From an uncultured Myxococcales bacterium (GTDB lineage: Bacteria > Myxococcota > B64-G9), in contig CAZLNM010000002.1 of NCBI GenBank assembly GCA_964561025.1, forward strand, positions 43,235-107,234: a stretch of 64,000 nucleotides of DNA. Direction: 5' to 3'. The position numbers were made by a program, and so were the translations under genes. Shown here in pieces: positions 1 through 64,000 of this stretch. Position 1 is the stretch's first letter. The number at the start of each line of letters is the position of its first letter. The notes under the pieces were generated by a model. That model did not search any database. It was not told the origin of the DNA and saw only the letters and a list, made by a program, of their open reading frames with translations.

Positions 1-57
1 GGCGCGAGCGTCCCGTTCAGGGCGCGGGCGCCTGCCCGCCGTTCGAGGTGGAATGAA

Positions 58-924
58 CTAGCGAGAGAAGCTGATGGTGCCGTCGCCGGCGATGGGGATC
101 TCGAAGTCGCCCATCACCATCAGGCCCTCCAGCCGGTAGGGGATGATCTGGCGCTTGATGAGATCCAGGATCTCCTTCGAGGCCGAGCCGGACTTGACCT
201 CGGTGGAGATGTCGTAGCTGGCCTCGTGGTTGGCGGGGATGCGGTCTTCCACCGGCAGCTCGCCCTCCACCCAGGGCTTGCCCTCCAGGGTGATGCGGTA
301 CACCACCTTGTCGAGTTTTACCGGGAAGGAGTTCTCGTTCAGCACCGCCAGCTCGAAGGTGAACTTGGTCTCGTCCTTGCCGAAGCGCTGGGCGTAGGCC
401 CCGGTGACCGTGAGCTTGGGGAGCTTTTGCAGCGGGATCATGCCCGAGTCGCCGGCCGACACGCTGAGCCCTCCCTCCGGGCCTTCCAGGTTGCACGTCT
501 CGGCGAAGGTGTAGCGTAGCTGGCCGGCCTGGACGAAGGCCAGGATCTCCGGGGTGGTCTTGGGCCAAGGGATCACCACCTCGGTGACCACCATCTGGCG
601 CGCCGTCTGGCTCACCTCGCCCTGGGGCTGGAGGGAGCCGGAGAGCGGTTCCCGCTCGGCGATTTCGGCCTTCCAGGTACAGGCCACCAGCCGGGCCGGC
701 CGCGCGTCCTCGCCGATGAGCTCGAACTTGAAGCTCACCGTCATGCCCGAAAACTGCTGCGGCGAAAACTCCACCCCGCGAAATTCGAAGCGGGGCGGGG
801 TGAAGCCGCCCGCGCTCTGCGGAGTGTTTTGGGTGGCCTGCTTCGGCCCGGCGCAGCAAAGACCCCCAAGGCCGCAGGCCGCCCAGGCCAGAAGCATCCA
901 GCCGGCTCGATGCGTGCTCGACAT
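58..924 (-). CDS. Lipoprotein with two LEA_2 (LEA14 / NDR1-HIN1-like) repeats
   Basis: 288-aa ORF. ATG at 924 follows a GGAGGGG SD. Signal peptide with Cys-containing lipobox region (LLAWAACGLGGLCC). Two beta-rich halves of about 110 aa with a LEA_2-like pattern (FELAVLNENSFPVKLDKVVYRITLEG). Confidence 0.6.
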   Translation of the reverse strand: MSSTHRAGWMLLAWAACGLGGLCCAGPKQATQNTPQSAGGFTPPRFEFRGVEFSPQQFSGMTVSFKFELIGEDARPARLVACTWKAEIAEREPLSGSLQPQGEVSQTARQMVVTEVVIPWPKTTPEILAFVQAGQLRYTFAETCNLEGPEGGLSVSAGDSGMIPLQKLPKLTVTGAYAQRFGKDETKFTFELAVLNENSFPVKLDKVVYRITLEGKPWVEGELPVEDRIPANHEASYDISTEVKSGSASKEILDLIKRQIIPYRLEGLMVMGDFEIPIAGDGTISFSR

Positions 925-942
925 GATCCCCTCCTGTGTCTG

Positions 943-1587
943 CTAGCGCAGCTTCCAGGCGTTGCCGTCCGGAAGCTCAAACTCGATGAACCCCCGCGCG
1001 GGCGCGAAGTACTCGTCGTAGGAGTAGGTGGTGCCGCCGCCTAGCTCGCGCCGGTGCACAAGGTGGAAGGCCTCGATGTCGCCGGCCGGGACGGTGTGCG
1101 CGCCCTTGCCCAGGTTGGAGAACTGGTGGGTCTCGCTGCCGCCGCCCTCGATCTCCGAAGTGGTGCTCCAGCTCTGGGGGATGCCGGAGCACTTGGGCTC
1201 GAGCGGGTAGGGGACCAGCACGATGGGCGTCAGGTAACGGCGGTTCACCACCTGTTGGTCCTCGGTGACTTGCTCTCCCAGAAACAAGAGGCCCCGCTGG
1301 GGCTCCACCACGAACCAGCGGGTGGCGATGAGGATGCCGTTCTGGCGGATCTCCATCTTGAGCGCGTCGGTGCCGGTGAGGTACTCGGGATCGGCGGCGT
1401 TTGCGATGCGGGCGGTGCCCGACAGGGTGGCCGCCCCCACCGTCACGTCGTAGTCCCAGGCCTTCCCCAGGGCGAAGCCCAGGTACGCCGCCGCGTCGCC
1501 CGCCGGCTCCTCACAGTGGGAGCCGCTGCCGCCGCAGGCGGGGAGCAGGAAGAGAAGCGCCGCCCATATCGTCGTCATGCGTCGCAT
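943..1587 (-). CDS. Hypothetical lipoprotein
   Basis: Start trimmed to ATG 1587 (MRRMTTIWAALLFLLPAC lipobox) with GGAGG SD just upstream. Ends 18 nt before the LEA_2 gene, so likely an operon. Confidence 0.6.
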   Translation of the reverse strand: MRRMTTIWAALLFLLPACGGSGSHCEEPAGDAAAYLGFALGKAWDYDVTVGAATLSGTARIANAADPEYLTGTDALKMEIRQNGILIATRWFVVEPQRGLLFLGEQVTEDQQVVNRRYLTPIVLVPYPLEPKCSGIPQSWSTTSEIEGGGSETHQFSNLGKGAHTVPAGDIEAFHLVHRRELGGGTTYSYDEYFAPARGFIEFELPDGNAWKLR

Positions 1588-1807
1588 GCCGCACCTCCGG
1601 CCGAAGCCCTGGCGAACGCATCTGCCTATACCACCTTTCCACCGACCTGCCAAGCACACCTCCGCCGACGGTGGTTTCCAGATGAAAAGTTCAGTCACTT
1701 TCGATGGTTCGCTGCCATAGTTTTGGTCCCTCAACTCGCGCGTCCGACCGCGGGGCCATCAGAGCCAGCGCGGGCGGACGCGCATTGTCCAAACTCTCCC
1801 GGACTCC

Positions 1808-1834
1808 TTGTCAACGAGGGATGACGGATAGAAT
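1808..1834 (+). promoter_or_regulatory. Candidate sigma70-like promoter (TTGTCA-15 nt-TAGAAT) upstream of the Yip1/S26 gene
   Basis: Hexamers read directly in the lower-GC intergenic region 1588-1914. The 15-nt spacer is short. Confidence 0.25.
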
Positions 1835-1914
1835 CATGTGACAGTGGACCGATATTTTCCCATCGCCATTACAGGGGTTGATTTTCGCACCCTGGCGGGG
1901 CGACACTCCGGCGC

Positions 1915-3024
1915 ATGAGCCGCGCCACCTTCGTGCCCGGCGGATTCTTTCGCACCTGGCTGCGGGTGCTGGTGCGGCCCGGCGTCTTCTTCTCCCGTCA
2001 CGCGGACCAGCGCAGCACCGTCGCGCCCATGACTTTTGGGCTTCTGCTGTGCGGGTTGTTCTCCGCGGCGGCGGGGGCGCTCTCGGCGCTGGACGACCTG
2101 CGCCTTATGCAGGGCGCCTTCCACGCCCTGCGCACGTTTCTCTTCACCGGCGCCGCGGTGATGGTGGCGCTGCCCGCCACGGCCTGGGTGGCCTCGGTGC
2201 TGATGCACGGCTGGCTGCGGCTGCTCGGCCCGGGCCGGCGCTCGCACTCGCGGACCCTGCACGTCACCTTCGCCGCGCTGGCGGCCGCGCTGCCGGCGCT
2301 GTGCGACTGGCCGGGCGAGCTGGTGGCCTGGCTGTGGATGGGCGCCATCCTGGCCGTCGGGCTGGCGCGGGCGCACGAGGTGAGCTTTCCCCGAGTGGTG
2401 CCCGGTGTGGTGCTGCTGCTGCTGCTGCTGAACGCGCTCTCGCTGCCCCGGCGGGGCGAGCGCCTGAGCGACGAGTCCATGACACCGGCCATCCGTCAAC
2501 ACGAGCGCGTGCTGCTGGAGCGCCTGCCGCTTCTCGTCTCCGGCCCGCGCCGGGGAGACGTGGTGCTGGCGGGCGAACCCAAGGAGCCCGAGAAACTGCG
2601 CATCTTGCGGGTGGTGGCCCTGGCCGGGGACGAGGTGGCCATCGAGGACGGGCGCCTGCGGCTGAACGGCGCGCTCGCCGGCGGGGAGGAGGTCCCCGGC
2701 GACTGCGAATACGCGGTGTCCACGGCACACGGGGTGTTCGAGACCTGGCCGTGCCGGCGCGAGCGGGAGACGCTGGACGGGCGGAGCTACCCGGTGGTGT
2801 TCGACACCGAGCGCGCCCGCGGCGACGGCTCGCCGCGCGGAATGGCGGCGCAGACGGTGCCGGAGGGGATGGTGTTTCTGCTGGGCGACAACCGCGACAA
2901 CAGCCGTGACAGCCGCGCCTTCGGCCCGGTGCCGGCGCGCGCCGTGCTGGCCCGGGCCCGCTGCGTGATCTGGCCGGTGGGCCCCGAGGGGTTTTCCGCG
3001 GCGCGCTGGCTCGCCAGCCCGTGA
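1915..3024 (+). CDS. Yip1-like multi-TM domain fused to an S26 signal peptidase I-like domain
   Basis: N-terminal half has 4-5 hydrophobic helices with a Yip1-like start (FFRTWLRVLVRPGVFF). C-terminal half has S26 boxes: SMTPAI (box B Ser), RGDVVLA, ILRVVALAGDEV (box D), GDNRDNSRDSRAFGPVP (box E). Confidence 0.7.
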   Translation: MSRATFVPGGFFRTWLRVLVRPGVFFSRHADQRSTVAPMTFGLLLCGLFSAAAGALSALDDLRLMQGAFHALRTFLFTGAAVMVALPATAWVASVLMHGWLRLLGPGRRSHSRTLHVTFAALAAALPALCDWPGELVAWLWMGAILAVGLARAHEVSFPRVVPGVVLLLLLLNALSLPRRGERLSDESMTPAIRQHERVLLERLPLLVSGPRRGDVVLAGEPKEPEKLRILRVVALAGDEVAIEDGRLRLNGALAGGEEVPGDCEYAVSTAHGVFETWPCRRERETLDGRSYPVVFDTERARGDGSPRGMAAQTVPEGMVFLLGDNRDNSRDSRAFGPVPARAVLARARCVIWPVGPEGFSAARWLASP

Positions 3025-3039
3025 TTTCGGAGGGCCCGG

Positions 3040-3921
3040 ATGATCCACTATCAGGAGCCGGTGTTCCGCCCCCCCAGCGAGGCGGACTCGCTCATCTTGC
3101 AGGCCACCTACGGCTGCACCCACAACCGCTGCGCCTTCTGCTCCATGTACCAGGGGAAACGCTTCCGGGTGCGGCCGGAGGAGGAGCTGTTTTCCGAGAT
3201 CGACTGGGCCGGCCGGCACCTGCCCGGCGTGACCCGGGTGTTTTTGGCCGACGGCGACGCCTTCGCGCTGTCGCCGCGCCGCATGATCCGCATCCTGGAA
3301 CGGCTCTACCAGCGCCTGCCCGCCCTGGAGCGGGTGACCGCCTACGCCTCGCCGCAGAACTTCCGCGCGCGCAAGCTCGAGGACCTGCGCGCGGTGCGCG
3401 CGGCGGGGCTTCGCATGTTGTACCTCGGCCTGGAGTCAGGCGACGACGAGGTGCTGCGCCGCATCCAAAAGGGCGCCACCTGCGAGCGCATCGTGGAGGT
3501 GTGCCGGCGGGCGCAGGAGGCGGGCTTCGACCTCTCCATCACCGTGATCCTGGGGCTGGCCGGGCCGGCGGGCTCGGCGCGCCACGCCGAGAAGACCGCC
3601 GCCGCCCTCGACCGCATCCGCCCGCGTTACGCCTCGGCGCTCACCCTGATGCGCACGCCGCGAGAGCCCTCCTTCGAAAAAGTGTATGGCGATCCCGCCT
3701 GGCGCGACCTCACCCCGGAAGAAGCCCTGTCCGAGTGCCGCACCCTGATCGCCGCCATGCAGGCGGACGGCGTCGAGTTCCGCTCCAACCACGCCTCCAA
3801 CTACCTGGCGCTGAAGGGCCGCCTGCAACGCGACAAGCCTACGCTCCTCGCCCTCATCGACCGGGTGCTGGCCGACCCCCGCTCCCCGCTGCGCCGGCCG
3901 GAGTTCTTGCGCGCCCTGTGA
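3040..3921 (+). CDS. Radical SAM domain protein
   Basis: GGAGGG SD 5 nt before the ATG. Cys cluster GCTHNRCAFCSMY near the N-terminus. GLESGDDEVL-type and TIM-barrel-like motifs. 15 nt after the preceding gene. Confidence 0.7.
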   Translation: MIHYQEPVFRPPSEADSLILQATYGCTHNRCAFCSMYQGKRFRVRPEEELFSEIDWAGRHLPGVTRVFLADGDAFALSPRRMIRILERLYQRLPALERVTAYASPQNFRARKLEDLRAVRAAGLRMLYLGLESGDDEVLRRIQKGATCERIVEVCRRAQEAGFDLSITVILGLAGPAGSARHAEKTAAALDRIRPRYASALTLMRTPREPSFEKVYGDPAWRDLTPEEALSECRTLIAAMQADGVEFRSNHASNYLALKGRLQRDKPTLLALIDRVLADPRSPLRRPEFLRAL

Positions 3922-3993
3922 CGGGGCGCCCGCCATCGGCGAACGTTCGTCCTGCGATTGCGTTCGGCGAAAGGAGCGGCTACTCTCCGGCGC

Positions 3994-5754
3994 ATGTCGC
4001 CCGCGGACCCGGAGCCGAATCGCAGCACGGCGGGGGAGCCCGAGGAGATCCTCTCCCAGCTCGCTCTCACCGAGCTGAACCGCAAGCGCCGCACCTCCAT
4101 GGTGGTGGCCTTGTGCGGAACGCTGATCTGCGGTGTGACCGGGGCGGTGGCGTTCTACCGGGGGCAGGTGCTGCGCGGTTGGATCATCGCCGCGGCGGGG
4201 CTGATCAGCGCCGCCGCCGTCCTGCTCCTGCGCCGGACCCGCCGGCCGGACCGCATCAACCTGCCTTCGCTGATCGGCATCTCGATCTTCACGCTGTACC
4301 TGCTGGTCACCGGTGGGACGGACAACAGCGGCGCGCTGTGGGTCACCATCTCCCCTCCCTTGCTGCTGTTCACCCTGGGGGTGCGCCGAGGCGGGCCGCT
4401 GGCCCTGATATTCCTGCTGGCGGCCCTGGTGATCCTGTTCTTCCCCGGCGATCGGCTGCTGCTGGCCACCTACACCCTGGACTTCAAGCTGCGCATCCTG
4501 CCGGCGATCCTGTTCGTGGCGGCGATCTCCTTCGCGTACGAGCTGGCGCGGGAGAAGGCGCAAGCCGGTTACGAGCGCGAGATCGTCGAGCGCCGGCGGG
4601 CCGAGCGGGCGGCCGACGAGGCCAACCAGGCCAAGAGCGCCTTCCTGGCCAAGATGAGCCACGAGCTGCGTACCCCGCTCAACGGCATCCTGGGCTTCGG
4701 TTCCTTGCTGAAAGAGGATCTCGCCGGGAGCGAGAGCCGGCGCTGGCTGGAGGCGCTGCTGCGCTCCGGGGAGCAGCTGAAGATCCTGATCGACGACCTT
4801 CTGGACCTGGCCACCGTCGAGGCGGGGCGCCTGCGCCTGAATCCGGGGCCGACCGACGTGGGAGTGCTGTGCCTCGAAACCGCGGAGGCGATGCAGCCGG
4901 CCGCCCGGGCCAAGGGGCTGACGCTCGTATGCCGGGTGGCGCCCGGGTTGCCCACCCCCCTGCGGGTGGACCGCCACCGGCTGGGTCAGGTGGTCCTGAA
5001 CCTGCTCTCCAACGCCATCAAGTTCACGCCGGCGGGGGAGGTGCGCCTCGAGGTCGAGGGCCGGACGGGTGCAGATCCGGCCCGTGTGGAGGTGACCCTG
5101 CGGGTGAGCGACCAGGGCCCCGGGGTGCCGCCGGAAGACAGGGAACGGATCTTCGAGCGCTTCTGGCAGGGACCCGAGGCGGCCGGCACGTCCGCGAGCG
5201 GCGTCGGGCTCGGGTTATCCATCTCCCGGGAGATCGTCAACGCCATGGGGGGGCGCATCTTCGTCGCGCCTGCCGGCGGTGCGGGGGCCACCTTCCAGGT
5301 CGAGCTGAGCCTGGAGCGTGTCCGGGAGCAGGCCGCGGAAGCGCCCCGGGCCAGCGCGCCGGCGGTGGCTCTGCGGCCGGGCGCTCGCATCCTGGTGGCG
5401 GACGACGACGCGACCAGCCGGGAGCTGATGGCATTGATGCTGCGGCGCCTCGGCGCCGAGGTGGAGCTGGTGAAAGACGGCCAGGAGGCGGTGGCCCGGA
5501 TCGCCGCCGCGCGCTTCGACGTTGTTTTTCTGGACTGCAAGATGCCCAACCTCGATGGCTACGAGGCGGCCCGGCGCATCCGCGCGGGGGAGGGCCCGGC
5601 GAAAAACGTTCCGCTCGTGGCGGTCACCGCCGGGGTGCTGGAGGAGGAGTGCGCCCGCTGCCAGGCCGCGGGGATGGGCGCGGTGCTGGCCAAGCCGATT
5701 GAACCCGAGGCGCTGGCCAGGACGCTTCTGGGTGTGCTGAAAGAAAGAACCTGA
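3994..5754 (+). CDS. Membrane hybrid sensor histidine kinase / response regulator
   Basis: Multi-TM N-terminus. HisKA H-box MSHELRTPLNGILG. HATPase_c (NAIKFTP, DQGPGV, GVGLGLSI). C-terminal receiver (ILVADDD...FLDCKMPNLDG...AKP). Start is uncertain: TTG 3958 or ATG 3994. Confidence 0.8.
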   Translation: MSPADPEPNRSTAGEPEEILSQLALTELNRKRRTSMVVALCGTLICGVTGAVAFYRGQVLRGWIIAAAGLISAAAVLLLRRTRRPDRINLPSLIGISIFTLYLLVTGGTDNSGALWVTISPPLLLFTLGVRRGGPLALIFLLAALVILFFPGDRLLLATYTLDFKLRILPAILFVAAISFAYELAREKAQAGYEREIVERRRAERAADEANQAKSAFLAKMSHELRTPLNGILGFGSLLKEDLAGSESRRWLEALLRSGEQLKILIDDLLDLATVEAGRLRLNPGPTDVGVLCLETAEAMQPAARAKGLTLVCRVAPGLPTPLRVDRHRLGQVVLNLLSNAIKFTPAGEVRLEVEGRTGADPARVEVTLRVSDQGPGVPPEDRERIFERFWQGPEAAGTSASGVGLGLSISREIVNAMGGRIFVAPAGGAGATFQVELSLERVREQAAEAPRASAPAVALRPGARILVADDDATSRELMALMLRRLGAEVELVKDGQEAVARIAAARFDVVFLDCKMPNLDGYEAARRIRAGEGPAKNVPLVAVTAGVLEEECARCQAAGMGAVLAKPIEPEALARTLLGVLKERT

Positions 5755-5774
5755 ACGAGGAACTTCTGCCGCGT

Positions 5775-6875
5775 TCACTTCTTGCAGTACGAGGCGAAGC
5801 CGAAGAAGTCCTGGCAGGTCGAGCCTGGAGGGCACAGGGACGGGTTCTCGATGCAGCCCAGCACCGAGCAGTACTTGAGGATGGGCAGGCACACCGGGAA
5901 GTCCGCCCCGCAGTCCATCTGGCAGGCGCAGGTCTCGCCGAAGCCGCGCGGGTCGCCGCCCAGGCACTGGACGCACTTCTTGGGATCCTGGGACATGAGA
6001 TCCTTGCTGCACTCGGCCCCCGTCGGGCAATCCTTGGTGCAGCCGCACTCGGCGCCGATGGCCAGGCTGTGGTCTCCCGGGACGCAAGGCTTGCAGAACC
6101 AGGTCACCGGGTTCTGCTGGTTGGTCATGTCGATGGAGGCGCTGCACTCGAACGTCCCCGGGCAGTTGTCGCCGAGGCCCGCGGTGCAGCCGGTGATGGT
6201 GCAGATGGCCGGGGCGTCCTCGGCCGCGGTGAGATCGCGGAAACAGTCCGGCGCCGCCGGGGTGCAGTCCTCGTCGCACAGGCAGCGCTCGCCCAGCGCG
6301 TGCGCGCCGCCCAGGCACTTCTGGCAGAAGGGCGGCTGGGGCGGGTCGGCGCTGGTGTAGAAGTCGTTGCACTTCATGCCCGGCGGGCAGTTGTCGGGGG
6401 ACTTGGTGCAGTCCTTGATGGTGCAGTAGGTCGGGCCGGGGTCGTTGAGCACGTCGGCGAAGCAGAAGGGCGCCTCGCTCACGCACTCGCCGTCGCACTG
6501 GCAGTCCTGGCCCAGCGTCTTGTCGTGGGTCTGGGGACAGTCATTGTCCGTCCCGGCGTCCTGCCCGGCGTCCTGGCCCGCGTCCTGGCCGGCGTCCTGT
6601 CCCGCATCTTGGCCGGCGTCCTGGCCCGCGTCCTGGCCGCCGTCGCCCGAGACGCAGGTGTGGGTGCCGAGGTCGCAGGCACCGCTCGGACAGTCATTGT
6701 CTGAGGCGCAGCCGGGCCGGCAACACCCCTGGTCGCAGTAGGAGTCGCGCGGGCAGTCGGGGTGGTCGGCGCAGGTGCGCAGGCAACCGCCGTCGCCACC
6801 GTCGCCGCCGCCGCCCGAGCCCGAGCAACCCGCGGCGAGCACCAGCGCGAACAGACCGAGACGAATGGTCTTCAT
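5775..6875 (-). CDS. Secreted Cys-rich repeat lipoprotein
   Basis: Start trimmed to ATG 6875 (MKTIRLGLFALVLAAGC lipobox) after a GGAGGAGG SD. Contains a (QDAG)7 linker followed by four related Cys-rich modules (C.C...C ... C.I..C ... CP.G..C). Confidence 0.75.
   Translation of the reverse strand: MKTIRLGLFALVLAAGCSGSGGGGDGGDGGCLRTCADHPDCPRDSYCDQGCCRPGCASDNDCPSGACDLGTHTCVSGDGGQDAGQDAGQDAGQDAGQDAGQDAGQDAGTDNDCPQTHDKTLGQDCQCDGECVSEAPFCFADVLNDPGPTYCTIKDCTKSPDNCPPGMKCNDFYTSADPPQPPFCQKCLGGAHALGERCLCDEDCTPAAPDCFRDLTAAEDAPAICTITGCTAGLGDNCPGTFECSASIDMTNQQNPVTWFCKPCVPGDHSLAIGAECGCTKDCPTGAECSKDLMSQDPKKCVQCLGGDPRGFGETCACQMDCGADFPVCLPILKYCSVLGCIENPSLCPPGSTCQDFFGFASYCKK
6552..6635. repeat. In-frame 12-nt tandem repeat, 7 copies, encoding (QDAG)7
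   Basis: Units of cccggcgtcctg with minor variants, read directly. Lies inside CDS 5775-6875. Confidence 0.9.
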
Positions 6876-6987
6876 GGGTCCTCCTCTCCTGACAACGTTG
6901 CAGTCTCGCGCAAAGCGCGCCGGGGCGCAAGCTGGGGGCCGAAAAACCTTTGGACCTGCCCGCCGGCCTCGGCTAACATTCCCCGGC

Positions 6988-8328
6988 ATGGACCCGGAGG
7001 GGTTGCCGCTTTCCGATGACGCCTTGGATCCCGCCGCCCGGCTGCGCCAGGCGCTGCTGGTGGGGAATTCGCCCGAGGCGCTGAGCGCCTTTCGCCTGCT
7101 GAGTGCCCAGGGGCGCCTCCCCGACCTCGAGGCCGAGCTGGAGTACGAGCTGGCCGACCTGCTGACCCCGGCGGACCCGCTGGAGGCGGCGCGGGCCTAC
7201 CGCCGGGCCGCGGAGAAGGACCTTGCCGGCGAGCGCGCCCCGGTGGCGCTGCTCCAGGCCGGGCGGCTGCTCATCAACGCCGCCGGCCTGCCCGAGCCGG
7301 GCCGAAAGATGCTCCTGTACCTCTTGGAGAAGTTCCCCGCGCACCCGGTGGCCGAGGAGGCCCGCTCCCTGCTCGAATCCCCGGCGGCCGCCACGGTTGC
7401 GGTGCCGGCGGCGAAGAGCTACACGCCGCTCCTGGTCCGGCGCGCTTCGGAGGCTCGCCCGGGTCCCGCCCCGGAAGATGGCCAGGCGCCGGCGCCCCGG
7501 CGGAGCCCGCGCCAGGTGCTGGCGAGCGTCTTTGAGGTGTTCTCGGGGCGGTTGGGGAGCAGGCGCTACCGCGCCACCGCCCGCGTGGCGGCCGGCCTGT
7601 TCGTCGTCGCGCTCGGGGCCTGGGTGGCCACCTTCTTCACCCCGCCGGCGTTCCAGCGCGTGCGCGACATCGATCCGGCGGTGCTGGCCGAGCCCGTCCA
7701 GCAGCCCACCCGGGCCGGGCCGGTGCTGATCTCGCGCGGCGACGACAACTACCGCCTGGAGCCGACCGCCGACTACGAGCTCACCGGCCTGGTGGTGAGC
7801 GTGCGCAAGCTGTCCTACGCCAGCGAGGGCCTCTCGGAGGAGGTGTTCCCGCTCGATCTGTGCGTCATCTGGGGGCCGAACATCCGCAGCGGCGTCTTCC
7901 GCAGCCCCGAGCTCGAGGTGGTCCAGGCCGGGCGGGTGTGCTACTTCCGCTGGCAGGGCCCCCTGCCGGTGGAGGAGCGGGCCATCTCCAACAACCACCT
8001 GATCCCGGCCGACGAGGCCATCGCCAGGCGGTTCGGCGAGCTTCGGGCCGGGCAGCAGGTGCGCTTGCGAGGGCAGCTCGTCGACGTGAACATGTTGCGG
8101 GGCGGGCGGCCGGGCACGGTGCGCTCCAGCCGCACGCGAGAGGACGGGGGGTACGGGGCCTGCGAGATCTTGTACGTGACCGGCCTCGAGATCCTCAAAC
8201 CGGCGCCGCTCTCCTTCGACGACCTCCATCGGGCGGCCTTCTGGGCCGTCGTAGCGCTGCTCTTGTTGTTCGTGTTGCGGTTTTTGCTGCTGCCGGTTTC
8301 GGCGACCCGGTCCCCGGCGACCGAATGA
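6988..8328 (+). CDS. Hypothetical membrane protein (helical/TPR-like N-terminus, two TM segments, unknown central domain)
   Basis: Start trimmed to ATG 6988, because earlier in-frame starts would overlap the divergent gene's start region. One TM near RVAAGLFVVALGAWVATFF and a C-terminal TM FWAVVALLLLFVLRFLLL. Confidence 0.55.
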   Translation: MDPEGLPLSDDALDPAARLRQALLVGNSPEALSAFRLLSAQGRLPDLEAELEYELADLLTPADPLEAARAYRRAAEKDLAGERAPVALLQAGRLLINAAGLPEPGRKMLLYLLEKFPAHPVAEEARSLLESPAAATVAVPAAKSYTPLLVRRASEARPGPAPEDGQAPAPRRSPRQVLASVFEVFSGRLGSRRYRATARVAAGLFVVALGAWVATFFTPPAFQRVRDIDPAVLAEPVQQPTRAGPVLISRGDDNYRLEPTADYELTGLVVSVRKLSYASEGLSEEVFPLDLCVIWGPNIRSGVFRSPELEVVQAGRVCYFRWQGPLPVEERAISNNHLIPADEAIARRFGELRAGQQVRLRGQLVDVNMLRGGRPGTVRSSRTREDGGYGACEILYVTGLEILKPAPLSFDDLHRAAFWAVVALLLLFVLRFLLLPVSATRSPATE

Positions 8329-8358
8329 GCGCCGGCCAGTTCGGCGCGGGAGGATGGC

Positions 8359-9822
8359 ATGAGGCACCGCTGGTTGATGATGCTGGGACTCGGGCTTTCC
8401 CTGCTGGGAGGCTGCGCATACACCGCGGGCACGCCGCTCGACGTGGGCGAGCTGGGGTACACACCCTGTGACGGGCCCTATGCCTGCGGCGCCGGGCGCT
8501 ACTGCAACGAGCAGGGGTACTGCGCCGCCGACTGCCGCTCCAGCGCGGACTGCGCCCTGCTGGGCCCGGGAATGGTGTGCACCCTCTACGGGCAGTGCCG
8601 CCTGCCCGACGGCGAGCACGCCTGCGCTGCGCACGCCGATTGCGGCGAGAACCGCTACTGCAACGGTGCCTGCCGGCGCAGCGGCTCCGCCTGCGGCTCG
8701 ACCGCGGACTGCCCGTGGCACGAGCTCGACCCGGAGGACGTGTGCGAGGGGTTCTGCGGCGCCTTCTGCGGCAAGGACGACGACTGCCGCGCCTTCGGCG
8801 ACAACCTGGAGTGCACCCCGGCGGCCCAGTGCCTGAAGCCCGGCTGGGAAAAATGGATCCCGGCCGGGGAGCTCCCGCCCACCGAGTGCGTGTGGGATCC
8901 CCAGTGCAAGACGCTGGGCTGGGCCTTTGTCTGCGATTGCCCCAAGGAGATCGACCCGCGCACCGGACGATCGGTGTGCCAGGGCGGCGCGCGCAGCCGC
9001 TGCGTAAAGGACGATATCCCGCTCGACTTCGGCGCAGGGCCGGCGAGCAGCCCGGCGCACGCCTTCCGCGGGGTGTGGGGCATGCGCATGGAGATCGGCG
9101 TGGTCAGCGTGGGCGTGCCGCTGGTGAACCGGCAGAACACCTACTCCTCCAACCTGTTCTTGGTGCGCATCGATCACCGCGCCGGCGACACCCTGGAGAT
9201 CACCGAGAAGCTGTGCCAGCTCAACCTGCTCAACTTCGCCGAGGACGACCGGCCCTTCACCGACCTGGCCTGGATGGTGATCCCCTACCGCTACCTGCGG
9301 GCGCTGCCGTTGCTAACACGGCAGGTGACGCTGTCGTCGAGCGCCGCCGGCGCGCCCTGGGAGACCACCCGCTCGCTGGAGGTGCGCGGCGCTTTACTTG
9401 CGAATCCCGAGAGCGATCCGCTCCCCACCCGCCACGACTACGCCCAGGATCCGGCCGACGCGCGCATCTGGGACCAGGACGGCGACGGCCACCCGGGCAT
9501 GACCACGTTGATGGACGGGGTGCTGCGCGGCGAGATCTACAACGACCAGCGCTGGGCCGCCACCTACCACGGCCAGATCCTCGACGCCGACCACGTGCGG
9601 GGGCTGGCGGAGATCCAGAACGAGCAGCTCATCCTGTCGGCCGGCTCGCCCAACCTGATCTACGACACCAGCACCGAGATCCACGCCCAGGCCGATCGCA
9701 CCTACTTCCGCCTGATGCGCCTCGCGGACGACGCCTCCTGCGCCAACCTCATCCGCGAGGCCGCGCGCGAGTCGTCCTGGCTGCGACACACCCCCCACCT
9801 GATGGACGTGCCGGATCCCTGA
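8359..9822 (+). CDS. Cys-rich lipoprotein, unknown function
   Basis: GGGAGGA SD. Lipobox LSLLGGC. N-terminal third has repeated C..DC..G.YC modules, followed by a C-terminal domain of about 280 aa with no recognisable motif. Confidence 0.7.
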   Translation: MRHRWLMMLGLGLSLLGGCAYTAGTPLDVGELGYTPCDGPYACGAGRYCNEQGYCAADCRSSADCALLGPGMVCTLYGQCRLPDGEHACAAHADCGENRYCNGACRRSGSACGSTADCPWHELDPEDVCEGFCGAFCGKDDDCRAFGDNLECTPAAQCLKPGWEKWIPAGELPPTECVWDPQCKTLGWAFVCDCPKEIDPRTGRSVCQGGARSRCVKDDIPLDFGAGPASSPAHAFRGVWGMRMEIGVVSVGVPLVNRQNTYSSNLFLVRIDHRAGDTLEITEKLCQLNLLNFAEDDRPFTDLAWMVIPYRYLRALPLLTRQVTLSSSAAGAPWETTRSLEVRGALLANPESDPLPTRHDYAQDPADARIWDQDGDGHPGMTTLMDGVLRGEIYNDQRWAATYHGQILDADHVRGLAEIQNEQLILSAGSPNLIYDTSTEIHAQADRTYFRLMRLADDASCANLIREAARESSWLRHTPHLMDVPDP

Positions 9823-9828
9823 GGGTGG

Positions 9829-10440
9829 TCAGCCGGGTTGGGCGAAGGCGAAGGACACCGTGGCCGCGGCCAGGATCTTGGCGTAGCTCGAGTACAGGGC
9901 GGCGGGCGCCGAGCCGGCCATGACGAACATGCGGTTCCCGCGCAAAAAGAAGGTGAGCCGCACCCGGTAGCCGCCGGCGGCCTGCACCAGCGCGTCGAAC
10001 ACCGTCCGCCCCGAGAACTTTCCCGTCTGGAACAGGAGGAGCTGGAGCTCGTTTCGCTGGATGTACCCCCGGGCCCAGTCCTCGAGGACCGTGCCCTGGG
10101 GCACCCGCAGGAAAGCCACCTCGATAGTGACGGTCTTGTCTGGGGAGCGGGCCAGGGCCACCGGCACCGGCACCTTGTCGTCGTTCTTGAGGTGGGTGGG
10201 CGTCAGCGTGATGGGCTCGCTCACCCACTCGCGGGGCGTAAGGAAGTAGAAGGCGAGGTCGGGCTGGCCCAGCGGCAAGAACTCGAGGCGCACGAAGTCG
10301 CGCTTTATCTCCTCGGGCGTGACCACGTCGTAGGTCGGCAGATCGCGGAAGGGATCCTCGGCCCCGGGGCCGGCGCCGCCGTCGCCCGGAGCGAAGCACA
10401 CCATGCTGGACAGGAGGATGGACATCGTCGCCGGGTACAT
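9829..10440 (-). CDS. Hypothetical exported protein, paralogue of the N-terminal domain of the upstream gene
   Basis: Start lies 2 nt after the upstream stop. Shares TPEEIK, IEV...VP, DW and GSA.A.Y...A.I...A.VSF blocks with 10443-11648. Confidence 0.65.
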   Translation of the reverse strand: MYPATMSILLSSMVCFAPGDGGAGPGAEDPFRDLPTYDVVTPEEIKRDFVRLEFLPLGQPDLAFYFLTPREWVSEPITLTPTHLKNDDKVPVPVALARSPDKTVTIEVAFLRVPQGTVLEDWARGYIQRNELQLLLFQTGKFSGRTVFDALVQAAGGYRVRLTFFLRGNRMFVMAGSAPAALYSSYAKILAAATVSFAFAQPG

Positions 10441-10442
10441 GC

Positions 10443-11648
10443 TCAGGGGACCAGTGGGGCCTCGCGCTTTACGCTGCGGGCCAGAATGTCGGCGGCGGCG
10501 AGCTCGAACACCCGCCAGGTCGTCATCCAGGCCAAAGGGTTGCCCTTGCGGTCCGGCATGAGCGCCCCCAGCGCGTAGTAGGCGGTGGCGTTCTGGTACA
10601 CCAGCACGGCCAGCTCGCCCGGCACTCCACCCTGGCTGGCGCGGAACACCTCGATCTTGGCCAGCGGCGCGTCCTGCTTGGGGTCGAGATCGGCGGAGCG
10701 GATGCGCTCGCCGATGTTCACGCCGGCCTTCTCGAAGTCACCGCGCAGCTTCTTCTGTACGATGCCGGGATCCTCGGTGGGGCTTTTCAGCGTCGCCTTG
10801 ACGTGGAGGAAGCCCACCGTCTTCTCCCCGGCCAAAAGCAGGACGTCCACGCCCACCTTGCCGGCGGGCAGATCGGAGGGCTCCTTCTTGTCCCACGACT
10901 CCGGGTAGCGGAACTCCAGGTGCGGGGGCCCCGGGTTCACGAACAGCGTCATGGGCTCGGCGAACTCCTCCGCGGCCGCCTTGGGGGTGAAGGAGACCGC
11001 CGCCAGACCGAAGATGCGGGCGTTCTCGTTGTAGAAATCGGCCAGCGCCGAGCCCACCACCAGGAAGATCTTGTCGCCGTGCCGCGAGAAGGTGAAGCGG
11101 GCCACGTAGTCGTCCTTGCCCATCTGCAGCACCCGCACCACCGCCTCGTCCACCGGGCGTCCGTTATACACGCCGGGCCGGCGCAGCAGAGGTTTCAGCG
11201 AGGCGCCTTCCAGGTAGAAGGTCACCCAGTCGGAGAGGTCGACCTCGATGGGCACCTTGATGTAGCGCACCTCGATGGAGGCGTGGCCGTCGCGGTCCTC
11301 CGGCGCCTGCTGGCGGGTGAGCGGCACGAAGTCGGCCTCCGGGTTCTCGGCCAGCGCCCGGGGCACTTTCACCGGGATGTCGCGCCAGTCGTTGGGCACG
11401 AGCAGCGACAGCGCCAGGTCCTCCCGCCCGAAGGGGGTGGTGGAGAGGTTGGAAAAGCCTTTCTTGATTTCCTCAGGGGTGTAGAGCTTGTCGAACGGCG
11501 CCAGGTTGTCCATGTCGAGCGGTGTTCCTTTCTTGCAGCCGGGCAAGGCCAGCACAAGGCACGCGCCGAGGAGCGACACGCTAAAGAAGTATCGAGGAGG
11601 CCTCGCGGCCGCCGCCATTTGTTCAGGGCTGGTTCGTCGAGTCATCAT
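10443..11648 (-). CDS. Two-domain lipoprotein, unknown function
   Basis: Lipobox LVLALPGC. Start taken as ATGATG at 11643-11648 next to GGAGGG, though the exact start is uncertain (11618 is also possible). Confidence 0.65.
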   Translation of the reverse strand: MMTRRTSPEQMAAAARPPRYFFSVSLLGACLVLALPGCKKGTPLDMDNLAPFDKLYTPEEIKKGFSNLSTTPFGREDLALSLLVPNDWRDIPVKVPRALAENPEADFVPLTRQQAPEDRDGHASIEVRYIKVPIEVDLSDWVTFYLEGASLKPLLRRPGVYNGRPVDEAVVRVLQMGKDDYVARFTFSRHGDKIFLVVGSALADFYNENARIFGLAAVSFTPKAAAEEFAEPMTLFVNPGPPHLEFRYPESWDKKEPSDLPAGKVGVDVLLLAGEKTVGFLHVKATLKSPTEDPGIVQKKLRGDFEKAGVNIGERIRSADLDPKQDAPLAKIEVFRASQGGVPGELAVLVYQNATAYYALGALMPDRKGNPLAWMTTWRVFELAAADILARSVKREAPLVP

Positions 11649-11784
11649 CCCTCCTGAGAAGAGCCGCACGCCCCGCCACGTTGGCACTTCACGAATCCAA
11701 AATCAAGTCACTCCGCTCCGCGCGCGCCGACACGGAGAGCGCCGTGCAACCAATGCGCGTCGCGCGAGACGATGGGTGGAGGTG

Positions 11785-11812
11785 GGGAGAAAGGCCGTGG
11801 CTTGCCCGGCCT
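11785..11812 (-). terminator. Weak hairpin (AGGCCG-9 nt-CGGCCT) followed by TTCTCCCC on the minus strand, overlapping the Flp-like gene stop
   Basis: Read directly. Short stem and poor U-tract. Confidence 0.2.
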
Positions 11813-12941
11813 AGTCGAAGCTGATGCCGATGTTCAACTTGAAGCCAGCGCCCAGGCCGAGCGTGCCCTTGGCCCCGGCGCTGAACTTGATGCCCTTCGA
11901 GTTCGCCTGCGCGGTGAGGTTGCCCTTGATGCCGGCGCCTACCTGGCCCGAGGCCTCGCCGCCGAGCGAGACCTTCCAGCCCAGGCCGGGGATGCGGAAG
12001 CCGACCTCGCCGCCCACCTTGCCCTCGACCAGGTTGGCCTCGGCGCCGCCTTCGACCTTGGCGTTGACGCCGGTCTTGCCAACGGTGACGGAGGCATCCA
12101 CGTTGGCCCCGGCGGTGAGCACCCGCCCCTGGGCTTCCCCCTTGCCGTAGGCGCCGTTCTTTTCGTCCCCGATGGTCCCAGACAGGTTTCCCTCCACCGC
12201 TGTCACGCGCGCGTTGGCGCTGAAGTTGCCGGACACCTCGCCCTTCTTGGGGTCGTACTTGCCGGCCACGGTGGCGCCGTAGTCCAGCGCTCCGAAACGG
12301 ATGTTGTTGTCGTCGTTCCCGATGCGCGCCAGCTGCTCCTTGCCTTTCAGCAGATCCTTGCTCACCGAGAGCTCGACGTCCGGGCCCTTCTTGGGCGCCT
12401 CGCCGGGCTCGGGGTTCTCGTTGCCCCAGGTCTTCTCCTTGCGAAGACCCTTGTCCTTCAGAGCCGAATCGTATTTCCAGGCGACCTCGCCGGAGCCCTT
12501 CCAGGAATTGCTATCCCCTTTCTGGCCGCCCTGCCCGCCGCTCGAGGTGATGGCAGAACTACTGGAACCGAGCCCGCTCCCCGAGCCGCTGCCGGAACCG
12601 CTGCCGGAGCCGCTTCCGGAACCGCTCCCCGACCCGCTGCCGGAGCCGCTGCCCGAGCCGGAGGACGCCACCCCGCCGCCGGCCCCGCCCGCGCCGGTGC
12701 AGTCCACGCCACCCTTCAGGTTGTAGTGGCAGGGGATCTTGGCGTCCTTGGTGGCCACCTGGACCTGCTCGTTGCCGGCGAGCGCGTTGGCCTCGGCGCC
12801 GAAGAGGGCCCGGATGTTGTCACCGAAGAACATGACGACCAGAATGGATGAGATGGCGATGAGCACCACGATGATGATGTACTCGGTCTTGCCCGCGCCG
12901 CGGGAGCCGCGCAGCCACTGCCAGACCTTCGCTCGGGACAT
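11811..12941 (-). CDS. Flp/Fap prepilin-like N-terminus fused through a (GS)n linker to a Gly/Ala/Val-rich beta-repeat domain of about 230 aa
   Basis: Start trimmed to ATG 12941 (GGAGGTG SD, 5-nt spacer). N-terminus WLRGSRG/AGKTEYIIIVVLIAISSILVV matches the Flp G/XXXXEY processing signature plus a hydrophobic helix. Confidence 0.7.
   Translation of the reverse strand: MSRAKVWQWLRGSRGAGKTEYIIIVVLIAISSILVVMFFGDNIRALFGAEANALAGNEQVQVATKDAKIPCHYNLKGGVDCTGAGGAGGGVASSGSGSGSGSGSGSGSGSGSGSGSGSGSGSGLGSSSSAITSSGGQGGQKGDSNSWKGSGEVAWKYDSALKDKGLRKEKTWGNENPEPGEAPKKGPDVELSVSKDLLKGKEQLARIGNDDNNIRFGALDYGATVAGKYDPKKGEVSGNFSANARVTAVEGNLSGTIGDEKNGAYGKGEAQGRVLTAGANVDASVTVGKTGVNAKVEGGAEANLVEGKVGGEVGFRIPGLGWKVSLGGEASGQVGAGIKGNLTAQANSKGIKFSAGAKGTLGLGAGFKLNIGISFD
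12570..12666. repeat. Low-complexity GGN/AGC-type repeat encoding about 16 Gly-Ser dipeptides
   Basis: Plus-strand runs of gagccgctgccggaaccgct and similar. Lies inside CDS 11811-12941. Confidence 0.85.
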
Positions 12942-12959
12942 GGGACACCTCCAAAAGAA

Positions 12960-13015
12960 GGTGGATAAAAAAACCCCAACAATGCCAAATATGCCACAAA
13001 TGGCGAAAATCCACC
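12960..13015. promoter_or_regulatory. AT-rich divergent control region: 7-bp inverted repeat (GGTGGAT...ATCCACC) enclosing phased A-tracts
   Basis: ggtggatAAAAAAAccccaacaatgccAAAtatgccacAAAtggcgAAAAtccacc. A-tracts recur roughly every 9-10 bp, between the Flp-like gene (minus strand) and tag (plus strand). Confidence 0.4.
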
Positions 13016-13083
13016 AATCGGTCAACTGGCCGATGGGGGCTTTTCACCTTGAACTTCTCCTCCTCTCGGCCTATTCTCCGCGC

Positions 13084-13677
13084 ATGCCTCGAGAACCGGT
13101 TCGCTGCGGTTGGTGCCTGGGGAAGAAGACACCCGACCCGCTCATGGTGGCCTACCACGACACCGAGTGGGGGGTGCCCGTCCACGATGATGAAAAACTG
13201 TTCGAATTCCTTGTGTTGGAGTCGATGCAGGCGGGTCTGAGCTGGGCGATCGTGCTGCGGAAGCGGGAGAACCTTCGGCGGGCCTTCGCGGCCTTCGATC
13301 CCGTGGCCGTCGCCCGTTTCGGGGCAAAGGACATCGAGCGCCTGTGCGCGGACCCCGGCATCATCCGAAATCGCGCGAAAATTCAAGCCGTTGTAAAGAA
13401 CGCCCGGGCCTTTCTTGCGGTGCGCGAGGAGTTGGGCTCCTTCGACCGCTACATCTGGGGGTTCGTGGACGGGCGTCCCATCCGGCATTCCATCCGCAGG
13501 CTTTGCGATCTTCCGGCTCGTTCGCCCGAGTCGGACCGCATCGCCGCCGACATGAAACGGCGCGGCTTTTCGTTCATGGGTTCGACCATCGTCTACGCCC
13601 ACATGCAGGCGACGGGCATGGTCAACGATCACCTGGTGCAGTGCTTCCGCTACCGACAGGTGGCCGGCAAGCGGTGA
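13084..13677 (+). CDS. tag: DNA-3-methyladenine glycosylase I
   Basis: Start trimmed to ATG 13084. RCGWC...DPLMVAYHDTEWGVP, LESMQAGLSW, IIRNRAKI and GMVNDH are Tag hallmarks. Confidence 0.9.
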   Translation: MPREPVRCGWCLGKKTPDPLMVAYHDTEWGVPVHDDEKLFEFLVLESMQAGLSWAIVLRKRENLRRAFAAFDPVAVARFGAKDIERLCADPGIIRNRAKIQAVVKNARAFLAVREELGSFDRYIWGFVDGRPIRHSIRRLCDLPARSPESDRIAADMKRRGFSFMGSTIVYAHMQATGMVNDHLVQCFRYRQVAGKR

Positions 13678-13693
13678 GCATTCGGGAGGAGTC

Positions 13694-15358
13694 ATGAGGA
13701 TGCCGCTCATTCTTTCCCTGCTGTGCATGGCGTTGCTGGTCGCCTTCGCGGCGTTCGCCGAAGACGATCCCAACTTCGACGTCCGTGACCTGGCCGCCCG
13801 CTCGGCGAAGTTCGGCAAGTTCTCGGCCGTGGTGAACATCAAGCGGCTGCCGCCCTCCGAGCAGGCCGCCCTGCGAAAGCTTCTGGAGATCGGCCCGCTG
13901 GTGGACGACATCTTCTGGCGGCAGAACACGCCCGAGGGCCGCGCGGTGCTGGACGAGACCAAGAACTTCGTGGTGCCCAAGGATCTCATCCGCCTGCTCA
14001 CCATCCACTACGGCCGCTACGACCGCACCGACGACGACCGGGCCTTCTTCGGGGCGCAGGGAAAGAAGTTCGCCGGCGCGGGGTTCTACCCGTACGACGT
14101 CACCCGCGAGGAGATAGAGAAATATCTGGCCGATCAGCCGGAGCGGCGCGCCGAGATCCTGGGGAGTTTCAGCGTCGTCCAGCGCGCCGGGGATGGCTTC
14201 GCCGTGACTCCCTACCATCAAGCGTACTCGGAAACCGTCGAGCGCCTGGCCAAGGTGCTGGAGGAGGCGGCGGCGCTCACCCGCAACGAGTCGCTGGCGC
14301 GCTTCCTCTCGCTGCGATCAGCCGCCCTGCGCTCCGACGACTACTTCGAGTCGGACATGGCCTGGCTGGACGTGCGCGACAGCGTCATCGACGTGGTGGT
14401 GGCGCCCTACGAGACCTACGACGACGGGTTGTTCGGCGCCAAGGCGAGCTACGAGGGCCTGGTGCTGCTGAGCGACGCGGAGGCGACGCGCAAGCTGGCT
14501 TCCTTCCAGGAACTCGCCCTGGAGCTCGAGCGCAACCTGCCGGTGGCAGACAATTTCAAGAAGCAGCAGGTGGGCGCGGCCTCGCCCATCGGGGTGTACG
14601 ACGTGGTGCAGGCCAGCGGCGGCGCCAACGCCGGCGTCAAGTCCATCGCCGCCTCGTTGCCCAACGACGAGCGGGTGCGCGAGCAGAAGGGCGCCAAGAC
14701 CCTGATGTTCCGCAACGTGGCCAAGGCCAAGTTCGACACCATCCTGCTGCCCATCGCCCGGGTCCTCATCGACCGGCGGCAGCTTGCGCTGGTGCGCTTC
14801 GAGGCGTTCTTCCAGCACACCTTGCTCCACGAGCTGGCCCACCCGCTGGGCGCCAACTTCGTGATGGCCGACGGCAAACCCACCGCGGTCTCGGTGCGCG
14901 AATCTCTCAAGGATCGCTACGCGGCGATCGAGGAGTGCAAGGCTGACGTGCTGGGATTGTACAACCTGCGCTTTTTTATGGAGCGGGGCCTCATCGACAA
15001 GAAGATGGAGGCGCCGGCCTACCTGACCCAGGTGGCCAGCCTGTACCGCGCCATCCGCTTCGGCGCCGGCGAGGCCCACGGCCAGGCCAACGTGCTCCAG
15101 TGGAACTTCTTGCGCGCCAGGAAGGCGCTCCTCTTCGACCCGCGTAGCGGCAAGACCCGGGTGGACGTGGAGAAGATGCGCGCGGCGCTGCGGGAGCTCG
15201 CCGAGCGCCTGCTCACCATCGAAGCCACCGGCGACTACGCCGCGGCGGGCGCGCTGCTCGAGGAGATGGGCCGCATGCCGCCGGAGCTCTCCAAGGCCCT
15301 CTCCCGCCTGTCCAAGATCCCCACCGACGTCGAGCTCGCCATCCAGGTCAAGCCCTAG
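13694..15358 (+). CDS. Secreted M49 (dipeptidyl-peptidase III)-like zinc hydrolase
   Basis: GGGAGGAG SD and signal peptide. LLHELAHPLG (HExxH) and IEECKADVLGLY (EExK/RAD/E second zinc motif) at M49-like spacing. Confidence 0.65.
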   Translation: MRMPLILSLLCMALLVAFAAFAEDDPNFDVRDLAARSAKFGKFSAVVNIKRLPPSEQAALRKLLEIGPLVDDIFWRQNTPEGRAVLDETKNFVVPKDLIRLLTIHYGRYDRTDDDRAFFGAQGKKFAGAGFYPYDVTREEIEKYLADQPERRAEILGSFSVVQRAGDGFAVTPYHQAYSETVERLAKVLEEAAALTRNESLARFLSLRSAALRSDDYFESDMAWLDVRDSVIDVVVAPYETYDDGLFGAKASYEGLVLLSDAEATRKLASFQELALELERNLPVADNFKKQQVGAASPIGVYDVVQASGGANAGVKSIAASLPNDERVREQKGAKTLMFRNVAKAKFDTILLPIARVLIDRRQLALVRFEAFFQHTLLHELAHPLGANFVMADGKPTAVSVRESLKDRYAAIEECKADVLGLYNLRFFMERGLIDKKMEAPAYLTQVASLYRAIRFGAGEAHGQANVLQWNFLRARKALLFDPRSGKTRVDVEKMRAALRELAERLLTIEATGDYAAAGALLEEMGRMPPELSKALSRLSKIPTDVELAIQVKP

Positions 15359-16794
15359 AAGGCGTTCCACAGATGCTGGTTGGTGACCTCGTGGTGGAAC
15401 AGGATCTCGCCGGTCTTGATGATGCCGCCCAGGTTGCGCGGGCAGCGGTCGGCCGCCGCCTGCTTCAGCTCGGCGTAGCGGCGCTGGTGCTCCACGCCCA
15501 GGAATTCGCTCACCCAGCGGCTCTGGCGAAACAGGTCGATGGCCCGCTGGATGTTGTCCGGCAGCTTGCGCTCCCGCGAGGCGCGGTCCGCGGCGTCCTT
15601 GATGCAGCACGGGCCCTCCAGGCCGGTCCGGAGCAACGCCAGCGCCGTCAGGTAGGGGTTGGCGTCCGGCCCCACCGAGCGCACCTCGATTCGGGCGCTC
15701 TTCTCGTTCGCCGCCGGGATGCGGATCATGGCCGAGCGGTCCACCGCCGAGGCGCGGATCTCGTTGGGGGCCTCGAAGCGCGGGTCCAGCCGGCGGTAGG
15801 CGTTCACGCTGGAGTTGAACACCAGGCACAGCTCCAGCGCCGAGGACAGGATGCGGTCCACCACCCCCCAGGCGAATTCCGACAGGCGATCCTTGTGCGT
15901 GCCGTCGAAGAACAAGTTGCGCCCGTCCTGTGACAGCGACAGGTTGACGTGCATGCCGCTGCCGTTCACCCCGGTGAGCGGCTTGGGCAGGAACGAGGCG
16001 GTGCAGCCCATGTGGGCGGCGATCTGGCGCGCCAGCAGCTTGTAGAGCTGGATCTGATCGCAGGCCACCAGCGCGTCGGTGTGGCCGTAGTTCAGCTCGA
16101 ACTGGGCCGGGGCCACCTCGGGGTGATCCTTCTCGTTCTCGAAGCCCAGCGCGCGCTGGGCCTCGGCGAAGCGATCGATGAAGATCTTGAGCGGCGCCAT
16201 GGGCAGCGAGTTGAAGTAGCCGCCCTCGGAGACGAACTGGAACCCCTCGCGCGAGGTGTAGCGCTGCTCGGCGTCGATGCCGGTGAAGAGGAAGCCCTCG
16301 ATCTCCACCGCCAGGTTGGTGGACATGCCGCGCTCGCGCAGCAGCGCGTCGTTGACCTCGCGCAGGCGGTTGCGCATGTCGGCAGGGTACGGCCGATCGT
16401 CGAGGCCGAACACCTGCCCGAACACCAGCACCTTGCCGGGGCCGAACACGTCGCTGGGCAGCCAGCGGAACGAGGCCCAGTCCGGCCGCAGCCGAAGATC
16501 GCTCTCCGCCTGCGCCGCGAACCCGCGGATGCTCGAACCGTCGAAGGTCAGGCTGTGGTGGGAGCGCAGCAAGAACTTCTTGTCGTAGTCCAGCATGTGG
16601 AAGCGCCCCTCGAGGTCGGAGAAGGCCACCGTCACCGCCTTCAGCGCCCGCTCGTCGGTCAGGTAGCGCAGGTAGTGCTCCTCCAGCGCGCCGGGGTCCT
16701 CGCGCGTGAGCATGCGCCGTTTGGCCTCCAGGTTGAGCTCCTCCAGCTCCTCGTAGGGGATCTCCTTGAAGTTCTTGATCCGGATCTCGCTCAC
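15355..16794 (-). CDS. Glutamine synthetase family protein (GlnA-like)
   Basis: Start trimmed to GTG 16794 (AGGAGG SD, 5-6 nt spacer). Motifs NGSGMHVNLSL, NAYRRL and DRSAMIRIP. Confidence 0.8.
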   Translation of the reverse strand: MSEIRIKNFKEIPYEELEELNLEAKRRMLTREDPGALEEHYLRYLTDERALKAVTVAFSDLEGRFHMLDYDKKFLLRSHHSLTFDGSSIRGFAAQAESDLRLRPDWASFRWLPSDVFGPGKVLVFGQVFGLDDRPYPADMRNRLREVNDALLRERGMSTNLAVEIEGFLFTGIDAEQRYTSREGFQFVSEGGYFNSLPMAPLKIFIDRFAEAQRALGFENEKDHPEVAPAQFELNYGHTDALVACDQIQLYKLLARQIAAHMGCTASFLPKPLTGVNGSGMHVNLSLSQDGRNLFFDGTHKDRLSEFAWGVVDRILSSALELCLVFNSSVNAYRRLDPRFEAPNEIRASAVDRSAMIRIPAANEKSARIEVRSVGPDANPYLTALALLRTGLEGPCCIKDAADRASRERKLPDNIQRAIDLFRQSRWVSEFLGVEHQRRYAELKQAAADRCPRNLGGIIKTGEILFHHEVTNQHLWNAF

Positions 16795-16908
16795 GGTTCC
16801 CTCCTGCCGAGTTTCATCGCTCCAGGTTCGCGCCAGCGACCCCGCGGGCGCCGGGGCCCCGCGGTCGGTCGCGCGCTGGGCCACTCCCTCGGCGCTTGGC
16901 GCGCACAG

Positions 16909-16937
16909 TTGCACATCTTGCCGCCCGAGTAAATAAT
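16909..16937 (+). promoter_or_regulatory. Candidate sigma70-like promoter TTGCAC-17 nt-AATAAT for the SDR gene
   Basis: Hexamers and spacing read directly, about 50 nt upstream of ATG 16987. Confidence 0.4.
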
Positions 16938-16986
16938 GCCGTGCGGCCTCGGGCGCCCCTTGCGCCGGCGCCGGGAAGGAGAACGC

Positions 16987-17742
16987 ATGAGCGGCCAGGA
17001 ACAGATGGGGCGGGCGGGCATCGTCACCGGGGCCTCGCGCGGGATCGGCCGGGCGGTGGCGCTGCGGCTTTCACGGGAGGGCGCGCGGCTCGTGCTGGTC
17101 GCGCGCGAGCGCGAGGACGAGCTTGCGCGGACGGCCGCGCGCTGCCGCGAGGAGGGCGCCGAGGCGGAGACGCTCCTCGCCGACGTGGGAGAGGAGGGCG
17201 CTGGCGAGAAACTGGTGGCGGCGTGCCTGCAGCGCTTCGGCCGGCTGGACATCCTGGTCAACAACGCGGGGGTGGCGCCGGAGGGGCTGCTGGTGGGCCT
17301 TCGCGATCCGGCGCTCGCGACGCTGGTCGCGACGAACATCCTGGGGCCGGTGCGCCTGTGCCGCGCGGCGCTGCGGCCCATGCTCAGACAGCGCTCGGGC
17401 TGCATCGTGAATCTGTCGTCGGCCCTGGCGCGGCAAGCGCAGCCGGGGAGCGCGGCCTACGCGGGCAGCAAGGCCTTCCTGGAGGCCTTCACCCGCTCCC
17501 TGGCCGCCGAGGTGGGCGAGCGCGGCGTGCGCGTGAACGCGGTGGCGCCGGGGTTCATCGAGACCGACATGACCGCGAAGCTGCGGCAGCGCGCCGGCGG
17601 CGAGATCGCCGGGCGGCTCGGCCTGCGCCGTCTGGGGACGCCGGAGGAGGTGGCCGGGGCGGTGGCCTTCTTGTGCTCGGACGCGGCGGCGTACGTCACC
17701 GGGGCGGTGCTTTCGGTGGACGGGGGCTTTTTGTGCGGTTGA
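16987..17742 (+). CDS. Short-chain dehydrogenase/reductase (FabG-like)
   Basis: AAGGAG SD. TGASRGIGRA cofactor motif, NNAG, and the S...YAGSK catalytic motif. Confidence 0.85.
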   Translation: MSGQEQMGRAGIVTGASRGIGRAVALRLSREGARLVLVAREREDELARTAARCREEGAEAETLLADVGEEGAGEKLVAACLQRFGRLDILVNNAGVAPEGLLVGLRDPALATLVATNILGPVRLCRAALRPMLRQRSGCIVNLSSALARQAQPGSAAYAGSKAFLEAFTRSLAAEVGERGVRVNAVAPGFIETDMTAKLRQRAGGEIAGRLGLRRLGTPEEVAGAVAFLCSDAAAYVTGAVLSVDGGFLCG

Positions 17743-17749
17743 CGGCCCG

Positions 17750-18522
17750 CTAGGTGGCGTCCGGTTCGACGGAGCCGTCGGGTTTCAACACCACGGTGAG
17801 GTCGGGCGGGCAGGAGGGGCCGTCGAGCGTGGCCGCCACCTGCCAGATGGTCCCGCCCGGCGCCCCGTCCTCGGACAGGCGCTGGGCCCACACCCAGCGG
17901 GCGCGGCATTTGGGGTGGCGCGCCGTGAGGATCTCGGCGAAGCGCAGGATCTCGCGCCGCACCGGGATCTCGGCGATGCCTGGCACCCGGTACGAGCGCA
18001 GCACAGCGGACGGCCCGGCGTACTCCAGGTGGGCGTTGAGCTCCCCGTCGGCGGTGGAGGTGCCGAACAGGCGCAGCCGCGGCGGTGAGAGCGCGTCCAG
18101 GTGAAGCTCGGCGCGCACCGGTGCAAACCGCTCCAGAAAGCGCAGGGCCACCTCGCTGTACTCGACGCGGCGCAGCAGGCGGCGGCCTTCTTCGAGCAGG
18201 CGATTGACCTCGGTCAGGCCGTTTTGCGGGGCCTGGCCGGCCGGATCGAGCTTGAGCTCGAGGAACAAGCGCAGCGGGGCGATCGTGCGGCCGAACTCCG
18301 TTCCGGCCGAGAGGTGGACCCGGGCCCGGGCTGGTGTCGCCGCGCCGTCGCGGAGGATCTCCACCCGCTCGACCGGGAAACGCTGCAGGGCGGTGCGGTC
18401 CTTCCAGGCCTCGATGCGGGCGCGCAAAGGTTCCGCCGGCGCCGGGGGCTCGGCGCGCCCGACAATCGGTAGAAACGAGCCAAGGATGAACGCGAGGCGC
18501 GGGAGCAGATCGGCGCGGGGCA

Positions 18523-18523
<1 letters not shown>
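17750..18523 (-). CDS. Hypothetical exported protein
   Basis: ATG 18523 overlaps the TGA of the upstream TPR gene (ATGA). N-terminal hydrophobic segment. No recognisable domain. Confidence 0.55.
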
Positions 18524-20712
<2,189 letters not shown>

Positions 20713-20715
20713 GGA

Positions 20716-21345
20716 TCACAGCAGCGTCGCGCCCAGGAAGGCGTTCACCGCCAAGTAGTATCCAGGGAAGCCCACGCCTCCCAGGCAGGAGGCCTCGAGG
20801 CCCACGAACAGCCGCGGCCGGGGGGTGTGGTACAGCACGCCGAGCCCCCCCATCCACCCGATCCGCACGCTGGCGTCGAAGTCGGCGACACGCACCAGGA
20901 TGTCGGGCCCGGACCACAGCAGGCCCGCCCCGCCTCGGAGAAAGAGGTCGAAGCGCGAGAGCGGCAGCGCGAGCCGCAGCCCGGCGGTGGCCGCCTGGGT
21001 GGTGAAGTTTCCCGGCGCCGGGGGCTCGGGCTGGGCGGTGGCGTTCTGGCCCAGGCGGTACTCGGCCTCCACCGCCAGGAAGGAGAAGATCTCGTAGTCC
21101 GCCGCCAGGACGACGCTCAACCCCGGCCGGCTGTAGCGGCCCACCTCGCCCAGGAAGAAACCGGTCCCGATGGCGGTGCGCACCTGGAGCCCGCGGGGGA
21201 AGCCCGGCTGGAGCGGCGGGCAAGCGGGCTCGGCCCCGCGGCACGGGGGTTGGAGCAGCAGCGAGAGGCACAGGGCCGCCGCCACGCCGAAGGGGCAAAC
21301 CGGCGCCGCTCGCCGTACCGAAGCGGCAAACGACCGTCGAGCCAT
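20716..21345 (-). CDS. Outer-membrane beta-barrel protein (OmpW/OmpA-barrel-like)
   Basis: Signal peptide, alternating hydrophobic beta-strand pattern, aromatic-rich strands. Start is 1 nt after the upstream lipoprotein stop. Confidence 0.55.
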   Translation of the reverse strand: MARRSFAASVRRAAPVCPFGVAAALCLSLLLQPPCRGAEPACPPLQPGFPRGLQVRTAIGTGFFLGEVGRYSRPGLSVVLAADYEIFSFLAVEAEYRLGQNATAQPEPPAPGNFTTQAATAGLRLALPLSRFDLFLRGGAGLLWSGPDILVRVADFDASVRIGWMGGLGVLYHTPRPRLFVGLEASCLGGVGFPGYYLAVNAFLGATLL

Positions 21346-21346
21346 G

Positions 21347-21958
21347 TCAGCGGTTTTCCCGCACGCGGACCGAAAAGTCCAGCGAAAGCTCGGCGTCGTC
21401 CTCCGCGGGCAGGCTGAGCCCGATCCAGAACTCGGTCGGGCCCGGGCGGTAGACGGAGGTGCCGGGGCAGTCGGGGTATTCCTCGAACGAGAAGCCGAGA
21501 GAGGCGTCGGCCACCTCCGACTCCTGGAAGCTGTCCGTCGTCTCGTCCAGCGCCTCCAGCCGGTGCAGGTGCTCGCCCAGCACCTCGACCTGGGGCGCGT
21601 CGGGGAGCTGCTCCGGGAGGGGCGGTTCGACCTCGCGGCCGAGCCACACCGTGGCGTAGGTGGTGGCGCCGCGCCGGTGGAGCAGCCGGTAGTCCACCCG
21701 CACCGCGTAGGTGTTCACCCGCAGGGTGGGGTAGTCGCACACGCAGGGGACGGCGCGATCGGGTTCCTCCTGCTCGCAGCGCGCCCGGCGCTCGTCCCGC
21801 GCGCGCGCCTCGTCGTCGAGAGGCAGGCGGAAGGTGCGCCACACGGTGTGCTCGCGCGCGGCCCCGGGGACCGCCAGCGCGAAGGGGCCGTAGTAGCGCT
21901 CGGCCCGGCAGCCGGGCAGGGCGGCGAAGACGACGGCGCAGCATACGGCCAGCCTCAT
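21347..21958 (-). CDS. Hypothetical lipoprotein
   Basis: MRLAVCCAVVFAALPGC lipobox. The ATG overlaps the TGA of the AgmX/PglI-like gene (ATGA at 21955-21958). Confidence 0.65.
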   Translation of the reverse strand: MRLAVCCAVVFAALPGCRAERYYGPFALAVPGAAREHTVWRTFRLPLDDEARARDERRARCEQEEPDRAVPCVCDYPTLRVNTYAVRVDYRLLHRRGATTYATVWLGREVEPPLPEQLPDAPQVEVLGEHLHRLEALDETTDSFQESEVADASLGFSFEEYPDCPGTSVYRPGPTEFWIGLSLPAEDDAELSLDFSVRVRENR

Positions 21959-23337
21959 CCGCGGGCCCTCCCGTAGGTGAAGGGCCAGATCACCCGCACC
22001 TTGCCGCCCTGGGGCTTGGGGAAGATCCAGCGCCGGATCTGGCGGATGAGGCAGCTCGCCACGGCCTCCTTGGCCTCGTTCTGCGACAGGGTGTTGGTGG
22101 GAACGCTGGCGGTCTGCACGGAGCCGTTCGGCTCGATGATGAAGTCCACCACGACCTGCCCCCGCAGGGTGGGGAAGCGCATGAGCTGGGACTCGTAGCA
22201 GTAGCGGATGGCGCCCTTGTTGCGCATGACCACGTCGTAGATGTCTTTCTTGTCCAGCACCCCGCCGGTCACGGTGGCGCCGGTGGCGGCCGGGGCCGCG
22301 ATGACCACCTCGGCCTCGCGCCGATCCGGGAGGGGCACGCCGCCTCCCGCGCGCCGGCCGGTCGTGCCGGTGGCCGGCGCGGCGCCCTCGCCCATGGGGT
22401 TGGCCACGCCGGAGCGCTCCAGCAGGGCCGAGCCGGGAGCGGCCAGCTCGCCGTTCTTGCTCGAGGAGCCGATCACCCGGGCGGTGGCGGCGCCGCGGTC
22501 GAGGGCGGAGAGGGCAGAGCCGAGGCTCATGTCGAGCCCGCCCTCCTCGAAGATCTTCTTGAGCGCGGCGTTCTGGCGCCGGGCCACGGTGATGGCGCCC
22601 ACCACGCCCTTGCCGGTCACGCGCTCGCGGATGCGCTTCTCCTCGGCGTCTTCCTCGGGGCCGGGGCGGGGACGGGCCCGCTCCGGGCGGTTCTTCTCGA
22701 CGGCGGCCTGGCGCACCTCTTTTTTCTGCTCCTCGCGCCGGCGGTCCAGCTCCTCGCGGAAGTTGCGGGCCGCCTCGGGATCCTCGATGACGTAGGAGAC
22801 GATGCGATCGGGGAGCTGCTCCACGGTGAAGCTCTGCGGCGCGCTGGCGAACAGGCGCGAGGCGAAGGAGAACAGCAGCACCACGCCCAGCACCGCCCCG
22901 AACACCCGGTTCATGAAGGAGTCCGTGCCGGCGGTGGCCGAGAGGCGCGAGCGCTCCACCTCGCCGATGTCGCGCACGAACTGGAACAGGAGGCCCGCCT
23001 GGCCGAAGACCAGCACCCCGCCGTCGCCCTCGGCGAGATCGCACACCGCGCTGCCGTCCTTGCTCCGCCCGAGCTCCGGGTCGCGCAGCACTTCCTCCAC
23101 CTCCCGGGTGCGACCCGCGATGCGCAGCCGGCCCAGGATGCCGTCCTTGAGGAACAGCCGGCACCCGCCCCGGCCATGATCGAACAAGAGGTGCGATTTC
23201 CCCAGTCCCGGCGCGGAGATGGCGAATGTGGTGCCGGCCCGGTCCCCGACCTTCACCCGCGCCGGCGGGGCGAACATGCGCTCCTCGAGGAGCGTGTTCT
23301 GCCACACCAAAGCGCAGCGAAGGTAGGCATTCGTCAT
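21955..23337 (-). CDS. AgmX/PglI C-terminal (TonB_C-like) domain protein with cytoplasmic N-terminal domain and one TM
   Basis: C-terminus IRYCYESQL...LRGQVVVDFIIEPNGSV...CLIRQIRRWIFPKPQGGKVRVIWPFTY matches the myxobacterial AgmX/PglI tail. Charged, Pro-rich linker. Start is ATG 23337 or TTG 23373. Confidence 0.7.
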   Translation of the reverse strand: MTNAYLRCALVWQNTLLEERMFAPPARVKVGDRAGTTFAISAPGLGKSHLLFDHGRGGCRLFLKDGILGRLRIAGRTREVEEVLRDPELGRSKDGSAVCDLAEGDGGVLVFGQAGLLFQFVRDIGEVERSRLSATAGTDSFMNRVFGAVLGVVLLFSFASRLFASAPQSFTVEQLPDRIVSYVIEDPEAARNFREELDRRREEQKKEVRQAAVEKNRPERARPRPGPEEDAEEKRIRERVTGKGVVGAITVARRQNAALKKIFEEGGLDMSLGSALSALDRGAATARVIGSSSKNGELAAPGSALLERSGVANPMGEGAAPATGTTGRRAGGGVPLPDRREAEVVIAAPAATGATVTGGVLDKKDIYDVVMRNKGAIRYCYESQLMRFPTLRGQVVVDFIIEPNGSVQTASVPTNTLSQNEAKEAVASCLIRQIRRWIFPKPQGGKVRVIWPFTYGRARG

Positions 23338-23487
23338 CGGCGCGATTCTCCGCTGCCGGTATAGACGTGTCAAGGCAGCGCGGGGTTCCTAGGATTTGGC
23401 GCCGACCCTGTTGACAAGCGCGGGTAAAAACTCCAGGATGCCCCGAACCGACACCCCGCCGAACCTCGGCGAACCCGGAGGTGATCC

Positions 23488-23922
23488 ATGAGACGAGGTA
23501 CGATGTTGGTCGTGGCGCTGGCCCTGGTGGCTGTGGCGGCTTCGCTGGTTTTTGCCGCCGACAAGAAGTGCGATCCCGGCAAGGACTGCTCCTGCGTCGG
23601 GGTCAACAATTGTGACTTCGTCTGCACCGGCAAGGGCTGCAACGTCTCCTGCAAGGGCGCCGGGAACTGCTCGCTCAAGTGCGACGCCGGCGGCTGCCAG
23701 ATAAGCCTCATGGGCTCGGGCAACGGCAAGGTGGACTGCAAGGCCGGCAACTGCCAGGTCAAGGCCATGGGCGCCGGCAACACCGAGCTCTCCTGCCCCG
23801 GCGGCGGCTGCAGCATGAACTGCATGGGCGCCGGCGACTGCACCCTCAAGGACTGCCCCAAGGAAAAAGACAAGCAGTGCAAGCTGAGCTGCGTCGGCAC
23901 CGGCGACTGCGAGCAGGAGTGA
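23488..23922 (+). CDS. Small secreted Cys-rich repeat protein (roughly 10-aa C.[VIL].C.G.G. units)
   Basis: GGAGGTG SD and signal peptide MLVVALALVAVAASLVFA. About ten tandem short Cys/Gly repeats. Confidence 0.7.
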   Translation: MRRGTMLVVALALVAVAASLVFAADKKCDPGKDCSCVGVNNCDFVCTGKGCNVSCKGAGNCSLKCDAGGCQISLMGSGNGKVDCKAGNCQVKAMGAGNTELSCPGGGCSMNCMGAGDCTLKDCPKEKDKQCKLSCVGTGDCEQE

Positions 23923-24026
23923 GGCGGCGCGCCGCGCACGTTGAGCAAATTGTGCGGCTGTTCGACTGCGGTTCCTCGTGGCCTCCGCTCGGCCTGCGCA
24001 GCCAAGGGCCTTCGGTCCCTGCGGGA

Positions 24027-24132
24027 TTCGCATTCGCTCACCCTTGACTGCGGCCGAGCTGAGGCCGGATCTGCAATTGTGAGGAGCATGCAGGCATGCT
24101 CCTCTTCGGGAAAGAGAGCATCCAGTTTTTCT
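24027..24132 (+). repeat. Copy A of an intergenic element of about 105 nt shared with 39948-40050
   Basis: Three collinear conserved blocks at similar spacing: ttcgCAttcgctc (11/13 identical), tgaggagcatgcaggc (16/16) and gtttttct (8/8). Confidence 0.5.
24081..24104. other. Perfect 11-bp-arm palindrome GAGGAGCATGC-AG-GCATGCTCCTC between convergent genes
   Basis: Read directly. No adjacent U-tract, so it is not a canonical intrinsic terminator. Confidence 0.5.
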
Positions 24133-24253
24133 GGGATTGCTTTTTTTAGCGAGTTTTATCCGGTGGGGGTGGCTCAGTGACGGCGAGCCCTGTGTATTGC
24201 TCGCCGCGGGGCCGGTTCTGCGACCTTGAGGTTTCGCCTGGCGCCGCGGGAAT

Positions 24254-25471
24254 TTACTTTTTACCGGTTAGCCGCTCGGCCAGCCGGTCGAGGATGCGCT
24301 CGGCGCAGGCCTCCTTGGAGGCCGGAGGGATCTCGGTTGTGCCGCCTGGCTCCACCAGGTACAGGTGGTTGGTGTCCACCTCGAAGCCCGCCCCCGCCTC
24401 GCTCACGTCGTTCGCCACCACCAGATCGAGGCGCTTTTTTTCGAGCTTGCTCCTCGCCGCCGGCCGCGGGTCGCCGGTCTCGGCGGCGAACCCGACCAGC
24501 AGCGGCCGCTGGCCCCGGCGCGCGCGGCCCAGCGAGGCCAGGATGTCCTCGGTGGGGACCAGGGTGAGGCGCAGCGGCCCCTGGACGCGGTCCTTCTTGA
24601 GCTTGGCGCGGGCCGGCCGGGCCACGGTGAAGTCGGCCACCGCCGCCGCCATCAGCAGCGCGTCGCAGCGCCCGGCGCGCTTCTTCACCTCGCGGGCCAT
24701 CTCGGCGGCGCACGACACCGGCACGTGCTCCACGCCGGGCGGGACGGGGAGCGCGGTGGGGCCGCTCACCAGGACCACCTTGGCCCCGCGGCGGGCCGCG
24801 GCCGCGGCCAGGGCGTACCCCATCTTGCCGCTGCTGCGGTTGGAGAGGTAGCGCACCGGATCGATGGCCTCGCGGGTGGGCCCGGCGCTGACGAGCAGGC
24901 GCACCCCGGCCAGGTCGGCCGGCCGGAGCGCGGCACGCACCGCCTCCAGGATGGCGGCGGGCTCGGCCATGCGCCCGGCGCCCTCCTCGCCGCAGGCGAG
25001 CGGGCCCTGGTCCGGCCCCACCAGCCGGACCCGCGGCTGCGCGCTCAGCCAGGCCAGGTTCTCGCGGGTGGCCGGGTTCTCCCACATGCGGGTGTTCATG
25101 GCCGGGGCCAGCAGAAGCGGGCAGCGGCTGGCCAGCACCGTGGAGGTGAGCAGGTTGTCGGCCAGGCCCAGCCGGATCTTGGCCAGGGTGTTGGCCGTGG
25201 CCGGGGCGACGACGATGGCGTCCGCGTCGCGCCCGAGATCGATGTGCTCCATGCCCGCGGCCGAGGACGTGCCGCCCCAGCCCACCTCCACCGGCCGGCC
25301 GCTGAGGGCCTGGAAGGTGGCCGGACCGACCAGGCGCGCGGCCGATTCGGTCATGACCACCACTACCCGGGCGCCCTCCTTGACCAGCAGCCGGCACAGC
25401 TCGCAGGCGCGGTAGGCGGCGATGCCGCCGCTGACGCCCAGGACCACGGTGCGATCGTTGAGCTTGTGCAT
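24254..25471 (-). CDS. coaBC: Bifunctional phosphopantothenoylcysteine decarboxylase / phosphopantothenate-cysteine ligase
   Basis: VVLGVSGGIAAYRACEL flavoprotein N-terminus, PAMNTRMW, and C-terminal CoaB motifs (ISNRSSGKMG, AAVADF). Confidence 0.95.
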   Translation of the reverse strand: MHKLNDRTVVLGVSGGIAAYRACELCRLLVKEGARVVVVMTESAARLVGPATFQALSGRPVEVGWGGTSSAAGMEHIDLGRDADAIVVAPATANTLAKIRLGLADNLLTSTVLASRCPLLLAPAMNTRMWENPATRENLAWLSAQPRVRLVGPDQGPLACGEEGAGRMAEPAAILEAVRAALRPADLAGVRLLVSAGPTREAIDPVRYLSNRSSGKMGYALAAAAARRGAKVVLVSGPTALPVPPGVEHVPVSCAAEMAREVKKRAGRCDALLMAAAVADFTVARPARAKLKKDRVQGPLRLTLVPTEDILASLGRARRGQRPLLVGFAAETGDPRPAARSKLEKKRLDLVVANDVSEAGAGFEVDTNHLYLVEPGGTTEIPPASKEACAERILDRLAERLTGKK

Positions 25472-25484
25472 GTCGTCCTCCGGC

Positions 25485-25928
25485 CTAGCGCACCAGGAGC
25501 TTCCAGCCTTCGCCCGCCTGCACGAAGGTCAGCGCCAGCGGGTGATCGAGCGGCTTGCCGTCCGGCAGGAAGAAATGGGCGTACACCACCGCCAGCACCA
25601 GGCGCTGGTTCTTGTCGCTCTCGGGCAGCACCAGGCAGTCGGCCACCTCGGCGTCACGGAACGTCAGGCCGGCGCCGAGATCGTGGGCGACGCTGTCGAG
25701 GAAGGCGTCCCGGGTCTTCTGGTAGTCCGCGGCCGACTGGGCGCGCCGGGACAGGGCGCGAAACTCCTCGCCGCTCAGGGCGAGCTCGCGCGCCTGCGCC
25801 AGGTCGCCGCGCGACAGCGAGCGCAGCAGCCGGTAGGCCACCTGGCGCGCGGTGACCGGCTCGCCGGCGGGCGGGGCGGCGGCGGCGCCGAACGATACGC
25901 ACAACATCAGGAATGCGAACGCGCGCAT
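25485..25928 (-). CDS. Hypothetical secreted protein
   Basis: Start trimmed to ATG 25928 (GGGAGGATG SD). Signal peptide MRAFAFLMLCVSFGAAAA. Confidence 0.55.
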   Translation of the reverse strand: MRAFAFLMLCVSFGAAAAPPAGEPVTARQVAYRLLRSLSRGDLAQARELALSGEEFRALSRRAQSAADYQKTRDAFLDSVAHDLGAGLTFRDAEVADCLVLPESDKNQRLVLAVVYAHFFLPDGKPLDHPLALTFVQAGEGWKLLVR

Positions 25929-25981
25929 GACATCCTCCCGATTTGACCCGGCCACGGGGATGTTTCTACACTCCCGGCGCG

Positions 25982-26791
25982 ATGGCAAGCAACGTGGAGA
26001 AATGGCTCGCCGAGGCCGAGGAGGCGCTCTCGGCCGGCGACCCCGAGGCGGCGTTGGAACGCGCCGAGGCGGCCGCGCGCCTCGATCCCGAGAACCCCGA
26101 CGCCCACTACCTGCGCGGGGAGGCGCTGCTCGATCTCGGCGAGCCGGCCCAGGCCGAGGGCGCCTACCGCGAGGCCGATCGGTTGCTGCCCGGGGATGGC
26201 CTGATCCTGTCGGGGCTGGGGCTTTCGCTGTTCGAGCAGGCCAAGCTCGCCGAGGCCGACGGCGTCTTGCGCCGGGCCAACGCCGCGCAAGGAGACCTGG
26301 CGGAGGTGCACTGGGTGCTGTCGATCCTCGACGAGCGCCGCGGCAAGGAGCGCTCGGCCCGCCGCCACCTCGAGCGGGCGGTGCTGCTCTTGCCCGAGAG
26401 CTACCACCTGCCCATCGAGATGCCGCAGGCCGATTTCGACGCCTGCGTGGAGGAGGCGCTGCAGGAGCTTCCCGAGCCGGTGCGCCGGGCGCTCGAGAAC
26501 ACGCCGGTGCTGGTCGAACCCTACCCGGCCGAAAACGATCTGCGCGCCGCCGCTCCGCCGCTCAGCCCGGAGATCCTGGGGATGTTCCGCGGCAACTCGT
26601 TGCGGGAGGAGTCCCTGCTGGATCCGGGGAGCCAGTGGCCGGGCGAGATCGTGTTGTACCAGAAGAACCTGGAGCGCTTCGCCCGCACCCGGGAGGAGCT
26701 CACCGCGGAGATCCGCAAGACCGTGCTGCACGAGGTGGGGCACCGGCTCGGGCTCTCGGAGGAGGACCTGGAGGACCGGGGCCTGGGCTGA
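25982..26791 (+). CDS. TPR domain fused to a zincin-like metallopeptidase (HExxH) domain
   Basis: N-terminal TPR-like repeats. C-terminal LHEVGHRLGLSEEDL. Start is ATG 25982 or an earlier start at 25943. Confidence 0.6.
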   Translation: MASNVEKWLAEAEEALSAGDPEAALERAEAAARLDPENPDAHYLRGEALLDLGEPAQAEGAYREADRLLPGDGLILSGLGLSLFEQAKLAEADGVLRRANAAQGDLAEVHWVLSILDERRGKERSARRHLERAVLLLPESYHLPIEMPQADFDACVEEALQELPEPVRRALENTPVLVEPYPAENDLRAAAPPLSPEILGMFRGNSLREESLLDPGSQWPGEIVLYQKNLERFARTREELTAEIRKTVLHEVGHRLGLSEEDLEDRGLG

Positions 26792-26848
26792 CTTGTGGCC
26801 GCGCCCGCCCGGCGCTAGGATGACGCCGTCTGGAGAAAGGCGGGCGAC

Positions 26849-28045
26849 ATGAAGACCTGCGGGTTGCTTCTTTTACTGGCGAGTCCCGCGCTGGCGCTGG
26901 CCGGCGAGGCGGGAGCCGAGGGCTCCCCCGACCTGGCGCCGTTGCAAGCGGCCCTCGCCGAGGCGACGGGAAACCTCGGTTCGCTGGCGCTGCTTCCTCT
27001 GGAGGCCACCGGTACCGCCGAGGATCTTTCGGGCCTGGAGGAGGCGGTCCGCAAGGCGCTCGCTGGCCGGGAAGGCTTGCGGGTGGTGCCCCCGGCCAAG
27101 GTGCGCGAGACGGTGGGCATCGAGTACCGTCTCGATCCGGCCGCTCTCTGGGAGATCGCCACCAAGCTCGGGGTGGAGGCGGTGCTGCACCTCATGGTCA
27201 TCCGCACCGTCGAGGCCTACGACTGCGCCTTGACCCTGGTGGACGCCCAGGGCACGCTGCGCCTCGACCGGGTGGTGCGCCTCGGCGCCCTGCCCCCCGG
27301 CCTCCAGCCGCCGCCCGCGCCCCCGCCCGCCCCGCCGCCCCCCGTGGCGCCGGGGATGGAGCCCGAGAGCGAGGAGCATACGCCGTCGGCCCCGGTCCTG
27401 GACGTGCGCGAAGAGTACTCGCGGCGCGCCCTGCGCCTGGCGGGCCGGCTGGAGATCCGGCGCGGCGGGGGGGCCATCGCGCTGGTGGGCCGGCACTCCG
27501 CGGTGAGTTTCGAGGTGGCCCCGGCGCTGGTGCATCGCGACTGGGTGATCGTGACCGGCGAGGACCAGCCGGTGGGTGAGCTGGCCCTGGCGGAGCGGGC
27601 GGGCCGCACCGATCTGGTGCAGCGCATGCAGGGCGACATCTCCACCATGAAGACCATCCGCAACGTAGGCATCGGGCTCACCCTGGGGGGCTTCGTGACG
27701 GCGGGGGTGGCCATGCCGCTGTGGAAGACCGGCTCCGACGACGGGCTCACCGCGGCCGGGGTGGTGTCGGGGGTGGGGCTGACGGCCGGGGTGGTGGGCC
27801 TGGTGCTGTGGCTCACCTACGGCCCGCGGGCCGACCTGGCGGGAGGGCCGTACCCCGCCGAGCACCTCATCAGCCGGGAGGAGGCCGAGACGCTGATCCG
27901 CGAGGCCAACCGCTCGCTGGCGCGGGAGCTGGGCCTGGAGGCGCCGCCGCCGATGCCGGCCCCGCCCGCGGCCGGCGTCTTCCGCTTGCAGTTCGCGCCC
28001 GACCCCCGCGGCGGCGGCCAGATCCTGCTGGGCGCGAGGTTCTAG
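26849..28045 (+). CDS. Hypothetical exported/membrane protein with poly-Pro linker
   Basis: Signal peptide, PPPAPPPAPPPP linker, and two C-terminal TM helices. Confidence 0.55.
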   Translation: MKTCGLLLLLASPALALAGEAGAEGSPDLAPLQAALAEATGNLGSLALLPLEATGTAEDLSGLEEAVRKALAGREGLRVVPPAKVRETVGIEYRLDPAALWEIATKLGVEAVLHLMVIRTVEAYDCALTLVDAQGTLRLDRVVRLGALPPGLQPPPAPPPAPPPPVAPGMEPESEEHTPSAPVLDVREEYSRRALRLAGRLEIRRGGGAIALVGRHSAVSFEVAPALVHRDWVIVTGEDQPVGELALAERAGRTDLVQRMQGDISTMKTIRNVGIGLTLGGFVTAGVAMPLWKTGSDDGLTAAGVVSGVGLTAGVVGLVLWLTYGPRADLAGGPYPAEHLISREEAETLIREANRSLARELGLEAPPPMPAPPAAGVFRLQFAPDPRGGGQILLGARF

Positions 28046-28054
28046 GAGACTTCC

Positions 28055-29707
28055 ATGACCGAATACGCCACCAGTCCCGACGGCGAGCGCTTCGCCTTGC
28101 CGGCCCCGTCCGAGTACCCCGCCGAGCTCGAACGCCTGCAGCGGCTCGTCGCCGAGGCCCGCGCCGCGGGCCAGGAGGTGGTGGTGGTGATGGGCCTGGG
28201 CTTCGTGGGCGCGGTGATGGCCGCCATCGTGGCGGACACCGTGGACCCCAAGACCGGCAAGAGCAGCAAGTTCGTCATCGGCTGCCAGCGTCCCAGCACC
28301 CGCAGCTTCTGGAAGATCCCCCTGCTCAACCGCGGCGTCTCCCCGGTGAAGGCCGAGGACCCGGAAGTCAACCCCATGATCCGGCGCGCGGTGCTGGAGA
28401 AGCGCACCCTCACCGCCACCTTCAACCCCGACTGCCTGTCGCTCGCCGACTGCGTCATCGTGGACGTGCAGTGCGACTTTCGCAAGCCGCGCCTGGGGGC
28501 CATGCGCGAGGGCACGGTGGAGATGGCCGCGCTGGAGGCCACCATCCGCACCATCGGGGAGAAGATCCGCCCCGAGTGCCTGACCCTGATCGAGACCACG
28601 GTGGCCCCGGGCACCACCGAGTTCGTGGCCTGGCCGCTGCTCAAGCGCGCCTTCGCCGCGCGCGGCATCCCGGGCGAGCCCTTGCTCGCCCACAGCTTCG
28701 AGCGGGTGATGCCCGGCAAGGAGTACGTGGCCTCCATCCGCGACTTCTGGCGGGTGTGCGCCGGCTGCAACCCGGAGTCGCGCCGCCGGGTGGAGAAGTT
28801 CTTGCGCGAGGTGATCCACACCGAGCGCTTCCCGCTCACGGTGATGGACCGGCCCATCGAGAGCGAGACCACCAAGATCGTGGAGAACTCCTACCGGGCC
28901 ACCATCCTGGCCTTCCTCAACGAGTGGAGCATCTTCGCCGAGCGCAACGGGGTGGATCTGATCAAGGTGATCCAGGCCATCCGGGTGCGGCCCACCCACG
29001 ACAACATCATCTTCCCCGGCCCGGGCATCGGCGGCTACTGCCTGCCCAAGGACGCGGGGCTGGGCTACTGGGCCTACCAGCACCTGCTGGGTTTCGAGGA
29101 CGGCGACCGGGTGTTCCGCATCTCCCCGACCGCGGTGGACATCAACGACACCCGCGCCCTGCACGCGGCCGAGCTGGTGCGCGACGCCTTGCGCAACATG
29201 AGCCGGCACATCGCCGGGGCGGAGGTGCTGCTGTGCGGCGCCAGCTACCGCCAGGACGTGGGCGACACCCGCTACAGCGGCTCGGAGCTGCTGGTCCGCA
29301 AGCTCTCCGAGATGGGCGCCGAGATGCGGGTGCACGATCCCTACGTGGACCACTGGTACGAGCTGGAGCTGCAGGACGAGTACCCCGAGCCGGGCTGGAG
29401 CTGGGCGCGCTTCTTCCACAACCAGGAGAAGCTCAAACAGGTGCGGGTGCAGAAGGACCTGGCCCGGGCCCTGGCGGGCGTGGAGGCGGTGATCCTGGCG
29501 GTGCCCCACGCGCCGTACCTGTCGCTGCCGCCGCGGCAAGTCGTGGAGTGGGCCGGCGGGCCGCTGGCGGTGATCGACTGCTTCGGCATCCTGAATGACG
29601 ATGCTATCCGCGCCTACTTCGAGCTTGGCTGCGAGGTCAAGGCCTTGGGCCGCGGGCACATCAAGCGCCTCAAGGACGAGGTGCTGGCCAAGAAAGCGCG
29701 GAGGTGA
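28055..29707 (+). CDS. Nucleotide-sugar dehydrogenase (UDP-glucose/GDP-mannose dehydrogenase family), extended form
   Basis: VVVVMGLGFVGAVMAAIVAD Rossmann motif, GPGIGGYCLPKD catalytic Cys motif, and a C-terminal UDPG_MGDP_dh-like part. N- and C-terminal extensions. Confidence 0.75.
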   Translation: MTEYATSPDGERFALPAPSEYPAELERLQRLVAEARAAGQEVVVVMGLGFVGAVMAAIVADTVDPKTGKSSKFVIGCQRPSTRSFWKIPLLNRGVSPVKAEDPEVNPMIRRAVLEKRTLTATFNPDCLSLADCVIVDVQCDFRKPRLGAMREGTVEMAALEATIRTIGEKIRPECLTLIETTVAPGTTEFVAWPLLKRAFAARGIPGEPLLAHSFERVMPGKEYVASIRDFWRVCAGCNPESRRRVEKFLREVIHTERFPLTVMDRPIESETTKIVENSYRATILAFLNEWSIFAERNGVDLIKVIQAIRVRPTHDNIIFPGPGIGGYCLPKDAGLGYWAYQHLLGFEDGDRVFRISPTAVDINDTRALHAAELVRDALRNMSRHIAGAEVLLCGASYRQDVGDTRYSGSELLVRKLSEMGAEMRVHDPYVDHWYELELQDEYPEPGWSWARFFHNQEKLKQVRVQKDLARALAGVEAVILAVPHAPYLSLPPRQVVEWAGGPLAVIDCFGILNDDAIRAYFELGCEVKALGRGHIKRLKDEVLAKKARR

Positions 29708-30813
29708 GCGTGGAGGCCACGGCGAGCGGCGCGGTGTTCGTCACCGGCGGCAGCGGCTTCATCGGGCGGTTCGTGACTCAGGCGCTGGCCCGGCGGGGGC
29801 GGCGGCTCATCCTGCTATGTCGCGCCTCCTCGCGCGCGCGGCTCGAATCGCGCCTGGCCGCCTGGCCCGCCGAGCTGCCGCGGCCGACGATCGTCGAGGG
29901 GGACGTCACGCGGCCGGCGCTCGGCCTCGACGGGGACGCCCGCGCCCGCCTGGGGGACGAAGCGCGCGAGGTGCTGCATCTGGCGGCGGCCTACCGCTTG
30001 TCCATGGGCGAGGAGGAGGCCCGCGCGGTCAACGTGGAGGGGACGCGCCGGACGCTGGAGCTGGCCGCCGGCCTGCCGAATTTGCGCGCCTTTCACCTGG
30101 TGAGCTCCATCGCGGTGTCCGGCGATGCCGAGGGGACCTTCGGCGAGGACGAGCTGGACCGGGGCCAGGGGTTCTTCCACGCCTACGGCAAGAGCAAGTT
30201 CGAGTCGGAGAAGCTGGTGCGCGCCTCGGGGCTTCCCTGGCGGGTGTTCCGCCCGGGCGTGGTGGTGGGCCACTCGCAGACCGGCGAGGCGGACAAGCTC
30301 GACGGGGCGTACTACCTGTTCCGGGCGCTCTCGCGCCTGGCCCGGCTGCCGCTGGCCGCCCGCCTGCCGCTGGTCTCGATGCGCGAGGAGGACCTGTTTT
30401 TCCCGCTGGTGCCGGTGGACTTTCTGGCCGCGGCCATGACGCATCTCATGGCCGCCCCGCCGCACAGCGCCTTCCACCTGGTGGATCCGTACCCGCTCTC
30501 GTACCGGGAGTTCTACGAGCGCTCGCTGCGAGCCTTCGGGCTCACCGGGCCCATCCTGCGCCGGCCGGTGCGCCGCAGCGTGCGCCTGCTCATGTTGCCC
30601 CCGCTGCGGCAGATCGCCTCGGCGGCGGCGGCGCGCCTGGGCATGCCGTTCGAGATGCTGGGGCACGTGCTGTACCGGGTGCGCTACGACGACGCGCGCG
30701 CGCGGGCGGCGCTGGCGGGGAGCGGCGTGAGCTGCCCGCCCTTCCCCTCCTACCTGCCGCAACTGGTGGAATTCTTCCGCCGCCACGAAGCCGACCTGGC
30801 CGAGCCCGCCTGA
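29704..30813 (+). CDS. SDR-family NAD-dependent epimerase / thioester-reductase-like protein
   Basis: The GTG start overlaps the upstream stop (GTGA). VFVTGGSGFIGRFV, and Y..SK (HAYGKSK). Confidence 0.75.
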   Translation: MSVEATASGAVFVTGGSGFIGRFVTQALARRGRRLILLCRASSRARLESRLAAWPAELPRPTIVEGDVTRPALGLDGDARARLGDEAREVLHLAAAYRLSMGEEEARAVNVEGTRRTLELAAGLPNLRAFHLVSSIAVSGDAEGTFGEDELDRGQGFFHAYGKSKFESEKLVRASGLPWRVFRPGVVVGHSQTGEADKLDGAYYLFRALSRLARLPLAARLPLVSMREEDLFFPLVPVDFLAAAMTHLMAAPPHSAFHLVDPYPLSYREFYERSLRAFGLTGPILRRPVRRSVRLLMLPPLRQIASAAAARLGMPFEMLGHVLYRVRYDDARARAALAGSGVSCPPFPSYLPQLVEFFRRHEADLAEPA

Positions 30814-30880
30814 AGCGCCCGAACGGCGCGACATGGGGGACGGTCGAGCGACACTGTCCAAAGAAAGGAAGAGGCGGCGC

Positions 30881-31576
30881 TCAGATGTCCACTTCCTGCT
30901 GGCCCAGGATGAGGGCCACCTTGTGGCCGCCGTTCTTCTTTCGCACCGCCTCGATGAGCTGCTCGGGCTTCACCCGCCGCTTGAGCACCACCGAGAACAC
31001 CACCTCCTGCAGCTCTCCTCCGGCCACGCTCTCGGCGGCGATGGTGGCGTACTGTTCGAGGAATTCGCGGAAGGTCTCGGCCAGCTCCCGCTCGGGATCG
31101 GCCGCGGCGGCGAACTGCACCCGCAGGATGCGCTCGCGCACCTCCTTGGCGAACAGGTTGAACTTGTACAGCACCACCACGAAGGCCGAGATCATGACCG
31201 TGGCGAAGGCGGCCAGAAGGTAAAAGCGCGTCCCCACCGCCATGCCCACCGCCAGCGCCAGGAAGATGAAGCCCACGTCGCGCGGCTCCTTGACGGCGTT
31301 GCGGAAGCGGATGATGGAGAGCGCCCCGATCAGCGCGAAGGCGCGCGCGATGTTGGAGCCCACGATGAGCATGATGAGCGCCACCACCGTCCCCAGCAGC
31401 ACCAGGTTGTGCACCGAGGACTGGGAGTAGGACACCCCGCGGTGGGTGTAGCGGTACACCCAGGCGATGAAGAGCATGAGCACGAAGGCGAGCAGGAGCG
31501 CCAGCGCGATGTCCATCAGCGAGAAGATGCCGCTCTGATCTTTGAAGCGTTCCAGCTCGCGCATCAGTTCGGACAT
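30881..31576 (-). CDS. DUF4956-type membrane protein
   Basis: Start trimmed to ATG 31576 (GGAGG SD, 6 nt). Motifs LIGALSIIRFRNAVKEPRDVGFIF. 2 nt after the VTC gene stop. Confidence 0.7.
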   Translation of the reverse strand: MSELMRELERFKDQSGIFSLMDIALALLLAFVLMLFIAWVYRYTHRGVSYSQSSVHNLVLLGTVVALIMLIVGSNIARAFALIGALSIIRFRNAVKEPRDVGFIFLALAVGMAVGTRFYLLAAFATVMISAFVVVLYKFNLFAKEVRERILRVQFAAAADPERELAETFREFLEQYATIAAESVAGGELQEVVFSVVLKRRVKPEQLIEAVRKKNGGHKVALILGQQEVDI

Positions 31577-31578
31577 GG

Positions 31579-32364
31579 TCATCCTCCTAGGATTCTCTGC
31601 TGTGCCACCGCCGGTCGTCCCGGGCCGGGCAGCACCTCGATCCGCTGCCGGCGCGCGTGGCGCAGCCCGGCGCAGTACTTGCTCACCCGGTGCAGCTGGC
31701 AGTTGTGGCGGGCGAGCCAGGACACCACCCAGTCGGGCACGCTGTCGTTGACCTTGACCTCCATGACGCACCAGTCGGGCGGCAGGAACAGGCTCCCGCC
31801 CCAGCCCGCGCGCACGGAGAGCGGGTCCACCCGCGAGCGCAGCAAGGTGTCGAAGGTGACGCGCAGGCCCAGGTCGTAGCGTCCGCCCACGAAGGCCCGT
31901 CGCCAGTAGGACACCACGCAGGTCGGACGCAGGTGCATGGCGGCCACCAGGTAGCGCACCTCGCCCACCACCTGCTCGTCCAGCTCGTCGAGCTCGCCCG
32001 GCGGTCGCTCGCCGCGGCACAGGGCTTCGGCGGCCGGAAGCACAAGCTCGATGCGTCGTTTTTGAACCGTGCGGTTGATGCGCTGCTTGATCTCCACCAT
32101 GCCGCGCGACACCCGGTCTTGCGCGTCGGGGTACACCCGCAGGCGCAGCTTGCGGCGGAACTTGAGCCCGTCGAGCTTGGCCCGGTACATGTCGAGGCCG
32201 GGGCTGTCGAAGTACAGCGAGACGATCCGGTAGCCGCGCTCGCCGCCGTGCTCGTCGGGCCGGACCATGGCGGCGAGGTCGTTCATCACCGCGCGTGCCC
32301 GGACGGCGGGCAGCAGGTACTTGAGCTCGTAGCGGTTGAAGCGCCGGATGGTGTCGCCGCTCAC
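31579..32364 (-). CDS. VTC (Vtc4-like polyphosphate polymerase / CYTH-like) domain protein
   Basis: GTG 32364 (GGAGGG SD) overlaps the upstream stop (GTGA). RFNRYELKYLL, IVSLYFDSP, KFRRKLRLR, VEIKQR, and MEVKVN. Confidence 0.75.
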   Translation of the reverse strand: MSGDTIRRFNRYELKYLLPAVRARAVMNDLAAMVRPDEHGGERGYRIVSLYFDSPGLDMYRAKLDGLKFRRKLRLRVYPDAQDRVSRGMVEIKQRINRTVQKRRIELVLPAAEALCRGERPPGELDELDEQVVGEVRYLVAAMHLRPTCVVSYWRRAFVGGRYDLGLRVTFDTLLRSRVDPLSVRAGWGGSLFLPPDWCVMEVKVNDSVPDWVVSWLARHNCQLHRVSKYCAGLRHARRQRIEVLPGPGRPAVAQQRILGG

Positions 32365-32921
32365 GGGCCCTCCTCGAAGGACAGCCGCACCGCCAGCTCC
32401 GAGGGGTCGGGCGCGAAGCGCTTGCCGCCCAGGCGCACCTCGATGATCTCGGGCACGGGCCCGGGCGGGGGCAGCTCGATCTGGACGGCGCCCGGGGCGG
32501 ATACCACGGTTCGCTTGCGGAAGGTCGGGCCGCGCACGGTGAGGGTGAAGGGCAGGCGCTCGGGCGCGGTGTGGACCTCGAGCCGCAGCGCCCGCACCCG
32601 CTCGGAGTCGGGGAAGCGCAACACCCAGGCGGTCGGGACCGCCAGCCACCCGCCTTGGTGGGCGCTCAAGATGCCGATGCTGGCCTCTCCCAGGAGGGCC
32701 GTGCGCAAGGCCGGGTGCTTTTGCAGCTCCTCCAGGATGAGCGAGCGAACGTCCGCTCCGATGCGCATCCGGTCGCTTCCGCGCAGGGCTTGCGTGACCC
32801 GGAAGATCCGGTCCAGCGGCGGCGTGGCGGCGCCCCAGGCGAAGAAGCCGGCCACGGCGGCGTAGACCAGGATCACCGCCACGAAGCCGAGGCTGGGCAG
32901 GCGTCCCGGGGTGGGCTTCAT
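32361..32921 (-). CDS. Small single-TM protein, unknown function
   Basis: ATG 32921 overlaps the CotH gene TGA (ATGA). TM segment LGFVAVILVYAAVAGFFAW. Confidence 0.55.
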   Translation of the reverse strand: MKPTPGRLPSLGFVAVILVYAAVAGFFAWGAATPPLDRIFRVTQALRGSDRMRIGADVRSLILEELQKHPALRTALLGEASIGILSAHQGGWLAVPTAWVLRFPDSERVRALRLEVHTAPERLPFTLTVRGPTFRKRTVVSAPGAVQIELPPPGPVPEIIEVRLGGKRFAPDPSELAVRLSFEEGP

Positions 32922-35698
32922 GGCGCGCCTCCCGACGCGGCCATCCCCAGGCGGGCGGGAAGTTCGCTCCATGCCCCGAGGCCCAGCACGTCGTAGAGCA
33001 AGCGCGACAGGCCGTGCGCCGGCAGGTGCCGCTCCACCCGGCCGACGGTCAGCGCCTCGGCCGAGGACTTGTCCAGGTCGATCTCCTCCTGGTTGTCCAC
33101 CAGGTAGATGGTCTCGGCGGCGATGCGGCTCTCGCCGGTGTACCACACGTCGCGGCGGTTGACCCGGATGCCGGTGCGGTTTTCGAAAATCAGGCTGTCC
33201 GAAAGCTCCACCCGCGAGGCGTTCTTGGCGAGCAAGCCCACGCGCGAGCGCGCGAGCAGGCAGTCTTGCACCCGCACCCGGCTCTTCTCGCCGGCGGACA
33301 GCGCGTTCCCGCCGCAGCCGATGAGCAGGCTGTCGGCCAGGGAGAGCTCGGCGCTCATGAGGTCCAGGCACTCGTCGCCGCTGTCGCGGATATCGAGGCC
33401 GCGCAGCTCGCCGGACACGAACTCCAGGTCGATGGCGTCGCGCGCCGCCCCCGAGAAACGGCCGCCGTCGATGACCAGTGCCTCGAGGTAGGCCCCGTGC
33501 AACAGGTCCGGCGCCGTGCGGTTCGAGATCATCTCGATCTCCCGTAGCACCACGTCGCGGGTGTCGTGGAGGTTGAGCATTCCGGAGTAATAGCCGAGGT
33601 TGTGCCGGGCGTGCGACCCGCCGATGATGTGCACGTGCTCGAGTCGGGCTCCGGCCGCCGCCGGCCCCTGCACGATCACGCCTCCGAACGGCGCCGCGTC
33701 GAGCGCTTCGATGCGGATGGGCCGCGAGGGCGTGCCGCGGGCAAGCAGCGGGCCCAGGAACACCAGCGACGCCTCGTGCCCGAGACGCAGCGTGGTGCCG
33801 GGCGCGATGGCGACACGCTGGTGGGGTTCGAACACCTTGCCCTCGGGCAGCTCCACCACGCCCGGGCCCAGCGACACCGTCTCGGCCGCGGGGAGGGTCA
33901 ACGCGGCCGGGTGGACCGAGAGCGTCCCGGCGGCCAGGGTGGGGACGTCATCGACCCTGGCCCACGACGGTGACCCCGCCGCCGCCGCGCGCTCGCGGGA
34001 GCGGATCCGGCCCTGGGTGAAGCCGTGCCGGCCCTCGGCCCACAGCTTGGCCGGGCGGCAGTCCGCGCGCACCTCGAAGTCGTACTCGGCGGGCCGGGCC
34101 TGGGCGCTCAACGCCTGCGGCCCGTCGCCGGCGTCCGGGCGCTGGAGGAGCTCGGCGCCCGGAAGGAGCGTGAGCGGCTCGTCCAGCAGGAAGTCGCCGC
34201 CAGGGGTCTCGGGCCCGAGCGGGCGCTCCCGGTACCACACCTGCATGCGCCCGGCGCACCCCGGCGGCCACTCGGCGTGGAACGAGCGCAGCTCGATCCC
34301 CGCCGGCCCCTCCACCCACAGGCGCACGGAAAATCGGCCCTGCCGGAATGGTCCGGGCGGTTCCAGGGCCAGGGGGTTCGCCGCGAGTTCGGCGGCGAGC
34401 GCCGCGTGGCGCTCGGCCAGCGTCACCAGGGCGTTGTCGAGGGCCAGGCCCAGCCGGGACAGGTCCATGGGGCGCAGGATCTTGTCGGTCCCGCCGGGGA
34501 GGGGGGGGAGCTGGTCCGAGGCGCGCCACACCGGATCGGAGAGGAGATCGGGGAGCAGGCCGGTCACCTTTTCCGTCCAGCGGCGCCGCACCTCGTTGGC
34601 GCTGGCCGGGCCCGAGAGCAGACGCCACAGGCTGCGGCCGCGCAGCTCGTTGTACTGCGGGAGCAACGAGAGCCGCAGCCGGAGCGGATCGGCCGAGGAG
34701 GGCCGCCCGGCCGGGCGCTGAAAGCCCCGCAAGGCGCTGGCCACGGGTTCGAACCGGCCGCGGAAGGGATCGAAGTAGAGCTTGTGATTGCGCCGGGCGT
34801 CCCGGCTGCGGATGCCGAGGGCCATCTCCAGCGCCTCCAGCGCGGCGAAGCGCTCGAGGTCGAGCTCCTGGCGGGCGAAGGCGGCGAACTCGCGGTGGCT
34901 GGCGCGCGCCACTCGGTCGAGCAGGCGCTCGAGCTCGCTCTTGTCCTTTTGCTCCTCGGGGGCGCGCCAGGCGATCTTCTTCCAAGCATTGCTCCCGCGC
35001 CACAGATCGCCCGGGTCGCCGGGATCCAGGTTGCCGGAGTACAGGCTCCCCGGGTAGCGGTCGTTCGCGCGCAGCAGCTCCTCGCCGACCTGCTGGGCGA
35101 GGCGCATCACGCCGCGGTCCGCGCCGTTGTGCCGCACCCGCACGAAGGTATGGCGCGCGGTGAGCAGCCCCAGCGAGGCCGCCAGCTCCTGCGCCACCTC
35201 CTCCGCGCCCAGACGGGGCGACGGTTCGGGGACGAGGTTGAACACCCGACATCCCAGGACGAGATCGCCGCGCGAAAGCTGCACCTTCACCGGCCGCTTG
35301 GGGTTGAGGCGAAAGCCGCGCTCGCCGCGCGCGCGCACCATCACCGGGTGGCGCTGGCCGTCGTGTTCGAGGAGGGCCGACACGTAGGGGCGCCCTCGGG
35401 GGATGGCCAGCGACGCCTCCAGCCGGTCCAGCTCGGCGTTGTCGAACAGCAAGTGGATCTGGGGCAGCCGCGGCGGCTCCGGCGGGGCGGGCTGCAACAG
35501 GCGGCGCACGTCGGCGCGCAGCGTGTCGTGCAGCCAGAGCTGAAAGTCCTCGAGGCCCGGCGCGGGACCCGGGACGAGCTCGCGGAAGGCGCTCATGGAG
35601 GCGTGGGCGCGCCAGGCGTACCACAGGGCGAACAGCCCCCCCGGCAGGCAGATGAGCAGCGCCGACAGCGCTCGCATGCGGTAGATCCGGCGCAGCAT
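32918..35698 (-). CDS. CotH kinase-family protein with N-terminal TM and C-terminal parallel beta-helix repeats
   Basis: CotH-like region (HLLFDNAELDRL..., VRVRHNGADRGVM, RNHKLYFDPFRGRFEP). C-terminal part of about 300 aa shows right-handed beta-helix periodicity. Confidence 0.7.
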   Translation of the reverse strand: MLRRIYRMRALSALLICLPGGLFALWYAWRAHASMSAFRELVPGPAPGLEDFQLWLHDTLRADVRRLLQPAPPEPPRLPQIHLLFDNAELDRLEASLAIPRGRPYVSALLEHDGQRHPVMVRARGERGFRLNPKRPVKVQLSRGDLVLGCRVFNLVPEPSPRLGAEEVAQELAASLGLLTARHTFVRVRHNGADRGVMRLAQQVGEELLRANDRYPGSLYSGNLDPGDPGDLWRGSNAWKKIAWRAPEEQKDKSELERLLDRVARASHREFAAFARQELDLERFAALEALEMALGIRSRDARRNHKLYFDPFRGRFEPVASALRGFQRPAGRPSSADPLRLRLSLLPQYNELRGRSLWRLLSGPASANEVRRRWTEKVTGLLPDLLSDPVWRASDQLPPLPGGTDKILRPMDLSRLGLALDNALVTLAERHAALAAELAANPLALEPPGPFRQGRFSVRLWVEGPAGIELRSFHAEWPPGCAGRMQVWYRERPLGPETPGGDFLLDEPLTLLPGAELLQRPDAGDGPQALSAQARPAEYDFEVRADCRPAKLWAEGRHGFTQGRIRSRERAAAAGSPSWARVDDVPTLAAGTLSVHPAALTLPAAETVSLGPGVVELPEGKVFEPHQRVAIAPGTTLRLGHEASLVFLGPLLARGTPSRPIRIEALDAAPFGGVIVQGPAAAGARLEHVHIIGGSHARHNLGYYSGMLNLHDTRDVVLREIEMISNRTAPDLLHGAYLEALVIDGGRFSGAARDAIDLEFVSGELRGLDIRDSGDECLDLMSAELSLADSLLIGCGGNALSAGEKSRVRVQDCLLARSRVGLLAKNASRVELSDSLIFENRTGIRVNRRDVWYTGESRIAAETIYLVDNQEEIDLDKSSAEALTVGRVERHLPAHGLSRLLYDVLGLGAWSELPARLGMAASGGAP

Positions 35699-35914
35699 CA
35701 GGATGGTCTCTCACACCGGCGCCCAGGAGACGTGCTGGCGCATTCGATGTCCCTCGGCGCCCGGTGGTTGACAGGCGAAAAATCCTGAAAGTGGTCCAAC
35801 GCCATGCCGCAGAACGCGCCCCCGTCCGCGCGGGCTCCCGGGGCCTCGCGGCCGGGCGCGTCGAAGGCCGTGTGGGCGTGCCGAAAGGGTGTCGCCGTAC
35901 GGTTCACGGCCACC

Positions 35915-37072
35915 TCAGAAGATCAGGTTGAGCTGGAGCCCCGCCCGGGTCGGGAAGTACAGCGGCTCCTCTTGCGCCTCGGTGGAGTGATCGGCGTAGG
36001 ACACGCTGCGCGGGTCCCCCAGCGTGGTCTCGCCGTACAGGACCAGACGCGCGTCGGCGGCGAAGTCCAGGTTCAGCGCCGCCGCCAGCCGGTACCCCTC
36101 GCCGCTCACGGCGGTGGTGGGTTCCAGCACCTCGCCCATCACCGCCGGAGTGAGCCAGAGGTCCGAGCCGATCTCGATGCGGTAGGCGAGCGTGGCGTGG
36201 CCGCCCACGAACTTGCCGCCTCCCAGGTGAAACTCGGCCTGGCCCGCCGGGGCGCGGTTGTACAGCACCGGGTTGTCCCCGAACCCCGCCTCGAGCAGGA
36301 GGGTGAAACCGCCCGCGTCGATCTCGACGTCGGCGCCCAGCATGGCCACCCAGAAGTCCTGCCGGCTGGCCGCCACCGAGAAGCGCTTGGCGCTCGCCCC
36401 GAGAGCCAGGCTCAGCCAGCGGACGGGCCGGATCTCGAGCCGGGCCACCACGTCGCGGTGGGCGCTCTCCCGGCCCGACAAAAAGTCGAGCGCGTTGAAG
36501 TACCCCAGCGACCAGCGCAGATCCCAAAGCGACTTCAGCCGCCCGCCGGCCATGAGGCCAAGGTCGCGGTCGCCGTAGCCGCCGGCGTGTTGCAGGCTCC
36601 CGCTGCCGGCGAGGTCGCCGAGGTGGAGGTTGCTCACGAAGGTGCCGTCCAGCATGCCGCGCTCGGGGACGAGCAGATCCCAGGGCGAGCGGAGGCGCAG
36701 GCGCGAGAACGGCTTCTTGAAGTGCCCCGCCCGCAGGAAGAGCTTTTTCCCCAGGCGGAACTCGCCGTAGCAGTCCTTGAGCAACTGGTCGATGGCGAAG
36801 CCGCCACTTCCGCCGTTGCCCGCCGCCGAAAAACCGTCCGCCGCGTCCAGCTCGAGCACCAGGCGCAGCCGCTTGGAAAGATCCCAGCGCGCGTCCAGCC
36901 GGGCCCGCGGGATGTCCAGGTAGTGCGTCCAGCCGGCGCGGTCGCGATCCAGGGTGGACTGGTCGATGAGCTCCAGGCGGGTCTGGAGCTTGCCGCGCAC
37001 GCGCACTTCGTCGGCCGAGGTGGCGGCCGGCAGGAGGGCGACCAGGGCGGACAGGAATGCCAGGCGTTTCAT
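35915..37072 (-). CDS. Outer-membrane porin (phosphate-selective porin O/P-like)
   Basis: Start trimmed to ATG 37072. Signal peptide, beta-strand periodicity, and terminal ...GLQLNLIF with C-terminal Phe. Confidence 0.6.
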   Translation of the reverse strand: MKRLAFLSALVALLPAATSADEVRVRGKLQTRLELIDQSTLDRDRAGWTHYLDIPRARLDARWDLSKRLRLVLELDAADGFSAAGNGGSGGFAIDQLLKDCYGEFRLGKKLFLRAGHFKKPFSRLRLRSPWDLLVPERGMLDGTFVSNLHLGDLAGSGSLQHAGGYGDRDLGLMAGGRLKSLWDLRWSLGYFNALDFLSGRESAHRDVVARLEIRPVRWLSLALGASAKRFSVAASRQDFWVAMLGADVEIDAGGFTLLLEAGFGDNPVLYNRAPAGQAEFHLGGGKFVGGHATLAYRIEIGSDLWLTPAVMGEVLEPTTAVSGEGYRLAAALNLDFAADARLVLYGETTLGDPRSVSYADHSTEAQEEPLYFPTRAGLQLNLIF

Positions 37073-37085
37073 GGGTTCTCCCCCT

Positions 37086-38144
37086 CTAGCGGCAGCCGGC
37101 GGAGAGGCACACACGCACGTCCTTCACCGAGCCGACCACCAGCTCGATCTCCCCGCTGCCCGCGGCCCGGACGGCGCGCTGGTAGCGCATGGCGTAGGAG
37201 GGCTTCTGGATGACCAGGGTGCGCTGACGGAAGCCGTCCACCAGCGCATCCGGGATCTCCAGCTCGCCGGCCGAATCCTCGGCGTCGCACAAGATCCCCA
37301 CCGGCGGTGCGGGGTCGTGCAGGCCGCCGAGGAGGATGAGCCGCACCCGGCTCCCGTCGCCGGCGCTCTGCCAGCGGAAGCGGGCCGCGCTGCCCGCCAG
37401 GAGCTCGACCTGCGCGTCGGCCGAGAGCGGCACCACCCCCGGGGCCGAGAGCGAGATGGCGCCCAGCGCCCCGCCTGGCGCGCTGGCCTGGATGGTGGCC
37501 CCGGCATCGAACAGGTCCGCCGGGGGCGAGGCCAGCGCGTACCGGTCGGTGGTGTCAGGGGGTAGCGAGATGGCCGCGTGCGTGCCCGAGACGGAGATCT
37601 CGCCCACGTCGTAGTGGCGCGGCAGCGGCTTGCAGGTCGCGCTCTGGTCGTCGCACCACTGGTCTTCGCCGCAACGCGGTTGGCAAGGATCGTAGCGCAC
37701 GACCACCCGGGCGCAGGGAGAGTACAGCCGGCACACCCCGGCCGCTTCCACCGGTTGGCAGAACCACTCGAGCTGGTGGGGGAGGAAGCGGTAGTACGAG
37801 GGCTGGTCGGCGAAGTACGCGCCGACACCCTTGAACCAGTCGGAGCCGGCGAACCACATCACCTCGGCCTCGAAGATGGCGATGTAGCCGAAGACGGTCT
37901 TGCTCTCGCCGCGGCAGGCGCCGTCCGCGCAGCCCTGGGCGCAGGTGCGGTCCGTACTCTGGTACCGGCACTCGCCGGTCTTGGGGTCGCAGGTCCCGGT
38001 GCCGGTGTACTCGGCCAGCACGCTCTCGTTGCGGCAGAAGTCCGCGGGGGGCTCGTCGCACACCTTGTTCCAGCAACGGTCCGTGACCTCGGATCCACCG
38101 CAGCCCAGCCAAGCCAATGTGCCCAACGCCAACGCCCATTTCAT
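37086..38144 (-). CDS. Cys-rich lipoprotein, unknown function
   Basis: Lipobox LAWLGC. N-terminal Cys-rich module. 13 nt upstream of the porin gene. Confidence 0.65.
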   Translation of the reverse strand: MKWALALGTLAWLGCGGSEVTDRCWNKVCDEPPADFCRNESVLAEYTGTGTCDPKTGECRYQSTDRTCAQGCADGACRGESKTVFGYIAIFEAEVMWFAGSDWFKGVGAYFADQPSYYRFLPHQLEWFCQPVEAAGVCRLYSPCARVVVRYDPCQPRCGEDQWCDDQSATCKPLPRHYDVGEISVSGTHAAISLPPDTTDRYALASPPADLFDAGATIQASAPGGALGAISLSAPGVVPLSADAQVELLAGSAARFRWQSAGDGSRVRLILLGGLHDPAPPVGILCDAEDSAGELEIPDALVDGFRQRTLVIQKPSYAMRYQRAVRAAGSGEIELVVGSVKDVRVCLSAGCR

Positions 38145-38298
38145 GGCTCATCCTCCGCGTGCTTTTACATGGGGGGCATACCAGCACACTTTGCTTTCCT
38201 CCGCAATCAGTTGCGAGTGTCCGGCCCGCCTGAACGTACCTTGTGAATACCACAATTCGATTCAGCCATTGTGGATCTTGTCGTGGCGCGGCGCGCCA

Positions 38299-38355
38299 GG
38301 CGGGTCCTCCAGGCAGCGCAGCCAGCCCGGCGGCGAGCAGTTAGGAGGACCCGCC
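38299..38355. other. 12-bp perfect inverted repeat GGCGGGTCCTCC - 33 nt - GGAGGACCCGCC
   Basis: Read directly in the divergent intergenic region 38145-38480. Confidence 0.5.
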
Positions 38356-38425
38356 GCAAAGCAGCCGCACCAAAATGAGAATAGTGTCGGGAAAAAAGTG
38401 AGGTGCGGTCAACCGGCCCCGCGCA

Positions 38426-38454
38426 TTGACCCGGGCACGGCGGGTTGGTATACG
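38426..38454 (+). promoter_or_regulatory. Candidate sigma70-like promoter TTGACC-17 nt-TATACG for the TPR lipoprotein gene
   Basis: Hexamers and spacing read directly, about 27 nt upstream of ATG 38481. Confidence 0.45.
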
Positions 38455-38480
38455 ATCCCGTTCATCCGGCGGAGGTGATC

Positions 38481-39917
38481 ATGGCAAGCGGTATCTTCAG
38501 ACTTTCCTCGCTCGCGGCCTGCATCTTTCTCTGGTCGGCGTTGACGGCCTGCGAGAAGCCCGCCGCCGAGCAGGCCCAGGAGGCGGCCGCGCAGGGGCAG
38601 GCCCTGCTCAAGCAGGAAAAATTCGCCGAGGCGGCCGAGGCCTTCGGGCGCGCCGCGCGCCTGCAACCGAAGAACGGCCAGTACCTGATGCAGCAGGGGT
38701 TGGCGCAGGCGCGGGCCGGCGACGAGGGCCAGGCCATCATGACCATCGGCCGGGCCGCGGACCTGCTGCCGGACGACATCGAGCCGGCGCTGCAGATCGG
38801 GATGCTGTTCGCCCGCAAGGGCAACCGCGAGGCGGCCATCGAGCACCTGCGCAAGGTGCTGGTCAAGGACCCCGGCAACGTGGAGGTGTACAAGCAGCTT
38901 ACCGAGATCTACATCCAGGGTGAGCAGTTCGAGGACGCCGAGCGCACCCTGCGCAAGCTGCGCGAGCTGGTGCCGAACGACGTGGAGATCGTGACCCTGC
39001 AGGCGGACGTGATGCTCAAGGAGGGCAAGGAGCAGCAGGCGCTGCTGAAACTCCAGGAGGCGGCCGCCATGGAGCCGGGCAACTTCGCGGTGCGCTTGAC
39101 GCTGGGACGCCACCTGATGCGCGGCAACAAGTTCGAGGCCGCGGCGCGGGAGTTCGAGAACGCCCTGGGGGTGCAGGCCGACAACGCCGATGCGCTGGTC
39201 GAGCTGGGCCGGGCCTACCTGGAGCTGGGGCGGTTCGATGACGCGGCCCAGCGTTTTCGCGAGGTGCTGGCCAAGAACCAGAACCGCCTCGAGGCGCGGG
39301 TGGGGCTCGGGCTGGCGCTCTCCGGGGCCGGGGACCACGAGAAGGGCATGACCGAGGTGGAGACCGCCATCACCGCCCAGCCCACCCTGGTGGCGGCCCA
39401 CGTGGCCCTGGGCAAGATCTACGCCCGCCAGGACGACACCGAGGAGGCCATCAAGCGTTTCAAGCACGCCTGCGAGCTCGACCCCGAGCTGGTGGAGCCG
39501 CGCCTGGAGCTGGCCCGCCTGTACCGGGCCAAGAAACGGGTGATGGAGGCCACCTCCGAGCTGGAGATGGTGGTGATGCTGAAACCGCAGGACCTGGAGG
39601 CCAAGCGCCTGCTGGTGACCCTGTACACGGAAGGGAACACCAACCTCGACACCGCCTTGCGCTACATCGACGAGCAGCTGGCCAAGGGGGTGGTGGACCT
39701 GGAGATGCTGCGCGTGAAGGGGCAGATCTACCTGCAGCGCAAGGACTTCGAGAAGGCGCTGGCCGCGGTCGAGGAGGCGCTGGCCACCTCCCCCGAGGAT
39801 CCGGCCCTGCTCGAGCTCAAGGCCAAGATCCTCGACGCCCGCCGCAACCAGGGCGGCAAGCCCAAGCCCAAGGGGCCGGCCAAACCCAGGGGCCCCGAGG
39901 TCATCCGCTTCCGCTGA
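38481..39917 (+). CDS. TPR-repeat lipoprotein
   Basis: Start trimmed to ATG 38481 (GGAGGTGATC SD). Lipobox LWSALTAC. At least 10 TPR-like 34-aa repeats. Lys/Pro-rich C-terminal tail. Confidence 0.8.
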   Translation: MASGIFRLSSLAACIFLWSALTACEKPAAEQAQEAAAQGQALLKQEKFAEAAEAFGRAARLQPKNGQYLMQQGLAQARAGDEGQAIMTIGRAADLLPDDIEPALQIGMLFARKGNREAAIEHLRKVLVKDPGNVEVYKQLTEIYIQGEQFEDAERTLRKLRELVPNDVEIVTLQADVMLKEGKEQQALLKLQEAAAMEPGNFAVRLTLGRHLMRGNKFEAAAREFENALGVQADNADALVELGRAYLELGRFDDAAQRFREVLAKNQNRLEARVGLGLALSGAGDHEKGMTEVETAITAQPTLVAAHVALGKIYARQDDTEEAIKRFKHACELDPELVEPRLELARLYRAKKRVMEATSELEMVVMLKPQDLEAKRLLVTLYTEGNTNLDTALRYIDEQLAKGVVDLEMLRVKGQIYLQRKDFEKALAAVEEALATSPEDPALLELKAKILDARRNQGGKPKPKGPAKPRGPEVIRFR

Positions 39918-39947
39918 ATCCCCAGGCCGGTTTTCGACCCCATTCCG

Positions 39948-40050
39948 TTCGTCTTCGCTCGGCCCATGCGGTCAAGTGCGGCTTTCGTCGCGAGCTTGAG
40001 GAGCATGCAGGCTTGCGACGCAGGCGTGAGACAGATCTTGATGTTTTTCT
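39948..40050 (+). repeat. Copy B of the intergenic element of about 105 nt shared with 24027-24132
   Basis: Same three blocks as copy A. Here the 16-mer sits in the loop and 3' side of the hairpin CGTCGCGAGC...GCTTGCGACG. Confidence 0.5.
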
Positions 40051-40248
40051 ATCGCGGCTGGCCGCGATGCCGCTAGAGCAAGCGCGGCCAGACGCAAACC
40101 GGGCAACGTGAGCGCCTGACAGATGCGATTTCCTTGGGGGTCCCCTTGTCAGTGGGTTATTCAAGGTACACGCTCAGGCACACAGACGATTGACAGGAGC
40201 CCGGCAGGTCTGGGATGGTGCCTCGGCACGCCGTGCGCGGAGGTGGGC

Positions 40249-43213
40249 ATGGGCCGGATCGAGGTGGCATGTCGTCTTGAGGTTCGCGACGCCCCGGGCG
40301 AGCGCCTGGCGCGCCGCATCCGCCAGGAGCTCCTCATCCCGGTGGAGCGGGTGCGCTGCGTGGACGTGTTCACGGTGGACGCGGCGCTCTCGCGCGAGGA
40401 GCTGGAAGGCCTGGCCCGGGAATGTTTTCTGGACCCGGTGTCCCAGGAGGCGGCGGTGGACCGGCCGCTGGGACGGGGCTGCGACTTCGCGGTGGCGGTG
40501 TCTTTCCGGCCGGGCGTCACCGACAACGTGGGTCGCACCGCCCGCGAGGCCCTGGCGCTCTACCTGGGCCGGCCGCTCCCCGAGGGCGCCGCGGTGTACA
40601 CCTCGCGGCACTACCTGTTGTGGGGCCCGCTCTCGCGCGAGCAGGCCGAGCGCATCGGGCGCGAGATGCTCGCGAACGCATTGATCCAGAACATCACGGT
40701 GCTGTCGGGCGACGAGTTCGCCCGGCGCGGCTTTCCCCCCAACCTGCCGCGGGTGGAGCTCGGCCCGCGCCCCGAGGTGCAAACCATCTCGCTGGAACGA
40801 AGAATCCCTGATCGCCCTCAGCCGCGAGCGGGTGCTGGCGCTCTCGCTCTCCGAGATGCGCGCCATCCGCGACTTCTTTCGCGGCGACGACTTTCGGGCC
40901 TTGCGGCGCCAGCGCGGCCTGCCGCCGGACCCCACCGACGTGGAGCTGGAGTGCCTGGCCCAGACCTGGTCCGAGCACTGCAAACACAAGATCTTCAATG
41001 CCCGGATCCGCTACCGCGAAGGGGATGCGCCGGAAGAGACGGTGGACTCGCTGTTCGAGGAGTGCATCCGCGGCACCACCCGGGAGGTGCGCGCCGCCCG
41101 CGGCCCGGCCGACCTGTGCCTGTCGGTGTTCTCGGACAACGCGGGGGTGATCCGTTTCACCGACGAGTGGAGCCTGGTGTTCAAGGTGGAGACCCACAAC
41201 AGCCCCTCGGCGCTCGATCCCTACGGCGGCGCGCTCACCGGCATCGTGGGGGTCAACCGCGATCCGCTGGGGACCGGCCAGGGCGCGCGGCTGATCTTCA
41301 ACACCGACGTGTTCTGCTTCGCCAGCCCCTTCCGCGACGAGCCGGTGCCGCGCGGCCTGCTGCACCCGCGCCGCATCCTGGAGGGCGTGCGCGAGGGGGT
41401 GGAGCACGGCGGCAACAAGAGCGGCATCCCCACCGTCAACGGCTCGCTGTTGTTCGACGAGCGCTACCTGGGCAAGCCGCTGGTGTTCTGCGGCACCGCC
41501 GGGCTCCTGCCGGCGCGGCTCCACGGGCGGCCGGGCCACGACAAGCGCGCCCTTCCTGGCGATCGCATCGTGATGGCCGGGGGACGCATCGGCAAGGACG
41601 GCATCCACGGCGCCACCTTCAGCAGCGAGGAGTTGCACCAGAATTCTCCGGTGAGCGCGGTGCAGATCGGGGACCCCATCACCCAGAAGCGCCTGGCCGA
41701 CTTTTTGCTGCGGGCCCGCGACGAGGGGCTGTACCACTCGCTCACCGACGACGGCGCCGGCGGGCTGTCCTCCTCGGTGGGCGAGATGGCGCGCGAGGCC
41801 GGCGGCTGCCGCCTGGATCTCACGCACGCCCCGCTCAAGTACCCCGGCCTGGCCCCCTGGGAGATCCTGCTCTCCGAGGCCCAGGAGCGCATGACGCTGG
41901 CGGTGCCGCCGGACAAGCTCCCGCGCCTGCTCGCGCTGGCCCGTCGCTACCAGGTGGAGGCCACCGACCTGGGCTGCTTCGACGAGAGCGGCCTGTTCGA
42001 GGTGAGCGATCACGGCCGGGTGGTGGCGCTGCTGCCCATGGACTTTCTGCACGACGGCTTGCCGCGCCTCGATCTTTTGGCGCGCTTCGTGCCCCCGCGC
42101 GAGGGCCCCTGGCGGGCGCCGGCGCGGCCCCAGGGAGAGCTTTTGCATCAGATGTTGGGGCGGCTCAACATCTGCTCCAAGGCCTACTGGGTGCGCCAGT
42201 ACGATCACGAGGTGCAGGCCGGGACGGTGCAAAAACCCCTGGTGGGCGCGCGCGACGACGGGCCGGCCGACGCGGCGGTGTTCCGGCCGCTGCTCGATTC
42301 CTTCCAGGCGGTGGCGGTGGCCCACGGCATCTGCCCGCGCCTGTCCGACTTCGACGCCGGGGTCATGGCCGAGTGCGCGGTGGACGAGGGCGTGCGTAAC
42401 GCAGTGGCCGTCGGCGCCGACCCGGACCGCCTGGCCGGCCTGGACAACTTCTGCTGGTGCGACCCGGTGCAGAGCGACTCCAACCCCGACGGCGACCGCA
42501 AGGCCGGCCAACTCGTGCGCGCCGGCCGGGGCCTGCGGCGGGTGTGCCTGGCCTACGGCGTGCCGCTGATCTCGGGCAAGGACAGCATGAAGAACGACGC
42601 CGTGATCGAAGGCCGGCGCATCTCCATCCCGCCCACGCTGCTGGTCTCGGTGCTGGGGCTCATGCCCGACGCGCGCCGGGCGGTGTCCATGGACGCCAAG
42701 GCGCCGGGGCACGCGCTGTTCGTCCTGGGGGAAACCCGCGACGAGCTGCTGGGCTCCGAACTCCAGGCGCACCTGGGCGCGCGCGGGGGCTTTCTCCCGC
42801 GGGTCCAGCCAAAAGCGCAACTTTCGCTGTACCGGGCGCTGTACCGGGCCATCCAGGACGGCTGCGTGGCCTCGTGCCACGACTGCTCGGACGGCGGCCT
42901 GGCGGTGGCCCTGGCCGAGAGCGCCTTCGCCGGTGACCTGGGGATGGTGGCGGACCTTGCGCGCGCGCCGCGCCAGGGAGACCTGGGCGACGTGGAGCTC
43001 TTGTACTCCGAGACGCCCGGCCGGTTCGTGGTCACGGTGCCGCCGGAGCGGCTGGAGGACTTCCTGCGCCACATGCAGGGCCAGCCGGCGCAACGGGTGG
43101 GTGAGGTCACGGCCGCTCCCCGGCTCGTCATCCGGGGATTGGCGGGCTCCGTTGTGCTCGACGAGCCGATCGAGGCGCTGCGGCAGAGCTGGCTGCGCCC
43201 GCTGGACTTCTAG
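40249..43213 (+). pseudogene. purL: Phosphoribosylformylglycinamidine synthase PurS-PurL fusion (PurSL) with an apparent +1 frame change near 40796-40800
   Basis: Frame 1 from ATG 40249 (GGAGGTGGGC SD) encodes two PurS-like repeats up to ...PEVQTISLE. Homology then continues in frame 2 (EESLIALSRERVLALSLSEMRAIRDFF..., SEHCKHKIF, ETHNSPSA) to TAG 43213. Frame 2 is closed upstream by TGA at 40682. Confidence 0.75.
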
Positions 43214-43233
43214 CGGCAAGAGCGGAGGCAACC

Positions 43234-44040
43234 ATGGCGAGCGTGAGGGCCTTGGTGGTCGCGGGCAACGGAACCAACTGCGAGCGCGAGACCGCCTTCG
43301 CCTGTCTCTCGGCGGGCGCCGAGCGCGCCGACATCGTTTCCATCTGGGACCTTCTGGCCGGCGAGGCGCGCCTTTCGGACTACAACTTTTTGCTGCTTCC
43401 GGGCGGCTTCATGGACGGCGACGACCTGGGCTCGGCCCGGGCGGCCGCCAACCGCTACCGGCGCGCCCGCATCGCGGGCTCCGATCGGCGCCTGCTCGAC
43501 GACCTTGTCGAGTTCGTGTCCCGCGACACGCTCGTGCTCGGCATCTGCAACGGCTTCCAGCTCATGGTGAAGCTCGGCCTGCTGCCCGAGCCGCGCCGGC
43601 TCGAACAGCGCGTGACGCTCACTTTCAACGACTCCGGGCGCTTCGAGGACCGCTGGGTGGCCATGGCCTGCGATCCCAAGAGCCCGTGCGTGTTCACCCG
43701 CGGCATCGAGCGGCTGGAGCTTCCGGTGCGGCACGGCGAGGGAAAGCTGCTGGCCGCGCCCGGCGTGCTCGAGGATCTCGGCGCGCGCAATCTCGTTCCG
43801 CTGCGCTACGTCGATCCCGCCACCGGGCGGCCCACCACCCAGTACCCTGCCAACCCCAACGGCTCGCCGGACGGGGCCGCCGGGGTGTGTGACGAGAGCG
43901 GCCGGATCTTCGGGCTCATGCCCCACCCCGAGTGCTTCCTGCACCGCACCCACCACCCGCGCTGGACCCGCCGGCCCGATCTCCCCGAGGAGGGCGCCGG
44001 GCTGCGCATCTTCCAAAACGCCGTCTCGGCGCTGCGCTGA
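43234..44040 (+). CDS. purQ: Phosphoribosylformylglycinamidine synthase I (glutaminase subunit)
   Basis: LGICNGFQLMVKLGLLP (nucleophile Cys) and HPE near the C-terminus. Immediately downstream of purL. Confidence 0.9.
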   Translation: MASVRALVVAGNGTNCERETAFACLSAGAERADIVSIWDLLAGEARLSDYNFLLLPGGFMDGDDLGSARAAANRYRRARIAGSDRRLLDDLVEFVSRDTLVLGICNGFQLMVKLGLLPEPRRLEQRVTLTFNDSGRFEDRWVAMACDPKSPCVFTRGIERLELPVRHGEGKLLAAPGVLEDLGARNLVPLRYVDPATGRPTTQYPANPNGSPDGAAGVCDESGRIFGLMPHPECFLHRTHHPRWTRRPDLPEEGAGLRIFQNAVSALR

Positions 44041-44211
44041 CGGGATTGCCTGGATGGCTCGGATCCTGCCGTAAGGCGCTCCCCGTGTGTCACCCGCGAG
44101 ATGCACCCATGGGGTGGCGCGAGGGGCAGCTTGTATGGTGGAATCCCATTCAGCTCCCCCCGAACAAAGATCCAAGGCAAGAAGGCAGGTAGCGGCGGGC
44201 GGGCCGGGCGC

Positions 44212-44610
44212 TTAGCGCTTGGAGTACTGGAAGCGCTTGCGGGCGCCGGGGCGGCCGTACTTCTTGCGCTCCACGATGCGCGAGTCGCGGGTGAGCAGGC
44301 CGGCCTTCTTGAGCACCGGCCGAAGCTGCGTGTCCATGCGCTGCAGGGCGCGGGCCAGGCCGTGGCGGATGGCGTCCGCCTGCCCGGACAGGCCGCCGCC
44401 GCGCACGTTCACCCGCACGTCGATCTTGCCCTGCTGGCTGGTGAGCTCCAGCGGCTCGGAGATGATCAGGCGCAGCTGCTGCAGCCCGCCGAAGTAGTCA
44501 TCCCAGCTCCGGTCGTTGACCGTGACCGTGCCGGCGCCCGCCTGGATCCACACCCGGGCGATGGCGTTCTTGCGCTTGCCGGTGGCGTACCATTTCTGGA
44601 CTTCGCTCAT
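44212..44610 (-). CDS. rpsI: 30S ribosomal protein S9
   Basis: [29 protein letters not shown], and C-terminal RKRFQYSKR. Confidence 0.97.
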
Positions 44611-44613
44611 GGG

Positions 44614-45051
44614 TTACTTCTCCTTGGAGGCCCGGGCCTCGGGCTTCTGGGCCGCGTGCGGGTGCTCGGCGCCCTCGTAGATCTTGAGCTTGCGCAACAT
44701 GCGGTAGCCCAGCGGCCCGCGCGGCAGCATGCCCTTCACCGCCCGGCGCAGCAGCTCGGTGGGGTGCTTGGCGTGAAGCTCCTCGGCCGTCCGCTCCTTC
44801 AGCCCGCCGGGGTAGCCGCTGTAGTCGTAGTACATCTTCTTTTCCATCTTGCGGCCGGTGAGGCGGATGAGCTTCGCGTTGATCACCACCACGAAGTCGC
44901 CGCCGTCCGTGTGCGGGGTGTAGCCCGGGCTGTTCTTGCCCTTGAGCGCCTGCGCGATCTCGCTGGCCAGCCGCCCCAGGATCTGCCCCTTGGCGTCCAG
45001 CACCTGCCAACGGGGTTTGACCTCGGATTGCGAGAGAAACTTGGTCTTCAT
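44614..45051 (-). CDS. rplM: 50S ribosomal protein L13
   Basis: Start trimmed to ATG 45051. WQVLDAKGQILGRLAS, GDFVVVINA, YSGYPGG, and VKGMLP. Confidence 0.95.
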   Translation of the reverse strand: MKTKFLSQSEVKPRWQVLDAKGQILGRLASEIAQALKGKNSPGYTPHTDGGDFVVVINAKLIRLTGRKMEKKMYYDYSGYPGGLKERTAEELHAKHPTELLRRAVKGMLPRGPLGYRMLRKLKIYEGAEHPHAAQKPEARASKEK

Positions 45052-45107
45052 GACGTCTTCCTTTGCTCGGAGCCGCGTCCCGCCGGACCGGGCCGGCAGG
45101 GTGCAAT

Positions 45108-45136
45108 CTGATAATGGCAAACGACTGAAAAGTCAA
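45108..45136 (-). promoter_or_regulatory. Candidate sigma70-like promoter TTGACT-17 nt-TATCAG for rplM-rpsI
   Basis: The minus strand reads gtgcTTGACTtttcagtcgtttgccatTATCAGattgc, about 55 nt upstream of the rplM ATG. Confidence 0.45.
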
Positions 45137-45229
45137 GCACAATCTGCACCCGGCTCCGGGTCGTCGCCGCGGGGAGGCGGGGGTTGGGAAAATTGACCTC
45201 ACCAGAGCGGTAGGATAGCCTCGCCACTC

Positions 45230-47725
45230 GTGATCGTCGCAAAGAAGGCGCTGCTGGTCTTCCTGGGACTCACCCTGGTGGCCGGGGTGCTGGGCACCCT
45301 GGCGCTGCCCACGGAACAACCCCGGCTGCCCGTCGCGCTGGGAGGCGCGGACGGGTTGACCATCCTCGAGGACGGCCGTCCGGAAGATGATGCCCCGCGG
45401 CGGGGGGACCGCCTCCGGGCCGTCGCGGGCGTTCCCGTCGAGAACGGCGAGATGATGGCCTTCGTGCTGGATGGCTTTCGCGTGGGCCAGCGCGTGGACG
45501 TCCAGGTCGAGCGGCAGGGCCAGCGCCTCATGCTGCGCCTTCAGCTTTCGCGCTCCATCACCGGCCGGCTGCTGGTCATCAATACGCTGGTGTCTTTTTT
45601 GCTGTGGCTGGTGAGCCTGTTCGTGGTGATCAAGGGGGCCGCCGACCTCCACACCCTCCTGTTCTCCTCGGCGCTCGGGTCGCTCACCGCGGTGATGTTC
45701 GTCTACTACCCCGAGAACTCGCTGGGCCTGCCGTTCGGGAGGTATGTCTCCAACCTGCTCTCCAACGGCCTGTACCCGTTCACCGTGGCCTTCCTAGCCC
45801 ACTTCGCCGTGATCTTCCCCGAGCGCAGCGGGCGGCGGCGCTGGCGCGCCCTGCTGTACCTCCCGGCGCTGGCGCTGGCCGGCGGCCTGATCGTCTCCCA
45901 GCTCTCGGCGCGCCGCACCCTCGATCCGGCCGTCATCGGCATCAACGCTCGCCTGTTCGTGATGCTGCGCATCTACCTCGGCCTGTACCTCTTGGTGTGC
46001 ATCGCCTTCCTGGCGCGCAACTACTTCACCGCCCGGCGGCCCGAGTCGCGCCAGCGCCTCAAGTGGATCTTCTGGGGCACCCTGACCGGCATCGCGCCGC
46101 ACGTGCTGTTGTTCGAGCTCCCGCGCGGGCTGGGGGCCCGGCCCATCCTGCCGGAGGAGATCACCTACCTCCTCGTGTGTCTGGCCTGCGTGGCGGTGGG
46201 GGTGGCGGTGGTGCGGCACCGCTTCCTGGACGTGGATCTCATCATCAACCGCTCGCTGGTGTACTTCGCCCTCACGGTCTTCGTGGTGCTGGCCTACCTG
46301 TTGCTGGTGGCCCTGGGCGACTGGATGGTGATCGCGGTGTGGGGCGAGGAGTGGGTGGGGGTGCGGGTGATCGTGGCGCTGCTCCTGGCCGCGCTCTTCG
46401 CCCCGCTGCGCCAGGTCACCCAGCGGCTGGTCGACAGGCTGTTCTACCGCGAGCAGGTCGATCAGCGCGCCGCGCTCATCGAATACAGCCAGCAGCTCAG
46501 CCGCACGGTGGACATCGACCTCCTGCTCGCGCACCTCGACGGGCTGGTGGCCCGGGTCATGCCGGTGCACTGGATGAGGGTGTTCGTGCGCGCGGGAGAG
46601 GATCTGGCGCTGCGGCAAGTGTTTCCCCGGCGGGAGGGTGCGGTGATGCTGGAGGACGGGGCGGTGCGCGCGCTCGCCCTCGATGGCCCGGCGCGGGCCT
46701 CCTCGGCCCTCCCGGGGGAGCTCTCCGGCGCCGCGGCGCTGGTGCCCTTGCAAGGGGGGCAGCGCCTGCTGGGCCTGGTCGCGCTCGGGCCGCGCGCCTC
46801 GGGCGCGGCGTTCTCCGACGACGACCTCAAGTTTCTCTCGGCGGTGGCCAACCAGACCACGGTGGCCTTCGAGAACTCGCTGGCCTTCCAGACCATCCGG
46901 GAGCTCAACGTCAACCTGGAGCAGAAGATCTTCGAGCGCACCCGGGAGCTGGCCGAGGCCAACGACCGGCTGGCCGAGCAATACATCAAGCTGCAGCGGC
47001 TCGACGAGCTCAAGGAGGCCCTCACCGGCATGGTGGTGCACGATCTGAAGAACCCGCTGGCCACCATCATGATGGGGTTGGAGTTCGTGGAGAGCGAGGA
47101 GCTCGAGAAGCTGCCGGAGTCGGTGCGCCACACCCTGGACGTGATCGGGCACACCTGCCGGGACATGCTGGATCTCACCCAGAACCTGCTGGACGTCACG
47201 CGCATGGAGAGCGGGCGGCTGGAGCTCAGCCGCGAGGTCGTGTCGCTGCCCGCCCTGGGAGAGGAGTGCGTCGAGCGGGTGCGTCTGTTGGCGCGCTCCC
47301 GCGAGGTGACCTTCGAGGTGCGGCTGCCGCCGCTCGCCTGGGAGATGGATCGCGGCATGATGGGGCGGGTGCTGGTGAACCTGCTCAGCAACTCCATCAA
47401 GTTCGCCCCGCGCCAGAGCCAGGTGGTGCTCGACGCCGCGGCCAGCGGCGCGCCGGGCGACGGCGGCGAGCTGTGCCTGGGCGTGGCCAACCACGGGCCG
47501 GTCATCGCGCCGGAGTACCAGCAGCGGATCTTCGAGCGCTTCGCGCCGGTGGAACGCCGCTCGCTGGGCCCGCTGCGCGGCACCGGGCTGGGCCTGGCCT
47601 TCTGCCGCATGGTGGTCGAGGCCCACGGCGGCAAGATCGCGGTGGTGTCGCCCTTGCCGGGGGTCAGCCACGGGGCGCGTTTCGAGATCCATTTGCCCAT
47701 CGGGCGGCGGGCCCCGGGGAGCTGA
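45230..47725 (+). CDS. Membrane sensor histidine kinase (extracytoplasmic N-terminal domain, multi-TM, GAF-like, HisKA, HATPase_c)
   Basis: GTG start followed by a TM helix. About 6 further TM helices. H-box VVHDLKNPLATI. N/G boxes NLLSNSIKFAP, GTGLGLAFC. Confidence 0.8.
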   Translation: MIVAKKALLVFLGLTLVAGVLGTLALPTEQPRLPVALGGADGLTILEDGRPEDDAPRRGDRLRAVAGVPVENGEMMAFVLDGFRVGQRVDVQVERQGQRLMLRLQLSRSITGRLLVINTLVSFLLWLVSLFVVIKGAADLHTLLFSSALGSLTAVMFVYYPENSLGLPFGRYVSNLLSNGLYPFTVAFLAHFAVIFPERSGRRRWRALLYLPALALAGGLIVSQLSARRTLDPAVIGINARLFVMLRIYLGLYLLVCIAFLARNYFTARRPESRQRLKWIFWGTLTGIAPHVLLFELPRGLGARPILPEEITYLLVCLACVAVGVAVVRHRFLDVDLIINRSLVYFALTVFVVLAYLLLVALGDWMVIAVWGEEWVGVRVIVALLLAALFAPLRQVTQRLVDRLFYREQVDQRAALIEYSQQLSRTVDIDLLLAHLDGLVARVMPVHWMRVFVRAGEDLALRQVFPRREGAVMLEDGAVRALALDGPARASSALPGELSGAAALVPLQGGQRLLGLVALGPRASGAAFSDDDLKFLSAVANQTTVAFENSLAFQTIRELNVNLEQKIFERTRELAEANDRLAEQYIKLQRLDELKEALTGMVVHDLKNPLATIMMGLEFVESEELEKLPESVRHTLDVIGHTCRDMLDLTQNLLDVTRMESGRLELSREVVSLPALGEECVERVRLLARSREVTFEVRLPPLAWEMDRGMMGRVLVNLLSNSIKFAPRQSQVVLDAAASGAPGDGGELCLGVANHGPVIAPEYQQRIFERFAPVERRSLGPLRGTGLGLAFCRMVVEAHGGKIAVVSPLPGVSHGARFEIHLPIGRRAPGS

Positions 47726-47726
47726 C

Positions 47727-48899
47727 ATGGCGCGCGTGCCGGAAATCAGCGCCGAGCTGCTCGAGCGGGTGCGGGAGCTGCGCCGGGAGCTGCACCGCCA
47801 CCCCGAGCCGCATTTCGCCGAGCACCGCACCGCCGCCCGCGCGGCCGAGTGGTTGCGGCGGCTTGGGCTGCACGTGCGCGAAGGATTGGCCGGCACCGGC
47901 GTGGTGGGTTTGCTGGGAGAGGCCGGGCCGGTGGTGGCCCTGCGCGCGGACATGGACGGCTTGCCCATCGCCGAGCAGACGGGGCTGCCGTACGCCTCCC
48001 AGACGCCGGGTTGGATGCACGCCTGCGGCCACGACGGGCACGTGGCCGTGCTGCTGGGAGCGGCCGAGCTGCTGGCTCGGGCGGGGCCGCTCCCCGGGCG
48101 GGTGAAGTTCATCTTCCAGCCGGCCGAGGAGGAGGGCGGCGGCGCGCGGCGGCTGGTCGAGGCCGGGGCGTTGGCCGATCCCCCGGTGGAGGCGGTGTTC
48201 GCGCTCCACGCCAAGCCCTGCCTACCGGTCGGCAGCATCGAGGTCGAGGAGGTGCCGAACGCGGCCTGCGACGCCTTCGACGCGGCGATCGTTGGCCAGG
48301 GAGGCCACGCGGCCGGGCCGCACCTGGCCCTGGATCCGCTGCCGGCCGCCTGTCACCTGGTGGCGGCGCTGCACACGCTGGTGGGGCGGCGGGCGGCGCC
48401 TTTCGAGAAGGCGGTGGTCACGGTGGGTGCCCTGCGCGCCGGTGAGCGGCGCAACGTCATCCCCGAGCGGGCGGAGCTGCGGGGGACGCTGCGCACGCGC
48501 GATCCGGCGGTGCGCTCGCGACTGATGCAGGCGGTGGTGGCGTTGTGCCGCAAGATCCCGGAGGCCTTCGGGCTGCGCGCCGAGTTCTCCTGGGGCGAGA
48601 GCACGCCGCGGGTGAAGAACGACAGCCGCATGCTGGAGCGGGTGCGGCGGGTGGGCCGCGCCGTGCTCGGCGCGTCGGCGGTGCGCCAGGGCGCCGAGAA
48701 CTCCATGGGGGGCGAGGACTTCGCCTTCTTCCTGGCCGAACAGGGCGGGGTGCCCGGCTGCCTCTTCGGGTTGGGGACCGGCGGCACCGAGGGCCTGCAC
48801 AGCCCGCGCTTCGACTTTGGAGACGAGGCCCTGGCGGTGGGGATGCGCATGTTCGCCGGGCTGGTGCTGGACTGCCTGGAAACGCGGGAGGAGCGGTGA
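47727..48899 (+). CDS. M20 family amidohydrolase (N-acyl-amino-acid amidohydrolase / hippurate hydrolase-like)
   Basis: LHRHPE, ALRADMDGLPI, HACGHDGH, and FQPAEE motifs. Confidence 0.85.
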   Translation: MARVPEISAELLERVRELRRELHRHPEPHFAEHRTAARAAEWLRRLGLHVREGLAGTGVVGLLGEAGPVVALRADMDGLPIAEQTGLPYASQTPGWMHACGHDGHVAVLLGAAELLARAGPLPGRVKFIFQPAEEEGGGARRLVEAGALADPPVEAVFALHAKPCLPVGSIEVEEVPNAACDAFDAAIVGQGGHAAGPHLALDPLPAACHLVAALHTLVGRRAAPFEKAVVTVGALRAGERRNVIPERAELRGTLRTRDPAVRSRLMQAVVALCRKIPEAFGLRAEFSWGESTPRVKNDSRMLERVRRVGRAVLGASAVRQGAENSMGGEDFAFFLAEQGGVPGCLFGLGTGGTEGLHSPRFDFGDEALAVGMRMFAGLVLDCLETREER

Positions 48900-50077
48900 A
48901 GCGGTCGACGATCCTGGGTGGAGCCGCCGGTTCGTGCCTGGCGATCCTGCTGGCCGCGGGCGGCGCCGGCTGCCCCAAGCGGTACTCGGGCGACATCGAC
49001 GTGGACGAGGTGCAGGGTTGCGTCGGACGCATCGAGTCGCACCTGCGCGCCATGCGGGCCGAGCTCAAGAAGAAGGATCTGGAGCGGGCGGCCAAGGAGT
49101 ACACCGAAGGCCGGGAAACCTTCGACGACAACCGGGCCATGCTCTCCGCCTACCCGGAGCTGGGCGAGCTCTCGGCCTCGCTGGAGGAGGCCGCCTCGCT
49201 GCTGTGCTACGAGTCGGTGAGCATCCTGCTGGAGCGGTTCTTCGAGACGGTGCGCGCGCGCGAACCGCGCGAGGCCGAGCGCCGCCTGGAGGAGGCCCAG
49301 TCCCAGTTCGGCCGCTGCCAGCCGATGCTCGAGAAGCGCGACGACTTCACCGCGCTCAAGGTCAACCTCGACACGGCGCCGCAGGCGCTCTCGGAGTTGC
49401 GGCACCTGCTCGATCGCCCGGCGCGGCTGGAGCGCATCCAGGCGCTGCGCCAAGAGCTCGAGCCGCGCCGCAGCGCCCTGGCGAAGCAGCTCCAGGCCCT
49501 GGAGGCGAAACCGCGCGACGCGGCGGCGCAGGCCGAGGTGGAGAAAGGGCTCGCCGCGCTGAAGGAGGCCCTGGCGGTGCAGGGCGATTTTCGCGACGAG
49601 CCGGAGTGGAAGGCGCTGTCGGAGGAAGTCGCGCGGGAGCAGGCCGCCGCGGCCGAGCGCCTGGCCAAGGCGGCGCGGCGCGCCCGGGTCCTGGAGCTCA
49701 CCGAGGAGGCCCTCCCCATGGCGGTGCGGCAGGCGTCGCTGGCCGCAGCCCAGCGCGATCCGGCCCAGGCGTCCCGCCTGATCGCCCCGGTGGCGGAGAC
49801 GTACCGGCGCTGTCAGGAGACCCTGGACCAGGCGCTGCGCGAGGAGCCGGCCCTGGCCAAGGTCCCCATCTCCCTGCAGGGACAGAAACAGGCCGTCGAC
49901 TGGCTGGCGCGCCACTGCGCCTCGGAGGCGAAGCGCGCCGAGAAGTTGCTCCAGCGCCTGACCGGGAAGAAGGTCACGCCGGCCCCGGTCAAGGTGGAGG
50001 CCGAGGAGCCGGCGGCGAAGCCCAAACCCGAGAAGCCAGCGCCGAAGGGCAAGAAACGCCGGGTCCGCCGCTGGTAG
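48896..50077 (+). CDS. Helical/coiled-coil lipoprotein with Lys/Arg-rich C-terminal tail
   Basis: GTG 48896 overlaps the M20 gene stop (GTGA) and follows GGGAGGAG. Lipobox LLAAGGAGC. Tail KPKPEKPAPKGKKRRVRRW. Confidence 0.6.
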   Translation: MKRSTILGGAAGSCLAILLAAGGAGCPKRYSGDIDVDEVQGCVGRIESHLRAMRAELKKKDLERAAKEYTEGRETFDDNRAMLSAYPELGELSASLEEAASLLCYESVSILLERFFETVRAREPREAERRLEEAQSQFGRCQPMLEKRDDFTALKVNLDTAPQALSELRHLLDRPARLERIQALRQELEPRRSALAKQLQALEAKPRDAAAQAEVEKGLAALKEALAVQGDFRDEPEWKALSEEVAREQAAAAERLAKAARRARVLELTEEALPMAVRQASLAAAQRDPAQASRLIAPVAETYRRCQETLDQALREEPALAKVPISLQGQKQAVDWLARHCASEAKRAEKLLQRLTGKKVTPAPVKVEAEEPAAKPKPEKPAPKGKKRRVRRW

Positions 50078-50081
50078 GCCG

Positions 50082-51377
50082 CTACCCCTGGGTGTCCTCG
50101 CCGTCGAAGGCGGCCTGGATGGTGAAACGCGAGCGCCCCACCACCAGCACGTCGCGCGGCCGCAGCAAGGACTCCTTCACCCGCCGCCCGTTGAGTTGAA
50201 CCGCCCCGCCGGTGCAGCGCAGGCGGAACACGCCCGGTCCCTCCTCCAGGATCAGCGCGTGGAACGGGCGCACCCGCCAGCCGCGGGCCTGCACGTCGGC
50301 GCCGGCGGAGCGTCCGATGGAGAGCTGACGGGTGAGCGGGATCGAGACCCCGTCGCCGACCAGGCGCACCTCGCCCGCCGCCCGGGGCATCAGGTGCATG
50401 GTGGCGTCGGGGGAGACGGTGTCCGCGGCCTCCGCCAACGACAGCTCGAACTTGCCCACCCCCACCCGATCGTTCTTGTCGAGCGGGGCGCGCTGGACTG
50501 GCTCGCCGTTGCGCGTGGTGCCGTTGGCCGAACCCAGGTCCTCGATCATGAAGCGGCCCTTCTCCCAGCAGATGCGGGCGTGCCGGCGGCTCACCGACAG
50601 GTTGTCGAGAGGGATCTCGCACACCGGATCGCGGCCCACCGTCATGGCCGGCGGCATGAACGGCCGCTGCAGCACCACCCGGCCCCCCAGCCGCACCAGC
50701 ACCGTGGCCGGCGGGGGCGGCCGGGCGGCCTCGGCCAGCAACGACAGCGAGGTCCCGGCGTCGGGGTCGGGCGCGATGTTGAGGCTCTTCCACACCTCCA
50801 CCCGGCCGGGCGGCGCCGCGGGATCGTACACGTGGGCCAGGAAGCGATCCGTCACCGCGCCCTGGGCCGGGGCGCTGGCCGGATCCGCGAAGTACACCCG
50901 GGCCGGCTGGCCCTTCTGCAAGAACAGCAGCGTGCGGGCGCCGGCGCGCTCCAGCGCCAGCGCGGCGTCCTGGCCCTCGCGCTCCAGCACCGACAGCACG
51001 TGCGCCAGGTCGAGGAGCTCGGTGGTGGCCTGCACCTCCGGCCGGGAGCGGAAGTGGACGGCCGCCAGCAGGACCTGGACCGGGTCGGTGCGTTGCAGCG
51101 TACACACGGCGCCCAACATCTGCCGCGCCCGCACCGGGAAGTCCTTGAGCCACACCGGGGAGAAGACGTCCTCCTCTTGCAGGCCCGCCAGGTGGGGGAG
51201 CGAGCGGTGCACCAGGCAGGTGAGCCGTTTCTCCTCGGTCTCGATCTCCAGGCGGCCCTCCGGGCAGTACCCCTGGGCCAACAAGCGGTCCACTTCAGAA
51301 AAGAGGCTCTCGCCGAAGGGCCGTCCGGCCAGCACGATCTCGCCGGGAGGAAAGCGCGCCACTCGCATGCCGCGCAT
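50082..51377 (-). CDS. Protein with two C-terminal FHA domains
   Basis: GRDPVCEIPLDNLSVSRRHARI...GSANGTTRNG and a second degenerate FHA (SIGRSAGADV...LNGRRV). Start is uncertain (51377 or 51368). Confidence 0.7.
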   Translation of the reverse strand: MRGMRVARFPPGEIVLAGRPFGESLFSEVDRLLAQGYCPEGRLEIETEEKRLTCLVHRSLPHLAGLQEEDVFSPVWLKDFPVRARQMLGAVCTLQRTDPVQVLLAAVHFRSRPEVQATTELLDLAHVLSVLEREGQDAALALERAGARTLLFLQKGQPARVYFADPASAPAQGAVTDRFLAHVYDPAAPPGRVEVWKSLNIAPDPDAGTSLSLLAEAARPPPPATVLVRLGGRVVLQRPFMPPAMTVGRDPVCEIPLDNLSVSRRHARICWEKGRFMIEDLGSANGTTRNGEPVQRAPLDKNDRVGVGKFELSLAEAADTVSPDATMHLMPRAAGEVRLVGDGVSIPLTRQLSIGRSAGADVQARGWRVRPFHALILEEGPGVFRLRCTGGAVQLNGRRVKESLLRPRDVLVVGRSRFTIQAAFDGEDTQG

Positions 51378-51469
51378 GATGGAGAAGAGCCGAAAAAAAG
51401 GCAAGAGCCCTGAAGGGGATTGTGGCCGGCCCCGGCATCTGCTACACGTCTTGTCTCGCGGGGTGAACG

Positions 51470-53203
51470 GTGAGCGCACCTGCCATTGCACAAGCGATTG
51501 CCGGGTCCGGCGGCGCGTCGAGCCAGCGTCGGCGGAGGTTGTTTTTGTCCGCCGCCCTGGTGCTGGTCATCTCCAGCAGCGCGTGGGTGGTGGGCCAGCT
51601 CTGGTACGGCAACCTCGGCGTGGCGCTGTTCTTCGCGGCGGTGTCGGGGCTGGCGATCGTGCTGCTCCGTTTTCGGGAGCGGCTGGGGCTGGACCGGACC
51701 GGCTTTCTGCTAACGGCCATGCTGCTCCTGGTCATCGGCGCAGGCGCGGTGGTCGGCGGCGGCCTGGCCGGGACGAACGCCTGCCTGTTCATCACCATCC
51801 CGGTGGGCGCGCTCAGCATGTGCGAGCGGCGCGGCCTGTGGTGGGTGCTGCCGACCTTGCTGTGCGTGGGCGGGATGGTCCTCCTCCATCGGAGTGGCTT
51901 CGTGTTCCCCAACCTCATCCCGCCGGAGCAGCGCGCGCTGGACGCGGCGCTCACCTGGGTCACCAGCCTGCTGGTCATCGCCTTCTTGGCCTGGACCTAC
52001 GAGCGGACCTACCTGCGCGCGGGCCGTGAGCTTCGCGCGGCGCGCGAGGCGGCCGAGCGGGCGGCGAGCGCCAAGGCGGAGTTCGCCGCCCGGGTGAGCC
52101 ACGAGGTGCGCACGCCCCTGCACTCGCTGCTGGGGTTGATGGAGATGATGGAGACAGAGGACGATCCCGCCACCCGGGAGGCTCAGGCCACCCAGGCCCA
52201 GACGACCTCGCGCATGCTCCTTCACATCCTGGAAGACCTGCTGGACCTGTCGCGGGCGGAGTCCGGCGCGATCGAACTGCGCCGGGAGCCGTTCTCGCCG
52301 GCGCGTACTGTGGAACAAGTGCTCGAGGTCCTGTCCGCCCGGGCCGCCGATCGGGGGAACCGGCTGCTGGGGCACGTGGCGCCGGAGGTGCCGGCCTGGG
52401 TGCGGGGGGACGGTGGCCGGCTGCAGCAGGTGTTGCTCAACCTGGTGGGAAACTCCCTCAAGTTCACCGAGAACGGCCGGGTGGAGATCCGGGTCGAGCG
52501 GGACGGGGCGGACGCCGCAGGCGAGCGGCTGCGCTTCGAGGTTCAAGACAGCGGCGTGGGAATCGAGCAGGACGAGCTCGCCAAGGTCTTTCTCCCGTAC
52601 TACCAGGCCGGGCCGGAGGCGAGCCGCCGGCAAGGGGCCGGCCTGGGCCTGGCCATCAGCCAACGTCTGGTGGAGGCGATGGGCGGACGGCTGCGAGCCG
52701 AGTCCGAGCCGGGCCGCGGCAGCCGCTTCTACTTCTCCTTGACCTTCCCGCCGCTGGCGCGGCCGCCCGAGCCGCCGCTGCCTGGGGTGGCACCGGTCGA
52801 TTCGGATCTGGCCGGGATGCGAGTGCTCTTGGCCGAGGACGACGAGACCAACCGCCGGCTCACCGTGCTCATACTGGAGCGCCTGGGGTGCCGGGTCACC
52901 GCGGTGGGCGACGGGAAGACGGCCGTGGAGGCGCTCCAGCGCGACGCCTTCGACGTTGTGCTCATGGACATCCAGATGCCCGTCATGGACGGCGCCGACG
53001 CCACCCGGCGCATGCGCGAGCTTCTGGCGAGCGGCGCGATATCCCGCCTGCCGCCCGTGGTGGCCATGACCGCCTACACCGCGTACACGGACGAGTCGCT
53101 ACGGGAGCGGCTGGGGATGGCCGGCGTGCTGGTCAAGCCGTTCCAGGGCACGGACCTGCACAAGGTGTTGCTCCGCTTTCGGCCCGGCGGAGGCGCGGCA
53201 TGA
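51470..53203 (+). CDS. Membrane hybrid sensor histidine kinase / response regulator
   Basis: Multi-TM N-terminus. H-box VSHEVRTPLHSLLG. HATPase_c (NLVGNSLKFT, DSGVGI, GAGLGLAIS). Receiver (VLLAEDDETN...LMDIQMPVMDG...VKPF). Confidence 0.85.
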   Translation: MSAPAIAQAIAGSGGASSQRRRRLFLSAALVLVISSSAWVVGQLWYGNLGVALFFAAVSGLAIVLLRFRERLGLDRTGFLLTAMLLLVIGAGAVVGGGLAGTNACLFITIPVGALSMCERRGLWWVLPTLLCVGGMVLLHRSGFVFPNLIPPEQRALDAALTWVTSLLVIAFLAWTYERTYLRAGRELRAAREAAERAASAKAEFAARVSHEVRTPLHSLLGLMEMMETEDDPATREAQATQAQTTSRMLLHILEDLLDLSRAESGAIELRREPFSPARTVEQVLEVLSARAADRGNRLLGHVAPEVPAWVRGDGGRLQQVLLNLVGNSLKFTENGRVEIRVERDGADAAGERLRFEVQDSGVGIEQDELAKVFLPYYQAGPEASRRQGAGLGLAISQRLVEAMGGRLRAESEPGRGSRFYFSLTFPPLARPPEPPLPGVAPVDSDLAGMRVLLAEDDETNRRLTVLILERLGCRVTAVGDGKTAVEALQRDAFDVVLMDIQMPVMDGADATRRMRELLASGAISRLPPVVAMTAYTAYTDESLRERLGMAGVLVKPFQGTDLHKVLLRFRPGGGAA

Positions 53204-54519
53204 GCGGGTCTGTGCAGGTCCGCCACCGGCGCCTCTCGGCGGTGTTCGAGCGCATCGACGGCTTTCTGTCGCTCTCGGAGCGCGACCTGGACATCGAGTC
53301 GCGCCGGCGCGTGCGCCTGCTGAACTGGGGGGGCGCGGTCCTGGCCACGCTGCTTCTGTTCTGGCTGGTCAACCAGATCGCCTACACCGCCTGGACCCTG
53401 GCCGCCTGGCAGGGCGGTTTGCTGCTGGCGACCATCGGCCTGATGGCGGCGGTGCGCCGGGCCGCGCGGTTTTCACTGTGGGCCCACCTCATGTGCCTTA
53501 CGATGGTGGGCGCGGCCTTCAGCGCGGCGATGTACTCCGGCGGGCTCACCGCGGCCAACCTTTCTCTTCTGTTGGCCGTGCCGGTGTGCGCGGTGGTGCT
53601 GGCGGGGGCCGGCGGCCTGTGGTGGACCCTGGTGATGGTGGGAGGAGTGGCCTGGATGGGGTATGCCGAGGCGCACGGCGCGACCTTCCCCTATCTGACC
53701 CCGGAGGAATGGCGCCCGTTCGACGCCGTCATGACCTGGCTCACCTCGTTCGTCGGCATCACGCTGGTGTTCGCCTACAACCACGCCGCTTGCGCCCGGG
53801 CGGAGCGGGATCAGGAGGCGGCCCTGGCCGAGGCCCGCGCGGTGTCGGAGAGCAAGACCCGCTTCCTGTCCTCTCTCAACCGCGAGATCCGCGAGCCGTT
53901 GCACCACATCCTGGGGATCATGGTGCTGCTCAAAGAAGAGCCCTCGACGGAGCGGCGCCGCGAGCTGGGCCAGGAGGCGCGCCGCATCGGGCAGGCCCTG
54001 GTGGCCGGCGTGGAGGAGATCCTGCGGCTGGCCCGGGACGAGCACCTGCTCGAGATCCAGCGCGAGCGCCTGGCCGGTGTCCCGCGGTTGGAAGGCGCCT
54101 CTCCCGCCGCGAGCGCCCCGGGGTTGCGAGAGCCGACGCGGGTTCTGGTGGCGGAGGACGATCCGGTCGGCCGGCGCTTGCTGGCGCGCATCCTCACCGA
54201 CCTGGGTTGCGAGGTGGTGGAGGCGAGCGACGGCCAGGCGGCGCTGCGGGCCCTGCGCGATGGTGGGTTCGACCTGGCCCTGGTGGACTGCGGGTTGCCG
54301 GAGATGGATGGCCTGACCCTGGCGCGCGAGCTGCGGCGGTCCGAGGTCGGGGCCTCGGCCGAGCGCGTCGAGCTGTTCGGAATGTCGGCGGAGCGCGGTC
54401 CGCAGCAAGAGGCCGCCTGCCGCGAGGCGGGCATGGACGGGTTCTTGCCCAAGCCGTTCGGACGGCGGGAGATCGAGGCGTTGTTGAATCGCGCAAGGCA
54501 AGGCGCGATCCCGGGTTGA
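53200..54519 (+). CDS. Paralogous multi-TM sensor module + His-less DHp-like helix + receiver domain (no ATPase domain)
   Basis: The ATG overlaps the upstream TGA (ATGA). The TM region shares GGLWW.L, P.L.PE and DA..TW.TS blocks with 51470-53203. The H-box position reads LNREIREPL (Arg in place of His). Followed directly by receiver VLVAEDDP...LVDCGLPEMDG...PKPF. Confidence 0.75.
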   Translation: MSGSVQVRHRRLSAVFERIDGFLSLSERDLDIESRRRVRLLNWGGAVLATLLLFWLVNQIAYTAWTLAAWQGGLLLATIGLMAAVRRAARFSLWAHLMCLTMVGAAFSAAMYSGGLTAANLSLLLAVPVCAVVLAGAGGLWWTLVMVGGVAWMGYAEAHGATFPYLTPEEWRPFDAVMTWLTSFVGITLVFAYNHAACARAERDQEAALAEARAVSESKTRFLSSLNREIREPLHHILGIMVLLKEEPSTERRRELGQEARRIGQALVAGVEEILRLARDEHLLEIQRERLAGVPRLEGASPAASAPGLREPTRVLVAEDDPVGRRLLARILTDLGCEVVEASDGQAALRALRDGGFDLALVDCGLPEMDGLTLARELRRSEVGASAERVELFGMSAERGPQQEAACREAGMDGFLPKPFGRREIEALLNRARQGAIPG

Positions 54520-54569
54520 TTCCGGCCCGCGCCTCGGAGATATTGGCGACCCGGGGGATGGGAGGTCAC

Positions 54570-55790
54570 ATGGAACTTTCGTTCTTGTCCTCGTTGGTGG
54601 TGGAGAACGCCAGCAAGGTGGTGCTGGTGGTCCTGGACGGGTTGGGCGACCTGCCCGGGCCCGAGGGAAAGACCGCCCTGGAGGCGGCCGCGACTCCCAA
54701 CCTCGACCGGCTGGCCGAGGAAGGCGTGTGCGGCTTCCACGATCCGGTGGCGCCGGGCATCACCCCGGGCTCCGGCCCGGCCCACATCGCCCTGTTCGGT
54801 TACGATCCGCTGCGCTTCACCATCGGCCGGGGGGTGCTGGACACCGCCGGCACCGCCTTCGAGTTCGCCGCCGGAGACCTGGCCGCGCGCATCAACTACG
54901 CCACCATCGGCCCGGACGGTCTCATCCGCGATCGGCGGGCGGGCCGGATCGCGGACGCCGAAGGCCTGCGGGTCACCGAGCGCCTGGCCCGCGCCATCCG
55001 CGACATCGACGGGGTCCGGGTGCTGTTCCAGCACGTCAAGGAGTACCGCGCCGCCGCGGTGCTCCGCGGGGCCGAGCTGGAGGCCGGGCTCAAGGACAGC
55101 GATCCGCAGAAGGAGGGGCTGCCGCCGCTCCCGGTCGAGCCCGTTGCGGCCGAGCCCTCGCCCAAGGCGCTGCGCGCCGCGCGCCTGGCCAACGCCCTCA
55201 TCGAACGCGCCCGGACCGTCCTGGCCGATGAGCCCGCCGCCAACTTCGTGATGCTGCGCGGCTTCGATCTCTACGTGCCGCTGCCGGACTTCTGCAAGCT
55301 GTACCGCTGGCGGGCCGCGGCCGTGGCCGCCTACCCCATGTACAAGGGGGTGGCGCGGCTGGCCGGCATGCGCGTGGTGGAGGAGGGCCAGAGCACCCTG
55401 GAGCAGGAAATCGCGCTGGTGGAGCGGGAGCTTCCCCGGACCGACTTCTTGTTTTTGCACGTCAAGAAGACCGACTCCGCCGGCGAGGACGGCAACTTCG
55501 CCGCCAAGGTCAAGGTGCTCGAGGAGTTCGACCGGCTGGTGCCGCGCCTTGTCGCGCTGCGGCCCGAGGTGCTGTGCGTGACCGGCGATCACTCCACACC
55601 CTGCGCCATGCGCAGCCACTCCTTCCACCCGGTGCCGCTGCTCATCCGGGGCCAGAACGTGCGGCGCGATGGGGCGCGGGCCTTCTCCGAGAGCGCCTGC
55701 CTCGGGGGCGGGCTGGGACGCATCCGCGCCAGCGAGCTCATGGCGCTGCTGCTGGCCCACGCCGGCCGGCTGGCCAAGTTCGGGGCCTGA
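54570..55790 (+). CDS. apgM: Cofactor-independent phosphoglycerate mutase, archaeal-type (ApgM family)
   Basis: Start trimmed to ATG 54570 (GGGAGGTCAC SD). VVLDGLGD, PGSGPAH, HVKKTDSAGEDGN, and TGDHSTP motifs. Confidence 0.85.
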   Translation: MELSFLSSLVVENASKVVLVVLDGLGDLPGPEGKTALEAAATPNLDRLAEEGVCGFHDPVAPGITPGSGPAHIALFGYDPLRFTIGRGVLDTAGTAFEFAAGDLAARINYATIGPDGLIRDRRAGRIADAEGLRVTERLARAIRDIDGVRVLFQHVKEYRAAAVLRGAELEAGLKDSDPQKEGLPPLPVEPVAAEPSPKALRAARLANALIERARTVLADEPAANFVMLRGFDLYVPLPDFCKLYRWRAAAVAAYPMYKGVARLAGMRVVEEGQSTLEQEIALVERELPRTDFLFLHVKKTDSAGEDGNFAAKVKVLEEFDRLVPRLVALRPEVLCVTGDHSTPCAMRSHSFHPVPLLIRGQNVRRDGARAFSESACLGGGLGRIRASELMALLLAHAGRLAKFGA

Positions 55791-55826
55791 ATTCCTTTGC
55801 CATCGGTGGCGCGGGGTGTTATCTTC

Positions 55827-55847
55827 GCCCTCCGGTACCGGAGAGGC
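55827..55847 (+). promoter_or_regulatory. 5'-UTR hairpin sequestering the hsp20 Shine-Dalgarno sequence (possible RNA thermometer)
   Basis: gccCTCCGGtaCCGGAGaGGc: 6 + 3 bp with a one-A bulge. The 3' arm is the GGAGAGG SD, 6-9 nt before ATG 55853. Confidence 0.45.
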
Positions 55848-55852
55848 GACCC

Positions 55853-56299
55853 ATGGCCAGCATTCCCAAGGAATCGATCGAGCGGCTGCTGTTCTTGCGG
55901 CGCGAGATGGACCGCTTGTTTCGGGATTTCTTCCACGCCGACTCTGACGAGGGCGCGGCGGTGGACCTGGCCGCCGACATTCCGGTGGACGTGTTCGAGA
56001 CCCCGGAGGAGATCGTCATCGAGGTCGAGCTGCCCGGCCTGCGGCGCGAGGACCTGGAGCTGTCGGTCCTGCGTGACATCCTGATCATCGAGGGGCGGAA
56101 ACCGCGGCCGCAGCCGCCCTCGGATTCCCGCTACCTGTGCATGGAGCGCTCCTATGGCGCCTTCCGCCGGGTGGTGGAGCTGCCCGGGGCCGGGGACATG
56201 CAGCACCTCAAGGCGCGTTTCCAGGCCGGCGTGCTCACGGTGCGCCTGCCGCGCATCCGCGAGCGCCGCGGCCAGAAACGCAAGGTGGCCATCGAGTGA
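55853..56299 (+). CDS. Hsp20 / alpha-crystallin family small heat-shock protein
   Basis: Start trimmed to ATG 55853. VDVFETPEEIVIEVELPGLRREDLELSV, ERSYGAFRRVVELP, and GVLTVRLPR. Confidence 0.9.
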   Translation: MASIPKESIERLLFLRREMDRLFRDFFHADSDEGAAVDLAADIPVDVFETPEEIVIEVELPGLRREDLELSVLRDILIIEGRKPRPQPPSDSRYLCMERSYGAFRRVVELPGAGDMQHLKARFQAGVLTVRLPRIRERRGQKRKVAIE

Positions 56300-56327
56300 C
56301 CCGGCGGCGTCCGGGCGGGATCGGGCC

Positions 56328-57023
56328 ATGGTCCAGATCAACCTCGAGCAGCGGGAAATCACCCTCAAGATCGTCTACTACGGCCCCGCCCTGTCGGGGA
56401 AGACCACCAACCTGCAGGCCATCCACCAGCTGATGGACCCCTCGGTGCGCGGGCGGTTGATGGTGCTGGACACCTCCGACGACCGCACTCTGTTCTTCGA
56501 CCTGATGCCGGTGTTCTTCCGCAGCCGCTCCGGCTTCTCGGTCAAGGTCAAGCTGTTCACCGCCCCCGGGCAGGTCATGCACAACTCCACACGGCGGGTG
56601 GTGCTGCAGGCCGCGGACGGGATCGTGTTCGTGGCCGACTCCCAGCGCTCCATGACGCGGGCCAACAACGACTCCTGGCGCGACATGGCCCACAACCTCA
56701 AACAGAACGGGCTGAACGTGCAGGAGCTGCCGGTGGTCATCCAGTTCAACAAGCGCGATCTTCCCGACGTGCGCTCGGACGAGGAGATCGACGAGGTGGC
56801 CCGGCGCGGCCGGGAGCCGGTGTTCAAGGCGGTGGCCATCCGGGGCGAGGGGGTGATGGAGACCCTGGCCGGCTTGCTGCGCTTCACCTGGCGCACCCTG
56901 GACGCCCGGCACGGCCTCTCGAGCAAGCTGCACATCGAGGAGGAGGAGTTCATCACCAGCCTGCTGCGCCTGTCGCCCGCTGCGGGCCTGGCGGCTCCGG
57001 CCCCGGGGAGGTCCGCGCCATGA
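56328..57023 (+). CDS. MglA-family Ras-like small GTPase (paralogue, with a C-terminal extension of about 35 aa)
   Basis: INLEQREITLKIVYYGPALSGKTTNLQ (P-loop), DDRTLFFD (switch I Arg), TAPGQV (switch II Gln), and QFNKRDL (G4). Aligns colinearly with M. xanthus MglA from residue 1. Confidence 0.85.
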   Translation: MVQINLEQREITLKIVYYGPALSGKTTNLQAIHQLMDPSVRGRLMVLDTSDDRTLFFDLMPVFFRSRSGFSVKVKLFTAPGQVMHNSTRRVVLQAADGIVFVADSQRSMTRANNDSWRDMAHNLKQNGLNVQELPVVIQFNKRDLPDVRSDEEIDEVARRGREPVFKAVAIRGEGVMETLAGLLRFTWRTLDARHGLSSKLHIEEEEFITSLLRLSPAAGLAAPAPGRSAP

Positions 57024-58453
57024 ACCCGTTCCCCGCCGCCGGCGGCCGCGATCTGTCCTCGGCGCTGCAGCGCAACTTCTCGCTGTCGGAGCTGCTGGAC
57101 GTGGCGGTGTTCCGCGAGGTGTGCGAGTCCTACGCCGACCTGTTCCAGATCGGCTTCCGCATCCTGGACCGGGCGGGGGAGAAGCTCATCGACACCAAGG
57201 GCGAGTCCGCCGACTACTGCGCCTACCTGTTCAACTTCCCCTCCGGCAAGTCGCGCTGCACCGCCGAGGTCACCGCCCTGCGTCAGATGGAGCTGCCCGG
57301 CGCCCAGCCGGTGGTGCACGATTGTTTCACCGGCCTGCGCTACCTGATCATGCCCATCCTGTACGAGGGCGATCTGATGGGCCGCATCCTGTACGGGCCC
57401 TACCTGCCGGCCGAGGGCCGGCCGCTGGCCCTCACCCCCGAGGCGATGGGGGAGAAGTTCAACCCGGACATCGCGGCCCGGCTGCTGCTCCGGGTACGGC
57501 GGGTCCCCCAGGCGGCGGCGCAGAAGGTGGTGCGGCACCTGGCGCAGGTGATCGAGGTGATGTTGCACACCGGCTACAAGCAGGCGCTCACCTCGCGCAT
57601 GCACGTGGAGGCGGTCAGCGCCAGCTTCAACGAGCTGCAGGACAAGAACCGCGTGCTGCAGGAGTCCTTCGAGCGGCTCAAGGAGCTGGACCGGCTCAAG
57701 TCCAGCTTCCTGGCCACCGTGTCGCACGAGCTGCGCACGCCGTTGACCTCGGTGATCGGTTACAGCGAGATGCTGCTGGAGGGGCTGGCCGGCGCCCTGT
57801 CGCAGGAGCAGACCGACTACGTGCGCACCATCATGGAGAAGGGCGAGAACCTGCTCTCGCTCATCACCAGCATCCTGGACTTCTCCAAGGTCGAGTCCGG
57901 CAACCTGCGCCTGAACCTGGCGAGCTGCAACCTGGGCGAGATCGTGCGGGCCGCGGCCACCACCGTGCTCCCCATGGCCCGCAAGCAATCCGTCGAGGTG
58001 GTGTTGAAGGTGGGCGAGAACCTGCCCTCGCTGGTGGCGGACGGCGACAAGATCCGCCAGGTGCTGGTGAACCTCCTGGGCAACGCGGTCAAGTTCAACC
58101 GCAAGGGCGGGCGGGTGGAGCTGGAGATCGTCAGCGCCCGCCTGCCGCGGCGCCAGCCGACGGGCGCCGACGGTCTGCCCGAGGCGCTGGCCCAGACCGA
58201 GGAACCCGTGGTGCTGGTCACCGTCCGCGACACCGGCATCGGCATCCCGCAGGACAAGCTGCATCGCGTCTTCGACTCGTTCTACCAGGTGGACGGCTCC
58301 TCGACCCGGGAGTACGGGGGCACCGGCCTGGGCCTGGCCATCGCCAAGAGCTTCGTGGAGGCCCACGGGGGCACCATCCAGGTGGAGAGCGAGGTGGGCA
58401 AGGGCAGCGTGTTCCGCTTCGTGCTCCCGGTGGAGCGTCCGACCCAGGGGTGA
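57020..58453 (+). CDS. Cytoplasmic histidine kinase with N-terminal PocR-like sensory domain
   Basis: The ATG overlaps the GTPase TGA (ATGA). PocR-like Cys pattern (ADYCAYLF...KSRCTAEV...HDCFTGLRYLIMPILYEGDLMG). H-box VSHELRTPLTSVIG. HATPase_c (NLLGNAVKFN, DTGIGI, GTGLGLAIA). Confidence 0.8.
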   Translation: MNPFPAAGGRDLSSALQRNFSLSELLDVAVFREVCESYADLFQIGFRILDRAGEKLIDTKGESADYCAYLFNFPSGKSRCTAEVTALRQMELPGAQPVVHDCFTGLRYLIMPILYEGDLMGRILYGPYLPAEGRPLALTPEAMGEKFNPDIAARLLLRVRRVPQAAAQKVVRHLAQVIEVMLHTGYKQALTSRMHVEAVSASFNELQDKNRVLQESFERLKELDRLKSSFLATVSHELRTPLTSVIGYSEMLLEGLAGALSQEQTDYVRTIMEKGENLLSLITSILDFSKVESGNLRLNLASCNLGEIVRAAATTVLPMARKQSVEVVLKVGENLPSLVADGDKIRQVLVNLLGNAVKFNRKGGRVELEIVSARLPRRQPTGADGLPEALAQTEEPVVLVTVRDTGIGIPQDKLHRVFDSFYQVDGSSTREYGGTGLGLAIAKSFVEAHGGTIQVESEVGKGSVFRFVLPVERPTQG

Positions 58454-58456
58454 GGC

Positions 58457-58831
58457 ATGCCAGACAAGAAACGCATTCTGGTGGTGGACGACGACGCGGA
58501 CATCGTGCTCATGATCCAGCGCATCCTGGAGAAGTCCGGCTTCGAGGTGGCGCGCACCACCGAGGGGGCCGAGGCCATCCGCATGATCGAGCAGGAGAGC
58601 TATGACCTCATCCTGCTGGACATCATGATGCCCGGCATCGACGGTTTCGAGGTGGCCCGCAGCGTGCGGCGCAACGAGAAGGGGGTGCGGCCCCCGGTGG
58701 TATTCGTCACCGCGCGGGACGACTCCGAGTCCATGCGCGAGGGGTTCCGCTCCGGCGGAACGGTATTCTTGGCCAAGCCGTTCACCGCCAGCCAGCTGCT
58801 GCGCATCGTCAACGCCATGCTCAACCGCTGA
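58457..58831 (+). CDS. Stand-alone response regulator receiver
   Basis: ILVVDDDADI, ILLDIMMPGIDG, FVTA, and AKPF. 3 nt after the kinase stop. Confidence 0.9.
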   Translation: MPDKKRILVVDDDADIVLMIQRILEKSGFEVARTTEGAEAIRMIEQESYDLILLDIMMPGIDGFEVARSVRRNEKGVRPPVVFVTARDDSESMREGFRSGGTVFLAKPFTASQLLRIVNAMLNR

Positions 58832-58894
58832 TGAGCGGGCCCGCCGCGTTCGGGAAAGGAGAGCGCCCTGACCGTCCTTTCGCTGCTCCCGTGG

Positions 58895-59992
58895 TTGCTC
58901 CCCGGCCCGCTCCTGGGCGCGCTGTTGTGCCTGTGGCTGGTGCCGGGCGAGGGGGCCGCATCGGCCGCGGTGCTGTGCGGGCTGCTGCTGCTGGCCATGG
59001 GTGTGCTGGCCGCCGTGGTGGACCTCGCGCGGCGGCGCCGGGTGCGGGAAGTGGCGCGGCTGCGGGAGGCCTCCGCGCGCACGGGCCGCGAGGCGAGCGA
59101 GGGATGCGAGCGGCTGAACGAGCTGGCGCGGCGGGCGAACGCCTCCGCCGGGGAGATCGCCACGGGCCTGGAGCGCGTCACCGGCGGCGCGGAGCTGGAG
59201 GGCGACCTGGTGCGCAAGGCCTCCACCCTGGTGGCCGAGGTGGCCCGCAGCATGTCGCACACCTCGCGCGCGGCCGAGGACGCGGCCCGCTCTTCGGCCG
59301 AGGCCAGCCGGGTGGCCCTGTCCGGCGGCCAGCTGGCCACCACCGCGCTCGACAAGATGCGAGGCGTGTTCGAGCAGGTGGAAAAGACCGCGCGCCGCAT
59401 GGTCGAGTTCGGCGAGCGCACCCAGGAGATCGGGGCCATCGTGCGGGTGATCACCGAGGTGGCCCAGCAGACTCACCTGCTGGCCATCAACGCCACCATC
59501 GAGGCGGCCCGGGCCGGCGAGGCCGGGCGGGGTTTCGCGGTGGTGGCCGAGGAGATCCGCCACCTGGCCGAGAACACCTCGCGCTCGGCGGAGCGCATCG
59601 CCCGCATCGTCGAGGAGGTGGCCCAGGGGAGCGCCGAGGCCGTCACCGCCGCCCAGGTCAGCACGCGGCAGCTGGGCGAGGGCCGCGATCAGCTGAACGC
59701 CATCGCGGACTCACTGCGGAACATCGTGGCCGCGGTGACCGCCGGCAGCGACCGGGTGCAGATCATCAACCGGCTGGCGCAGGAGCAGATGGCGGGCGCC
59801 GAGCAGACCATCAAGGCCTTCGAGAACCTCTCCCAGGTGGCCGGCCAGAACCTCTCCGCCTCGGGGGCGGTGTTGCAGGCGGTCGAGGCGCAGAGCGAAA
59901 ACTTGTTCGAGATCACGCGCCAGGCGGAGACGTTGCAACGGCTGGCCGGGGCGCTGGCGGCCGCGAAGGACGCGGAGGGAGGAAGCCGGTGA
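58895..59992 (+). CDS. Short methyl-accepting chemotaxis protein (two TM helices, no periplasmic domain)
   Basis: Signalling hairpin [45 protein letters not shown]. Start is uncertain: TTG 58895 is the first classical start, while an in-frame CTG at 58868 has AAGGAG 6 nt upstream. Confidence 0.8.
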
Positions 59993-60408
59993 CGGATTCC
60001 GGTTCGAGCGAGGCGCGGCCCGCGGATCGGGTGCTGATCTTCCGTCTGGGCGGGGGACGCTTCGGCATTCGGCTCGCCGAGGTGGGCGAGGTGCTGCGGC
60101 TGGACCGGGCGCCGCTTCCGGTGCCGGGGGCGCCCGCGTGGCTGGCCGGCATCCTCAACCACCACGGGCACGTGGTGCCGGTGCTGCGCCTGGACGGCGT
60201 CCTGGGCGTGGCGCCCTCCACCGGCGAACAGGCCATCCACGTCGATCTGGGTGGTGAGCCCGCCGCCCTGCTGGTGGACGGGGTGGACTGCCTGGAGAGC
60301 GTGCGGCCCGAGGGGCCGAACCTGCAGGGCCGGCAGCGCGCCTGGCACGGCGATCGGCTGCTCGAGCTGCTGACGGTTCCCGAGCTGTTGCGGGCGGCGG
60401 GCGTTTGA
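59989..60408 (+). CDS. cheW: CheW-like coupling protein
   Basis: GTG 59989 overlaps the MCP TGA (GTGA). [22 protein letters not shown]...[15 protein letters not shown]. Confidence 0.8.
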
Positions 60409-60454
60409 CTCGGGCGCGGGCCGGAGGATACACTGGCGCCGCAAGGAGGGCACC

Positions 60455-60826
60455 ATGGCCAGCCGGGTGATGATCGTGGACGACGCGGTTTTCATGCGCA
60501 ACACCCTCAAGGAGATCTTCCAGGGCGCCGGGTACGAGATCGCCGGCGAGGCCGCCAACGGCGTGGAGGCGGTGGAGAAATACCAGGAGCTTAGGCCCGA
60601 CCTCATCTCCATGGACATCGTCATGCCCTTCAAGAACGGCATCGAGGCCACCCGCGAGATCCGCAAGGCCGATCCTCGGGCCGTGGTGATCATCTGCAGC
60701 GCCCTGGGGCAGGAGTCTCTGGTGACCGAGGCCATCGAGGCCGGCGCCACCGACTTCATCGTCAAGCCCTTCCGGCCGGAGAACGTGCTGCAGGTGGTGC
60801 AGAAGGCCCTGGCCGCCCGGGCCTGA
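60455..60826 (+). CDS. cheY: CheY-like response regulator
   Basis: AAGGAGGG SD. VMIVDDAVFMR, ISMDIVMPFKNG, ICSALG, and FIVKPF. Confidence 0.9.
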   Translation: MASRVMIVDDAVFMRNTLKEIFQGAGYEIAGEAANGVEAVEKYQELRPDLISMDIVMPFKNGIEATREIRKADPRAVVIICSALGQESLVTEAIEAGATDFIVKPFRPENVLQVVQKALAARA

Positions 60827-60852
60827 TCCGCCCTCGATCTGGAGTTCGCCTC

Positions 60853-62751
60853 GTGGACATGTCGGCCTACAAGCCGCTCTTTCTGAGCGAGGCCGCCGAA
60901 CACCTCGACAACCTGGAAAAGGATCTGCTGGCGCTCGAGCAGCACCCGGCGGATGCGGAGCGCGTCCACGAGGCCTTTCGCCATCTGCACTCCATCAAGG
61001 GCATGGCCGGCTCCATGGGCTACGGTGCCCTGAGCGCGCTGGCGCACGGGCTGGAGGACCTGCTGGTTCCGTTCCGGCAGGAGAAACGGCCCTTGAACGC
61101 CGAGGTGGTGGAGGTTCTGCTGCGCGGTCTCGACCAGCTGCGCCGGCAGCTCGGTCAGGCGGCGGAGGACCGGGCCATCGAGCCGGTCGGCGAAGGACTG
61201 CTCCAGGCCATCGGCCGTCTCCAGACGCGTGCCACCCCGGCGCGGGAGGCGCCGGAGCCGAAGGCGCCGGAGCCGGAGGCGCTGCGCAGCCTGCAGGTGG
61301 AGGTGGACATCTCGCCCGACAGCCAGCTCCCGGCCGCCCGCGCCTTCCTGGTGTTCCGGCGGCTGCAGGAGGCCGGCCGGGTGGTGCGCTGCACCCCCTC
61401 TCCGGAGGAGCTGCGGCAGGGGATCCTCCCCGGGCGAGTGCTGCGTGTGTGGCTGGAGAGCCGCGAGGGGTTGCCCGAACTCCGGCGCCGCCTGGATCTC
61501 GCCGACGTCGCCGCGGTGCGCTGGCTGCCGGCCGACGAGAAGGCCCCGGCGCCCGCCGCGGCCCCGTCCGCGGCGCCGAATCCATCCGCGGCCGCGCCCA
61601 CTGTCCGGGTGAGCGCCGAGTTGCTGGACTTCTTCGTGGACGCGGTCGGCGAGCTTCTGGCGCAGCGCTCGCACCTCGAGGAGTTGGCCGAGCGCCTGGG
61701 CTCCGGGGAACTCTCGGGCTCGGTGCGGGCCCTGTCCCAGATCGTGCGGCGGTTGCACGACCGGGTCATGGAGGTGCGGCTGGTGCCGGTGTCTCTGCTC
61801 ACCGATCGACTGCCGCGGGTGTGCCGGGACATCGCGGGGAGCCGGGGCAAGAAGGTGCGTTTCGCCATCGAGGGCCACGAGGTGCCCATCGATCGGGCCC
61901 TGGTGGAGGCACTGGACACGCCGCTCTTGCACCTCTTGCGCAACGCGCTGGACCACGGGATCGAGCCGCCCGAGGAGCGGCGCGCGCGCGGCAAGCCAGA
62001 GGAGGGCTCGCTGCGCATCGCGGTGCGCCGGCGCCACGATCGAGTGCTGATGGAGGTGAGCGACGACGGGCGCGGCATCGATCCGGCCCGGGTGTTGGAG
62101 CGCGCCCGCTCCCTGGGCCTGGTGCCCCCGGGCGAGCCGCTCGATGCGGCTGGAGCGCTGGAGCTCGTCTTCGCGCCGGGGTTCAGCACGCGCGAGGGGG
62201 CCGGCGAGGTCTCTGGCCGCGGCGTCGGGTTGGACGTGGTGCGCACCACCCTGACCCGGCTGGGTGGACGGGTGTCGGTCCAGTCGCGGCCCGGGGAGGG
62301 GACGACCTTCGTGCTCGATCTGCCGCTCACCCTGGCCGTGCTCCAGGTGCTGCTGGTGGAGAGCGCGGGCCGGCTGTTGGCCCTGCCCGCCTCGCGGGTG
62401 CTGCGGGTGTTGCCGCTCCGGCCGGAGAATGTCGCGGTGCGTATGCGGGAGTCGCGGCTCGGCGAGCCCGGCGCGGATTTCGCCTATGGGGATCTTTCGG
62501 CGCTTCTGCGGGAGCCGTCCGGCGAGGTGTCGCGGGAGGCGGTGGTGATCGGTGACGGCGAGCAAGGCCGGCTGGCGCTGGGCGTGCATCGGGTGGCGGG
62601 CCACCGGGAGGTGGTGCAGAAACCGCCCGGCAGCCTGCTTAGGCGCGCCGGGCCATTCGCCGGGACCACCGTGCTGGGGGACGGCCGGCCGGTGCTCATC
62701 CTGGATCTGGATCAGCTCATGGAGCGGTTCGCCACCCGAGGAGGAGCATGA
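60853..62751 (+). CDS. cheA: Chemotaxis histidine kinase CheA
   Basis: Hpt FRHLHSIKGMAGSMG. N box LLHLLRNALDHGIE, G1 DDGRGID, G2 GRGVGLDVV. C-terminal CheW-like P5 domain. No obvious P2 domain. Confidence 0.9.
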   Translation: MDMSAYKPLFLSEAAEHLDNLEKDLLALEQHPADAERVHEAFRHLHSIKGMAGSMGYGALSALAHGLEDLLVPFRQEKRPLNAEVVEVLLRGLDQLRRQLGQAAEDRAIEPVGEGLLQAIGRLQTRATPAREAPEPKAPEPEALRSLQVEVDISPDSQLPAARAFLVFRRLQEAGRVVRCTPSPEELRQGILPGRVLRVWLESREGLPELRRRLDLADVAAVRWLPADEKAPAPAAAPSAAPNPSAAAPTVRVSAELLDFFVDAVGELLAQRSHLEELAERLGSGELSGSVRALSQIVRRLHDRVMEVRLVPVSLLTDRLPRVCRDIAGSRGKKVRFAIEGHEVPIDRALVEALDTPLLHLLRNALDHGIEPPEERRARGKPEEGSLRIAVRRRHDRVLMEVSDDGRGIDPARVLERARSLGLVPPGEPLDAAGALELVFAPGFSTREGAGEVSGRGVGLDVVRTTLTRLGGRVSVQSRPGEGTTFVLDLPLTLAVLQVLLVESAGRLLALPASRVLRVLPLRPENVAVRMRESRLGEPGADFAYGDLSALLREPSGEVSREAVVIGDGEQGRLALGVHRVAGHREVVQKPPGSLLRRAGPFAGTTVLGDGRPVLILDLDQLMERFATRGGA

Positions 62752-63515
62752 TGCGGCCCGAGGCGATCCGACAACTGCTGGCCGAGGTCGCCGCCGGCCG
62801 CCTGACGCCGGAGCAGGCGCAGGAGCGCCTGGCGCTGCTCCCCTTCGAGGACCTGGGGTTCGCCCGGGTGGACCACCACCGCGCGCTGCGCGGGGGATTC
62901 CCCGAGGTGATCTTCGGCCAGGGAAAGACCGTCGAGCAGATCCTGGCCATCGCCGAGCGCATCGTGGCCCAGGGGGGGCCGCTGCTGGCCACCCGCTTGT
63001 CCCCCGAGGCCGCGCGAAGCCTCGTAGAGCGTTTTCCCCAGGGAAAGTTCCACCCCGCTTCTCGCGCCTTCGCCTTCGCGCCGCGACCCGTCGAGACCGT
63101 CGGGGCGGGCATGATCTTGATCGTGGCCGCCGGCACCGGCGATCTGCCGGTGGCCGAGGAAGCCGCCGTGACGGCCGAGCTGATGGGACAACAGGTGGAG
63201 CGGCTGAACGACGTGGGCGTGGCCGGCCTGCACCGGCTGCTCTCCGCCACCGAGCAGCTGCGGCGGGCCGCGGTGATAGTGGTGGTGGCCGGGATGGAAG
63301 GAGCCCTGCCGTCGGTGGTGGCCGGCCTCACCAGTTGCCCGGTGATCGCCGTACCCACCAGCGTGGGTTATGGCACCGGGCTGGGCGGGTTCGCCGCCCT
63401 CCTTTCCATGTTGAACGCCTGCGCTCCGGGGGTGTTGGTGGTCAACATCGACAACGGTTTCGGCGCGGGCTTCGCGGCCTCCCTGGTCAACCGGCGGCGG
63501 GAGGAGGCGGGATGA
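62748..63515 (+). CDS. larB: Nickel-pincer cofactor biosynthesis protein LarB (PurE/AIR-carboxylase-like)
   Basis: The ATG overlaps the cheA TGA (ATGA). DLGFARVDHHRALRGGFPEVIFGQGKT, VAAGTGDLPVAEEA, VAGMEGALPSVVAGL, and VIAVPTSVGYG. Confidence 0.8.
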   Translation: MMRPEAIRQLLAEVAAGRLTPEQAQERLALLPFEDLGFARVDHHRALRGGFPEVIFGQGKTVEQILAIAERIVAQGGPLLATRLSPEAARSLVERFPQGKFHPASRAFAFAPRPVETVGAGMILIVAAGTGDLPVAEEAAVTAELMGQQVERLNDVGVAGLHRLLSATEQLRRAAVIVVVAGMEGALPSVVAGLTSCPVIAVPTSVGYGTGLGGFAALLSMLNACAPGVLVVNIDNGFGAGFAASLVNRRREEAG

Positions 63516-64000
63516 GGACGCTGCACCTCGACATGATCTCCGGCATCGCCGGCGACATGATGCTGGGCGCCCTGGTGCAGCTCGGCTTCCCCCTGGAGCG
63601 CCTGCGGCAGGCGCTCGACGCCATGGGACTCGGCGGCATCGGCGTGCGGGTCGAGCCGGCCGCGCCCAGCGGCGTATCGGCCCTGCGCTTTTCGGTGGAC
63701 GCGCCTGGCGAGGAGACCGCCGAGCGCTCCTGGGCCGACATCCGCCGCCTGCTGTCGTCCGCCGGACTGCCGCCCGGCGCGCGAGAGCGGGCCGAGGCCA
63801 TGTTCGCGCGCCTGGCCGAGGCCGAGGCGCGGGTGCACGGCACCACCCCCGAGCGGATCCATTTTCACGAGGTGGGTGCCGCCGACTCCATCGCTGACAT
63901 CGTCGGCTGCGCCCTGGCGCTGGACGCGCTTGGACCGGAGATCATCAGCGCCTCGACCCCCGTGGTCGGGCGGGGAACGGTTCAGAGCCGCCACGGGGTG
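63512..64000 (+). CDS. larC: Nickel insertion protein LarC (5' part; runs off the window end)
   Basis: The ATG overlaps the larB TGA (ATGA) and follows GGAGGAGG. MRTLHLDMISGIAGDMMLGALVQLG and HFHEVGAADSIADIVG. Open to the last base of the window. Confidence 0.8.
   Translation, partial: MRTLHLDMISGIAGDMMLGALVQLGFPLERLRQALDAMGLGGIGVRVEPAAPSGVSALRFSVDAPGEETAERSWADIRRLLSSAGLPPGARERAEAMFARLAEAEARVHGTTPERIHFHEVGAADSIADIVGCALALDALGPEIISASTPVVGRGTVQSRHGV

Follow-up and report, generated by a model that had tools for sequence, protein, structure and literature searches.

We found that positions 11811-12941 on the reverse strand of the window (the whole stretch of DNA that was analysed, 64,000 nucleotides long) hold a real gene with a three-part architecture, in which a Flp pilin module, a Gly/Ser-rich linker and an all-beta C-terminal domain follow one another in a single protein of 376 residues. 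The reading that we favour is that this protein is probably a toxin fused to a pilin, with a Kil/Tad pilus encoded elsewhere as its means of delivery. The gene and its parts are laid out as follows.

12946..12952, reverse strand: ribosome-binding site GGAGGTG, with a 4-nt spacer to the ATG at 12941; kept in the related loci L004 and L013.
11811..12941, reverse strand: whole gene, a Flp-pilin / linker / beta-domain fusion of 376 aa (open reading frame listing and sequence).
12897..12941, reverse strand: predicted prepilin leader MSRAKVWQWLRGSRG, residues 1-15 (G/XXXXEY motif; predicted cleavage after Gly15).
12693..12896, reverse strand: mature KilP-type Flp pilin module, residues 16-83 (Flp_Fap match, profile relatives and KilP-like identity).
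12501..12692, reverse strand: flexible Gly/Ser-rich linker, residues 84-147 (composition and TRF).
11814..12443, reverse strand: C-terminal all-beta domain, residues 167-376 (profile search and AlphaFold; ordered from about residue 191).
11811-11813, reverse strand: stop codon of the fusion gene.

The position of the start codon decides whether the pilin-like segment belongs to the protein, and the first-pass annotation had flagged a downstream start as a point to check. The sequence GGAGGTG is also found ahead of the orthologous starts in L004 and L013, where the remaining upstream DNA has diverged. Over the first 81-83 codons, synonymous-only differences outnumber non-synonymous ones in comparison with L004 orf1 (18 versus 9) and with L013 (10 versus 4), and the two kinds are equal in number in comparison with the L004 paralogue (15 and 15). 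The conserved ribosome-binding site and the synonymous excess over these first codons together exclude a start downstream of the pilin-like segment, and the true start therefore lies upstream of it. A sigma-54-like element further upstream (TGGCAT...GGCA) was considered and dropped because its spacing was wrong. The pilin/linker/beta-domain architecture is conserved in seven database homologues and a tandem paralogue; the full-length search that returned only these seven proteins was dominated by the GS repeat, and the modules were then searched separately. The family is rare, and its sources are almost all uncultured Myxococcota.

Flp/Fap pilins carry an invariant Gly before the cleavage site, a Glu (usually followed by Tyr) at mature positions +5/+6, and a hydrophobic alpha1N helix of about 20 residues. 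The N-terminus of the fusion reads MSRAKVWQWLRGSRG|AGKTEY followed by IIIVVLIAISSILVVMFFG, exactly as the first-pass annotation had read it in proposing a Flp/Fap-like signature, and no other 19-mer in the protein is as hydrophobic as IIIVVLIAISSILVVMFFG (mean Kyte-Doolittle value of 3.09). Within RGSRG|AGKTEY, residues G15, E20 and Y21 are invariant in an eight-sequence alignment of the family. The mature module consists of AGKTEY, the hydrophobic alpha1N helix, the segment FGDNIRALF...ALAGNE and a Cys-Cys loop (CHYNLKGGVDC), and the fusions keep the full pilin, down to two features that are common to free pilins, the helix FGDNIRALF...ALAGNE and a distal HxNLK motif. The match to Pfam Flp_Fap (PF04964) spans profile positions 6-44 of 46 and falls below the gathering cut-off of 32.2 (E 0.0028, 17.8 bits), and a similarly weak match recurs in six of seven family members. 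A profile built from the N-terminal 83 aa nonetheless found 1,279 relatives, the great majority of them free pilins of 80-90 aa with PF04964 at 55-65% identity, so that membership of the Flp family, which the earlier reading had proposed to check by HMM search, is borne out by the protein's own profile although Pfam stays sub-threshold. The best 120 of the 1,279 relatives are mostly free PF04964 pilins of 80-90 aa, 49-68% identical to the module with E-values down to 1e-25, and they include one 81-aa partial orthologue that is 95% identical.

With its 376 aa the protein is far larger than Flp pilins, which are all helical and about 50-90 aa long, though its pilin module is complete at 83 aa, and no tad, cpa or kil genes adjoin the gene. 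Judged by sequence, residues 1-83 are a complete Flp prepilin. The module is 67% identical over 61 aa to a KilP-like pilin of Pyxidicoccus fallax, which starts MKA and ends GQNNAY; the primers that Herrou et al. 2025 (PMC12075869) used to delete kilP correspond to these ends. The KilP identity of the family rests on this match between the primer ends and the Pyxidicoccus pilin, an apparent KilP orthologue, and it sharpens an initial guess that the pilus concerned would be Kil-like. Cleavage of the leader at G/XXXXEY is known Flp pilin biology (summarised in PMC12075869), and by analogy this protein would be cleaved after Gly15.

Of the 64 linker residues, 26 are Gly and 24 are Ser, which amounts to 78% Gly+Ser. 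About 16 Gly-Ser dipeptides had been claimed at first reading, but we counted 14 uninterrupted GS dipeptides, at residues 95-122. In the DNA this run is a tandem repeat at 12574-12660 with a period of 12/24 (TRF). Both the length and the sequence of the linker vary between homologues.

The C-terminal part was initially described as a Gly-rich beta-repeat domain of about 230 aa; the beta-repeat character holds, but the size does not, since the domain measures about 210 aa by HMM and about 186 aa of ordered beta structure in the AlphaFold model. This model (pLDDT 89.5) consists of long beta-hairpins, in which the G.V.A.V / G.A.A pattern noticed in the sequence corresponds to long amphipathic beta-strands, with the final two strands clearly amphipathic, and the protein ends in NIGISFD as originally read. 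An exhaustive profile search returned 109 matches to the domain in 1.84 billion representatives, and in these the domain is nearly always C-terminal. The N-terminal partners in the 100 more distant matches include PAAR (19), Tox-PAAR-like (4), VgrG (3), TPS (3) and LysM (1) modules; about 13 matches have Flp/pilin-type N-termini of several subtypes, and in some (P0133, P0135 and P0141) a plain signal peptide precedes the domain. One C-terminal domain is thus found on several N-terminal trafficking modules, as in polymorphic toxins, and the extreme C-terminus of PAAR, VgrG and TPS proteins is the usual position of a toxin.

Searches of Pfam and NCBIfam gave no match to the C-terminal domain, and neither did a profile search against PDB sequences. 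Foldseek comparison of the confident model with PDB and BFVD gave no significant match (best PDB E-value 3.6e-3, TM at most 0.25), and the sole neighbours, none of them significant, were outer-membrane beta-barrels, namely porins and autotransporter barrels. Full-length matches to CFAP143, a FEA1-related lipoprotein and ClfA fall on the Gly/Ser linker and were rejected as low-complexity noise. Because Pfam, NCBIfam, PDB and BFVD hold no match, the domain is assigned to no known toxin or pore-former family, and because it has no detectable similarity to characterised toxins, the label 'toxin' leans on architecture and gene context. On these grounds, the domain is probably a cargo of the polymorphic-toxin type.

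The pilin carrier is also found with other cargoes. In the closest metagenome-assembled genome (MAG), which holds a 95% identical orthologue, a second locus (L015) encodes a Flp module (GAAKTEY), a Ser-rich linker and a Phage_lysozyme domain (GH24, E 6e-44), and this lysozyme fusion is followed by a different, unrelated lipoprotein gene. A 2025 paper (PMC12605009) includes Flp pilins in its list of N-terminal partners for ARC toxin domains. The same trafficking module is accordingly seen with differing C-terminal domains, both in L015 and in the Flp-ARC fusions, which is again the pattern of polymorphic toxins. The Flp-ARC fusions are mentioned only in passing in that paper (PMC12605009), no other Flp-toxin fusion is mentioned in the literature that we searched, and the polymorphic-toxin catalogue of Zhang et al. 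2012 (PMC3482391) makes no mention of pilin, Flp or pilus. We also considered whether the beta-domain and lysozyme fusions share a pilin module closer to each other than to free pilins; overall identity does not show this, and the sole residue common to the two kinds of fusion is a Lys at mature position +3.

Two genes on the same strand accompany the fusion gene.

10443..11645, reverse strand: 400-aa lipoprotein with lipobox LALPGC, its N-terminal half a PsbP-fold module; candidate immunity protein or chaperone.
9829..10440, reverse strand: 203-aa single-module PsbP-fold protein; candidate immunity protein or chaperone.

The two proteins are paralogous (E 2e-27), the partner-module HMM matches the 400-aa protein with an E-value of 4e-79, and neither protein has a Pfam match. 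The AlphaFold model of the 203-aa protein (pLDDT 84.3) matched PsbP/CyanoP in Foldseek (E 3e-8, TM 0.6-0.7) and, more weakly, DcrB, SciW/EagT6 and Tsi3. Eag chaperones and Tsi3 bind hydrophobic effector segments or neutralise effectors. Orthologues of the 400-aa protein adjoin Flp-CT genes in L004, L011, L012 and L014, and homologues of the 203-aa protein adjoin genes for PAAR-CT (L010), Tox-PAAR-like-CT (L070) and pilin-like-CT (L072) proteins; a word-indexed search with the 203-aa partner returned only four close relatives, and the wider distribution was read from fetched loci. A PsbP-fold module is present in eight of the nine distinct domain-carrying loci, whatever the delivery module, whereas about 50 free-pilin loci were all without one. 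A dedicated neighbouring gene that varies together with the C-terminal domain is a hallmark of toxin-immunity pairs. The co-occurrence of the partners with the domain, together with their absence from free-pilin loci, suggests that the two adjacent proteins have an immunity or chaperone role. [quoted passage not shown]

The first-pass annotation stated that the window has no tad/cpa gene, and our scan agrees: none of 40 open reading frames with coding-type GC3 matched T2SSE, Secretin, T2SSF, Peptidase_A24 or TadE in a scan that covered the window up to about 53.2 kb, between about 56.1 and 57.0 kb, and from about 58.4 kb onwards. An ATPase HMM match in the open reading frame at 50085-51566 comes from an FHA domain alone, and this is hence not a pilus ATPase. 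No Tad/Kil genes were found in any fusion locus examined, and since the fusion loci are without such genes, it is the homology of the pilin module alone that ties the fusion to a particular machine. Genome-level evidence for Tad machinery comes from related MAGs, as distinct from the genome of the window. Two free-pilin relatives sit directly upstream of genes for a Peptidase_A24, a secretin and an FHA-T2SSE ATPase, and among about 54 free-pilin loci in species-representative genomes a peptidase gene lies within 10 kb in 25, a secretin gene in 18 and an ATPase gene in 20. The closest MAG encodes a pilin with a Peptidase_A24 elsewhere, with no secretin or ATPase seen, and a further MAG, CSMAG_234, combines a fusion (L014) with a cluster of pilin, peptidase, secretin and ATPase genes (L028). 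The KilP gene does not lie within the kil clusters (Herrou et al. 2025, PMC12075869), and because KilP is itself an orphan, an orphan location is normal for this pilin family.

The first-pass annotation had proposed that a pilin-like protein displays or delivers a cargo through a Tad-type machine, and this idea is supported, as a proposal, by the pilin homology, by a C-terminal domain in common with PAAR, VgrG and TPS proteins, and by the dedicated partners. The three refuting conditions that the annotation had named (no significant Flp-family hit, no Tad-type system in the genome, a start downstream of the pilin-like segment) were each checked, the second of them in related genomes, and none spoke against the idea. 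The steps that we infer, from leader cleavage to a pore-forming mode of toxicity, would run as follows. The prepilin would enter the inner membrane with its C-terminal part in the periplasm, where the two co-encoded PsbP-fold lipoproteins would bind the amphipathic domain of about 210 aa and hold it harmless. A CpaA/KilA-type prepilin peptidase, encoded elsewhere, would take off the 15-residue leader after Gly15, and the pilin helix, homologous to that of the major pilin, would then allow incorporation into a Kil/Tad pilus, probably in few copies or at one end of the fibre. The Gly/Ser tether of about 64 residues would leave the cargo domain free, and extension of the pilus at prey contact would carry the domain to the prey envelope. 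It would act there as a toxin, most plausibly through insertion of its long amphipathic hairpins into a membrane.

A different use of the same architecture would be a modular adhesive or prey-recognition pilin, in which the beta-domain is a binding module on a Tad/Kil pilus and the PsbP-fold proteins are chaperones for its folding or export. Pilins with grafted binding domains are established (the PilC lectin and the PilB vWA domain, cited in PMC12075869), the C-terminal domain matches no known toxin or enzyme, the partners share their fold with the Eag/SciW chaperones and not with Tsi3 alone, and the compartment of the partner tracks the storage site of the producer, being exported in pilin loci and cytoplasmic in T6SS loci. 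However, a binding module would not be expected from the placement of the domain at the very end of PAAR, VgrG and TPS proteins, where toxins normally sit, from its occurrence behind plain signal peptides, from the adjacent partner genes that are dedicated to it and co-vary with it, or from the presence in the closest genome of the GH24 lysozyme, a true lytic enzyme, on a like carrier pilin. We therefore regard an adhesive pilin as unlikely.

Similarly improbable, in our judgement, is that the Flp-like segment serves as a cleavable signal-anchor only, so that a toxin or other secreted protein never enters a filament and is either released in a T2SS-like manner or kept in the inner membrane, with a possible role in kin discrimination or competition. 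The ordinary signal peptides on the three homologues named above indicate that periplasmic export is enough for some members of the family, the cassette is an orphan far from any Tad gene, and for the Kil pilus a T2SS-like mode of effector delivery has been discussed (Herrou et al., PMC12075869). A folded domain of 210 aa may also fail to pass the Tad secretin when carried on a pilin subunit, a point that counts against the favoured reading as well. Against this, conservation extends past the leader and transmembrane helix to the whole 83-aa pilin, which is 55-67% identical to pilins that assemble, and a mere anchor would not need such full-pilin conservation. Finally, a small pilin gene and a beta-rich gene could have been joined artificially by frameshift, misassembly or low-complexity read-through, since the two parts meet in a GS-coding tandem repeat of low complexity, the kind of sequence in which an assembly or a reading frame can slip. 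This is effectively refuted: the identical 376-aa protein is present on three independent Logan contigs, the fusion recurs with differing linkers in at least 12 protein clusters of different sources and in two species-representative genomes, L004 contains a tandem pair of paralogous fusions, and the junction has neither a stop codon nor an alternative start with a ribosome-binding site.

For the pilin-fused toxin that we favour, the interest lies in the Kil pilus, for which the toxic effectors of killing are still unknown according to the 2025 study that named the major pilin and the tip complexes (PMC12075869). The cassette is a candidate effector, with a toxin-type domain joined covalently to a pilin of the KilP type and accompanied by likely protective partners. 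If this reading is true, contact-dependent toxin delivery has a pilus-based route in addition to the known systems, and the idea of polymorphic toxins carries over to type IVc pili. It would also define two uncharacterised families, a rare all-beta cargo domain that is found in T6SS and T5SS as well and a family of PsbP-fold partners, and it would provide a signature for mining, namely a G/XXXXEY pilin, a low-complexity linker and a variable domain. More tentatively, and with rather less than even confidence, we suggest that Flp pilins could be an uncatalogued trafficking module of polymorphic toxins, such that in predatory Myxococcota the Kil/Tad pilus might kill at least partly by means of interchangeable pilin-fused toxins (the beta-domain, lysozyme and ARC NADases) put onto or into prey, with periplasmic PsbP-fold proteins guarding the producer until the pilin assembles. 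If interchangeable pilin-fused toxins of this kind exist, they would give a first molecular identity to the effectors of a Tad-type killing machine and would amount to a new mode of contact-dependent toxin delivery beside T4SS, T5SS, T6SS and T7SS.

The long, amphipathic antiparallel hairpins predicted for the C-terminal domain, its high Gly and Ala content and an aromatic residue near the C-terminus are reminiscent of beta-barrel pore-forming toxins and outer-membrane barrels, but no significant structural or sequence match accompanies the likeness (best E 3.6e-3, TM at most 0.25). The predicted fold of the 203-aa partner resembles the PsbP/DcrB/Mog1 fold, the Eag chaperones (SciW and EagT6; DUF1795) and Tsi3. 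Unlike Eag and Tsi3, the partners in this family are mostly lipoproteins that are exported, with one two-part form of 400 aa, and their binding of the cargo is putative.

Display of an extra functional domain on a pilin module is a likeness to Streptococcus sanguinis PilB (vWA) and PilC (lectin) and to the KilN tips, and the KilLMN tips expose variable domains to prey (PMC12075869). However, PilB, PilC and KilN belong to the type IVa pilins or the TadE/F/G-like minor pilins, in which the pilin head is globular and the extra module is grafted on rigidly, whereas the fusion has a helical Flp-type carrier, a long flexible tether and a cargo in common with T6SS and T5SS effectors. With KilP, the major Flp pilin of the Tad-like Kil pilus of Myxococcus xanthus, the fusion has in common the G/XXXXE(Y) motif, the hydrophobic alpha1N helix and the FGDNIRALF...ALAGN helix, and neither gene lies with those of the core machine. 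KilP is an all-helical protein of 97 aa with no appended domain, whereas the fusion adds a 64-residue linker and a 210-aa beta-domain, has Lys rather than Met at mature position +3, ends its pilin module in a Cys-Cys loop, and has two PsbP-fold genes beside it in its cassette. The likeness to the polymorphic toxins of Zhang et al. 2012 (PMC3482391), among them specialised PAAR and VgrG effectors of T6SS and TPS/CdiA-type exoproteins, lies in the order of trafficking module, linker and variable C-terminal cargo, in the occurrence of the identical C-terminal domain on PAAR, Tox-PAAR-like, VgrG and TPS modules, in an adjacent partner that co-varies with the cargo, and in a carrier that bears another cargo, lysozyme, as well; the difference is that the trafficking module here is a Flp pilin.

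A pilin-fused effector is the best-supported reading of the product of the 376-aa ORF, which is encoded ahead of two further genes on the same strand.

Features of the fusion cassette
11811-12941, minus strand: Flp-pilin/linker/beta-domain fusion gene (376-aa ORF)
12574-12660, within the minus-strand fusion gene: DNA tandem repeat of period 12/24 encoding the GS linker (repeat search)
10443-11645, same strand, downstream of the fusion gene: 400-aa lipoprotein, paralogue of the 203-aa protein (E 2e-27)
9829-10440, same strand, downstream of the fusion gene: 203-aa protein, paralogue of the 400-aa lipoprotein

Translation of the fusion starts at an ATG at 12941, 4 nt downstream of a ribosome-binding site, GGAGGTG, that also precedes the orthologous starts in the related loci L004 and L013, where the rest of the upstream DNA diverges. 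Over codons 1-81/83, synonymous-only differences exceed non-synonymous ones against the first L004 copy (orf1; 18 versus 9) and L013 (10 versus 4), and number 15 versus 15 against the L004 paralogue. The conserved ribosome-binding site and the excess of synonymous-only differences to orthologues make this ATG secure, so the pilin-like segment is translated, and the first-pass annotation's proviso that the true start might lie downstream of it falls away. The upstream intergenic DNA (window 12942-13040; L013 9900-10000) is rich in A+T by the standard of a 70% G+C genome. A short motif within it, TGTGnCATAnTTGG, recurs in the counterpart region of the closest MAG and looks like a sigma-54 -24/-12 element, though with a spacing 2 nt too short.

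The protein begins MSRAKVWQWLRGSRG|AGKTEY followed by its most hydrophobic stretch, as the Flp/Fap-like N-terminus and helix of the first-pass annotation had it. The Gly-Ser run described there is also present, with 14 contiguous dipeptides instead of ~16, in a 64-residue linker that is 78% Gly+Ser, and the C-terminal Gly-rich repeat region is a Gly/Ala/Val-rich segment of ~210 residues, not ~230. Because the GS run is encoded by a DNA tandem repeat and differs in length between orthologues (about 6 GS in L004 orf1), slippage in the repeat is suggested to drive linker-length variation. An identical 376-aa protein is found on three independent contigs, and the architecture is kept in seven database homologues and one tandem paralogue; such recurrence in independent assemblies and lineages excludes an assembly artefact as the source of the fusion. 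In L004 the fusion is duplicated in tandem (8753-9877 and 10001-11107, plus strand; 374 and 368 aa) ahead of one partner-gene pair; copy 1 is orthologous to the window gene (79% identity), and copy 2 is the database protein P0001 (69%).

Judged by sequence similarity, residues 1-83 are a whole KilP-type Flp pilin. The Pfam Flp_Fap model is covered almost entirely, although at 17.8 bits (E 0.0028) the match misses the cut-off of 32.2, as it does in six of seven family members where it recurs; a profile search with residues 1-83 nonetheless finds 1,279 proteins. Among the matches listed, most are free pilins of 80-90 aa carrying PF04964, with 55-65% identity over 70-95% of the query, from genomes assigned to Myxococcota or 'Deltaproteobacteria'. 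Similarity continues past the transmembrane helix (FGDNIRALF...ALAGNE) to a distal HxNLK motif, which places the fusion point where free pilins end. The module is 67% identical over 61 residues to a Pyxidicoccus fallax pilin that starts MKA and ends GQNNAY, the two termini that the kilP deletion primers encode; KilP builds the Myxococcus killing pilus as its major pilin (Herrou et al. 2025, PMC12075869). Mature position +3 is Lys in all close fusions, including the lysozyme fusion described below, and Met in free pilins. Two KilP-type pilins, P0039 (126 aa) and P0125 (138 aa), fall between free pilins and large fusions in length; each has a C-terminal tail, short, acidic and rich in Gly, that ends in ...GGSGDSPT(R/M)D(D/N)F(V/D)D.

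Two free pilins lie directly upstream of genes for Peptidase_A24, a secretin and an FHA-T2SSE ATPase. Using HMMs built from these neighbours, we found the peptidase within 10 kb of 25, the secretin of 18 and the ATPase of 20 of about 54 free-pilin loci in species-representative genomes. In the window itself (70.5% G+C), none of the 40 scanned ORFs with coding-type GC3 encodes a Tad/Kil component, in agreement with the absence of tad/cpa genes first noted; KilP is likewise encoded outside the kil clusters (PMC12075869).

The beta-domain appears, from its distribution across proteins, to behave as polymorphic-toxin cargo. When 1.84 billion representative proteins were searched exhaustively with a profile of the domain, 109 matched, nearly all with the domain at the protein C-terminus. 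N-terminal partners among the 100 more distant matches include PAAR motifs (19), Tox-PAAR-like domains (4), the VgrG domain set (3), TPS (3) and LysM (1); some proteins have a plain signal peptide, and in about 13 the N-terminus is of a pilin type, with several subtypes represented (among them G|AGKTEY, G|VGMTEW, G|QVMTEN, G|VAIIEY, G|FTGAEK). The domain has no match in Pfam, NCBIfam or PDB sequences. A confident AlphaFold model (33-sequence alignment, pLDDT 89.5) predicts very long beta-hairpins arranged as a meander; the strands span 18-27 residues, and the last two have one hydrophobic and one polar face. Foldseek found no neighbour at significance; porins and autotransporter barrels headed its non-significant hits (TM <=0.25), and action by membrane insertion is plausible for the modelled domain.

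Both adjacent genes, neither product of which matches Pfam, appear from their distribution to belong to the fusion system. An HMM built on their common ~180-aa module places it beside the beta-domain in eight of nine distinct loci, missing only the TPS locus.

Loci, from the window and relatives, with partner module and beta-domain
Window, L004, L011, L012, L014: Flp fusion
L072: another pilin-like fusion
L010: PAAR protein in a VgrG cluster
L070: Tox-PAAR-like protein

Since the module is found at none of about 50 free-pilin loci, the partner follows the cargo and not the pilin. The predicted 203-aa structure (pLDDT 84) has a PsbP/DcrB fold (CyanoP/PsbP match, E 3e-8, TM 0.6-0.7), a fold class common to T6SS Eag/SciW chaperones and the immunity protein Tsi3. 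Every pilin-linked partner (window 9829-11645, L011, L012, L072) carries a signal peptide or lipobox; no signal peptide is present in the two linked to T6SS-type carriers (L010 10661-11254, PAAR; L070 1617-2660, Tox-PAAR-like). The partner thus seems to be placed in the compartment where the producer holds the domain before export, and a role as protective chaperone would suit it no less well than one as classical immunity protein.

On one side of the cassette lie tag, an M49 peptidase gene and glnA, on the other lipoprotein genes that lack annotation, with the same synteny in relatives. Two conserved genes beside the cassette without Pfam matches, 6742-8328 and 8359-9822 (both plus strand; 446 and 487 aa as called in L001, the latter a Cys-rich lipoprotein), occur in window-type contigs and probably lie outside the system, as they are absent from the L004 arrangement. 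A chemosensory cluster (58454-62748, plus strand: CheY-like receiver, MCP, second receiver, CheA-CheW fusion), an FHA-domain protein (50085-51566, minus strand) and a CotH-kinase-like 930-aa protein (32921-35710, minus strand) have no link to the cassette.

The same pilin type carries a different cargo in the closest genome, MAG Myxococcales bacterium AS27yjCOA_137, whose orthologue of the window gene is 95% identical and cut by a contig end.

L015 9977-11071 (contig JAAZNF010000106.1), plus strand: 365-aa Flp-lysozyme fusion (Pfam Phage_lysozyme, E 6e-44)

This protein joins a KilP-type prepilin (G|AAKTEY) through a ~130-aa Ser-rich linker to a GH24 phage-type lysozyme. Directly after it lies an unrelated 379-codon Cys-rich lipoprotein ORF (11075-12214), which may encode its immunity protein. 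In AS27yjCOA_137 a Peptidase_A24 gene also comes directly after a free pilin; there (L029 4425-8259, plus strand) a PEGA-domain protein and a PEGA-bearing Ser/Thr kinase come next, where other KilP-type pilin loci have the secretin and FHA-ATPase. The pilin and the peptidase are the Tad genes located in this MAG. MAG CSMAG_234 has both a fusion (L014) and a pilin-peptidase-secretin-ATPase cluster (L028).

We propose that the KilP-type prepilin would direct the fusion to the inner membrane; once its leader is cleaved, the fusion would enter a Kil/Tad pilus encoded elsewhere, presumably passing its secretin. The flexible tether would display the beta-domain, which the PsbP-fold lipoproteins would shield in the producer's periplasm and which could damage the prey envelope, perhaps as a pore, at prey contact. 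The pilin segment might instead serve a toxin only as an anchor that is cleaved off or as an export signal of T2SS-like kind; the plain signal peptides of some beta-domain proteins favour this reading, and the retention of the pilin up to the HxNLK motif in the window protein speaks against it. The beta-domain could alternatively be an adhesive or recognition module, a reading against which its PAAR and VgrG partners and the lysozyme on an equivalent pilin speak, and the fusion might act in kin competition instead of predation. The pilin-fused effector remains the best-supported reading: the analysis shows the three-part architecture, the homologies, a cargo common to other carriers, partners that co-vary with it and the exchange of cargo on the pilin, and leader cleavage, pilus incorporation, secretin passage, toxicity and a pore mechanism are inferred.

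Its ingredients, namely Flp pilins, polymorphic toxins, modular pilins and PsbP-fold effector partners, are already known; the cargo domain and partner family are both uncharacterised. Within the literature searched, the combination has one passing mention: 'Flp pilins' are named without further comment among N-terminal partners of ARC (CD38-like) toxin domains (2025 paper, PMC12605009), and pilins go unmentioned in a catalogue from 2012 of the trafficking modules of polymorphic toxins (PMC3482391). For the Kil killing pilus the effectors are acknowledged as unidentified (PMC12075869), a question that the cassette makes open to direct experiments.

Follow-up and report, generated by a model that had tools for sequence, protein, structure and literature searches.

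A predicted SofG-type GTPase and histidine kinase pair beside a putative Dif-type chemosensory core at a compacted Myxococcota locus

The window, a 64,000-nucleotide stretch of DNA from an uncultured Myxococcales bacterium, carries seven genes arranged head to tail on the plus strand. They encode a GTPase, a PocR histidine kinase (HK), a response regulator (RR), a two-TM MCP, CheW, CheY and CheA. Domains were assigned to the seven proteins with Pfam and NCBIfam. The features of the locus are as follows.

54570-55790: apgM, upstream neighbour; 97% identical to a Pfam-annotated gene of L004
55797..55825, plus strand: sigma-70-like promoter match upstream of hsp20 (TTGCCA-17-TATCTT; consensus match only)
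55853..56299, plus strand: hsp20 (Pfam HSP20, E=1.8e-17), upstream neighbour conserved in the window's clade
56328..57023, plus strand: MglA-family GTPase, SofG clade, 231 aa
57020..58453, plus strand: PocR-HisKA-HATPase_c histidine kinase (Pfam)
58457..58831, plus strand: receiver-only RR (Pfam Response_reg, E=8e-30)
58868..59992, plus strand: DifA-type MCP, start at CTG 58868 or TTG 58895; sole Pfam domain MCPsignal
59989..60408, plus strand: CheW, DifC-type coupling protein (Pfam CheW, E=2e-17)
60405..60434, plus strand: sigma-70-like promoter match in the cheW-cheY gap (TTGACT-18-TACACT; consensus match only)
60455..60826, plus strand: CheY, DifD-type single-domain receiver
60853..62751, plus strand: CheA, DifE-type (Pfam: Hpt-P2-dimerisation-HATPase_c-CheW; no fused receiver)
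62748..63515, plus strand: larB (NCBIfam LarB, E=1.7e-85), conserved downstream neighbour
63512..64000, plus strand: 5' part of larC, which runs off the window; 93% identical to L004 LarC (Pfam Ni_insertion)

As read from the junctions, the TGA of the GTPase gene overlaps the ATG of the kinase gene (ATGA at 57020-57023), and 3 nt (GGC) separate the kinase stop from the ATG of the RR gene. A GTGA overlap joins the MCP gene to cheW (59989-59992), gaps of 46 and 26 nt precede cheY and cheA respectively, and the TGA of cheA overlaps the ATG of larB (ATGA at 62748-62751), which is followed by larC. An earlier note on this DNA had described these seven genes; their domains, order and overlaps were confirmed, as were apgM and hsp20 as upstream neighbours. 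The tight junctions that it reported are real, but the packed same-strand run reaches beyond the seven genes: it spans 51470 to the end of the window and takes in a hybrid HK, HisKA-REC, apgM, hsp20, the seven genes, larB and larC. The first gene downstream of cheA is larB and not, as the note had it, larC. Since the unrelated apgM, hsp20, larB and larC genes are packed equally tightly, close spacing alone is weak evidence; larB probably lies outside the signalling system. The two promoter matches were the only hits in 13 kb, against 0.3 expected from shuffles. A transcript including the GTPase gene could possibly start at the match upstream of hsp20, and the match between cheW and cheY is a possible internal promoter.

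In phmmer searches of solved structures, the GTPase matched MglA of T. thermophilus (E=1.8e-50) and of M. xanthus (E=3.6e-46). Its catalytic residues are intact, R53, T78, Q82 and NKxD being invariant in 82 relatives. In a neighbour-joining tree with MglA as the outgroup, it grouped with all HK-linked GTPases, including 239-aa Myxococcus proteins. It is 56% identical to the Myxococcus SofG orthologues versus 43% to M. xanthus MglA, and has about 25 aa of additional sequence at its C terminus, an extension conserved in the SofG type and absent from MglA. AAL56599.1, entered as 'MglA-like protein [M. xanthus DK1622]' and described as 'MglA2' without an MglB partner (PMC3000849), falls into one 90% cluster with the 239-aa Myxococcus proteins; SofG itself is described as an orphan Group 1 MglA of 239 aa in M. 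xanthus (PMC4316618). By these comparisons, the window GTPase belongs to the clade of SofG, the orphan MglA paralogue of M. xanthus, and not to that of MglA. At position 21, equivalent to Ras G12 (G21 in MglA), it has Ala where Myxococcus SofG has Gly, and its GTPase cycle may therefore differ. In M. xanthus, SofG brings PilB and PilT, the ATPases of type IV pili, to a pole; BacP binding and PilB/PilT sorting are features of the M. xanthus protein. The GAP of SofG is reported to be MglB, encoded elsewhere, as the citing paper relates it (Kanade 2021, via PMC11016934); in an earlier study, again as cited, MglB did not stimulate SofG (Bulyha 2013, via PMC4316618).

The kinase is predicted to be soluble, as no hydrophobic or TM segment was found in it. 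Its catalytic residues are intact, and H236, the N-box and the G1 and G2 boxes are kept by ≥95% of the 66 orthologues compared. An HK gene lies directly downstream of the GTPase gene in 69/69 SofG-clade loci with enough sequence (Myxococcia, Polyangia, Nannocystineae and Bradymonadia), with a 4-nt overlap in 54, and L090-L093 add further adjacencies; all other neighbours of the pair vary among the SofG-clade loci. Since this sensor-kinase gene follows the GTPase gene without exception, its product is the likely partner of the GTPase. Fused forms also occur: P0279 (934 aa) joins an MglA-like GTPase to GAF-PAS-HATPase_c, in a 90% cluster of 5 members on 9 contigs, and the singleton P0140 (665 aa) joins a SofG-like GTPase to PocR-HisKA-HATPase_c, although this second fusion may be an artefact, produced by a frameshift at the ATGA overlap. 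In the window's clade, in L017 (Bradymonadia), L091 and L093, the next gene after that of the kinase encodes an RR, which is missing at that position in Myxococcia and Polyangia. The stand-alone receiver is presumed to be the partner of the PocR kinase, and the role of the kinase in a partnership with the GTPase is something we purely infer. Literature searches found no description of a universal HK adjacency of SofG-clade GTPase genes or of natural MglA-like GTPase-HK fusions, and no paper on the M. xanthus kinase MXAN_6702.

The probable start of the MCP is CTG 58868, 6 nt after AAGGAG, and not the TTG 58895 listed previously, which has no such motif upstream; the minimal two-TM architecture is retained, two N-terminal helices being predicted with a loop of about 7 residues between them. 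Its signalling domain is full-length and HAMP is absent (Pfam). Alignment with DifA orthologues is essentially gap-free over the signalling domain, with about 47 aa deleted where HAMP sits in the orthologues. DifA is a two-TM receptor of class 44H (PMC3945109), and the periplasmic loops in Dif-like clusters measure 3-10 aa (PMC2577667). The window CheY is 68-73% identical to CheY of dif-type clusters in Myxococcia; its F13, M14 and I21 match published DifD specificity residues, with E20 replacing D20 (PMC4671073). In the visible part of a table of M. xanthus CheAs (FrzE, DifE and CheA3-CheA5), a P2 domain is given for DifE alone, and DifE is among three non-hybrid CheAs (PMC9040617). The dif operon is natively without CheB and CheR (PMC3945109 Table 3; PMC2577667). 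The window thus shares with Dif a two-TM MCP whose periplasmic loop is tiny and whose signalling domain is collinear with that of DifA, a CheW, a single-domain CheY, a P2-containing CheA without fused receiver, and the lack of CheB and CheR; its Che genes appear to be positional orthologues of the Dif (Che2) pathway. It differs in the loss of the MCP HAMP, of DifB (YjbR) and of DifG (CheC), because of which its behaviour may depart from that of M. xanthus Dif, and in the length of CheA (632 aa versus 857 aa for DifE). Dif in M. xanthus regulates exopolysaccharide (EPS) production, downstream of type IV pili; this output is a feature of the M. xanthus pathway. Geobacter Dif-like clusters also have in common with the window CheA, CheW, CheY and a two-TM MCP of class 44H whose periplasmic loop measures 3-10 aa (PMC2577667), but have CheR, CheC and CheD, none of which is in the window.

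No CheB_methylest, CheR, CheC, CheD, CheX or Robl_LC7 domain was found by Pfam in 40 further ORFs of at least 100 aa between 1 and 54.5 kb, in agreement with the earlier note. DifB and DifG/CheC orthologues used as tblastn queries gave no match in the window, and no CvnC homologue was found at the locus or among the window ORFs scanned with Pfam. The note had also considered that cheB and cheR might lie past larC, or that the GTPase might be paired with an mglB-like gene in relatives. However, L004 and L093 continue LarB-LarC-GlgB, with no cheB or cheR, and six relatives annotated with Pfam had no roadblock gene in the 10 kb to either side.

The synteny proposed in the note was found: the seven-gene order recurs in other species-level genomes (L004, L010, L011, L013 and L093), and is therefore not due to chance. 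The GTPase gene is preceded by hsp20 or hsp20-lon in L004, L007, L011, L012 and L090. Myxococcus sp. Y35 (L029) has the order PilT-like, PilT-like, GNAT, GTPase-HK, six genes, DifA-DifB(YjbR)-DifC. This fits the published M. xanthus numbering, in which MXAN_6706/6705 are PilT paralogues, MXAN_6704 is the GNAT gene, difA/C/D/E are MXAN_6696/6694/6693/6692 and dif spans MXAN_6696-6691. By the gene count we take SofG to be MXAN_6703, as it reportedly is in Bulyha 2013. The M. xanthus and window loci thus have in common the GTPase clade, with its catalytic set and C-terminal extension, the PocR kinase gene that follows with an overlap of 4 nt, and the same dif neighbourhood; they differ upstream, where the window has apgM and hsp20 in place of PilT paralogues and GNAT, and in the RR that follows the window kinase. 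Unrelated genes occupy 1 to >8 kb between HK and difA in Myxococcus, Corallococcus and Archangium. In Anaeromyxobacter oryzae only thiL intervenes (GTPase-HK-ThiL-MCP(HAMP)-CheW-CheY-CheA(P2)-CheC-LarB-LarC), and the metagenome contig L091 reads GTPase-HK-RR-ThiL-MCP-CheW-CheY-CheA-CheC-LarB-LarC. The window flanks match those of Anaeromyxobacter, sofG-HK lying before the Che genes and larB-larC after them, and larB-larC follow a dif-type cheA or cheC in L004, L057, L091 and L093. The array continues only to cheW in L007 and L090, the L007 cheA being inverted and about 10 kb away. Polyangia keep GTPase-HK, with no Dif module within 10 kb. In the window the array is compacted, with ThiL, DifB, DifG and the MCP HAMP missing, and it lies in a region where Myxococcota show long-range synteny.

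The seven genes might form one self-contained, undescribed pathway, with the GTPase as integral input or output of an adaptation-less Che core and co-translated with HK and RR. The overlaps and very small gaps, the identical order in the five genomes above and the absence of CheB, CheR or Roadblock genes nearby all agree with this. Yet its parts are orthologous to the described SofG and Dif, and its halves are separable, as seen in Polyangia, in the six unrelated genes between them in Myxococcus and in the truncated L007 and L090 arrays. With apgM, hsp20, larB and larC in the same tight packing, and a promoter-like site between cheW and cheY, we consider a single pathway unlikely. Slightly less improbable is that gene order alone was inherited and that the GTPase, kinase and Che genes are unrelated neighbours, not even the GTPase and kinase cooperating. 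The long-range synteny fits this explanation, as do thiL, larB, larC and hsp20, which are equally conserved and have no obvious signalling link. It is opposed by the GTPase-HK adjacency and its frequent 4-nt overlap, maintained across several classes while other neighbours vary, by the independent fusion proteins and by the precedent of the actinobacterial conservon, whose MglA-family GTPase interacts with kinase-associated partners (PMC4316618).

A conservon-like system, in which kinase, roadblock protein, CvnC and GTPase form one complex (CvnA-D of Streptomyces), is very improbable. There too an MglA-family GTPase gene adjoins a histidine kinase gene (PMC4316618), and the GTPase-HK pair is likewise without a response regulator in most lineages. 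This assignment is contradicted by the lack of a CvnB roadblock or CvnC homologue; moreover, the conservon kinase is membrane-bound with HAMP whereas the window kinase is predicted to be soluble with PocR, and conservon GTPases are of Group 2, without the intrinsic arginine finger that the Group 1-type window GTPase keeps as R53 (PMC4316618). Least credible is that the GTPase is the organism's MglA, the front-rear polarity switch, wired directly to a Frz-like reversal pathway. The match to solved MglA structures is strong, and the MglA/MglB/RomR-RomX and Frz systems share with the locus the GTPase family and the combination of small GTPase, receiver-domain proteins and chemosensory system in motility control. 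However, identity and tree placement contradict it, as do the SofG-type extension and the lack of an adjacent mglB; the Che genes, without a CheA-receiver fusion, FrzF/FrzG (CheR/CheB) or a cytoplasmic FrzCD-type receptor, are Dif-type and not Frz-type. The MglA/MglB/RomR/Frz comparison made in the earlier note was the wrong reference because the GTPase falls in the SofG clade, the Che genes are collinear with the CheB/CheR-less Dif and Myxococcus already has sofG and dif in one neighbourhood; on the same points, its view that the wiring cannot be matched to a described system is not supported. Its cassette is real and syntenic, but self-containment is not established, the reported GAP of M. 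xanthus SofG being encoded elsewhere.

Altogether, we consider it probable that the locus is a compacted old Myxococcota neighbourhood with two signalling units, which we read as GTPase-HK(-RR) and the Dif-type core. Packed together in it would be systems already known from myxobacteria, namely SofG, the GTPase of pilus polarity, and Dif, which regulates slime. In the first unit, the SofG-type GTPase gene would be translationally coupled to that of the soluble PocR kinase, followed in the window lineage by a cognate single-domain receiver; the second would comprise DifA-like MCP, DifC/CheW, DifD/CheY and DifE/CheA. GTPase and kinase may act as a physical pair. Either the GTP-bound GTPase would gate what the kinase passes on to the RR, or the kinase would sense a cytoplasmic ligand via PocR and control the GTPase cycle. 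GTP hydrolysis would probably still depend on a GAP encoded at another locus, which in M. xanthus is MglB. CheA would signal to CheY, and perhaps also to a receiver encoded elsewhere, like DifE to EpsW, and both units may converge on pilus and exopolysaccharide control. Conserved order need not mean shared function, because thiL and larB-larC are equally conserved in the array. A link between the units is also weakened by the unrelated genes between HK and difA in Myxococcus, Corallococcus and Archangium and by the lack of a Dif module within 10 kb in Polyangia; coupling between the two units is plausible but unproven.

The useful new point is that the histidine kinase, MXAN_6702 in M. xanthus, is a likely unstudied partner of the SofG GTPase, and through this gene the pairing is testable in M. 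xanthus.

Searches against Pfam and NCBIfam identified seven plus-strand genes with the domains that an earlier note, made from the sequence alone, had named. The G+C content of the region is approximately 70%.

Genes of the window cluster, as assigned with Pfam and NCBIfam.
56328-57023, + strand, GTPase
57020-58453, + strand, PocR-HisKA-HATPase_c histidine kinase (HK)
58457-58831, + strand, receiver-only protein (RR)
58868-59992 (likely), + strand, MCP
59989-60408, + strand, CheW
60455-60826, + strand, CheY
60853-62751, + strand, CheA with Hpt, P2, dimerisation, HATPase_c and CheW domains

The junctions previously described were borne out by the sequence: the GTPase and kinase genes share an ATGA at 57020-57023, a 3-nt gap lies ahead of the receiver gene, and the MCP and CheW genes overlap by a GTGA at 59989-59992. 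The seven genes are indeed tightly packed. However, the run is longer than proposed: it begins at 51470, with genes for a hybrid histidine kinase and a HisKA-REC protein followed by apgM and hsp20, and continues to the end of the window. Past cheA, the first gene is larB, and larC comes second; the cheA stop overlaps the larB start in an ATGA at 62748-62751. Reading frames in 58.6-62.6 kb are the Pfam-verified ones, a GC3-based caller having given wrong antisense ORFs there. The MCP probably starts at the CTG at 58868, which an AAGGAG precedes by 6 nt, rather than at the TTG at 58895; such a start is missed by ORF listers limited to ATG, GTG and TTG. At 58829-58870, the receiver gene ends in two consecutive in-frame stops (TGATGA), and the MCP lies in the same frame. 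The two overlapping genes at 51470-54519, which encode a HisKA-HATPase_c-REC hybrid kinase (577 aa) and a HisKA-REC protein without an ATPase domain (439 aa), share a similar multi-TM N-terminal module and are also paired in L004, one of the other Myxococcota loci compared. On the minus strand, genes for a DUF4956 protein, a VTC domain protein and a CotH-kinase-domain protein of 926 aa are clustered with an unknown ORF at 30881-35698.

Among 40 other ORFs in 1-54.5 kb, Pfam detected no CheB, CheR, CheC, CheD, CheX or Roadblock domain, and DifB and DifG orthologues used as tblastn queries gave no match in the window. No cheB or cheR was found past larC: the relatives L004 and L093 go on with glgB, not with che genes. 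The larB-larC pair also lies 3' of cheA on contigs of 3.8-6.2 kb matched by the window CheA. Rfam returned no RNA family in 50-64 kb, and the eight terminator-like sites detected all lie within genes, none between them. Only two sigma-70-like matches occur in 13 kb (0.3 expected from shuffles), one ahead of hsp20 and one in the 46-nt cheW-cheY gap (60405-60434). The latter suggests a possible internal promoter for cheY-cheA, and the positions of the two matches hint at more than one transcript.

The GTPase is similar over its full length to solved MglA structures (3t12, E=1.8e-50; 5ymx, E=3.6e-46). Its G3/PM3 motif reads T78-A-P-G81-Q82, with TxxG in place of DxxG, a defining feature of the MglA family (PMC3000849). 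T78 is invariant in 82 relatives, as are the arginine finger R53, the catalytic Q82 and the NKxD motif; the roles of the intrinsic Arg53 and of Gln82 have been described (PMC4316618). No Robl_LC7 gene (mglB type, Roadblock/LC7) was found by the GTPase gene, either in the window or within 10 kb on either side in L004, L007 and L090-L093. Thus, the window GTPase is an orphan, like SofG, the MglA paralogue of M. xanthus.

A protein search retrieved a dense family of approximately 230-aa proteins from uncultured Myxococcota, 60-97% identical. A scan with one genome per species gave 80 loci, with cultured members of Myxococcus, Corallococcus, Cystobacter, Anaeromyxobacter, Polyangium, Enhygromyxa and Plesiocystis among them. 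In a neighbour-joining tree, the window GTPase grouped with all kinase-linked GTPases, those of Myxococcus included; their sister was a group of 12 loci without the kinase, and the outgroup consisted of MglA from M. xanthus and from T. thermophilus. Identity to the Myxococcus orthologue is 56%, versus 43% to MglA. Judged from these comparisons, the window GTPase is a SofG-type MglA paralogue, belonging to Group 1 of the MglA family.

Past the core of approximately 195 aa known from MglA, the GTPase has a C-terminal extension with a conserved segment (residues 192-218, approximately) that is missing in MglA. This extension was considered as a kinase-binding element and ruled out as specific evidence, since it is also present in the sister clade that lacks the HK. 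Members of that clade (L024, L037, L039, L040, L048, L051, L054, L056, L059, L060, L063 and L083) have 214-225 aa, and their genomic context differs from the kinase-linked one: at the six loci inspected, the neighbours are methylmalonyl-CoA mutase-/MeaB-like upstream and RibBA-/MoxR/VWA-like downstream, as judged from translated ORF starts and not from Pfam. Codon 21 (56388-56390), at the position of Ras Gly12 and MglA Gly21, encodes Ala in the window GTPase. Ala21 is present in 51 of 70 kinase-linked relatives and at all 12 sister-clade loci, and Gly21 is restricted to MglA and the Cystobacterineae (18 loci, the Myxococcus SofG orthologues among them). As hydrolysis is slower in MglA G21V (PMC3000849), the cycle of the window GTPase may differ.

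The Myxococcus orthologue, of 239 aa, falls in one 90% cluster with AAL56599.1, 'MglA-like protein [M. xanthus DK1622]', which has been described as 'MglA2' without an MglB partner (PMC3000849). SofG of M. xanthus, an orphan in Group 1 of the MglA family, likewise has 239 aa (PMC4316618). At L029, the locus of Myxococcus sp. Y35, Pfam-checked genes on the opposite strand encode two ATPases resembling PilT, of 369 and 590 aa, and a GNAT protein; the GTPase and the PocR kinase, also Pfam-checked, come next with a 4-nt overlap. The kinase is followed by NYN, one unassigned gene, genes for a di-haem oxidoreductase and a repeat protein, and ThiL; behind these lie a HAMP-containing MCP, a YjbR protein and CheW. 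In M. xanthus, MXAN_6706/6705 are PilT paralogues (PMC13584747), MXAN_6704 is a GNAT protein and difA/C/E are MXAN_6696/6694/6692 (bioRxiv 10.64898/2026.08.28.747804), while difD is MXAN_6693 (PMC9040617). The L029 order fits this numbering; the gene count puts the GTPase at MXAN_6703 and the kinase at MXAN_6702. We take MXAN_6703 to be SofG, in keeping with the 239-aa length, the AAL56599.1 cluster and the gene count. The window is laid out as a SofG-type locus, with the PocR kinase gene directly 3' of the GTPase gene and dif genes further downstream.

The functions of SofG are known from M. xanthus only, where it binds the bactofilin BacP and localises PilB and PilT (PMC4085708, PMC11016934). 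How it is regulated is not well characterised: according to a survey of 2014, no cognate GAP had been identified, reports on MglB are in conflict, and the cause of its restriction to one subpolar patch is unexplained in the literature (PMC4085708, PMC4316618, PMC11016934). According to Kanade 2021 (as cited in PMC11016934), MglB is a GAP of SofG, whereas Bulyha 2013 reported no stimulation (as cited in PMC4316618).

The kinase gene directly follows the GTPase gene at all 69 SofG-clade loci, out of the 82 loci, that have enough downstream sequence. The 4-nt overlap is present at 54 of them, and PocR is detectable by tblastn at 61; L090-L093 provide four further adjacencies. This pair is found across Myxococcia, Polyangia, Nannocystineae and Bradymonadia, and all other neighbours vary. 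The window kinase has no hydrophobic segment and is predicted to be soluble. Its H236, N355, D404xGxG and G434xG436 (H-box and N/G1/G2 boxes) are kept in at least 95% of 66 orthologues, and the acidic pocket of the window receiver can be read as D11/D12, D55 and K106, so that intact kinase boxes and an adjoining receiver are combined as in a classical HK-RR pair. In this receiver, D15, I16, M19, R22 and I23 stand against F13, M14, M17, D20 and I21 of DifD (PMC4671073); lacking DifD-like specificity residues, it would therefore be assigned to the PocR kinase and not to CheA. The GTPase and the kinase both look active and, from their distribution, are inherited together; they are probably translated together as well.

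The cluster representatives, searched exhaustively, include many MglA-like GTPases with long C-terminal parts, two of which are kinase fusions. P0279 (934 aa) is a GTPase-GAF-PAS-HATPase_c protein, and the five members of its cluster come from nine contigs of independent origin. P0140 (665 aa) combines a SofG-like GTPase with PocR-HisKA-HATPase_c, but is a singleton that could be a frameshift artefact. In many other representatives, of 300-800 aa, no C-terminal domain was recognised.

Two other memberships were considered for the GTPase and its kinase. MglA proper wired to Frz failed the membership tests. A conservon (Cvn) also links a GTPase to a kinase; it is defined by a CvnB roadblock protein, CvnC, a membrane-bound kinase that has HAMP and a C-terminal LPxR motif, and a GTPase lacking the arginine finger (PMC4316618). 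It was ruled out here: no roadblock CvnB or CvnC homologue is present, the kinase is soluble with PocR, and the GTPase has R53. A large survey of small GTPases in prokaryotes states that the neighbourhoods of Group 1 'vary widely', and it describes a kinase link for the conservon only (PMC4316618). In the literature searched, we found no paper on MXAN_6702/6703 or on PocR together with MglA. The invariant GTPase-PocR kinase pair, which was not located there, is the new point.

The chemosensory genes were compared in the same way. The window, L004, L010, L011, L013 and L093 all have the order GTPase-HK-RR-MCP-CheW-CheY-CheA-LarB-LarC; L004 is 93% identical to the window DNA over 17.7 kb. In Anaeromyxobacter oryzae (L057), the order, all Pfam-verified, is GTPase-HK-ThiL-MCP(HAMP)-CheW-CheY-CheA(P2)-CheC/X-LarB-LarC, and the fullest form seen, on a 1.9-Mb metagenomic contig (L091), is GTPase-HK-RR-ThiL-MCP(HAMP)-CheW-CheY-CheA-CheC-LarB-LarC. 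The flanks are the same on both sides in the window, Anaeromyxobacter and L091 (sofG-HK upstream, larB-larC downstream), which argues for orthology with Dif. Judged by position, the window Che genes are orthologues of Dif.

Several protein features accord with this assignment. The window CheY is 68-73% identical to DifD-type CheYs. The MCP has two N-terminal TM helices with a loop of approximately 7 aa, and shows no heptad-scale indels along the signalling domain relative to DifA orthologues. DifA, which has two TM helices, shares class 44H with a single other M. xanthus receptor (PMC3945109). In Dif-like clusters, the defining receptors are of class 44H and have periplasmic loops of 3-10 aa (PMC2577667). 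As in Dif, the window encodes CheW, a single-domain CheY and a non-hybrid CheA with P2; in the rows visible of the M. xanthus CheA table, P2 is given for DifE only (PMC3945109). At the DifD specificity positions (F13, M14, M17, D20 and I21; PMC4671073), agreement is partial, the window CheY having F13, M14, T17, E20 and I21; the Corallococcus CheY of this cluster has all five.

Differences from Dif were also found. CheC (DifG) and the YjbR-domain protein DifB are part of the Dif operon, whereas the window lacks both; L057 and L091 do have CheC, and Myxococcus has DifB. The window CheA is shorter than DifE. No HAMP match was obtained in the window MCP at E<=0.01, and a gap of approximately 47 aa lies where the L029, L057, L091 and L093 orthologues carry HAMP. 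The HAMP loss is common to the window and L004, TM2 running straight into the signalling bundle, and L093 (12376-13662), with the same gene order, keeps HAMP. The Dif operon contains no CheB or CheR (PMC3945109 Table 3); thus, being adaptation-less is the normal state of this pathway. Dif regulates exopolysaccharide downstream of type IV pili (T4P), a phenotype known from M. xanthus only.

The earlier interpretation is therefore partly upheld. The synteny is real and no adaptation genes are hidden nearby, but the wiring, which was said to match no described system, matches SofG and Dif, and the cluster is at best putatively self-contained. Read from its gene content, the window cluster is a compacted variant of SofG plus Dif, with a receiver, an MCP without HAMP, and neither DifB nor DifG.

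Rearrangements within the cassette were seen in close relatives. In L007 (12589-20708), cheW is followed by guanylate cyclase, ABM and Fe-ADH genes, then by an inverted glgB-larC-larB-cheA block, and in L012 approximately 3.5 kb is inserted between cheW and cheY. At L091, the GTPase gene is preceded by a DEAD helicase gene, and immediately upstream of the latter (6673-7990) are genes for a receiver and a CheX/CheC-domain protein. The nickel-pincer cofactor genes larB-larC directly follow dif-type cheA/cheC in distant Myxococcota (L057, L091, L093) and in the window (62748-64000); thiL is similarly conserved in the kinase-MCP interval of many lineages.

A functional tie between the GTPase-HK(-RR) unit and the Dif-type core is possible, though we consider it less likely than not. 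In its favour, both units stand in one tight run in L091 and in the window clade; in M. xanthus, both systems act on T4P-dependent behaviour, as SofG positions PilB and PilT (PMC4085708), T4P act upstream of Dif (bioRxiv 10.64898/2026.08.28.747804), and PilB has a signalling role (PMC5544727). Against it, thiL and larBC are equally faithful neighbours, the GTPase-HK pair is kept in Polyangia without Dif nearby, six unrelated genes separate the units in Myxococcus, and the sigma-70-like matches lie before hsp20 and inside the Che core. The sofG-HK and dif genes were probably once a single array, and such an ancestral array would fit an axis running from SofG through PilB/PilT and Dif to exopolysaccharide.

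The GTPase and the kinase probably form a complex, in either of two ways. The GTP-bound GTPase could control the output of the kinase, directed to the adjoining RR in lineages retaining the receiver. Alternatively, the kinase could read a cytoplasmic ligand via PocR and regulate the GTPase cycle. GTP hydrolysis would probably still need a GAP encoded elsewhere. In the Dif-type core, signals would pass from the MCP through CheW/CheA to CheY, which is perhaps a phosphate sink, as described for DifD (PMC4671073).

Even on the ordinary reading, the annotation is corrected: the GTPase is SofG-like and not MglA, and the Che core is Dif-type, natively without adaptation enzymes. Tentatively, we propose a further reading, in which the SofG-type GTPase and the PocR kinase would constitute a GTPase/two-component module, a Group 1 MglA counterpart of the actinobacterial conservon, ancestral to Myxococcota; no description of such a module was found in the literature searched. 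Through it, a small molecule sensed in the cytoplasm would influence T4P polarity and, via the module's ancestral operon partner Dif, the control of exopolysaccharide, where signalling from T4P to Dif is described as incompletely understood (bioRxiv 10.64898/2026.08.28.747804). If so, the kinase (MXAN_6702 in M. xanthus) would be the missing regulator or effector of SofG. The comparative result names one concrete candidate that is open to genetics, the PocR kinase whose gene invariably follows sofG, and its value is to put forward a specific kinase as the partner of SofG, directly testable in the model organism.
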